From: Eubacteriaceae bacterium
GTDB taxonomy: Bacteria > Bacillota > Clostridia > Eubacteriales > Anaerofustaceae
NCBI GenBank assembly: GCA_017613995.1
Contig: JAGACT010000026.1
Span: 1 to 31,620, forward strand
Length of the DNA: 31,620 nucleotides
Direction of reading: 5' to 3'
In this document: positions 1 to 31,620 of the stretch, piece after piece
Layout: every line of letters starts with the position of its first letter
How positions within the stretch are numbered: the first letter of the stretch is position 1
Program-made: the position numbers and the translations under genes
The notes under the pieces: model-generated
Databases searched by the model: none
The model's input: the letters and a program-made list of their open reading frames with translations, nothing else
Told to the model about the DNA's origin: nothing

Positions 1-34
1 GGCACATCCCAGTGTGCCATTCCCGATCTTGTAT

Positions 35-283
35 TTACAGGTCTCCTATGTAGGAAGTGATGATCTCCTCCATAAGCTCGTCCCGGTCGAATTTTTTGAT
101 GATGGACCTGGCGTCCTTGTGTGATGTTATGTATGTCGGATCCCCGCTGAGGATATATCCGACGATCTGTCCGACCGGGTCATATCCCTTTTCCCTCAGT
201 GCGTCTGTGACGCTCTTGAGGGCGGCCTTTATGGCCTGCGATCTTTCGTTGTCTATCGAAAACTTCTGAGTTTCACTGACCAT
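35..283 (-). CDS. ireB: IreB/ReoM family regulatory phosphoprotein (UPF0297)
   Basis: 82 aa with the family signature 'ALREKGYDPVGQIVGYILSGDPTYITSHKDAR...DRDELMEE'; N-terminal 'SETQKF' Thr motif; SD AAGGAGG upstream. Confidence 0.93.
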   Translation of the reverse strand: MVSETQKFSIDNERSQAIKAALKSVTDALREKGYDPVGQIVGYILSGDPTYITSHKDARSIIKKFDRDELMEEIITSYIGDL

Positions 284-311
284 GATTTCCCTCCTTATGA
301 TCCTACTTTAG

Positions 312-341
312 AGTTTACCATTAACGACAGGGGTATCGCAA
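312..341 (-). promoter_or_regulatory. sigma-A-like promoter of ireB
   Basis: TTGCGA-18 nt-TAAACT with extended TG on the minus strand. Confidence 0.5.
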
Positions 342-445
342 GAAAAAGCTCATTAAATATACATTATTTTGTTCAGTTCGGGATCTCCTCCCTCAGGGTA
401 TACGGTCCGCAGAAGCCGGACTCCCGGCGAAGGGCAGAAAAAAGT

Positions 446-475
446 ATGCCTTTTTTCCCGTTTAAGTTGTACAAT
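446..475 (+). promoter_or_regulatory. promoter of the methyltransferase, probably leaderless
   Basis: ATGCCT-18 nt-TACAAT, ending 6 nt before ATG 482; no SD. Confidence 0.45.
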
Positions 476-481
476 ATCCCC

Positions 482-1192
482 ATGGAAGACTACGATCCCA
501 TCGCAGGTTATTATTCATACATCGCCCGCAGGACTGATTACGCCAGCTGGTACGGCTATCTGAAGGAACTCAGCGGACTTGGACAGTTAAAGGGGAAGAG
601 CATCCTGGATCTGGGCTGCGGCACGGGACAGCTGCTTTCCTTCTTCTACGCCGAGGGGGCCTTCTGCCAGGGAGTGGATACCTCCTCCGAGATGCTGTCC
701 AGGGCCGACATGAAGCTGTATTCCACCCGTTCCCGGGGAGGAAGCTACGAGCTGGTAAAAAACGACATGGCCCTGTTTTCCCCCAGGGGAAAGAGGGTCT
801 TCGACTTCGCCTACTCCGCCTGTGACAGCGTGAACTACCTTACCAGGCAGGAGCTGGTATCCCTCATCTCGGCCATGAAGACCTACATGGCTCCCGGAAC
901 GGTCTTTGCTTTCGACATAATCAATCCCCTGGGGGATTTCGATACCAGGGAAGTGATCCGCCGTTCGGAGGGGGACATCGTCCTGGAGAGGCATGTGGAA
1001 TCCGGCAGGTTCGTCACCCTTGTATCCTGCGGCGATATCGCCCACAGCTTCGTACAGAACCTGTTTTACGAGGAGGACATCCTGACGATCGCCTCGGAGG
1101 CGGCGGCGGGAGAGCCGGAAGTATTTGATTTTATGTCCCGGGAGAGAAAGGATCCCGCCTGCGACAAGCTGCAGGTGATCCTCCGCTTCTGA
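482..1192 (+). CDS. class I SAM-dependent methyltransferase
   Basis: Motif I 'ILDLGCGTG', 'GVDTSSEML' and 'ACDSVNYL'; start placed at ATG 482 (MEDYDPIAGYY) rather than 446. Confidence 0.88.
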   Translation: MEDYDPIAGYYSYIARRTDYASWYGYLKELSGLGQLKGKSILDLGCGTGQLLSFFYAEGAFCQGVDTSSEMLSRADMKLYSTRSRGGSYELVKNDMALFSPRGKRVFDFAYSACDSVNYLTRQELVSLISAMKTYMAPGTVFAFDIINPLGDFDTREVIRRSEGDIVLERHVESGRFVTLVSCGDIAHSFVQNLFYEEDILTIASEAAAGEPEVFDFMSRERKDPACDKLQVILRF

Positions 1193-1218
1193 GGCGGGAT
1201 AAGCTCTGCCGTGTTACC

Positions 1219-1243
1219 GAAGGATCCGCGGATCCTTCTTTTT
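1219..1243 (+). terminator. intrinsic terminator between convergent genes
   Basis: Perfect 20-bp palindrome GAAGGATCCGCGGATCCTTC followed by a T tract. Confidence 0.7.
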
Positions 1244-1308
1244 ACGGCTTTTTTCAGACCCCTCGAATTCGGGGTTTATAACCGGATATCGGATATATAT
1301 ATTTAAAC

Positions 1309-1704
1309 CTACTTTCTTCGTGCAAATTCCGCGGCTTCGATGATCCACGACAGGAGCTCATCATCTATCTCTTCCGGTGTGCCGATCATCACATGATGCG
1401 TCCAGCGGTTCGGATAGGGCTGTGTCGAAACATCGATACGGGCGGAGTCCTTTTGGTACGGCAGACCGAAGGTGATCGTCAGAAAAGGGTCAGGGCGGTC
1501 TTTCGCAGCTCTCACCGGCGTGAAGGATACCGCGGCGAACATATGCCGGTTGAAGAAGGATATCTGGGTTTTCTTTGCTTCGATCCGCTCAGGCGCAATC
1601 CTTTCAATGACAGCCTCCCGGAATGCCATGTACAGAGGCAGCGCCGCGGGCTTCGCATCAAAGAAGAATATCTCGTCTGAAGACATCGTTTCGTTCATGA
1701 TCAT
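1309..1704 (-). CDS. DUF5655-like protein
   Basis: 'KKTQISF...FAAV...ITFGL...YPNRWTHHV.I...EEIDDELLSWIIEA' pattern; SD AAAGGA. Confidence 0.75.
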   Translation of the reverse strand: MIMNETMSSDEIFFFDAKPAALPLYMAFREAVIERIAPERIEAKKTQISFFNRHMFAAVSFTPVRAAKDRPDPFLTITFGLPYQKDSARIDVSTQPYPNRWTHHVMIGTPEEIDDELLSWIIEAAEFARRK

Positions 1705-1858
1705 TTACGTCCTTTTTACTATTATCGATTTCCCCGATCGACAGCGCATAACGATTATACTATGTCAAATATCCCACCCAATCAATCGTGGAATAGTTTT
1801 TCGCCGAAACCAGCCGCAGAGATACCGATACCGAACTCACAGGCATGAATGGTTTCCC

Positions 1859-1888
1859 TTGACAGGGGATATGGTTTTGAAGTATACT
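1859..1888 (+). promoter_or_regulatory. sigma-A promoter of the MATE-marR operon
   Basis: TTGACA-18 nt-TATACT. Confidence 0.7.
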
Positions 1889-1909
1889 ATTGTTGTAAAA
1901 ATCAACAGT
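1889..1909. promoter_or_regulatory. candidate MarR operator
   Basis: Inverted repeat (AT)TGTTG-N7-CAACA(GT) directly after the -10 element. Confidence 0.5.
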
Positions 1910-1936
1910 TGTTAATTGTAACGGAAGGAGGACACC

Positions 1937-3328
1937 ATGTCGCAAAAGGGGAACAGACGGGCCGAGCGCAGCGAGATGATGCTCAATGGTAATATTAAAA
2001 GGGTCATACTGGCCATGGCGATACCCACCATCGCCGCCCAGCTGGTGAGCGTGTTCTACAACCTGGTGGATACGTACTTCGTCAGCACCATTGGCACCAG
2101 CGCCACCGCGGCGGTGGGCGTGAACCACTCCCTGGAGCGGACCATCACCATGATCGGCTCCTTCATCGGCACCGGAGCGGGAAGCCTTCTGGCCCGCAGC
2201 CTGGGGCAGATGGATAAGGAAAAGGCGGACAGGGTCCTGTCCACGGCGGTCTTTACCGGCATGGGAGCGGGACTTCTGATCTCCCTGGGAGGCCTTGCCA
2301 TGGGGGAGAACCTGGTGAGGTCCCTAGGAGCCAACGACGACTGCGTCATATACGCCATGCAGTACGCCCGCTACGTGCTGATCGCCGCGCCTTTCATGAT
2401 CGGCAGCCTGATACTGAATTCCTGCCTTAAGAGCGAGGGCAGCGCCACCATTGCCATGATCGGCATCACCTTCGGCAGCGTCCTGAACTGCTTTCTGGAT
2501 CCCCTGTTCATCCGCACCTTCGGCCTGGGGGTGACGGGGGCTTCCATCGCCACCGCTGTCTCCAAGACTGTCAGCTTCTCGATACTTCTGTACATGTACG
2601 TTTCGAAGAAGAGCGCCGCGGCCCTGGCCCTGAGAAAGGTGCGCTACGTTTGGGCAGAAATCTTCGACATTTCCAAGATAGGTTCCACGGCCCTTTTCCG
2701 CACCCTGTGCATGCTTATCGGAAACATCATCATAAACCGCACCGCCGGTGCCTACAGCACCTCCGCCCTGGCGGCCATGAGCGTGACCTCCAGGATAATG
2801 GAATTCCCGTTCCACATCGTGCTGGGCTTCGGCATGGGCTACCAGCCCGTGGCGGGCTACAACTGGGGCGCCCGGCAGTACTCCAGGGTCCGGGAGGGCC
2901 TGCGCTACGCCACCGTGGTGTCCATCATAGGCGGCATAGGCCTGGCGGCTTTCTTCATCCTGCTCAGAAATCCCCTCATAACCGTGTTTAACCGCTCCGC
3001 CGATCCGGAGGTGGCAAGGCTGTGCAGTCTGGCCATAACCCTGCAGTGCCTGGTGCTGCCGGCCCATACCTTCGTGTCCGCCAACAACATGTTCTACGCG
3101 GGCATAGGAAAGGCCCTGCCGGCCCTGGCCCTCAGCATAGCCAGACAGGGCTATACCCTCTACCCGATGCTCTTCGTGCTTCCAAGACTCTTCGGAGTCG
3201 ACGGCCTGGCGGCGGCCCAGGCGGCGGCGGACCTTCTGTCCCTGGTGGTCTCCATACCCCTGGCGATCCATGCCCACGCCCTGATCAACGCCGCGGAAAA
3301 AGCGTATGAGGCGGAGACGGCGAGATGA
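1937..3328 (+). CDS. MATE family efflux transporter
   Basis: 463 aa, about 12 hydrophobic segments, 'YNLVDTYFVS', 'LNCFLDPLFI..FGLGVTGASIAT', 'GYNWGA'; SD GGAGG. Confidence 0.93.
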   Translation: MSQKGNRRAERSEMMLNGNIKRVILAMAIPTIAAQLVSVFYNLVDTYFVSTIGTSATAAVGVNHSLERTITMIGSFIGTGAGSLLARSLGQMDKEKADRVLSTAVFTGMGAGLLISLGGLAMGENLVRSLGANDDCVIYAMQYARYVLIAAPFMIGSLILNSCLKSEGSATIAMIGITFGSVLNCFLDPLFIRTFGLGVTGASIATAVSKTVSFSILLYMYVSKKSAAALALRKVRYVWAEIFDISKIGSTALFRTLCMLIGNIIINRTAGAYSTSALAAMSVTSRIMEFPFHIVLGFGMGYQPVAGYNWGARQYSRVREGLRYATVVSIIGGIGLAAFFILLRNPLITVFNRSADPEVARLCSLAITLQCLVLPAHTFVSANNMFYAGIGKALPALALSIARQGYTLYPMLFVLPRLFGVDGLAAAQAAADLLSLVVSIPLAIHAHALINAAEKAYEAETAR

Positions 3329-3765
3329 GAAAGAAACTTCTGATACCCTTTTACCGCACAGCCAGGATAAGGCACCTGTACCTTAAAAAACGCATGAAGG
3401 AGATGGGCCTTTCGGGAAATATGAACATGATCCTCCTGAAGCTCTCCGAGCGGGAGGCCTGCAGCCAGGATGAGCTCTGCGGCGAGGTGCTGGCGGACAA
3501 GGCATCCGTCAGCAGGGACTGCGCGGGACTGGAGAAAACGGGCCTGATAGAAACGAAGACCGATCCCGAAAACAGGAGGAAGAGCCTGGTGAGCCTGACA
3601 GACAAAGGTGAGCAGGCTGCGGCAGAGATCAGGAGGGTGAACGAGACGATAGCGGCAGTGCTCCTTCGCGGCCTCTCTGAAGAGGACAGGATCTCCCTTA
3701 CCCGCTGTCTCGACGTGATGGAAGCCAACGCCGCCGGTCTCTGGGCGGAACTGGAGCGAAAATGA
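3325..3765 (+). CDS. MarR family transcriptional regulator
   Basis: 146 aa winged HTH 'SQDELC...DKASVSR...LEKTGLI..DPENRRKSLVSLTDKG'; ATGA overlap with the MATE stop. Confidence 0.9.
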   Translation: MRKKLLIPFYRTARIRHLYLKKRMKEMGLSGNMNMILLKLSEREACSQDELCGEVLADKASVSRDCAGLEKTGLIETKTDPENRRKSLVSLTDKGEQAAAEIRRVNETIAAVLLRGLSEEDRISLTRCLDVMEANAAGLWAELERK

Positions 3766-3800
3766 TGCGAAGGAAAAAATAATAATATTTGAAAAGAATA

Positions 3801-3829
3801 TTGCTAAAAGGGAAACGATACTGTATAAT
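3801..3829 (+). promoter_or_regulatory. promoter of tRNA array 1
   Basis: TTGCTA-17 nt-TATAAT with an AT-rich upstream element. Confidence 0.8.
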
Positions 3830-3851
3830 AGTCAAGTCGCATGGATCTTGC

Positions 3852-3927
3852 GGTCGCTTAGCTCAGCTGGGAGAGCACCTGCCTTACAAGCAGGGGGTCA
3901 CAGGTTCGAGCCCTGTAGCGACCACCA
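3852..3927 (+). tRNA. tRNA-Val(TAC)
   Basis: 76-nt cloverleaf, loop CTTACAA, encoded CCA. Confidence 0.97.
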
Positions 3928-3938
3928 TAAGTCTGTAT

Positions 3939-4015
3939 GGCCCGGTAGTTCAGTTGGTTAGAATGCCAGCCTGTCACGCTGGAGGTCACGGGTTCGAGCC
4001 CCGTCCGGGTCGCCA
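3939..4015 (+). tRNA. tRNA-Asp(GTC)
   Basis: 77-nt cloverleaf, loop CTGTCAC, CCA. Confidence 0.97.
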
Positions 4016-4021
4016 TTTTAT

Positions 4022-4097
4022 GCCTAGGTAGCTCAGCTGGTAGAGCAATGGACTGAAAATCCATGTGTCGCTGGTTCGACTCCGGCCCTAGGCACCA
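4022..4097 (+). tRNA. tRNA-Phe(GAA)
   Basis: 76-nt cloverleaf, loop CTGAAAA, CCA. Confidence 0.97.
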
Positions 4098-4106
4098 TAT
4101 GTACGA

Positions 4107-4181
4107 GCGAAAGTGGCTCAGTGGTAGAGCATCGCCTTGCCAAGGCGAGGGTCGCGGGTTCAAATCCCGTCTTTCGCTCCA
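4107..4181 (+). tRNA. tRNA-Gly(GCC)
   Basis: 75-nt cloverleaf, loop TTGCCAA, CCA. Confidence 0.97.
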
Positions 4182-4197
4182 TTTTTTTACGCAAAAC

Positions 4198-4271
4198 GGC
4201 GGCATGGCCAAGAGGTAAGGCAAAGGTCTGCAACACCTATATCCCCAGTTCGAGTCTGGGTGTCGCCTCCA
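4198..4271 (+). tRNA. tRNA-Cys(GCA)
   Basis: 74-nt cloverleaf, loop CTGCAAC, T discriminator; A27-A43 mismatch at the top of the anticodon stem, shared with copy 2. Confidence 0.95.
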
Positions 4272-4281
4272 GAAAGATTTC

Positions 4282-4310
4282 CCGGACTGAAGAGTCCGGT
4301 TTTTTTATTT
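4282..4310 (+). terminator. terminator of tRNA array 1
   Basis: CCGGACT-GAAG-AGTCCGG followed by T7. Confidence 0.85.
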
Positions 4311-4333
4311 CTTTGTTTCTCCAGGAGGACGTT

Positions 4334-5077
4334 ATGGAAACAATCGATACGAAACAGTTCACGGCCGTAAGGGACGGCCTGACGATCCGGGGACGGATCT
4401 TCGGAGGCGAAGGGCCCGTGATAATAATGAGCCACGGCTTTCTCGCGGACCAGCGCGCCTGCGAAGCCTACGCCCTGGCGGCGGCGGGCTGGGGATATAC
4501 GGCGGTAAGCTATGATTTCTGCGGCGGGGGACCTAACAGTTCCTCCGACGGCCTCAGCGAGGACATGACCGTACTTACGGAGGTAAGAGATCTCGAAGCC
4601 GTGATCGGATACGTGAAAAGTTCCTTCCCCGGAAGGAAGATCGTGCTCATGGGACAGAGCCAGGGAGGCTTCGTCTCCGCTCTGACGGCGGCGAAAAGGG
4701 ACGACATCTCTTCGCTGATCCTGCTGTATCCCGCCCTGTGCATACCGGACGATTCCATGAAGGGGGACATGCTGATCTACCGCTTCGATCCAAAGAACAT
4801 CCCCGATATCATCGGAGAGATGCCCATGAGGCTCGGCGGGGAATACGCCCGCTGCATGCAGGGCTTCGACTGGGAAGGCGCCATATCCCTCTATAGGGGA
4901 AGGGTGCTTCTGATCCACGGCACCGCCGATAATATCGTCAGCATCAGCTACTCCAAAAGGGCAGCGGAGCTTTACGAAAACGCTTCCCTCAAAGAGATCC
5001 GGGGAGCGTCCCACGGCTTCGAAGGAGCCGATCTCGAATACGTGCTGGGGCTCATAAGGGAGTTCCTCGAATCCTGA
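4334..5077 (+). CDS. alpha/beta hydrolase, cinnamoyl/feruloyl esterase-like
   Basis: 247 aa; HGF oxyanion loop, GQSQGG nucleophile, 'IHGTADNIVS' Asp, 'GASHGF' His; 'RDGL', 'MTVLTE', 'IPD' and 'LGGEY' recall Lactobacillus/Butyrivibrio cinnamoyl esterases; SD AGGAGG. Confidence 0.85.
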   Translation: METIDTKQFTAVRDGLTIRGRIFGGEGPVIIMSHGFLADQRACEAYALAAAGWGYTAVSYDFCGGGPNSSSDGLSEDMTVLTEVRDLEAVIGYVKSSFPGRKIVLMGQSQGGFVSALTAAKRDDISSLILLYPALCIPDDSMKGDMLIYRFDPKNIPDIIGEMPMRLGGEYARCMQGFDWEGAISLYRGRVLLIHGTADNIVSISYSKRAAELYENASLKEIRGASHGFEGADLEYVLGLIREFLES

Positions 5078-5078
5078 G

Positions 5079-5102
5079 ACCGGGTACCGATCGGGTCCCG
5101 GT
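5079..5102. repeat. imperfect 24-bp palindrome after the esterase stop
   Basis: ACCGGG-TA-CCGATCGG-GT-CCCGGT, no T tract. Confidence 0.5.
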
Positions 5103-5118
5103 CCGATACACGGCACGG

Positions 5119-5156
5119 ATACGGATATGGACATCCGTATGCCGGTATGATACAAT
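5119..5156 (+). promoter_or_regulatory. promoter with an inverted repeat over the -35
   Basis: TGGACA(5128)-17 nt-TACAAT(5151) with extended TG; ATACGGAT-N6-ATCCGTAT at 5119-5140. Confidence 0.6.
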
Positions 5157-5177
5157 TGTCTTACGGAGGTGAATCAT

Positions 5178-5522
5178 ATGCTGGATGTTAGATTTCATGT
5201 GTGTCCGAAATGCGGAAACGTTATAGTATCCACCGGCAATGCGGAGGTGAGATGCTGCGGAAATATCCTGCCCGCCCTTCACGCGGAACAGGGCCAGGGC
5301 ATGAGGATGGCGCCGGTAAACGGCGAATACGTCATATCCGTGGGAAGGCACCCGATGACGAAGGACCATTACTTCGCTTTCTATGCCGCGGTCTCGGATG
5401 ACGGAGTGCAGCTCGTGAGGCTCTTTCCCGGAGGGAAGACGGAAGCCCGCTTCAGGGCCGAAGGTGTGAAAAGGATATATATGTACTGCACGGTGCACGG
5501 CCTGTATTACAGCGACAAATGA
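5178..5522 (+). CDS. desulfoferrodoxin-like small metalloprotein
   Basis: 114 aa; CPKCGN...CCG desulforedoxin motif, HPMTKDHY and CTVHG; SD GGAGGT 7 nt before ATG 5178. Confidence 0.8.
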   Translation: MLDVRFHVCPKCGNVIVSTGNAEVRCCGNILPALHAEQGQGMRMAPVNGEYVISVGRHPMTKDHYFAFYAAVSDDGVQLVRLFPGGKTEARFRAEGVKRIYMYCTVHGLYYSDK

Positions 5523-5677
5523 TCAGAAGATACTGAGGCTGTCCCGTGCCGGTTCTTTGCCGGCATGCGCTCAGCTTTTGGTTCACTGACTGATCAGGCA
5601 TTATGACACAGCTTTTTACGGCGCGGGCGGGAAATACACTATACAGGCTCCGCGGGCAAAATTTTACCCGTCTTTTA

Positions 5678-5706
5678 TTGACATCACTTCAGTATTTATA
5701 TATAAT
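5678..5706 (+). promoter_or_regulatory. promoter of tRNA array 2
   Basis: Perfect TTGACA-17 nt-TATAAT. Confidence 0.9.
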
Positions 5707-5729
5707 GATTAAGCCTTTTGAAAAGGAAG

Positions 5730-5805
5730 GGTCGCTTAGCTCAGCTGGGAGAGCACCTGCCTTACAAGCCGGGGGTCACAGGTTCGAGCCCTGTAGCGAC
5801 CACCA
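5730..5805 (+). tRNA. tRNA-Val(TAC), variant copy
   Basis: Identical to 3852-3927 except A>C at 5770, giving a T-C mismatch in the anticodon stem. Confidence 0.92.
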
Positions 5806-5814
5806 TGACTTCAT

Positions 5815-5891
5815 GGCCCGGTAGTTCAGTTGGTTAGAATGCCAGCCTGTCACGCTGGAGGTCACGGGTTCGAGCCCCGTCCGGGTCGCCA
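5815..5891 (+). tRNA. tRNA-Asp(GTC)
   Basis: Identical to copy 1. Confidence 0.97.
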
Positions 5892-5896
5892 TTTAC

Positions 5897-5972
5897 GCCT
5901 AGGTAGCTCAGCTGGTAGAGCAATGGACTGAAAATCCATGTGTCGCTGGTTCGACTCCGGCCCTAGGCACCA
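5897..5972 (+). tRNA. tRNA-Phe(GAA)
   Basis: Identical to copy 1. Confidence 0.97.
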
Positions 5973-5979
5973 TCAGCGA

Positions 5980-6054
5980 GCGAAAGTGGCTCAGTGGTAG
6001 AGCATCGCCTTGCCAAGGCGAGGGTCGCGGGTTCAAATCCCGTCTTTCGCTCCA
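5980..6054 (+). tRNA. tRNA-Gly(GCC)
   Basis: Identical to copy 1. Confidence 0.97.
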
Positions 6055-6070
6055 TTTTTTCAGTTGTGAA

Positions 6071-6144
6071 GGCGGCATGGCCAAGAGGTAAGGCAAAGGT
6101 CTGCAACACCTATATCCCCAGTTCGAGTCTGGGTGTCGCCTCCA
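6071..6144 (+). tRNA. tRNA-Cys(GCA)
   Basis: Identical to copy 1. Confidence 0.95.
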
Positions 6145-6149
6145 TATAT

Positions 6150-6237
6150 GCCGATGTGGCGGAACAGGCAGACGCACAGGACTTAAAATCCTGCGGTTGA
6201 ATAAACCATACCGGTTCGATCCCGGTCATCGGCACCA
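6150..6237 (+). tRNA. tRNA-Leu(TAA)
   Basis: 88 nt with a long variable arm, loop CTTAAAA, CCA; present only in array 2. Confidence 0.96.
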
Positions 6238-6296
6238 TCCTAAAGACGGATATTCTTTTTTTTTTTTCGAAAACACTCTTCGCAGGAGGTTGCTCG

Positions 6297-7652
6297 ATGT
6301 CTCAGAAGGATTCAGGCAACAAGCTGGGCACCATGCCGGAGGGGAAGCTTCTCGCTTCCATGTCACTTCCGATGATGGCGTCCTTTTTTATTCAGGCATT
6401 ATACAACATAGTCGATTCCATGTTCGTGGCCAGGATCTCGGAGAACGCCCTGACGGCGGTATCCCTGGCCTTTCCCATGCAGCAGATCATGGGCTCCATC
6501 ACCGTGGGCGTGGGAGTGGGCATCAGCGCCCTGGTGCCCCGCTACAGGGGCATGGGGAAAGCCGACACGGCGGATAAGGTCATCCACACCGGCATGTTCA
6601 TAGGCGTGGTGCTCTGCTTGGTGTTCTTCCTTCTGGGCATCTTCGCGGTGGGACCCTTCTACCGCATGCAGACGGACGTGGAGGAGATCGTGACCGGGGG
6701 CATCACTTACCTTCGGATAGTGTGGATGATAGGATTCGGAAGCTTCTTCGGCCAGTACTTCGAGAGACTGCTGACCGCCAGCGGCCACGCGTCCCTGTCC
6801 ATGGCCTCCATGGCCGGCGGCGCCGTTTTCAACATGATCTTCGATCCCATCCTGATCTTCGGCCTGGGACCCTTCCCCCGCATGGGCATCGCAGGAGCGG
6901 CGGTGGCCACCGTATCGGGGCAGATACTTGCTGCGGTGATAGCCCTGGTACTGAACGTAAGAAAGAACGAGTGGGCGCGTCTTAGGGCAAAAAGCATCTT
7001 CGCCCCGTCATGGTCCCTGGGGACGGATATCGTGAAGATAGGCTTCCCCTCCATGGTGACCATGGGCCTTGCGTCTCTGAGTTCGTTTCTCATAAACCAG
7101 GTGCTGCTGGGATATTCCACCACGGCCACCGCGGTATACGGCATCTGGTCCAAGCTTCTCAACTTCTCCTGCATGCCGGCCTACGGCTTAAACAACGCCA
7201 TGGTGCCCATTTTGTCCTACAACTACGGGGCGGGCTCCCACGACAGAGTCAGAAAGATCCTGCGCTACGCCCTGGGATTCATCGTGGTTTACATGGCTAT
7301 GCTCACCGCCGTCTTCGAAGCGGTGCCCGGTGAGGTCCTCAGGCTCTTCTCCGCATCGGATCACATGCTCTCCATCGGTGTCAGGGCCCTGAGGATAACG
7401 GTGAGCTCCCTCGTGTTCTCCGGCCTCAACGTGGTGCTGGGCAGCGCCATGCAGGCCCTGAACCATTCCAGGGACGCCCTCATCCTGAACATCCTCAAGA
7501 GCTTCATGCTCCTGGCGGGCAGCTTCTGGGTGCTGAGCATGGTCTTCGGCGAGCTGGACATGCTGTGGTTCGCCCTGCCCCTGGCGGAGGGACTCTCCCT
7601 GCTGGTGGCCCTGTTCTTCTACCGCAGGATGGTGGCGGGACTGTATATCTGA
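6297..7652 (+). CDS. MATE family efflux transporter
   Basis: 451 aa; 'LYNIVDSMFVA', 'NMIFDPILIFG..MGIAGAAVAT', 'SYNYGA'; SD GGAGG. Confidence 0.93.
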   Translation: MSQKDSGNKLGTMPEGKLLASMSLPMMASFFIQALYNIVDSMFVARISENALTAVSLAFPMQQIMGSITVGVGVGISALVPRYRGMGKADTADKVIHTGMFIGVVLCLVFFLLGIFAVGPFYRMQTDVEEIVTGGITYLRIVWMIGFGSFFGQYFERLLTASGHASLSMASMAGGAVFNMIFDPILIFGLGPFPRMGIAGAAVATVSGQILAAVIALVLNVRKNEWARLRAKSIFAPSWSLGTDIVKIGFPSMVTMGLASLSSFLINQVLLGYSTTATAVYGIWSKLLNFSCMPAYGLNNAMVPILSYNYGAGSHDRVRKILRYALGFIVVYMAMLTAVFEAVPGEVLRLFSASDHMLSIGVRALRITVSSLVFSGLNVVLGSAMQALNHSRDALILNILKSFMLLAGSFWVLSMVFGELDMLWFALPLAEGLSLLVALFFYRRMVAGLYI

Positions 7653-7693
7653 GATGTATTCGGGGCTGTGGCGGTCTGCCGCGGCCCCTTGTG

Positions 7694-7702
7694 TGATATA
7701 AT
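7694..7702 (+). promoter_or_regulatory. extended -10 promoter of the third MATE
   Basis: TGATATAAT, no clear -35. Confidence 0.45.
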
Positions 7703-7721
7703 TAACAAAAGGAATAAGGAT

Positions 7722-9080
7722 ATGAACAGAAAACTCGACATGACCACCGGCACCGGCTGGAAGAAGGTCATAGTATTCGCCATACCGCTGATGATAGGAA
7801 ATATCCTTCAGCAGCTCTACAACACCGTGGACGGCATAGTGGTGGGCCGCTTCGTGTCCGAGACCGCCCTGGCGGCGGTGGGCAACTGCGGCACCCTGAC
7901 GTTCCTTTTCGTGGGCATCGCCTCCGGGCTCTCCAACGGCTGCGGCATAGTGGTCGCCCAGTTCTTCGGGGCAGGGGGCCGGGATGATATAAGAAAAGCG
8001 GCCTCCACTTCCTTCGCCCTGGCGGCGGCGGGAGGTCTCATCATGAGCCTGGTGGGCACTCTGGGGGCCGGGGCCCTTCTCGGGGGACTGATGAACATCA
8101 GAGAAGCCGACATACTGGAGGCTGCGGTCCTCTACATAAGGATCTACTCCCTGGGAGTGCTGTTCCAGTTCATCTACAACTGCACCGCGGCCATGATGCG
8201 GGCGGTGGGGGACAGCCGCGCCAGCCTGTACTTCCTGGCGGTATCCACCATGACGAACCTGATGCTGGACCTGCTCTTCGTTTTGAAGTTCGGCCTGGGG
8301 GTCATGGGAGTCGCGGTGGCCACGGTCATCGCCCAGTTCATCAGCATAATCTTTTCCCTGAGCTACATGAGAAAAAAGTACGATATCTTCGCCTTCTCCC
8401 TTTCGGAGATCCGCTTCGATCCCGAGATGAGCCGAAAGTGCCTGAAGATGGGCATACCCACGATCCTTCAGTCCAGCGTCATCGGTCTCGGAGGCGTCCT
8501 GATGCAGAGGATCGTCAACCATTTCGGACGCACCCTGATGGCGGCCTTCACCGTGGGCAACCGCATGGAGAACTACATCTTCATCCCGATCCAGGGCCTG
8601 GCGGTGGGCATGTCCACCTTCACGGGACAGAACGTGGGGGCGGGAAAACCCCAGCGGGTAAAGGAATGCTGGAAGAGGATAGAGCTTACGAGCTTCGTCT
8701 TCTCCTCCGTCATAGCCCTTTTGGTCTACGTCTTCTCGGAGGAGATCGCCCTGCTGTTCGGCCTTTCGGGTGAAAGCTTCGATCTGGCTGTCAGAATGAT
8801 CCACTTCCTGTGCATGTTCTGCTTCCTGTTCGCCCTGTATCTTCCCACCGTCAACGTGCTTTCCGGTTCGGGGGACGCCTACTTCGCGATGCTGTGCTCC
8901 TTCTCGACGCTGTCCATAAGGATAATAGCCGCGGCCATCATGGTATACATCTTCGGGGTGGGACCCCACGCTGTATGGGTATCGGTGCCCATAGGATGGA
9001 TATGCTGCCTGAGCCTTGCCGTGGGCCGCTACATGAGCGGAAGATGGCAGGAAAAGGCCCTGGTTGGAAGGAAAAACTGA
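7722..9080 (+). CDS. MATE family efflux transporter
   Basis: 452 aa from ATG 7722; 'LQQLYNTVDGIVVGRFV', 'RAVGDS', 'GQNVGA'. Confidence 0.93.
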   Translation: MNRKLDMTTGTGWKKVIVFAIPLMIGNILQQLYNTVDGIVVGRFVSETALAAVGNCGTLTFLFVGIASGLSNGCGIVVAQFFGAGGRDDIRKAASTSFALAAAGGLIMSLVGTLGAGALLGGLMNIREADILEAAVLYIRIYSLGVLFQFIYNCTAAMMRAVGDSRASLYFLAVSTMTNLMLDLLFVLKFGLGVMGVAVATVIAQFISIIFSLSYMRKKYDIFAFSLSEIRFDPEMSRKCLKMGIPTILQSSVIGLGGVLMQRIVNHFGRTLMAAFTVGNRMENYIFIPIQGLAVGMSTFTGQNVGAGKPQRVKECWKRIELTSFVFSSVIALLVYVFSEEIALLFGLSGESFDLAVRMIHFLCMFCFLFALYLPTVNVLSGSGDAYFAMLCSFSTLSIRIIAAAIMVYIFGVGPHAVWVSVPIGWICCLSLAVGRYMSGRWQEKALVGRKN

Positions 9081-9117
9081 AAAACATCAAATTTAAAATA
9101 GACAAGGAGAAAAAAAC

Positions 9118-10551
9118 ATGGCTGGTATCATCATTCTCGTACTTATAGCCGTCCTGCTGGCGGTGGTGCTGGCGCGCACCGCGGCCTTCAGGCCCCACGG
9201 AGAGGAAAAGAAGGAATACGCCCCTCTGGAATTCGACCGGGAGCGGGCGGTGGAGAACCTGAGGGAACTGGTAAGGTGCAAAACGGTCTCCTACTACGAT
9301 CACTCCCTGGAGGACGACGCCGAATTCGATAAGCTCATCGGCCTGTTTGAGAAACTGTATCCGAACGTCTGGAAGAACTGCGAGCTCACGCACTTCGACG
9401 GCAGGGGACTGCTGTTTCGCTGGAAGGGGAGCTCCTCCGGGGGTGAATGTCCCGTGTTCATGGCCCACTACGACGTGGTGCCGGTGGAGGAGCAGTTCTG
9501 GGACGAGGATCCCTTCGGCGCTGTAATAAAGGACGGCAGGATCTGGGGCAGGGGCACCGTGGATACGAAAAATTCCCTCAACGGAATCCTTACCGCCGCG
9601 GAAAACCTCATGGCCTCGGGCTTCACCCCGAAAAACGACATTTATTTCGCCTTCTCCGGCGGGGAAGAGGTGGAAGGCCTCGGAGCCAGGAACATCGCCC
9701 TGTGGTTCAAGGAGAACGGCATCGTGCCCTCCTTCGTGCTGGACGAGGGAGGAGCCGTGGTGGAGAACGTGTTCCCCGGAGTCAAGGGTCCCTGCGGCCT
9801 TATCGGCATAGCGGAAAAGGGCATGTGCAACATGACCTTCACCGCCAACTCCGACGGCGGGCATGCTTCCGCACCCGGGCCCCATACGCCCCTGGGCATA
9901 CTTTCCCTGGCATGCGCCAGGATGGAGGCCCATCCCTTCAGGAGACGCTTCACCGTTCCGGTGCTGGCCATGTTCGATACCCTGGGAAGGCATTCGGGCT
10001 TCGTGTACAGGATGATCTTTTCCAACCTCTGGCTCTTCGGGGGAGTGCTGGATCGGATCTGCAAAAAGAGCGGCGGAGAACTCAACGCCCTGGTGCGCAC
10101 CACCGTGGCCTTCACCCAGATGCAGGGAAGCCAGGCGGTGAACGTGATACCGCCCACAGCCTCCATGACCGCCAACCTCAGGCTGAATCCCGGGGATACG
10201 GTGGAATCCGCCCTGGCCTACGCCAGGCAGACCGTAAAGGACGGCTCCGTGATTATCACCGCGGAGGGAAGGGATCCGTCCCCGATCTCCCGCACCGACT
10301 GCTTCGGCTGGGAAGTGGTCTCCGACGCCGTCAGGGCAGCCTGGCCCGGCAGCATCGTGGCGCCCTACCTGATGGTGCAGTGCTTCGACTCCCGCCACTA
10401 TTCTGACGTGTCCGATCGGGTATACAAGTTCTCGGCGGCGGACCTTACCGCGGAAGAGAGGCACGCCCTCCACGGCAACAACGAGCACATCAGGCTCGAG
10501 ACCGTGGGAAGAGCGGTGGAATTCTTCATGAGGATCATGAAGGAGTGCTAG
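9118..10551 (+). CDS. M20 family metallopeptidase (carboxypeptidase S/PM20D1-like), N-terminal membrane anchor
   Basis: 'AHYDVVP', 'WGRGTVDTK', 'GGEE', 'LDEG' and 'HGNNE' zinc-ligand motifs. Confidence 0.9.
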   Translation: MAGIIILVLIAVLLAVVLARTAAFRPHGEEKKEYAPLEFDRERAVENLRELVRCKTVSYYDHSLEDDAEFDKLIGLFEKLYPNVWKNCELTHFDGRGLLFRWKGSSSGGECPVFMAHYDVVPVEEQFWDEDPFGAVIKDGRIWGRGTVDTKNSLNGILTAAENLMASGFTPKNDIYFAFSGGEEVEGLGARNIALWFKENGIVPSFVLDEGGAVVENVFPGVKGPCGLIGIAEKGMCNMTFTANSDGGHASAPGPHTPLGILSLACARMEAHPFRRRFTVPVLAMFDTLGRHSGFVYRMIFSNLWLFGGVLDRICKKSGGELNALVRTTVAFTQMQGSQAVNVIPPTASMTANLRLNPGDTVESALAYARQTVKDGSVIITAEGRDPSPISRTDCFGWEVVSDAVRAAWPGSIVAPYLMVQCFDSRHYSDVSDRVYKFSAADLTAEERHALHGNNEHIRLETVGRAVEFFMRIMKEC

Positions 10552-10572
10552 AAAACGAAACTCAAAAGAAAG

Positions 10573-10606
10573 ACAGGGGCTTTCCCGATACCGGGAAAAC
10601 CCCTGT
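10573..10606. terminator. bidirectional terminator
   Basis: ACAGGGG-c-TTTCCCG-ATAC-CGGGAAA-a-CCCCTGT between convergent genes. Confidence 0.8.
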
Positions 10607-10613
10607 TGTGTTC

Positions 10614-12185
10614 TTATATGTACTTTTGTATCAGAGCTTCCGCGCAGCTGATGCCGTCGCAGGCGCTGGACACTATGCCTCCGGCGTAGCCCGCTCCTTC
10701 CCCCGCGGGATAGAGCCCCTCCACGGAGATGCTCTGCATGTCCTTTCCCCTCAGGATCCTTACCGGGCAGGAGGTGCGGGTCTCCGGTGCCAGTATCAGG
10801 CCGCCGCCGAATCCCCTGATCTTCTTCGAATACTCCGTCAGTGCGTTCTTCAGGGGCCCCGATATCTCCTCCGGCAAAACTTCGTTCAGATCCGTTCTGA
10901 CCCAGGAAGGCTTCATGGTGGAAGCGGTCACACACCCCTCGCCGGTCCCGGTGAATTCACCGATCTCCATTCCGGGCACGGCGTAGGTTCCCCCAGCGGC
11001 TTCGAAGCATTTTCTTTCTATGGCTTTCTGATACTCGATCCCCGAAAGGGGGTGGTCCCCCGGATAGTCCTCGGGCCTGACCGTGACCACCAGGGCGGAA
11101 TTGGAGTTCTCCCCGCTTCTGGCAGAAAGGCTCATGCCGTTGATGCACACAAGCCCCCGGCTGCTGGAGGCGTTGATGACCTCTCCTCCAGGGCAGTTGC
11201 AGAAGGTATAGACCCCTCTTCCGGAGGGATCCCTGTAGGTCACGGAGAATTCCGCCGCGGGCAGGGGCTCCTTCGCGTACCTGCCGTAGACGTATTCGTT
11301 CATGACGCTCTGGGGATGCTCTATCCTGACGCCCACCGCGATGGCCTTGGGCTCCAGGGCGACTGAGGAGGAATAAAGCATCGAAAAGGTGTCCCGGGCG
11401 GCGTTTCCCACCGCCAGCACCAGTTCGTCGCATTCGAGCCTTTCAGTGCCGTTCACCGTGACGGAGCGTACATGTCCTCCGGCGGTCTCAAACCCCGTGA
11501 GGGTCGATTCGAAGCGGAAGGAGGCTCCCTGGGCCTCGAGATACATCTTGATGCCGGTGACGATGCCCCGCAGCATGTCGGTGCCCACGTGGGGCCGGGC
11601 GTTGTACATTATGGACTCATCGGCGCCGAAGGTAACGAAGCTCTCCAGTACCTTTCTGATGTGAGGGCTCTTTATCCTGGTGTTCAGCTTCCCGTCGGAA
11701 AAGGTGCCCGCTCCTCCGAGGCCGAACTGCACGTTGGATATCTCCGAGAGGGTCCCGGTCCCTGCGAACTCCTCCACGTCCCTCTGTCTTTCGGGTATGT
11801 CCCGCCCCCGCTCCAGGATCACCGGGCGGATGCCCGCCTCGCACAGCTGAAGGGCGCAGAACAGCCCCGCGGGACCGCTTCCCGCGATGACCACCCTGGG
11901 GGAGGATCCCGCTGAGGGCGTGGGGGGCAGCGCCTTCGGGGGCTCCGAGGGCTTAAGAAGTTTGTTCTTTATCGGGACAGGGGAGGTTATCAGTACGCTG
12001 TAGACATAAAAGATGCCCCTGGATTCATGAAAGCGTGAGTCCAGGGATCTTCTGGTGATCTCGACAGTCGAGCTCTCCTTAAGATGAAGCCTGCGCCTCA
12101 GGAGAGCCTTCTCGTCGCATCCTTTTATTACTTCCAGCGCGTCGAGTCTGATCTCGGACGCGGTATAGCAGTACTTTTTACTCAT
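10614..12185 (-). CDS. NAD(P)/FAD-dependent oxidoreductase (uncharacterised clostridial flavoprotein family)
   Basis: GSGPAG Rossmann motif, 'GLGGAGTFSDGKL', 'FCNCPGG' and 'GEGAGYAGGIVSSA'; start overlaps the cdaR stop. Confidence 0.88.
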   Translation of the reverse strand: MSKKYCYTASEIRLDALEVIKGCDEKALLRRRLHLKESSTVEITRRSLDSRFHESRGIFYVYSVLITSPVPIKNKLLKPSEPPKALPPTPSAGSSPRVVIAGSGPAGLFCALQLCEAGIRPVILERGRDIPERQRDVEEFAGTGTLSEISNVQFGLGGAGTFSDGKLNTRIKSPHIRKVLESFVTFGADESIMYNARPHVGTDMLRGIVTGIKMYLEAQGASFRFESTLTGFETAGGHVRSVTVNGTERLECDELVLAVGNAARDTFSMLYSSSVALEPKAIAVGVRIEHPQSVMNEYVYGRYAKEPLPAAEFSVTYRDPSGRGVYTFCNCPGGEVINASSSRGLVCINGMSLSARSGENSNSALVVTVRPEDYPGDHPLSGIEYQKAIERKCFEAAGGTYAVPGMEIGEFTGTGEGCVTASTMKPSWVRTDLNEVLPEEISGPLKNALTEYSKKIRGFGGGLILAPETRTSCPVRILRGKDMQSISVEGLYPAGEGAGYAGGIVSSACDGISCAEALIQKYI

Positions 12186-13374
12186 TTCTGACCGTTACGA
12201 TGACAGTTTTCTGGGTGGTATCGATTATGGTGACTCCGTCCGGTATGTCGTACTGGATCGTCAGTTCGTGCTCTCCCTCCTCCAGGCCGGAAAGGTCTAT
12301 GAAAGCGGGGATGGTATCCTCGTTGAGACCGTCCAGCATCTCCGCGTTTGCCATCACCGTGATGGCCACGTCCAGTTCGTCGGTGATGATCCCTGTGGTC
12401 CCTCCCGAGGAGTTTCTGAACTGCACGGAGTTGTACACGATGGTCTTGGTGGATACCCTATCGATGGTTATGTGGGCCACGACATCGTCCTGGGAATACA
12501 CGCTGACGCCCTCGGGCAGGTCGAATCCCAGCACCGCGTCGAAGGACTGGGACGCTCCGGCAAGGGACACCGGCACCGTGTCTGCCTTGGATATCTCATC
12601 CAGAAGATAGCTCTCGCCGGCGATGAGGATGTCCGGGGAGGAAAGGGTTATGCCGTTGACGGTGAAGCCCTCCGCGGGCTCGTCCTCCAGCACCACGTTT
12701 ATGGGCACCATCCTGGTCTGTCCCACAGTCACGTACACTTCCACCGAGGAGGGTGAGATGGTGACGTTGTCGATCTTCTTTCCGTTGCCGTCGTAGGCGG
12801 CCAGCACGGCTTCCTCGCTGAAGCTGGTGTTCTGTCCGGACAGGCCGTAGTATCCCTTTATCACGGCTATGGTCTCTGTGACGTTGTCGCTTCCTATGAC
12901 GGACACCTGCACGTCGTCATAGTACGTGTCCAGCAGGATGCATCCCGGGGCCAGGCTGCCTGTGGATTCCAGTTCGAAATCCGTGGCGGTGTTTATCACG
13001 TTGCCCACCCGGACCAGCACGTACTTGTCGCTGATCTCGCTGATGCTCACGTATTCGGGCAGGCCCTCTATCACTACTTCAAGGGTATACTCTCCCGAAC
13101 GGGTAATGGAGCCCAGGTCCACCACGGCCCTGATGTCGGCCCGGTTTATCTTGGATATCTTGGTGGCCGTGCCGGAGAAGCGGACGGTTATGCCTTCCAG
13201 GGGATTGTCCACCACCAGGCCCTCGGACACGTTTATGTATTCCACCGGCAGGTTGGTGAACCTTACCGTCTTCACCGGGTCGGTGTTCGCCGTGGCGCTC
13301 ACCCACAGGAAGAACGCCAGGAAGAGGGACAGCAGGGCTCTGAGGATCTGTTCTCTGCCTATCTTGGTCTTCAT
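12178..13374 (-). CDS. cdaR: CdaR/YbbR family c-di-AMP cyclase regulator
   Basis: 398 aa from ATG 13374; N-terminal TM 'LLSLFLAFFLWVS' then acidic beta-rich YbbR repeats; TGATG coupling to cdaA. Confidence 0.9.
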   Translation of the reverse strand: MKTKIGREQILRALLSLFLAFFLWVSATANTDPVKTVRFTNLPVEYINVSEGLVVDNPLEGITVRFSGTATKISKINRADIRAVVDLGSITRSGEYTLEVVIEGLPEYVSISEISDKYVLVRVGNVINTATDFELESTGSLAPGCILLDTYYDDVQVSVIGSDNVTETIAVIKGYYGLSGQNTSFSEEAVLAAYDGNGKKIDNVTISPSSVEVYVTVGQTRMVPINVVLEDEPAEGFTVNGITLSSPDILIAGESYLLDEISKADTVPVSLAGASQSFDAVLGFDLPEGVSVYSQDDVVAHITIDRVSTKTIVYNSVQFRNSSGGTTGIITDELDVAITVMANAEMLDGLNEDTIPAFIDLSGLEEGEHELTIQYDIPDGVTIIDTTQKTVIVTVRNE

Positions 13375-14210
13375 CAGTTCTCCTCCTTCTCGGGCCTGCT
13401 GCCCGGGGAATTGACCAGCGCGTCCGTAAGGACTTTGGTGAGGGCCTTCGCGTCCAGGAAACGGGAGAGCTTTCCGTTGAGGGCGTAGCTTATGACTCCG
13501 GTCTCCTCGCTGACGATCACCACTATGGCGTCCGATATCTCGCTCATGCCTATGGCGGAGCGGTGACGGGTGCCTATCTCCTGGGAGAGGCTGCGGTTCT
13601 GGGTCAGGGGCAGGAGGCATCCCGCCGCCTTGATGCGGTGGTCCTCATTGCCTATGACCACGGCTCCGTCATGAAGCGGCGTGTTGGGGGTGAAGATGTT
13701 TATAAGGAGCTGCCTGGTGGGCACCGAATCCAGCAGGGTGCCGGTATCGATGATGTCCTTCAGGGAGGTGTCGCGTTCGAACACGATAAGGGCTCCCGTT
13801 TTGGTCTTCGACATCTCGCTGGCGGCGGACACCACCTGGTCGATGGTCTTTGTGATGCTCTCGGTCTCGTCCTTTCCGGAGAAGGACGAGATGAAGTCCC
13901 TGAGCCTGGTGGATCCTATCTTTTCCAGCGTCCTTCTCAGTTCCGGCTGGAACATGATGATGATGGCGATCAGTCCCACTGTCAGCAGGTTCCTGAGTAT
14001 ATAGTTGATCGTGACCAGCCCTATCCATCCGCTTATCTGGGTAAGGGCCACGATGATCAGTACGCCCTTAAGCACCTGTATGGCCTGGGAATCCTTGAGC
14101 CATTCCAGGAGGATGTAGATCACTGTGGCGGTGATGAGAATGTCGATCACCGACATGAAGTTCATGGCCGACATACCGGTGGATATGACGGATCTGAGCG
14201 TTTCCCACAT
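13374..14210 (-). CDS. cdaA: diadenylate cyclase CdaA
   Basis: Three TM helices, 'FQPELRR', 'IFTPNTPLHDGAV', 'GTRHRSA', 'VSEETG'. Confidence 0.96.
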   Translation of the reverse strand: MWETLRSVISTGMSAMNFMSVIDILITATVIYILLEWLKDSQAIQVLKGVLIIVALTQISGWIGLVTINYILRNLLTVGLIAIIIMFQPELRRTLEKIGSTRLRDFISSFSGKDETESITKTIDQVVSAASEMSKTKTGALIVFERDTSLKDIIDTGTLLDSVPTRQLLINIFTPNTPLHDGAVVIGNEDHRIKAAGCLLPLTQNRSLSQEIGTRHRSAIGMSEISDAIVVIVSEETGVISYALNGKLSRFLDAKALTKVLTDALVNSPGSRPEKEEN

Positions 14211-14245
14211 GGTGTTTCTCCTCGAAAAGTATCTCTTATCCTAAT

Positions 14246-14274
14246 ATTTTACCACAGCGGGGAGCTCTTATCTA
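14246..14274 (-). promoter_or_regulatory. promoter of the cdaA operon
   Basis: TAGATA-17 nt-TAAAAT with extended TG. Confidence 0.55.
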
Positions 14275-14325
14275 CCGGCATGCAGATTAAAATACCGTGA
14301 GGAACGCCGGAGGCTGGGCAGCGGT

Positions 14326-14363
14326 AAAAAAAAAGGACGGACAAGCCATGGGAGCTTTCCGTC
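14326..14363 (-). terminator. terminator of the small lipoprotein-like unit
   Basis: GACGGA-AAGC...GCTT-g-TCCGTC followed by T9 on the minus strand. Confidence 0.75.
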
Positions 14364-14502
14364 AAACGAATTCCCCGTCCCCCAGCTCCGCGGTGAAGGA
14401 TATCTTCGGTTCGGGCCCGTTTGTTTCTTTGCACTGGCCCTGCTCTGCGGAGCAGCCTCAGATAAACATAAGTGCAGTAAGTAAGATCAGTTTTCTTTTC
14501 AT
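14362..14502 (-). pseudogene. small lipoprotein-like ORF interrupted by TGA inside the lipobox
   Basis: MKRKLILLTALMFI*GCSAEQGQCKETNGPEPKISFTAELGDGEFV*; SD AAAGGA at 14511-14516; TGCTATAAT at 14540-14548. Confidence 0.6.
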
Positions 14503-14591
14503 AATAATGATCCTTTCGCTTGAACATGCTGTCCGCCATATTATAGCAGATACGGGGATGCGGTGCGGCTGAAAACCGCCAGGGAAACACT

Positions 14592-14618
14592 AAAAAAAGC
14601 GGGCGAAACGCCCGCTTT
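14592..14618 (-). terminator. terminator of the aldehyde dehydrogenase gene
   Basis: AAAGCGGGCG-TTT-CGCCCGC followed by T7 on the minus strand. Confidence 0.85.
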
Positions 14619-14635
14619 GAAGCAGCCTGAGATTA

Positions 14636-16063
14636 TCAGTTCTTGTTTACGCTGATCCACTTCTCGGAAGTGAACTTGTCGATGACCCAGTGGTTGTTGA
14701 ACCTGCCTACGCCGCTCATCTTCTCCCCGCCGAACATTACGTGGGGCTCGTCCGCTATGGACTGGTCGTTGATGTGGGTCATGCCGGTCTCGAGCCTCTT
14801 GGCCAGCTCCATGCCGTGGAACACGTCACGGGTGAAGATGCATCCGGAAAGACCGTACTCCGTGTCGTTCGCTATCGCCAGGGCTTCCTCCTCGTCCTTT
14901 GCCTTGATCAGGCAGATGACGGGTCCGAACACCTCGTTGCAGCAGGCGGGCATGTCGTTGGTGCAGTCCTTGAATACCCAGGGATAGATGTAGTTGCCCT
15001 CGGTATGGCCCTCGAGAGCCACGGTGGCTCCGGCCTTGATGGTGCCCTCGATGAAGCCCTCCACGCTCTTTACCTGGGTCTGGGAGATGACCGGTCCCAG
15101 GAACACTTCGGGATCGTGGGGATCGCCCACCTTGATGCCCTTGACCATCTCGACGTAGATCTTCGCGAACTCCTCGTAGACGGGCTCTTCGATGATGATC
15201 CTGTTGAGGGCCATGCATACCTGTCCCTGATTGAAGAAGGCTCCGAAGATCGCGCTGGCGGCGGCCTTCTCCAGGTCGGCGTCCTTGAGCACCATCATGA
15301 CGTTGTTGCCGCCCAGCTCCAGGGACACGTCCTTGATCATGTTGCCGGCGGTGGCGCCTATCATCTGGCCCACTTCGGTGGAACCGGTGAAGCTGATGGC
15401 GTCCGGGATCGGATGCTCTACGAAGTAATCGCCGATCTCGCTGCCCTTTCCGGCTATGGCGTTGTATACTCCCTTGGGGAAGCCGGCCTTCTCGAAGAAC
15501 TTGCCGATGATGAACGCCGTGCCCGGAGTGTCGGAGGCGGGCTTCAGGACCACGGTGTTTCCGCAGGCCACCGCGGGGACCACGCTTCTCATGGCCAGTA
15601 CCAGGGGCACGTTCCAGGGAGCGATGACTCCGATGACTCCCTTGGGGGCCTTGAAGGTGAAGTTCTCCTTGCCCGGGGTGTCGGAGGCTATGGTCTCGCC
15701 CCTCATGAGGTACGGGAACGCCATGGCCTGTTTGCAGATGTTGATGCACATGCCGATCTCGAAGTCTACCTTGGGCTTGGTGGATCCGCCTTCGCAGATC
15801 AGGAGGTCCGCCACCTCGTCGGCCATCTCGGCGATGGCGTTGCCCAGCTTCTCCAGCATGGAAGCCTTCTCGCCGGGAGTGGTCCTGGCCCATGCCGGGA
15901 ACGCAGCCCTGGCCGCGGCGTAGGCCGCGTCCACGTCGGCCTGGCTGGCCGCCTTGTAGGTATACAGGACGCTGTTGTCCATGGGGCAGGTGTCTTCCAT
16001 CACCTTGTCGCTGGTGCCTTCCACCCACTGACCGTCAATGTACAGTTTGTCGTATGCTATCAT
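14636..16063 (-). CDS. NAD(P)+-dependent aldehyde dehydrogenase, possibly benzaldehyde/vanillin-type
   Basis: 'IAPWNVP', 'KPASDTP', 'FTGSTEVG', 'LELGGN' Glu, 'FNQGQVCMA' Cys, 'EVFGP', 'FGGEKMSGVGRF'. Confidence 0.93.
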   Translation of the reverse strand: MIAYDKLYIDGQWVEGTSDKVMEDTCPMDNSVLYTYKAASQADVDAAYAAARAAFPAWARTTPGEKASMLEKLGNAIAEMADEVADLLICEGGSTKPKVDFEIGMCINICKQAMAFPYLMRGETIASDTPGKENFTFKAPKGVIGVIAPWNVPLVLAMRSVVPAVACGNTVVLKPASDTPGTAFIIGKFFEKAGFPKGVYNAIAGKGSEIGDYFVEHPIPDAISFTGSTEVGQMIGATAGNMIKDVSLELGGNNVMMVLKDADLEKAAASAIFGAFFNQGQVCMALNRIIIEEPVYEEFAKIYVEMVKGIKVGDPHDPEVFLGPVISQTQVKSVEGFIEGTIKAGATVALEGHTEGNYIYPWVFKDCTNDMPACCNEVFGPVICLIKAKDEEEALAIANDTEYGLSGCIFTRDVFHGMELAKRLETGMTHINDQSIADEPHVMFGGEKMSGVGRFNNHWVIDKFTSEKWISVNKN

Positions 16064-16105
16064 GTTTTTCTCCTTTCGGTTAATTGATTGTCTTTCTCTT
16101 TTAAT

Positions 16106-16135
16106 AGTATATAATAAGACGTCTTAATGATTCAA
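16106..16135 (-). promoter_or_regulatory. ALDH promoter with a palindrome in the spacer
   Basis: TTGAAT-18 nt-TATACT; perfect TAAGACGTCTTA at 16115-16126. Confidence 0.6.
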
Positions 16136-16169
16136 CTGTTTTTTCTTCCCGGGACATCATTTGGAAGCT

Positions 16170-16502
16170 CTACTTCTTCGGTTTCAGGACCAGTCCCAGG
16201 ATCCCGCTGATGCCGAGGGTCACCGTTACTATGATAAGTATCATCACGAGTCCCATGGGATCCCCCGCTATGGCCCCCATGACTCCAGAGTAGACTGCTT
16301 CGCCCAGGGCCATCAGGTGGGTGGTGACTCCGAATCCCCCTGCCTCGGCGATGGGACCCATGATCCCGAAAAAGCCGAGGACCGCTCCCAGGATGATGCC
16401 TCCCCTGAGGATAACCGGTACGGGGATGCGGACCTTTTCGATAAGAAGCTGCGCGATCACGGCGAACAGCGCCGGAAACAAAAATGCGTAAATGTAAGTC
16501 AT
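16170..16502 (-). CDS. divergent SpoVAC/SpoVAEb-family membrane protein (SpoVAEb-like)
   Basis: 110 aa; 'YAFL...FAVIAQLLIE...P..IL...ILGAVLG.FGIMGPIAEAGGFG.T...LGEAVYSG...LVLKPKK' follows the SpoVAEb pattern AF..GG.IC.IGQLL.D...FG.Y..F.E.AG.GA...FG..L..G...FKPK. Confidence 0.72.
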   Translation of the reverse strand: MTYIYAFLFPALFAVIAQLLIEKVRIPVPVILRGGIILGAVLGFFGIMGPIAEAGGFGVTTHLMALGEAVYSGVMGAIAGDPMGLVMILIIVTVTLGISGILGLVLKPKK

Positions 16503-16517
16503 TGTCTTTCCACCCTC

Positions 16518-16895
16518 CTAAAGCACGAAGGCCCTCAGAAGAGCCAGCAGGGCTCCCACGGCGAAGCCAGGGGCAATGACCCCCAGGATCTCTCCGAAGG
16601 CCCCCAGGACCGCTTTGCCCGCCTTCGCCCCGGCTCCTGCACGGGACGCGGCTCCTCCCGCCACGGTGGCGGAGAGCCCCGCGAAGGGAAAGAGCATCGC
16701 GGCGAAGCTCAGGCTGTTGAGCTTGTCAAACAGTCCGCTCACCCACAGGATGATGCCCAGCGCTCCCAGGGAGAGCATGACGGCGGGGGTGAGAAGGGGC
16801 ATTGTGAGCCCCAGGGCTGAATAGGCTCCCGCGAGGCACTGGGCCAGAAGGCCCATGCAGCCCGCGATCAGAAACGTATACAGGTACCTTTTCAA
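16518..16895 (-). CDS. divergent SpoVAC/SpoVAEb-family membrane protein (SpoVAC-like)
   Basis: 125 aa, TTG start after SD GGGAGG; 'TFLIAGCMGLLAQCL...YSALGL...SGLFDKL...FPFAGLS...VIAPGFAVG' follows the SpoVAC pattern AF.VGG.IC.IGQ...Y..LG...G.YDK...P.TGF...VI.YG. Confidence 0.65.
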   Translation of the reverse strand: MKRYLYTFLIAGCMGLLAQCLAGAYSALGLTMPLLTPAVMLSLGALGIILWVSGLFDKLNSLSFAAMLFPFAGLSATVAGGAASRAGAGAKAGKAVLGAFGEILGVIAPGFAVGALLALLRAFVL

Positions 16896-16914
16896 TTAAT
16901 TTTCCTCCCATCAA

Positions 16915-16945
16915 AAGCGGAGACGTGCATTGGACGTCTCCGCTT
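16915..16945 (-). terminator. 12-bp perfect hairpin, weak terminator or mRNA-stabilising stem
   Basis: AAGCGGAGACGT-N7-ACGTCTCCGCTT, only T4 on the minus strand, SD of the next gene 6 nt downstream. Confidence 0.55.
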
Positions 16946-16957
16946 AAATAAACTTAA

Positions 16958-18685
16958 TTACTTGTTATCCCTGTCCACAAGGGTCCCGTCGGAAAGCCTC
17001 CTGAAGCGGGAAACGAACTTCCAGCCCAGAGTCGGGTCGATGGGATGCACCTCATGGGCCTTGCCGCACATGAGGACGAAGTGGTAGTAGTCCTTTTTCT
17101 TCGTCTCGGGATCCGCGTAGAACACGTTGTCCACGTAGGCGTTGGAAGGATATCTCCTGTCGGGATAGAACACCTTCACGTCCATGCCCTCGACTCCCAC
17201 GGCGGGTTCCAGCCCGTCGCGGGTGGGGGAGTTCTTGATGCCGTTGAAATCCTTCCAGAAGCGGTACTGCAGCTCCTGGTTGGTCTCCTTGCTGATGGGG
17301 TATTCGCTCTCCCTGGTGCCGTAGAAGTACATCACCGGCATCTCGTAGGATTTTTCCTTCTGCTTTTTGAGGGCCCTCTTCAGCGGAGCCATGCCCGCCT
17401 TCGGATCGCTGGAAGGAGTGAACGCGGGGGGCTTGGGGGTGCCGGGCTTGGGCACCACGGCGGCATAGGTGCTGGGACGCACCGGCTTGAACTTGCCGAG
17501 GCTCGCGTAGGGGAAGGTGGAGTCTATCGGGCAGCTGGCCGCGATGAGCTCGGGATGCTCCATGGCAAAGAGCATTGCGAAGCCCGCCCCGTTGGAGAAG
17601 CCGCTGGTGTAGATGCGCTCCTCGTCGATGGGATACTTATCCTTCAGATACTTTATGAGTTCCTCGTAGTACTCCACGTCGTTGTAGGCGCCGGGCTTGA
17701 AGGTCAGGTTCCAGCTCACCAGGTTGGATGCGTAGCAGTATACGGTGATGAAGCCCTCCTTTTCTCCCAGGCGGTGGAACTTGGACTGCTCCGCCATCCT
17801 CAGGGGCGAATCCCCGGCTCCGTGGGACAGCAGGATAAGGGGCACCTTCTTTTTCGGGTTCTTTTTGACCGATGAGGGAACGCACTCTATCCAGGAATGG
17901 GCCAGTCCGCCGTTGTCGGGCAGCACGTGGTCGATGACGTAGTTGAAGCCCTCGTTCTCTGGATCGATGCGGCTGTCGGGCTCTCCCGCGGGGGAGATGT
18001 TGGCGCGCCTGACCTTCTTCATGAAGTCCCTATAGAAGCTTCTGATGAGCTCCCCTGTGAGTTCCTCGCTCTTAGCGTACTTCACGAACATGCTGGCGTT
18101 ATAGGGGCACTTCCAGGTGTTCTTTGCTGTCTTTTCGGCGCGGTTGGCGGTTATGTAGTAATTCCTGTAGGCCCTGCCGTTCACTATCAGGGCTGGCACG
18201 GCGGCTCCGGTGGCGTTGCAGGCCGCAGCGTCCTTCATCTCGCCTCCGAACAGCAGCACCGCCGCAGCCAGGTCCTGGCTGGGGCAGGTGGCTATCAGCG
18301 AGTTGGCCAGGGTGGCTCCGGATCCCTCGGCTATGATGAAGTGAAGGTCCGCTATGGCCTTCCAGCCGTTGGTATGGGTGCCGGAGAAGATGCTGGTCTG
18401 AAGGGCGGCTATGAGCTTCTCGTCGGCGGTCTGTTCCCTGGCTCCCTTGCTGACCCAGCCGTTTCGGCGGGGCACCGGGAAAGCCATCAGGGTGTGTCCG
18501 GTCTCGATGAGGGGGGCAAAGCCGCTTTTTTCGATGAAGGCCTCCACGCTTAGCCTGTCCGCCTTTTCCAGCAGCACCGTGACGGAGTCGCTCTTTACAT
18601 GATAATCGTATTCTCCCTTTGGATAGGCTACCCAGATCTCTCTGTTGCCGTCGGGAGTTTCCAGTTTTCTTTTCTCCAGTATCAT
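16958..18685 (-). CDS. two-module alpha/beta hydrolase (PHB-depolymerase/LpqP-like esterase), cytoplasmic
   Basis: C-terminal module 'PLILLSHGAG...GFITVY..SW..NDVEY..IDEERIYTSGFSNGAGFA..HPELIAA' and His in 'GKAHEVH'; N-terminal module has the same layout with degenerate 'IAEGSGA'; no signal peptide; SD AAGGAG. Confidence 0.8.
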   Translation of the reverse strand: MILEKRKLETPDGNREIWVAYPKGEYDYHVKSDSVTVLLEKADRLSVEAFIEKSGFAPLIETGHTLMAFPVPRRNGWVSKGAREQTADEKLIAALQTSIFSGTHTNGWKAIADLHFIIAEGSGATLANSLIATCPSQDLAAAVLLFGGEMKDAAACNATGAAVPALIVNGRAYRNYYITANRAEKTAKNTWKCPYNASMFVKYAKSEELTGELIRSFYRDFMKKVRRANISPAGEPDSRIDPENEGFNYVIDHVLPDNGGLAHSWIECVPSSVKKNPKKKVPLILLSHGAGDSPLRMAEQSKFHRLGEKEGFITVYCYASNLVSWNLTFKPGAYNDVEYYEELIKYLKDKYPIDEERIYTSGFSNGAGFAMLFAMEHPELIAASCPIDSTFPYASLGKFKPVRPSTYAAVVPKPGTPKPPAFTPSSDPKAGMAPLKRALKKQKEKSYEMPVMYFYGTRESEYPISKETNQELQYRFWKDFNGIKNSPTRDGLEPAVGVEGMDVKVFYPDRRYPSNAYVDNVFYADPETKKKDYYHFVLMCGKAHEVHPIDPTLGWKFVSRFRRLSDGTLVDRDNK

Positions 18686-18758
18686 CTTTTTCTCCTTGTG
18701 ATTAACTTGTGTGTTTGTTTTTTAAAGATCGAAGCGATACGCGGTATCTTACAGCTTT

Positions 18759-18787
18759 ATTATCGCACAAAACGGCATAAAGGTCAA
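18759..18787 (-). promoter_or_regulatory. promoter of the esterase-spoVA-like cluster
   Basis: TTGACC-17 nt-GATAAT with extended TG; sigma-A-like. Confidence 0.6.
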
Positions 18788-18883
18788 TCGAAAAGGACCC
18801 TAAATGGATAGGGGCTCCCGCACAGGAGGGTGCAAAAATCCTTCAGGAAGTTCCCCGGGAGCTGACCTAAAAGAGCGCTGTTC

Positions 18884-18912
18884 TGTTATAATCAGGATGG
18901 GCAGCTGCCCAT
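18884..18912 (+). promoter_or_regulatory. dnaE extended -10 promoter and 5' UTR palindrome
   Basis: TGTTATAAT at 18884-18892; perfect ATGGGCAGCTGCCCAT at 18897-18912. Confidence 0.5.
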
Positions 18913-18923
18913 GGGAGAAACAT

Positions 18924-21900
18924 ATGTCGGACGAAGGCATCAGAGTAGAGAACTTCACACATCTTCACATACATACCCAGTATTCGCTGCTGGACGGCTT
19001 CTGCCGCATCCCGGACCTGGTAAAGAAGGTAAAGGATCTGGGACAGCAGGCCGTGGCCATTACGGACCACGGCGTCATGTTCGGCTGCGTGGATTTCTAC
19101 AAGGAATGCCTCAGCCAGGGCATCAAGCCCATCATCGGCTGCGAGATCTACATGTCCGAGAGGGGCATGACCGACCGGGACGCCAAACTTGACCGCAAAA
19201 ACTATCACCTGATCCTGCTGGCCGAGAACATGACGGGCTACCAGAACCTGGCCAAGATCGTCTCCATCGCCTATACCGACGGCTTCTTCTACAAGCCCAG
19301 GGCGGACTACGAGCTTCTCAAGCGCTACCACGAGGGCATCATCTGCCTGACGGGCTGCATCGCGGGCAAGGTGCCCCAGGCGGTGATCGCCGGCAGCATG
19401 GAAAAGGCCGAGGAGGAGCTCAAAAACCTCATCGACTGCTTCGGGGCGGGCAACGTCTACGTGGAGATCCAGGACCACGGCATCATGGAGGAGCGCGTCG
19501 CCAACGAGGGGCTGCTGGAGCTGGCGAAAAAGTATGATCTCAAGCCCGTATGCACCAACGACGCCCACTACGTCAGCCGCGACGACAGCTATTACCACGA
19601 CGTGCTGCTGTGCATCCAGACCGGGTCCCTCTACGACGACCCGGAGCGCATGCGCTTCACTGGGGAGGAGTTCTACGTCAAGAGCGAGGAGGAGATGAGG
19701 CAGCTTTTCTCCTACGTGCCCGAAGCCGTGGAGAATACTAAGGAAGTTGCGAACCGCTGCAACGTGGAGTTCGAGTTCAACCACTACCACATCCCCGCCT
19801 ACGCCCTGCCGGAGGGCTACACCTCCGCCACCTATCTGAGGAAGATCTCGGAGGAGGGCCTGGAGAAAAAGTACGATACCATAACCGACGAGATGAGGGA
19901 GAGACTCGACTACGAACTGGGAGTCATCGACAAGATGGGCTTCAACGAGTACTTCCTGATCGTCTGGGACTATATAAAATACGCGAAGGACCATGACATC
20001 CCCGTGGGCCCCGGCAGGGGCAGCGGAGCCGGATCCCTGGTGGCCTACTGCACCGGCATCACCGAGGTGGATCCCCTGAAGTACGCCCTGATCTTCGAGA
20101 GGTTCCTCAACGAATCCCGAGTGTCCATGCCCGATATCGACGTGGACTTCTGCATCGACAACCGCTACAAGGTCATCGACTACGTCAAGGAAAAGTACGG
20201 GGAGTCCAACGTCGCCCAGATCATAACCTTCGGTACCCTGGGGGCCAAGCAGGCCGTCAGGGACATCGGCAAGGCCATGGGCATGAGCACCTCCGAGGTG
20301 GACCGCATCGCCAAGGAGATCCCCTCCCATCCCGGCACCACCATAGACTCAGCCATAGGGGAGGCCCCGGAGCTGAGAAAGATGATCGAGGAAGACCCGA
20401 ACATCGCAAAGCTCATCGACACAGCGAAACATCTGGAGGGAGCCCCCAGGCACTGCTCCAAGCACGCGGCGGGGGTGGTCATCGCGGACCGTCCCGTCAT
20501 GGACTACGTGCCCCTGTACGTGGTGGAGGGCACCCCCGTCACCCAGTACTCCATGGTCACCGTGGAGGAGCTGGGGCTTCTCAAGATGGACTTTCTGGGG
20601 CTTAGAAACCTCACGGTCATCAAGGACACGGTCAGGAGCATTAAGCGCAGCCAGGGCAAGGACGTGGACGTCGACCACCTGCCCCTGGACGACCCCAACG
20701 TATACGCCACCATCTCCAGGGGGGACACCAAGGGTGTCTTCCAGCTGGAGAGCGCCGGCATCACCGGGTTCATGATGAACCTGCAGCCGGACTGCATAGA
20801 GGACCTGATAGCGGGCATCTCCCTGTACCGTCCCGGACCCATGCAGTACATCGGGGAATACGTGGAGAACAAGCGAAACCCCATGGGCATCAAATATCTG
20901 TGCCCCCAGCTGGAGAGCATCCTGGACGTGACCTACGGCTGCATGGTCTACCAGGAGCAGGTCATGCAGATAGTCAGGGATCTGGCGGGCTTTTCCATGG
21001 CGGAGAGCGACAACGTGCGCCGGGCCATGAGCAAGAAGAAGGCCAAGGTCATCAAGGCCTACCGGGAGGACTTCGTCCACGGCTCCCCGGAGAAGAACAT
21101 CCCCGGATGCGTCCGCAGCGGCATCTCGGAGGAAGCGGCCAACAAGCTCTACGACCAGATGGAGGCCTTCGCCTCCTACGCCTTCAACAAGTCCCACGCC
21201 GCGGCCTACGCCGTGGTCACCTACCAGACGGCGTACCTGAAGACCTACTATCCCGCCGAGTTCCTGGCGGCTCTGATGACCAGCGTCATCGGCAGCGACG
21301 ACAAGCTCATCGGATACGTGAAGCTTCTCAAGGAAAAGGACATCGAGCTTCTGCCCCCGGACATCAACGCCTCCTACGACACCTTCACCGTCAGCGACGG
21401 GAAGATCCGTTTCGGGTTTTTAGCCATCAAGGGCCTCGGTGAGGGCGCCATAGCGGAGATCACCGACGTGAGGGAGCGAAAGGGCCTCTTTACCGATTTC
21501 GACGACTTCCTGGACAAGCTGGAATACACCTCCGTCAACAAAAAGGCGGTGGAGAACATGATAAAGGCGGGCTGCTTCGACAGCCTGGGACACACCAGGA
21601 GGGAGCTGCTGGCGGTGTTCTCGGAGAAGATGGAAGCGGTGCAGAGGGAACGAAAGAACCTGGTGGAGGGCCAGCTGAACCTCTTCGACATGCTGGGAGG
21701 GGTCTCCGCCGCCATACCCAGGACCCAGGGCACCCGCTACATCAAAGAGGAACTGCCCCTGGAGGAACTTCTCCGCTACGAGAAGGAATCCCTGGGACTG
21801 TACCTGTCGGGCCATCCCCTCATTAAGTACGAAGACAGCGTCAGGCACCTCGTCAACTGCGACGCGTCCATGCTGCAGGTGGGCGAGGACGGAGAGATGC

Positions 21901-22526
21901 AGGTGGAGGAGGGCAAAAAGATCTACATGATCGGCCTCATCACCGCGGTTAAGACCATGATGACGAAGGGATCCAATCCGGGCCTTATGGCCTTCGTGTC
22001 CCTGGAGGACCTCTACGGCACCTACGAGGTGGCGGTGTTCAACAAGCTCTACGAGCAGAAGAGCCCCATCATCAAAAAGGACCGCGCCGTGCTTATAAAG
22101 GGCACCATAACCATGCGCAACGACCAGCCCTCCATCAAGCTCTACGACATGCTTTCCCTGGACGAGGACGCCTACGCCATCGCAAGGCTGCGTAACTACG
22201 ACGGCAAGGACAGAAAGGCCTACGAGAAGGAGCAGCAGGCGAAAGTCAAGGCGAAGGAAGTCATGACGGTGGTGGAGGACAAGCTCAGCCCCATCCCCGA
22301 GAACGCCACAGTGGTGATCTCCATGGACCGTTACGTGCTGGCGGTGCTGGAGGAGATCAAGCAGGTGCTGGTGGCCAACGCCGGGGACGTGAGGGTCATC
22401 CTCTACGACAAGGAGGCTTCAATGAAGTACCAGGCTCCCAGGAGCATGTGGATCAGCCGCGAGCCGGGAGTGCTGCGTCAGATCGAGGAGCTGGCCGGAA
22501 GTGAAAATGTCAGGCTGGTGGTATGA
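18924..22526 (+). CDS. dnaE: DNA polymerase III alpha subunit
   Basis: 1200 aa from ATG 18924; PHP 'HLHIHTQYSLLDG' and 'ITDHG', 'GPGRGSGAGS', catalytic 'PDIDVDF', 'YAFNKSHAAAY'. Confidence 0.98.
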   Translation: MSDEGIRVENFTHLHIHTQYSLLDGFCRIPDLVKKVKDLGQQAVAITDHGVMFGCVDFYKECLSQGIKPIIGCEIYMSERGMTDRDAKLDRKNYHLILLAENMTGYQNLAKIVSIAYTDGFFYKPRADYELLKRYHEGIICLTGCIAGKVPQAVIAGSMEKAEEELKNLIDCFGAGNVYVEIQDHGIMEERVANEGLLELAKKYDLKPVCTNDAHYVSRDDSYYHDVLLCIQTGSLYDDPERMRFTGEEFYVKSEEEMRQLFSYVPEAVENTKEVANRCNVEFEFNHYHIPAYALPEGYTSATYLRKISEEGLEKKYDTITDEMRERLDYELGVIDKMGFNEYFLIVWDYIKYAKDHDIPVGPGRGSGAGSLVAYCTGITEVDPLKYALIFERFLNESRVSMPDIDVDFCIDNRYKVIDYVKEKYGESNVAQIITFGTLGAKQAVRDIGKAMGMSTSEVDRIAKEIPSHPGTTIDSAIGEAPELRKMIEEDPNIAKLIDTAKHLEGAPRHCSKHAAGVVIADRPVMDYVPLYVVEGTPVTQYSMVTVEELGLLKMDFLGLRNLTVIKDTVRSIKRSQGKDVDVDHLPLDDPNVYATISRGDTKGVFQLESAGITGFMMNLQPDCIEDLIAGISLYRPGPMQYIGEYVENKRNPMGIKYLCPQLESILDVTYGCMVYQEQVMQIVRDLAGFSMAESDNVRRAMSKKKAKVIKAYREDFVHGSPEKNIPGCVRSGISEEAANKLYDQMEAFASYAFNKSHAAAYAVVTYQTAYLKTYYPAEFLAALMTSVIGSDDKLIGYVKLLKEKDIELLPPDINASYDTFTVSDGKIRFGFLAIKGLGEGAIAEITDVRERKGLFTDFDDFLDKLEYTSVNKKAVENMIKAGCFDSLGHTRRELLAVFSEKMEAVQRERKNLVEGQLNLFDMLGGVSAAIPRTQGTRYIKEELPLEELLRYEKESLGLYLSGHPLIKYEDSVRHLVNCDASMLQVGEDGEMQVEEGKKIYMIGLITAVKTMMTKGSNPGLMAFVSLEDLYGTYEVAVFNKLYEQKSPIIKKDRAVLIKGTITMRNDQPSIKLYDMLSLDEDAYAIARLRNYDGKDRKAYEKEQQAKVKAKEVMTVVEDKLSPIPENATVVISMDRYVLAVLEEIKQVLVANAGDVRVILYDKEASMKYQAPRSMWISREPGVLRQIEELAGSENVRLVV

Positions 22527-22534
22527 TTTTTGTA

Positions 22535-22563
22535 TTGATTGAAGCCGAAAGATAACTTATAAT
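22535..22563 (+). promoter_or_regulatory. promoter of the zapA-cob-tig run
   Basis: TTGATT-17 nt-TATAAT. Confidence 0.6.
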
Positions 22564-22594
22564 TATAAGACAGGAAACTTTGAGGAGACGAGAC

Positions 22595-23119
22595 ATGGAA
22601 GAAAAGAGAAGAGTCACTGTTAACATTCTGGGAGTATCCTACAACATCATAACCGATGAAGACCCCGCAAAGGTCGAAGCCATCGCCCAGTACGTGGACA
22701 ACGCGGTGAAGACCACCAAGGCGGCCGCTCCCCAGATGAGCAGCAACCACGCGGCCATCCTGGCCCTGATGAATACCACGGAGGAGCTCTTTGCCACCAG
22801 GGAACTGCTGGAAGCCATGAAGGAAAAGGAAGAGGACTTCGAGAAGAACCTGGAGAGCGTCAAGCAGGCGGAGGAGCTCAAGCTGGAGCTGGCCAACGCG
22901 GACAACCGCATGAAGACCCTGAAGAACAAGGCCGAGAAGCTGCAGGTGGAAAACATCGAGCTCAAGGACATGCTGGACGAGTACAAGGACAAGTACAACG
23001 CCCTGCGGACGGAGTACGAACTTAACAGGAGGAACCTCAACGACCTGCAGAGCAAGTTTTTGGAGAACCAGATAGAACTGGTGAAGGTCAAGAAGTCCCT
23101 CATAGACGTACAGGAATAG
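22595..23119 (+). CDS. zapA: cell division protein ZapA with a long C-terminal coiled coil
   Basis: 'RVTVNILGVSYNI...IAQYVD...AAILALMN' then heptad-rich tail; 174 aa; SD GAGGAG. Confidence 0.85.
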   Translation: MEEKRRVTVNILGVSYNIITDEDPAKVEAIAQYVDNAVKTTKAAAPQMSSNHAAILALMNTTEELFATRELLEAMKEKEEDFEKNLESVKQAEELKLELANADNRMKTLKNKAEKLQVENIELKDMLDEYKDKYNALRTEYELNRRNLNDLQSKFLENQIELVKVKKSLIDVQE

Positions 23120-23171
23120 TAAGGAGCCAATGGCGGAGACGCTCCGTCATTGCTTTTTTGTGGTAAACGCG

Positions 23172-23780
23172 ATGCTAATATTTATCAGCGGGGGAGTAAA
23201 GGGGGGCAAGAGCATGTTCGCCCAGTACCTGGCCAGGAGCCTGGCTTCCGACGGGGCGAGCCTCGGGTACGCCGCCACCATGATCCCCTTTGACGACGAA
23301 GACAGAAAGAGGGTCGCAAGACACCTGGCGGACCGTTCCGGCTGGGGCTTTTCCACCTACGAGGAGCCCTTTGACGTGGGAAGGATATGTCGATCCATCG
23401 GGGCGAGGGAGGTGATCCTGCTGGATTCCCTGACGGCCCTGGTGCAGAACAACATCTTTCCGGACGCCGGGACCGTAAGGCTGGACATCACGGCGGAAGA
23501 TATCTGCCGGGGGATCTTCGAGCTGTCCGAAAAGGCGAAGGACCTCATCGTGGTGTCGGACTACATATTTTCCGACGCCTGCGTATACGACGAACTTACG
23601 GAATTCTTCCGCCGCATCCTCGGGGAGTGCCACTGCCTTATCGCCTCCGAAGCCGGCATAGTGCTGGAATGCTTCTTTTCCAACATCAAGGAGTGGAAGA
23701 ACCTTTCCGGGACGGATCTTACAAAAGTAAAGGAACATTATTACCTCAACTACGATCATCTGAGGTATTTCGATATCTAG
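23172..23780 (+). CDS. cobU: CobU/CobP-like adenosylcobinamide kinase/guanylyltransferase, paralog 1
   Basis: P-loop GGVKGGKS, 'YAATM..FDDEDRKRVARH', 'LLDSLT', 'IVVSD'. Confidence 0.8.
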   Translation: MLIFISGGVKGGKSMFAQYLARSLASDGASLGYAATMIPFDDEDRKRVARHLADRSGWGFSTYEEPFDVGRICRSIGAREVILLDSLTALVQNNIFPDAGTVRLDITAEDICRGIFELSEKAKDLIVVSDYIFSDACVYDELTEFFRRILGECHCLIASEAGIVLECFFSNIKEWKNLSGTDLTKVKEHYYLNYDHLRYFDI

Positions 23781-23782
23781 AC

Positions 23783-24532
23783 ATGATAAAAAGTTTTCTC
23801 GCATCCCTGGGGATGTTCACAAAGATAAAGGTCAGGGACAACGTTTTCGAGGATTCCCGCGGAGCGGCCATCCTGTGCTTTTTCCCGACTGACGGGCTCA
23901 TCTGCGGAGCCGCCAGCTCCCTGTGCCTGTGGGGCCTTCGGAGCCTCGGCGTCAGGGAGATCCTGGCGGGGCCCATCCTGTGCCTCTCTCTTTTCCTCGT
24001 ATCCGGCTTTCTTCATCTCGACGGATTCATGGACTGCTCCGACGCCCTGCTCTCCTCCCGGGACATGGAAGGAAAGCGCAGGATCCTCAAGGACTCCAGC
24101 GTCGGGGCCTTCTCGGTCATCTGCGTGTGCCTGCTTCTCATGATCACGGCTTCCTCCCTGGCGGTGATATATTCGTCGGAACTGGTCTGGTACGCTCTTA
24201 CGGCGGTGCCCTTTTATTCCAGGGCCCTCTTTTCCGTGGTGCTCTTCACCTTCAGCCCCATGGAGAACAACAAGGGCCTTCTGTACTATTTCAACAGCGG
24301 AAAAAGCGGCCTGCACGTCTTCTGCGTCGCAGCCCAGTGCGCCCTGGGCCTGGCCGCGTCATATTTCATTTCCCCCCTGCTGTGCGGCTCCCTGCTGGGG
24401 GCTTCTGCACTGTCCCTTCTTATCGCCAAGACCGCAGAGAAGCTTCTTGGCGGCATCAACGGGGACGTCATAGGGGGAGGGGTCATACTGACCGAAGCGG
24501 TGAGCTACCTGATCCTCGCCGTGCTTTTGTAG
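23783..24532 (+). CDS. cobS: adenosylcobinamide-GDP ribazoletransferase (cobalamin synthase)
   Basis: 249 aa from ATG 23783; 'GFLHLDGFMDCSDA', 'KDSSVGAF', 'GGINGDVIG'. Confidence 0.93.
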   Translation: MIKSFLASLGMFTKIKVRDNVFEDSRGAAILCFFPTDGLICGAASSLCLWGLRSLGVREILAGPILCLSLFLVSGFLHLDGFMDCSDALLSSRDMEGKRRILKDSSVGAFSVICVCLLLMITASSLAVIYSSELVWYALTAVPFYSRALFSVVLFTFSPMENNKGLLYYFNSGKSGLHVFCVAAQCALGLAASYFISPLLCGSLLGASALSLLIAKTAEKLLGGINGDVIGGGVILTEAVSYLILAVLL

Positions 24533-24538
24533 GAGGAC

Positions 24539-24937
24539 ATGATGATAGTAGTATTCGGAGGATCATACCAGGGCAAGACGGACTTCGCGAAGGAGCGCTT
24601 CGGCCTTTCGGATGAGGACATATATGAATGCGGAGGATGCGATATAGACTTCTCCCGCCGCTGCATAGACCATCTGGAGCGCACAGTGCTCTCCCGCCTG
24701 CAGGCGGACCTGCCGGTATTCGACTGGTTCGACGAACACATGGATGAGTTCAGGGACAAGATCATCATCTGCGACGACATATGCTGCGGGGTGGTGCCCA
24801 TAGAAAAGCTCCTTCGGCTCTACCGCGACAACGTGGGAAAGCAGATGCAGATATTCTGCCGGGAGGCGGATGAGGTCTGGCGGGTCTACGCGGGCCTGGG
24901 CGAGATGCTCAAGGGCCCCGGGAAGGAGAAGTCATGA
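24539..24937 (+). CDS. short CobU/CobP-like protein, paralog 2
   Basis: 132 aa; 'GGSYQGKT' and 'DDICCGVVP...YRDNVG..Q...ADEVWRVYAG'. Confidence 0.8.
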   Translation: MMIVVFGGSYQGKTDFAKERFGLSDEDIYECGGCDIDFSRRCIDHLERTVLSRLQADLPVFDWFDEHMDEFRDKIIICDDICCGVVPIEKLLRLYRDNVGKQMQIFCREADEVWRVYAGLGEMLKGPGKEKS

Positions 24938-25545
24938 ACACGGTCCTGTACCTGATACGGCACGGCCGCACCCGGGCCGTGGACGAGCACATTTACTGCG
25001 GCTGGACGGACCTGCCCCTGTCCGAGCGGGGCATCGCGGAGATCCGGGAGCTGGCCGCGGAGGGCATCTACCCCGCCGGCACGGACATCTACTTCACCTC
25101 GGGGATGAAGCGCTGCAACGAGACGCTGCAGCTGATCTTCGGGGAGCAGGACTACACCTCTGTGCCGGACATCATGGAGATGAACTTCGGGGACTTCGAG
25201 CTGCACGCCTACGAGGAGCTCAAAAAGGATCCGGACTACTGCGCGTGGCTGGACGACTTCGAGGTCGGCGAAGTGAAGTGCCGGGGAGGGGAGTCCAACA
25301 ACGAGTTCTACGAGCGCTCCGGCAGGGGCTTCATGTCGATACTCACCAGGATAACGGACCTGGGGCGTGAAGACGTGAAGGCCGCCGTGGTATGCCACGG
25401 AGGCAGCATAGGAGGCTTCATGAGAAGGTTCGTGGACAGCACCCTCGGTTTCTACGACGCCATCCCTTCCCCCGGACGGGGTTACAGGGTGGAACTGGAA
25501 CTGGGAGAGGAAGCGTTCAGAGTAAAGGGATACGAAAAGATCTGA
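24934..25545 (+). CDS. cobC: histidine phosphatase, CobC-like alpha-ribazole phosphatase
   Basis: 'LIRHGRT', 'EMNFGDFE', 'GGES', 'CHGG'; position in the cob cluster. Confidence 0.82.
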   Translation: MNTVLYLIRHGRTRAVDEHIYCGWTDLPLSERGIAEIRELAAEGIYPAGTDIYFTSGMKRCNETLQLIFGEQDYTSVPDIMEMNFGDFELHAYEELKKDPDYCAWLDDFEVGEVKCRGGESNNEFYERSGRGFMSILTRITDLGREDVKAAVVCHGGSIGGFMRRFVDSTLGFYDAIPSPGRGYRVELELGEEAFRVKGYEKI

Positions 25546-25563
25546 AAGGAAAGGAAGAATCAA

Positions 25564-26514
25564 ATGCAGACACCCAAGATAGAATACAGAAACATCAGAG
25601 TAAAGGAAGTGCTGGATCCGGTAACGCCACAGATGATAGAGGCGGCCATCAGGGAAGATCTGGAGCAGCACGCGGTAAAGGAGGAGGCCGCAGGCCCCGC
25701 CATGAACCATGACATAGTCCTTCTGGACTTCACGGGATATCTGGACGGAGTTCCCTTCCAGGGAGGTGAGGGAAAGGACTACGAACTGGAGCTGGGCAGC
25801 GGCACCTTCATCCCGGGCTTCGAGCCCCAGCTGGTGGGCATGGGCGCCGGGGATTCCAAGAGCGTCTTCGTGACGTTCCCCCAGGAATACCAGGAACCGT
25901 CCCTGGCGGGAAAGAGGGCCGAGTTCAGGTGCACCGTGAATAAAGTCTACCGCAAGAAGCTCCCGGTGCTGGACGACGCTTTCGCGGCCTCCCACGGCTT
26001 CAAAAACGTCGCCGAATACAGGATGGACATCTCGTCGAAACTGGATCAGGACTCCAGGACCAACGCCCGCTTCAGGGCAGTCAACGAGGTACTGGACCGC
26101 ATCGTGAAGGCCAACCCCTTCGAGATACCCCCCGAGATCCTGGAGCAGGCCACCGACGGATACCTGGCGGACTTTCTGATGCAGTACTACAGCATCTCCG
26201 ACGTGGACGAGTTCTGCCGCACCACCGGCGCGGATAAGGAAGAGGTCAGAAAACGCGTGGCTCCGGCGGCGGAGAGCCGTCTGAGGGGGGACATCGTCAT
26301 GGCGGCCATCGCGGACGAGCAGAACTTCACCATCACCGCCGAGGAGTTCGAATCGGAGGTGGCCAATATCGCGGAGCGCTACTGCACCGACGTCGAAAGC
26401 GTAAAAAAGATCTACCCCATGGAGCTCATCACCCAGAACATGCGCATGACCAAGACCCTGGATTACCTCTACGACACCTGCGTGGAGAAGGGCAGCCGCA
26501 TAATTCTTGGCTGA
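25564..26514 (+). CDS. trigger factor-like protein lacking the ribosome-binding domain
   Basis: 316 aa; FKBP domain 'DFTGYLDGVPFQGGEG.DYELELGSGTFIPGFE.QLVG...VTFPQEY...LAGK.AEF' plus C-terminal chaperone domain; no GFRxGxxP. Confidence 0.85.
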   Translation: MQTPKIEYRNIRVKEVLDPVTPQMIEAAIREDLEQHAVKEEAAGPAMNHDIVLLDFTGYLDGVPFQGGEGKDYELELGSGTFIPGFEPQLVGMGAGDSKSVFVTFPQEYQEPSLAGKRAEFRCTVNKVYRKKLPVLDDAFAASHGFKNVAEYRMDISSKLDQDSRTNARFRAVNEVLDRIVKANPFEIPPEILEQATDGYLADFLMQYYSISDVDEFCRTTGADKEEVRKRVAPAAESRLRGDIVMAAIADEQNFTITAEEFESEVANIAERYCTDVESVKKIYPMELITQNMRMTKTLDYLYDTCVEKGSRIILG

Positions 26515-26548
26515 AACGGGATATATCTAATAATCGGACGGGATACAC

Positions 26549-26590
26549 CGGACAGTTTGCCCCCTCGGGGGAAAAACTGTCCGTTTTTCT
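26549..26590 (+). terminator. terminator after the tig-like gene
   Basis: CGGACAGTTT-g-CCCCC-TC-GGGGG...AAACTGTCCG followed by a T tract. Confidence 0.8.
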
Positions 26591-26632
26591 TTTTCGAAAG
26601 GGAAAATTAAAATTTGATGAAATTGAATGAGG

Positions 26633-26661
26633 TTGCCTTCACACCCGTTTGGTGGTACAAT
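26633..26661 (+). promoter_or_regulatory. ppsA promoter
   Basis: TTGCCT-17 nt-TACAAT with extended TG. Confidence 0.7.
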
Positions 26662-26716
26662 TAAAAAGTATATTTGTCTGTTCATCAGACAGCGATATTT
26701 TGGGGGTAATCTTAAA

Positions 26717-29089
26717 ATGAAAAAGGATGAACAGTTTCTGTTATGGTTCGACGAGCTGGAAAGGGACGACGTATCCATCGTCGGCGGAAAGTCCTCCTCC
26801 CTGGGAGAGATGACATCCAAGACCGATGTGCCCGTGCCCTACGGCTACGCCACCACGGCATACGCCTACCGCTACTTCCTGGACAAGAACGGCCTGAGGG
26901 GCCGCATCAAGGAAGCCCTGGCGGAACTCACCGACGTGGAGGACAGCGCTCTTCTCAGAACGGTGTGCGAGAAGATCCGCGCCATGATAGTGGCGGAAAA
27001 GATGCCGGAGGAACTGGAAAAGGCTATAAAGGAAGCCTACGGGACCCTTTCGAGGAAAGTGGGACAGGACGAGCCCTTCGTGGCTGTCCGTTCTTCCGCC
27101 ACGGCGGAGGATCTGCCGGACGCCAGCTTCGCGGGACAGCAGGATACGTTTTTGAACGTGAAGGGCGGCGACATGGTGGTGGAGAAGGTAAAGCAGTGCT
27201 ACGCTTCCTGCTTCACGGACAGAGCCGTATACTACAGGGAAAAGCAGGGCTTTGACCACACCCAGGTGGAGCTCTCCGCGGCCATCCAGATGATGGTGTT
27301 CTCGGAGGCATCCGGCGTCATGTTCACGCTGAACGTGACCAACGGCCACGACGACGTGGTGTTCATCGAGGCCTCCTACGGTCTCGGAGAATACGTGGTC
27401 CAGGGCAACGTCACACCCGACAACTACCAGGTATCCAAGGCCAACAGGGGCATCATCGTCAGAGACGTGTATTCCCAGGAGGTCATGCTGGTACGCAAGC
27501 CCGACGGTGACTGCGAGGAGATGCCGGTTCCCGTGGAGAAGAGGGACCGCGCCGTCCTTAACGACAGGCAGATCCTGGAGCTGGCGGAGTACGCTCTCCG
27601 GATAGAGAACCACTACGGCTGCTACATGGACATGGAATGGGGCATCGACGAGCGGGACGGCAAGATCTGGATCCTGCAGGCCAGGCCCGAGACCGTGTGG
27701 TCGAAGAAGAAGAAGGCCGCGAACATCGCCGCCGGCAACTACACGGTGCTGTGCAAGGGCATGCCCGCCTCACCCGGAGCCGTATCCGGCAAGGCCCATG
27801 TCATCAAGGACGTTTCCAACATTGACGATTTCCGTGACGGGGAGATCCTGGTCACCGAAATGACCGCTCCCGACTGGGTGCCCGCCATGAAGAAGGCCAG
27901 GGCCATCGTCACCAATTCCGGCGGTATGACCTGCCACGCTTCCATCGTTTCCAGAGAGCTGGGTATCCCCTGCGTCGTGGGAACCAAGTCCAGGGGTATA
28001 GCCGCCATGGACGTCATCAAGGACGGCATGGAGATCTCCGTGGACGCCACCAACGGCGTGGTGTACGAGGGACTCATCGAGTTTTCGAAGAAGGAGGAAG
28101 CCCGCGAGACAGCGGGAACCGTACAGACTGTGGCCGCCGAGACCTTCCCGGTCACCGGCACCAAGATCTACATGAACCTGGGAGACCCGGACCTGGCGGA
28201 GAGATACGCCAGCCTGCCCTGCGACGGCATAGGCCTCATGAGGGAGGAGTTCATCTGGACCACCTACATCCATGAGCATCCCCTTTATCTGATAAAGACC
28301 GGACATCCCGAGAAGGTCGTCGACATGCTTTCCGACGGCATCAGGAAGGTCTGCCAGGCCATGAGCCCCAGACCCGTGACCCTGCGCTTCTCGGATTTCA
28401 AGTCCAGCGAATACCGCGACCTCACGGGCGGAGACGAGTTCGAGCCCGAAGAGCCCAGCGCCCTGCTGGGATGGAGGGGAGCTTCCAGATACTACGATCC
28501 CAAGTACATCGAGGGCTTCAAGCTTGAATGCCAGGCCGTAAGAAGGGTCAGGGAGGATTACGGACTCAAAAACCTCAACGTCATGATCCCCTTCTGCAGA
28601 ACGGTGGACGAATGCAAAAAGGTCATCTCCATCATGGAGGAGGAGGGCCTCAGAAGAGGAGCCGACTTCAAGGTATGGCTGATGGCGGAGATCCCCGCCA
28701 ACATCATCCTGGCGGATCTGTTCAACGACTACGTGGACGGATACTCCATCGGATCCAACGACCTTACCATGCTGACACTGGGCTGCGACCGTGACAACGA
28801 CACGGTGTCCCCGATCTTCGACGAGCGCAACCTGGCTGTCAAGAGATTCGTCAGAAAGCTCATCGACACCGCCCACAAGGCGGGCAAGACCGTATCCATC
28901 TGCGGGCAGGCCCCCAGCGTATATCCGGAATTCGCGGAGTTCCTGGTAAGAAGCGGCATCGATTCCCTGTCGGTGAATCCCGACATGGTCAAGCAGACCA
29001 AGAAGAACATCGCCCAGGTGGAGCAGAGGATGATGATGGACGCCCTCACGGGCCGCGGCAGAGTCCTAGACACCGATATCGACTGGTAA
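26717..29089 (+). CDS. ppsA: phosphoenolpyruvate synthase (pyruvate, water dikinase)
   Basis: 790 aa from ATG 26717; 'VGGKSSSLGEM', 'VAVRSSATAEDLPDASFAGQQDT', phospho-His 'GGMTCHASIVSRE', 'SIGSNDLT', 'ICGQAPS'. Confidence 0.95.
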   Translation: MKKDEQFLLWFDELERDDVSIVGGKSSSLGEMTSKTDVPVPYGYATTAYAYRYFLDKNGLRGRIKEALAELTDVEDSALLRTVCEKIRAMIVAEKMPEELEKAIKEAYGTLSRKVGQDEPFVAVRSSATAEDLPDASFAGQQDTFLNVKGGDMVVEKVKQCYASCFTDRAVYYREKQGFDHTQVELSAAIQMMVFSEASGVMFTLNVTNGHDDVVFIEASYGLGEYVVQGNVTPDNYQVSKANRGIIVRDVYSQEVMLVRKPDGDCEEMPVPVEKRDRAVLNDRQILELAEYALRIENHYGCYMDMEWGIDERDGKIWILQARPETVWSKKKKAANIAAGNYTVLCKGMPASPGAVSGKAHVIKDVSNIDDFRDGEILVTEMTAPDWVPAMKKARAIVTNSGGMTCHASIVSRELGIPCVVGTKSRGIAAMDVIKDGMEISVDATNGVVYEGLIEFSKKEEARETAGTVQTVAAETFPVTGTKIYMNLGDPDLAERYASLPCDGIGLMREEFIWTTYIHEHPLYLIKTGHPEKVVDMLSDGIRKVCQAMSPRPVTLRFSDFKSSEYRDLTGGDEFEPEEPSALLGWRGASRYYDPKYIEGFKLECQAVRRVREDYGLKNLNVMIPFCRTVDECKKVISIMEEEGLRRGADFKVWLMAEIPANIILADLFNDYVDGYSIGSNDLTMLTLGCDRDNDTVSPIFDERNLAVKRFVRKLIDTAHKAGKTVSICGQAPSVYPEFAEFLVRSGIDSLSVNPDMVKQTKKNIAQVEQRMMMDALTGRGRVLDTDIDW

Positions 29090-29147
29090 AGCCCGGTAAG
29101 CCCCGCGGGCGGGACAGCTCGCCGCGCTGACGGCAAAGAGAAAAAAC

Positions 29148-29192
29148 AAACGGAACTTACGGCATTATTCAAACATCGTAAGTTCCGTTTTT
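29148..29192 (+). terminator. terminator of ppsA
   Basis: 14-bp stem AAACGGAACTTACG-N15-CGTAAGTTCCGTTT with T-rich flank. Confidence 0.65.
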
Positions 29193-29267
29193 CTGTTCTG
29201 TGCGTTTTCCATGGTTTTTGCGCTAAAAATGACACTTTTTCGGGATGATCACCCTCAAACAGGGAAA

Positions 29268-29328
29268 ACCTGCGAATCGGCGGCATATTGACCCGCGAAT
29301 CGGCGAAAAATCGACCTGCGTTTCGGAG
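29268..29328. repeat. three 15-bp direct repeats at a 23-bp period
   Basis: ACCTGCGAATCGGCG (29268), ACCCGCGAATCGGCG (29291), ACCTGCGTTTCGGAG (29314). Confidence 0.7.
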
Positions 29329-29476
29329 CTTCTCCGGCAGGTATCGTGTGCCGGAGCGGAAAAGCATGCTCAGATCCTTTCCCGGAAAGCCTGTGCTGGT
29401 TTGTTCCCCGCTTTTGTATTATAATAGTATTCGGATAAGACTTCTCCGGTGATATCCGTAAGAAAGGAATGCATTT

Positions 29477-30700
29477 ATGACAGACGCAAGGATGAGCTCC
29501 ATATCCGACATCTTCCGCATCGGAAGAGGTCCCTCCAGTTCCCATACCATAGGCCCCGGCAGGGCTAGCCTTCTGATGATGGAACGCTATCCCGACTGTG
29601 ACCGATTCAGGGTCACTCTTTACGGATCCCTGGCAAAGACCGGCAGGGGCCACGGCACAGACCGGGCCATCGCCGAGACCTTCGGTGACATACCCTGCGA
29701 GATACTGTGGGAACCCGATACCGATCCCGGGTCCCTGCCCCATCCCAACACCATGCGCTTCGAGGGTTTCACCTCGGGGGAAAAGACCGCCGACGTTCGC
29801 ATCATGTCCATAGGGGGAGGGGCGATACAGGTGGAAGGGGAGGAGCGGGAGGAATCCTCCGGCATCTACAGCGAGACCACCTTCGGCAGCATCGCGGAGT
29901 TCTGCCGGCAGGACTCCATGAGCCTTTCGGACTACGTCTTCTACAACGAGCCAGGGATAAAGGAACACCTGAGGGCTGTCTGGGCCCAGATGCGCTCCAC
30001 CATCATCCACGGCCTGGAGGCGGAGGGAACTCTGCCGGGAGGGCTGGAGGTAAAGAGGAGGGCAAAGGACCTGTACATCTACGGTTCCCGCAACCGTGAC
30101 CTGGTCAAGAAGGAAAGATTCCTCATCTCAGCCTATGCCTATGCTTCCAGCGAGGAGAACGCCTCCACCGGCATGATGGTCACCGCCCCCACCTGCGGCG
30201 CCTGCGGAGTGCTGCCGGCGGTATTGTACTACGAGCAGCAGCTCTTCGCCCCCGATGAGGAGCAGATCATCTCTGCCCTGGCGGTGGCGGGCATCATAGG
30301 ACAGGTGATCCGCACCAACGCGTCGGTCTCCGGCGCCCAGGCGGGCTGCCAGGCTGAGGTGGGCAGCGCCTGCAGCATGGCGGCGGGAGCCCTGTGCAGC
30401 CTCAGGGGACTGGGCATGGAAAACATAGAGTGTGCCGCGGAACTGGCCATGGAGCACTGCCTGGGGCTCACCTGCGATCCTGTGGGGGGCCTGGTGCAGA
30501 TCCCCTGCATCGAGCGCAACGCGGTGGGAGCCCTCAGGGCCTACGACGCTGCCAGCCTGTCGGAGGTGATCTTCGACAACAGGAAGGTATCCTTCGACGA
30601 CGTGGTGCTCACCATGTACGAGACGGGAAAGGACCTTTCCAGCATCTACCGGGAGACCTCGGAGGGGGGCCTTGCCCGGCTTTACGTGAACAAACCGTGA
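29477..30700 (+). CDS. sdaA: L-serine ammonia-lyase, Fe-S dependent, single chain
   Basis: 'IGRGPSSSHTIGP', 'LYGSLAKTGRGHGTD', 'TAPTCGACG', 'GCQAEVGSAC', 'LGLTCDPVGGLVQIPCIERN'. Confidence 0.95.
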   Translation: MTDARMSSISDIFRIGRGPSSSHTIGPGRASLLMMERYPDCDRFRVTLYGSLAKTGRGHGTDRAIAETFGDIPCEILWEPDTDPGSLPHPNTMRFEGFTSGEKTADVRIMSIGGGAIQVEGEEREESSGIYSETTFGSIAEFCRQDSMSLSDYVFYNEPGIKEHLRAVWAQMRSTIIHGLEAEGTLPGGLEVKRRAKDLYIYGSRNRDLVKKERFLISAYAYASSEENASTGMMVTAPTCGACGVLPAVLYYEQQLFAPDEEQIISALAVAGIIGQVIRTNASVSGAQAGCQAEVGSACSMAAGALCSLRGLGMENIECAAELAMEHCLGLTCDPVGGLVQIPCIERNAVGALRAYDAASLSEVIFDNRKVSFDDVVLTMYETGKDLSSIYRETSEGGLARLYVNKP

Positions 30701-30717
30701 GTTTTATCAAAAAGCGC

Positions 30718-30748
30718 TTGACCTTCCACCGGATGGAAGGTGTATTAT
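30718..30748 (+). promoter_or_regulatory. MerR-type promoter with a CueR-like operator
   Basis: TTGACC-19 nt-TATTAT; ACCTTCC-N7-GGAAGGT at 30721-30741. Confidence 0.8.
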
Positions 30749-30783
30749 GAGCTGCAGGGAAATCATTCCCCGGAGGTGAAATC

Positions 30784-31572
30784 ATGTCCAAAACAATCTT
30801 GATAACAGCAGTCATCGTCTTTGCGTTCGGTCTTCCGACCGCTCTGACGGTATGGTGGAAAAGGAAGACCGGCATCGGCATCGCTCCCTTTCTTGTCGGA
30901 GCGGCCTGCTTTGTGCTCTTCGCATACGTGCTGGAGAGCCTCTGCCACAGCATGGTGCTGATGAGAAACGGAAGCTATACCAGGTTCTACACGGATCCCG
31001 TGCTGTATACGGTATACGGCTGTCTGGCCGCCGGCATATTTGAGGAGACCGGCCGCCTCTTTGGCTTCAAAGTCCTTCTGAAAAAGTATGACACGAGGGA
31101 GACCGCCGTCGCCTACGGCATCGGACACGGCGGCATCGAGGCGATCCTCGTCCTGGGAAGCTCATATGTGATCCTGCTTCTGACATCCCTGGGGGTGAGC
31201 CTGGGAGATCCCGCCGCCGACGTCTACTACGCTTCGGTCCTTGGTGAGCTGACTCCCTTTGTCATGATGCTGGGAAGCGCCGAAAGGATCATCGCCATGG
31301 CAATCCACGTGGGGCTCTCCATGATAGTGTTCACCGCGGCCCGGGATAAGAACCGTTTCGCCCTGTATCCCCTGGCGATCCTGCTGCATGCCCTGGCGGA
31401 CGTGTCCGCGGCACTGTACCAGCAGGGGATCATCACGAGCCTGTACGTGACAGAGCTGCTCGCCGCTCTCGCCGCCATCGCCGTTTTTATTCTCGGCAAA
31501 AGGATACTGTACTCCTCGGGCATACCGTCGATGGGTCAGAAGATCATCGAAGAGGCGAAGACGCAGGAGTGA
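30784..31572 (+). CDS. yhfC: YhfC family intramembrane glutamic/metalloprotease
   Basis: 'LAAGIFEETGR', 'YGIGHGGIEA', 'ERI...H...S', 'AILLHALAD'; multi-pass TM; SD GGAGGT. Confidence 0.88.
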   Translation: MSKTILITAVIVFAFGLPTALTVWWKRKTGIGIAPFLVGAACFVLFAYVLESLCHSMVLMRNGSYTRFYTDPVLYTVYGCLAAGIFEETGRLFGFKVLLKKYDTRETAVAYGIGHGGIEAILVLGSSYVILLLTSLGVSLGDPAADVYYASVLGELTPFVMMLGSAERIIAMAIHVGLSMIVFTAARDKNRFALYPLAILLHALADVSAALYQQGIITSLYVTELLAALAAIAVFILGKRILYSSGIPSMGQKIIEEAKTQE

Positions 31573-31620
31573 ACCGTTTCGGTGACACTGTTCCCCGAAA
31601 TGTTCTGGAATTCAACGAAA

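Follow-up and report, generated by a model that had tools for sequence, protein, structure and literature searches.

A SpoVAC/SpoVAEb-like gene pair without SpoVAD as a candidate small-molecule transporter of a probably asporogenous Clostridia bacterium

Introduction

To our knowledge, the SpoVA C/Eb core is known from spores alone, where it is hard to study. Whether this core acts as a channel or as a carrier is still debated, as is the contribution of SpoVAD, which is required for import in the canonical systems. The closest described system is the SpoVAC-SpoVAD-SpoVAEb dipicolinate transport complex of Bacillus subtilis (Gao et al. 2022, PMC9186386). Second spoVA loci have been described as spoVA2 of the Bacillus cereus group, composed of C2/D2/Eb2/NJ2 (PMC13059800), and as spoVA2mob (PMC5133452); both retain D alongside an added cap protein, belong to sporulation and transport dipicolinic acid (DPA).

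Here we describe two small membrane protein genes in a 31,620-nucleotide stretch of DNA, analysed as a whole and referred to below as the window. The pair shares with the B. subtilis system the PF03862 family, the predicted fold of the 125-aa protein, the C-then-Eb gene order and the K-P-K end of the Eb-like protein, but no SpoVAD lies between the genes or was found in the genome, and both subunits fall into separate, supported clades. Like spoVA2 and spoVA2mob, it is a divergent C/Eb couple that would function as a unit; unlike them, it has no D and probably no sporulating host. No published description of a D-less SpoVAC/Eb branch was found in the literature, nor of a vegetative system built on SpoVA C/Eb, in agreement with an earlier annotation made from the letters alone (the sequence-only reading). 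The pair apparently belongs to a rare, undescribed branch of the SpoVAC/Eb family.

Results

Organization of the locus

Four co-oriented genes occupy positions 14636-18685 of the minus strand, encoding in order an esterase, a SpoVAC-like protein, a SpoVAEb-like protein and an aldehyde dehydrogenase (ALDH), with the housekeeping genes dnaE and cdaA-cdaR around them. The open reading frames are exactly those listed in the sequence-only reading, and the sigma-A-like site that it placed upstream of the pair was recovered, ahead of the esterase gene (Table 1). Two further signals, the hairpin at 16945..16915 and the ALDH-proximal sigma-70-like site at 16135..16106, had been missed there.

Table 1. 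Genes and signals of the locus, with positions in the window
Feature	Position	Strand	Basis
Sigma-70-like promoter, 5' of esterase gene	18759..18787	-	TTGACC-17-GATAAT, extended -10 TG; 10/12 matches, consensus scan; pattern match only
Cytoplasmic two-module esterase, 575 aa	16958..18685	-	PF10503 25.4 bits; NF050058 E 4.8e-22; AF2 pLDDT 92.5
Terminator-like hairpin	16915..16945	-	12-bp stem and short T-run; MFE of the region -23.6 kcal/mol, z -4.2
SpoVAC-like membrane protein, 125 aa	16518..16895	-	PF03862 29.0 bits; AF2 pLDDT 91.4
SpoVAEb-like membrane protein, 110 aa	16170..16502	-	TIGR02839 E 3.8e-7; PF03862 20.1 bits
Sigma-70-like promoter, in 106-nt spacer 5' of ALDH gene	16106..16135	-	TTGAAT-18-TATACT; scan, 9/12 matches
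NAD(P)-dependent aldehyde dehydrogenase, 475 aa	14636..16063	-	PF00171 533 bits
Intrinsic terminator 3' of ALDH gene	14596..14618	-	10-bp stem, 7 G-C pairs, then T-run; terminator scan and direct reading

The 125-aa gene starts with TTG (ATG at the same codon in the orthologue at a related locus, L006), with the ribosome-binding site GGGAGG 8 nt 5' of it. The 110-aa gene follows after 15 nt, which leaves no space for spoVAD, and its ribosome-binding site overlaps the 125-aa stop codon. Ahead of the pair, the hairpin sits between the esterase stop codon and the 125-aa ribosome-binding site, and its T-run abuts the latter. It is found at the same place in L006 and in the congener G003, where inner stem bases differ yet still pair, and the order esterase-hairpin-pair is kept in all three loci. 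The hairpin is probably a leaky terminator or attenuator; it could also be a full terminator, and the pair would then have no obvious promoter. A simple pattern search found no sigma-F, sigma-G, sigma-E or sigma-K consensus upstream.

On the other side of the pair, no terminator intervenes before the ALDH gene, either in the window or in L006, and the promoter-like site in front of that gene has the same two hexamers at the same place in L006. In G003, a terminator ends the pair and an unrelated 376-aa gene stands in place of the ALDH. The link between ALDH and pair is loose.

Family and fold of the two small proteins

The pair had been read as divergent SpoVAC- and SpoVAEb-like proteins, and profile searches bear this out. 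The 125-aa protein exceeds the curated PF03862 cut-off of 25 bits over profile positions 2-116 of 117, which places it in the superfamily. The 110-aa protein lies below the same cut-off, its G003 orthologue scoring 25.3 bits, and matches the spoVAE model TIGR02839. The NCBIfam equivalog cut-offs are far from reached (17.5 vs 164 for TIGR02838; 30.4 vs 131 for TIGR02839).

The AF2 model of the 125-aa protein has the SpoVAC/Eb fold, matching B. subtilis SpoVAC (TM 0.76) and SpoVAEb (TM 0.65-0.69) with a probability of 1.00 each; the next match has a probability of 0.2, and SpoVAC and SpoVAEb are the sole confident AFDB/Swiss-Prot matches. ESM Atlas neighbours agree with this fold. For the 110-aa protein, the first structural row of a low-confidence Atlas model (pLDDT 0.51) is SpoVAE (TM 0.69), the closest outside relative is a canonical SpoVAEb (32% identical), and the C-terminus is KPKK, as in canonical SpoVAEb proteins. 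Compared with SpoVAC, the 125-aa protein is without the N-terminal extension of ~20 residues (125 aa vs about 150 aa). Both proteins consist almost entirely of transmembrane helices with short loops.

Across three lineages in which the pair is 57-68% identical, both frames are intact and of identical length, 58 of 125 and 58 of 110 columns, respectively, are invariant, and dN/dS is 0.20-0.34, well below 1, indicating purifying selection. Flanking proteins are 91-93% identical over the same comparison, and in matching contigs from other samples identity is ~99% for the pair vs 85-90% for the esterase. These comparisons suggest that the pair recombines independently of the esterase.

A lineage of D-less pairs and fusions

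A maximum-likelihood tree resolved a non-canonical C clade (support 100/98), a non-canonical Eb clade (100/97), a canonical C clade (94/92) and the split between C and Eb (99/93). The 125-aa protein falls in the non-canonical C clade and the 110-aa protein in the non-canonical Eb clade, both outside the canonical SpoVAC and SpoVAEb clades of sporulation, a position inside which would have counted against the sequence-only reading. These clades also hold D-less pairs from other orders, and the window pair is not sister to the canonical C/Eb of its own family. Its two proteins are instead sisters of the N half (100/98) and the C half (100/90) of one fused protein, P0010, and thus the subunits evolve together and can exist as a single chain.

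Every non-canonical C-like gene with a visible neighbour directly precedes, or is fused to, an Eb-like gene, and none has D. We therefore define a D-less pair lineage by this arrangement (a C-like gene joined to, or immediately ahead of, an Eb-like gene, with D missing and both partners placed in the non-canonical clades), to which the window pair belongs. The other pairs and fusions found are P0010, P0011, P0014, P0015 and P0020, and those of genomes G642, G817, G818 and G820-G822. They share the two clades, the adjacent or fused genes, the missing D and the non-sporulation contexts with the window pair, are 23-35% identical to its 125-aa protein, and include P0010 as the nearest relative of both window proteins.

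Their neighbours differ from those in the window and include no esterase. Distant D-less pairs occur in catabolic clusters and adjoin mostly corrinoid-methyltransferase genes (URO-D-like, MttB, B12-binding proteins), in sets comprising URO-D and PucR; URO-D, a B12-binding protein and GntR; or MttB and a sigma-54 activator. One pair lies beside a molybdopterin oxidoreductase gene, one beside an MFS gene, and that of G817 among housekeeping genes. In most of these pairs the linkage to catabolic enzymes is tight, one gap being only 4 nt. Some hosts of D-less relatives sporulate, as G642 has Spo0A. Canonical spoVA loci examined adjoin a sporulation-type sigma factor gene, whereas the window pair does not and lies behind an esterase gene with a sigma-A-like promoter.

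Sporulation markers in the host and its congeners

Profile searches did not find SpoVAD (PF07451) in the host MAG (G000) or in the congeners G001 and G003. Spo0A_C, SpoIVA, SpoIIID and SASP were likewise not found in G000 or G001, nor Spo0A, SpoIVA and SpoIIID in G003, which gave one partial SASP match. As G000 is 79% complete, the absence of sporulation genes from it is probable, not proven. The congener G002 has Spo0A, SpoIVA, SpoVAD (PF07451 419 bits), SpoIIID and a canonical spoVAC-D-Eb locus, and is without the variant pair.

The window host thus differs from B. subtilis in having no detected Spo0A, SpoIVA or SpoIIID, and two hallmarks of a canonical dipicolinate channel, SpoVAD beside C and Eb and a host sporulation programme, were missing in the marker search. 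Together with the position in the tree, this agrees with the claim of the sequence-only reading that the pair stands away from sporulation. Of the genome check that it had proposed, the part on Spo0A and a canonical spoVA locus found neither Spo0A nor SpoVAD in G000. The part on dpaA (TIGR02853) is uninformative because none of the four congeners has the gene, not even the sporulating G002. The host is a probable asporogenous rumen or cattle-gut Clostridia bacterium.

The neighbouring enzymes

The esterase had been described as cytoplasmic and composed of two modules. Its AF2 model indeed shows two alpha/beta modules, and no N-terminal hydrophobic signal sequence could be read from the sequence. 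PF10503 (cut-off 23) aligns to residues 279-384 only, and the C-terminal module is of the CE1 / PHB-depolymerase / feruloyl-acetylxylan esterase type. Membership in this family is indicated by the profile match, the alpha/beta-hydrolase fold, and the Ser and His residues: the nucleophile motif G362-F-S364-N-G366 and H544 show no change across 40 homologues. The closest PDB sequences are feruloyl and acetyl-xylan esterases, and the top Foldseek matches are 9byu/8daj, 9j07 and 8iy8 (E 1e-14 to 1e-9 for 9byu, 9j07 and 8iy8). While the C-terminal module shares its fold and G-x-S-x-G nucleophile elbow with CE1 / PHB-depolymerase esterases (PDB 9j07, 8iy8, 7xrt, 8daj), the window esterase adds an N-terminal alpha/beta module of ~250 aa, has no signal peptide and is only 13-18% identical to these relatives.

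A survey for recurrence of the pair with esterase genes had been proposed; none of 78 further loci with an esterase of this family carries it. The association of pair and esterase is confined to a narrow lineage, and since the three loci that have it are close relatives, their conserved gene order is weak evidence. The ALDH matches PF00171 over profile positions 1-461 of 461 and is a member of that family; no NCBIfam equivalog was reached at cut-off, the best being HpaE (387 vs 638), and it was assigned to no subfamily.

Discussion

As a member of a branch that sits in ordinary catabolic gene clusters, the pair probably moves a small molecule of some kind through the membrane in growing cells. 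The more specific reading that we favour, and to which we give about an even chance, is that of a D-less two-subunit complex moving a small organic solute in growing cells of an asporogenous host. The 125-aa and 110-aa proteins would be the two subunits of a heteromeric membrane complex, a distinct SpoVAC/SpoVAEb lineage working without SpoVAD, and the complex would act as a channel or carrier. Expression would be vegetative, with transcripts of the pair probably starting at the sigma-A-type promoter of the esterase gene and reading through the leaky hairpin, and with the two genes probably translationally coupled. The solute may be tied to the esterase as its ester substrate or its acid product.

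The neighbourhood could also be incidental, in which case an autonomous channel or efflux system (e.g. for an osmolyte, an ion or a toxic metabolite) would lie between dnaE and cdaA-cdaR with no tie to the esterase. Members of the esterase family are normally found without the pair, the D-less pair of G817 is surrounded by housekeeping genes, and the window pair evolves as its own unit. We nevertheless consider this unlikely. The hairpin abuts the ribosome-binding site in three of three loci, leaving no promoter space after it, so that transcription must come from the esterase side, and in most other D-less pairs the genes of catabolic enzymes are close neighbours.

The scheme put forward in the sequence-only reading appears improbable. 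It held that the esterase releases a small aromatic or heterocyclic acid or aldehyde, which the pair transports and the ALDH oxidises, the four genes being one catabolic unit. The genes are indeed co-oriented and unbroken by a terminator between pair and ALDH in the window and L006, the closest solved relatives of the esterase include feruloyl/cinnamoyl esterases, whose products are aromatic acids, and the canonical family moves DPA, an aromatic dicarboxylate (PMC9186386). However, acetyl-xylan esterases and PHB depolymerases have the same fold as the esterase, the ALDH could be placed in no particular subfamily, and relatives of the pair adjoin methyltransferases rather than esterases or ALDHs. 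Moreover, the product of a feruloyl esterase is an acid, not an aldehyde, which leaves the ALDH step without an obvious substrate. What the scheme rests on is adjacency in three close relatives, and the inclusion of the ALDH in a four-gene unit is argued against by the conserved promoter-like site of its own and by its replacement behind a terminator in G003. Given the narrow esterase link and this independence of the ALDH, a vegetative transporter is supported and an esterase-channel-ALDH aromatic pathway is not.

The enzymes encoded beside such pairs are soluble and of several kinds (esterase, URO-D-like, MttB, molybdoenzyme), so that one could imagine a membrane partner common to them, and the pair might serve them as a membrane anchor, sensor or assembly factor without transporting anything. 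Such a role is very unlikely, as proteins made mostly of transmembrane helices with short loops offer little docking surface to soluble partners, and those members of the fold that have been characterised all conduct a small molecule (PMC9186386). That the pair is a non-functional relic of a spoVA operon is hardly credible: the lineage appears to have lost sporulation, G002 keeps spoVAC-D-Eb, and the evolutionary rate of the pair is several times that of the genes around it, but purifying selection on intact frames of equal length, separate clades shared with D-less pairs of other orders, and the lack of a sporulation-type sigma factor gene beside it all argue against decay.

Extending the favoured reading of a D-less transporter to its relatives, we tentatively propose, as a possibility somewhat short of likely, that D-less pairs and fusions form an unrecognised two-subunit small-solute transporter family of vegetative Bacillota. 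Its members would chiefly import for corrinoid-dependent methyltransferase systems (URO-D-like, MttB), and here for an intracellular esterase, and the spore channel would be a sister branch that added SpoVAD as a plug. If a D-free sister lineage works, the C/Eb core would be a general small-molecule conduit and not an invention of sporulation, and a simpler system would be at hand for C/Eb conduction, along with simple constructs for use in structural work and transport assays. The lineage would further hint at a transporter still missing from anaerobic methyl-group metabolism (quaternary amines, methoxylated compounds) and from the intracellular ester metabolism of the rumen. Annotation pipelines at present name such genes "stage V sporulation protein AC/AE", a label that misleads the scoring of sporulation capacity in MAGs.

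Two adjacent SpoVAC- and SpoVAEb-like genes without SpoVAD

The sequence-only reading had described four genes at 14636-18685, an esterase, two small membrane proteins and an aldehyde dehydrogenase (ALDH), and both the open reading frames and the family matches agree with that description to the base. The block lies between dnaE and cdaA-cdaR, and a 15-nt gap with no gene in it separates the 125-aa from the 110-aa gene. The proposed PF03862 relationship was borne out by profile searches, directly for the 125-aa protein and, for the 110-aa protein, by a lower PF03862 score together with a match to the spoVAE model.

For the 125-aa protein, AlphaFold2 modelling from 40 sequences reached a pLDDT of 91.4. 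Among the AlphaFold Swiss-Prot models, only Bacillus subtilis SpoVAC (TM 0.76) and SpoVAEb (TM 0.65-0.69) were matched with a probability of 1.00, the following match having a probability of 0.2, and a Foldseek search of the PDB returned nothing at E <= 0.001, making this a fold without a solved structure. Outside its own small group, the 110-aa protein was nearest to canonical SpoVAEb proteins (32% identity), which are encoded in sigma factor-spoVAC-spoVAD-spoVAEb loci and have the same C-terminal K-P-K ending. The ESM Atlas neighbours of both proteins were PF03862 clusters. Both proteins are truly SpoVAC/Eb-like; their predicted complex, folded without alignments, scored 0.21 against a mark of 0.34, a value that speaks neither for binding nor against it.

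Features of the locus and of related loci (L005, congener G003; L006, third locus with esterase and pair; other L numbers, loci with SpoVAD-less pairs)
Feature	Locus	Position	Strand	Remark
Esterase, 575 aa	window	18685..16958	minus	PHB-depolymerase/CE1-type; Pfam and NCBIfam
SpoVAC-like gene, 125 aa	window	16895..16518	minus	PF03862 (SpoVAC_SpoVAEB) 29.0 bits, cut-off 25
SpoVAEb-like gene, 110 aa	window	16502..16170	minus	TIGR02839 (spoVAE) E 3.8e-7; PF03862 20.1 bits
ALDH, 475 aa	window	16063..14636	minus	full-length, 533 bits; no subfamily cut-off reached
Sigma-70-like site	window	18787..18759
Terminator-like hairpin	window	16945..16915	minus	12-bp stem; esterase stop codon to ribosome-binding site of 125-aa gene
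Terminator-like hairpin	L005	~5705-5731		same placement
Terminator-like hairpin	L006	~1477-1502		same placement
Promoter-like site TTGAAT-18-TATACT	window	106-nt spacer before ALDH	minus	both hexamers kept in L006
Strong terminator after ALDH	window	14618..14596	minus
Divergence island	window	16170-16895
Divergence island	L005	5747-6476
Divergence island	L006	1517-2243
Terminator-like hairpin and 376-aa gene	L005	6477-7841		at ALDH position
X4/X10 match, ALDH 5' part and pair	window	15396-16670		~99% identical
X4/X10 match, esterase	window	17223-18403		85-90% identical
Listed dnaE frame, 5' extension	window	18804-18923		40 codons
Stretch without convincing gene	window	14211-14595		~385 nt
Promoter-like site within it	window	14274..14246
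Pair beside corrinoid-methyltransferase components	L144 (G820)	3889-7805
Pair beside corrinoid-methyltransferase components	L146 (G821)	6697-10458
Pair beside corrinoid-methyltransferase components	L145 (G822)	1-3492
Pair beside corrinoid-methyltransferase components	L011	3997-9211
Eb-like partner	L056	2179-2556		no Pfam match
Eb-like partner	L014	568-885		no Pfam match

The pair belongs to a separate and rare lineage

When 1.84 billion cluster representatives were searched exhaustively with a profile (E <= 1e-3), the 125-aa protein had only 39 relatives; a single-sequence search of a word-indexed database had found only 4, the wider clade being reached by the profile search. Most relatives are of ~129 aa, and several of 254-340 aa are fusions of a C-like half to an Eb-like half. 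An unrooted tree (IQ-TREE, LG+C20, 111 rows, 135 columns, five very long branches excluded) was built from these relatives, their partners and the canonical C and Eb proteins of 38 Clostridia genomes, with the family of the window among them; support is given as ultrafast bootstrap/SH-aLRT. C and Eb separated at 99/93. The 125-aa protein fell in a non-canonical C-like clade of 39 rows (100/98) and the 110-aa protein in a non-canonical Eb-like clade of 11 rows (100/97), both outside the canonical C (94/92) and Eb (66/92) clades of true SpoVA proteins. The two halves of one fusion, P0010, are their respective sisters, the N half that of the 125-aa protein (100/98) and the C half that of the 110-aa protein (100/90). 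From these splits and the paired sister halves it follows that the C/Eb duplication predates the divergence of canonical and SpoVAD-less forms, that the C-like and Eb-like subunits have evolved jointly as one unit, and that the pair is no recent derivative of the spoVA genes of its own family. With proteins this short, deep branching within clades stays poorly supported, and an unrooted tree names no ancestral lineage. The profile that collected the non-canonical rows had the window protein as its seed, which may exaggerate the coherence of their clade; such seeding gives no account of why all 38 canonical C sequences fall outside it.

The SpoVAD-less lineage is rare. With the C-like profile, on which canonical SpoVAC proteins score 45-77 bits, only the window's own metagenome-assembled genome (MAG) reached a clade-typical score (above ~88 bits) out of 399 genomes scored in a sample of the class; in a sample of 400 from the phylum one more, G642, did so, and in G642's order 6 of the 14 genomes did. 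Wherever a neighbour was visible, an Eb-like gene came within a few bases after the C-like gene or was fused to it, and SpoVAD was never next. Several of the Eb-like partners have no Pfam match yet score 58-78 bits with a purpose-built Eb-type HMM, and Pfam-based annotation therefore under-counts SpoVAD-less pairs.

A URO-D-like enzyme and a PucR-type regulator accompany the pair on the P0010 contig and in G642, G821 and G822, the order in G821 being URO-D-C-Eb with a 4-nt gap. Beside the pairs P0011 (genome G818) and P0020 there are B12-binding proteins and a GntR regulator, the former pair also having a URO-D-like enzyme and DUF1638, and an MttB-superfamily methyltransferase and a sigma-54 activator lie beside that of G820. 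The remaining neighbours are a molybdopterin oxidoreductase with a ferredoxin (P0014), an MFS transporter gene (P0015) and housekeeping genes (G817). Components of corrinoid-dependent methyl transfer were thus present in ~7 of 11 independent contexts. Such systems use small methylated substrates, which have to be imported. Since G642 has Spo0A, SpoVAD-less pairs occur in sporulating organisms too, and they are more than a leftover of lost sporulation. The sequence-only reading named no described vegetative catabolic system built on a SpoVA C/Eb pair; likewise, full-text searches of open-access papers turned up no description of PF03862 proteins in non-sporulation operons or beside corrinoid methyltransferases. 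The lineage as a whole is of more interest than the window's own instance.

Sporulation genes in the host and its congeners

The host genome is a 1.87-Mb MAG, 79% complete, in which a profile search found the pair as the sole PF03862 genes and none of Spo0A_C, SpoVAD, SpoIVA, SpoIIID or SASP, in line with the non-sporulation setting that had been proposed. Spo0A, SpoVAD, SpoIVA and SpoIIID were also not found in the congeners G001 (75% complete) and G003 (86% complete, an uncultured Clostridiales rumen MAG). All four are present in the congener G002 (96% complete), along with a canonical spoVAC-spoVAD-spoVAEb locus, whereas the variant pair and the esterase are both missing from G002. Because five markers are missing from the host and four from each of G001 and G003, and all but SASP occur in G002, their absence is likely real, with MAG incompleteness possible for any single marker. 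dpaA is missing even from G002 and so says nothing on sporulation. Canonical spoVA loci occur in most other genera of the family, and it appears that a sub-lineage of a sporulating family has lost sporulation, the same sub-lineage that has the variant pair. Metagenomes of animal gut, bovine gut and manure contain the window's DNA, and DNA of this organism is present in the sequencing runs X1-X5.

Selection and divergence at the pair

The window was compared with G003 and with L006. DnaE, the esterase, ALDH and CdaA are 91-93% identical in amino acids (dN/dS 0.08-0.12, dS 0.46-0.70), and the two small proteins 57-68% (dN/dS 0.20-0.34, dS 0.93-1.18). The pair thus forms an island that diverges several-fold faster than its neighbours, and the change is abrupt where the esterase stop codon and the hairpin lie. 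A dN/dS of 0.20-0.34 places it under purifying selection, which argues for function. Contigs from the bovine-gut and manure sequencing runs X4 and X10 follow the reverse pattern, nearly matching the window over the 5' part of ALDH and the pair and being more distant over the esterase. These opposite patterns suggest that pair alleles recombine relative to the esterase in a mosaic locus.

A proposed SpoVAD-independent membrane complex

Compared with the canonical dipicolinate (DPA) channel, the pair has no SpoVAD, belongs to another clade, scores far below the equivalog cut-offs and resides in a host that probably does not sporulate; on these grounds it would be a variant of the SpoVA C/Eb kind outside that channel. 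The C/Eb core of the dipicolinate transporter serves as the model for the proposed complex (PMC9186386; PMC13059800), and the pair, a homologue of that core, would work alike. The two proteins would form a pseudo-symmetric heteromeric membrane complex that needs no cytoplasmic SpoVAD plug, is produced during growth, and conducts a small organic solute, possibly in connection with the esterase. The degree of read-through at the hairpin 3' of the esterase gene would determine how much of the complex is made.

The sequence-only reading went further, to a three-step aromatic pathway in which the esterase would release a compound, the pair move it and ALDH oxidise it. The esterase model (pLDDT 92.5) has two alpha/beta modules, and it is the C-terminal module that is similar to structures of PHB depolymerase, acetyl-xylan esterase and feruloyl esterase. 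HMM matches are confined to residues ~270-490, all of 40 homologues share the G-F-S364-N-G elbow and H544, and a signal sequence is absent from the N-terminus. The pathway has a circumstantial point in its favour, in that the products of feruloyl-type esterases are aromatic acids, as DPA is; however, an esterase of this type would yield an acid and no aldehyde for ALDH. The esterase family is common in Clostridia and Lachnospiraceae (30-50% identity), and its sampled neighbours elsewhere, namely other esterases (one with CBM48), beta-lactamase-fold hydrolases, a CBM9 protein and a sugar-isomerase-like barrel, would fit intracellular processing of esterified plant material. The expected absence of SpoVAD held wherever a C-like neighbour was seen, but recurrence with the esterase did not: among 79 esterase loci of species-representative genomes, a PF03862-like gene lay within 7 kb in one, that of G003. 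ALDH is the next gene after the pair both in the window and in L006. G003 differs: there a terminator-like hairpin closes off the pair, and the gene beyond it is an unrelated one of 376 aa with no confident Pfam match and a sub-threshold PI3/PI4-kinase match only. The link between esterase and pair is therefore restricted to a single narrow lineage, and that to ALDH is even looser, which also weighs against the pathway. As for the SpoVAD-less complex itself, tree placement and dN/dS lead to the rejection of a decayed spoVA operon, and HMM, fold and selection evidence to that of chance hydrophobic ORFs.

Predicted transcription of the locus

The sigma-70-like site noted previously upstream of the esterase was the best promoter-like match of the region in a pattern scan. 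Behind the esterase, the TTTT following the hairpin stem runs almost directly into the GGGAGG ribosome-binding site of the 125-aa gene. The hairpin recurs in all three pair-carrying loci; the inner stem bases of L005 and L006 are unlike the window's with pairing kept, so that the structure is conserved and the inner-stem sequence is not. Since this placement leaves no promoter space 3' of the hairpin, predicted transcription of the pair must come from upstream: it would start either at a putative promoter within the esterase 3' end or further upstream, in which case the hairpin would be a leaky terminator or attenuator.

An Rfam search over 13500-19500 gave sub-threshold matches only, over the ALDH terminator, and none in the stretch without a convincing gene between that terminator and cdaA, which contains a promoter-like site. 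The dnaE frame as listed starts 40 codons 5' of the conserved PHP-domain start (MSDEGIRVENF...). The true start is probably near 18924, which would give dnaE and the esterase a common divergent intergenic region of ~240 nt.
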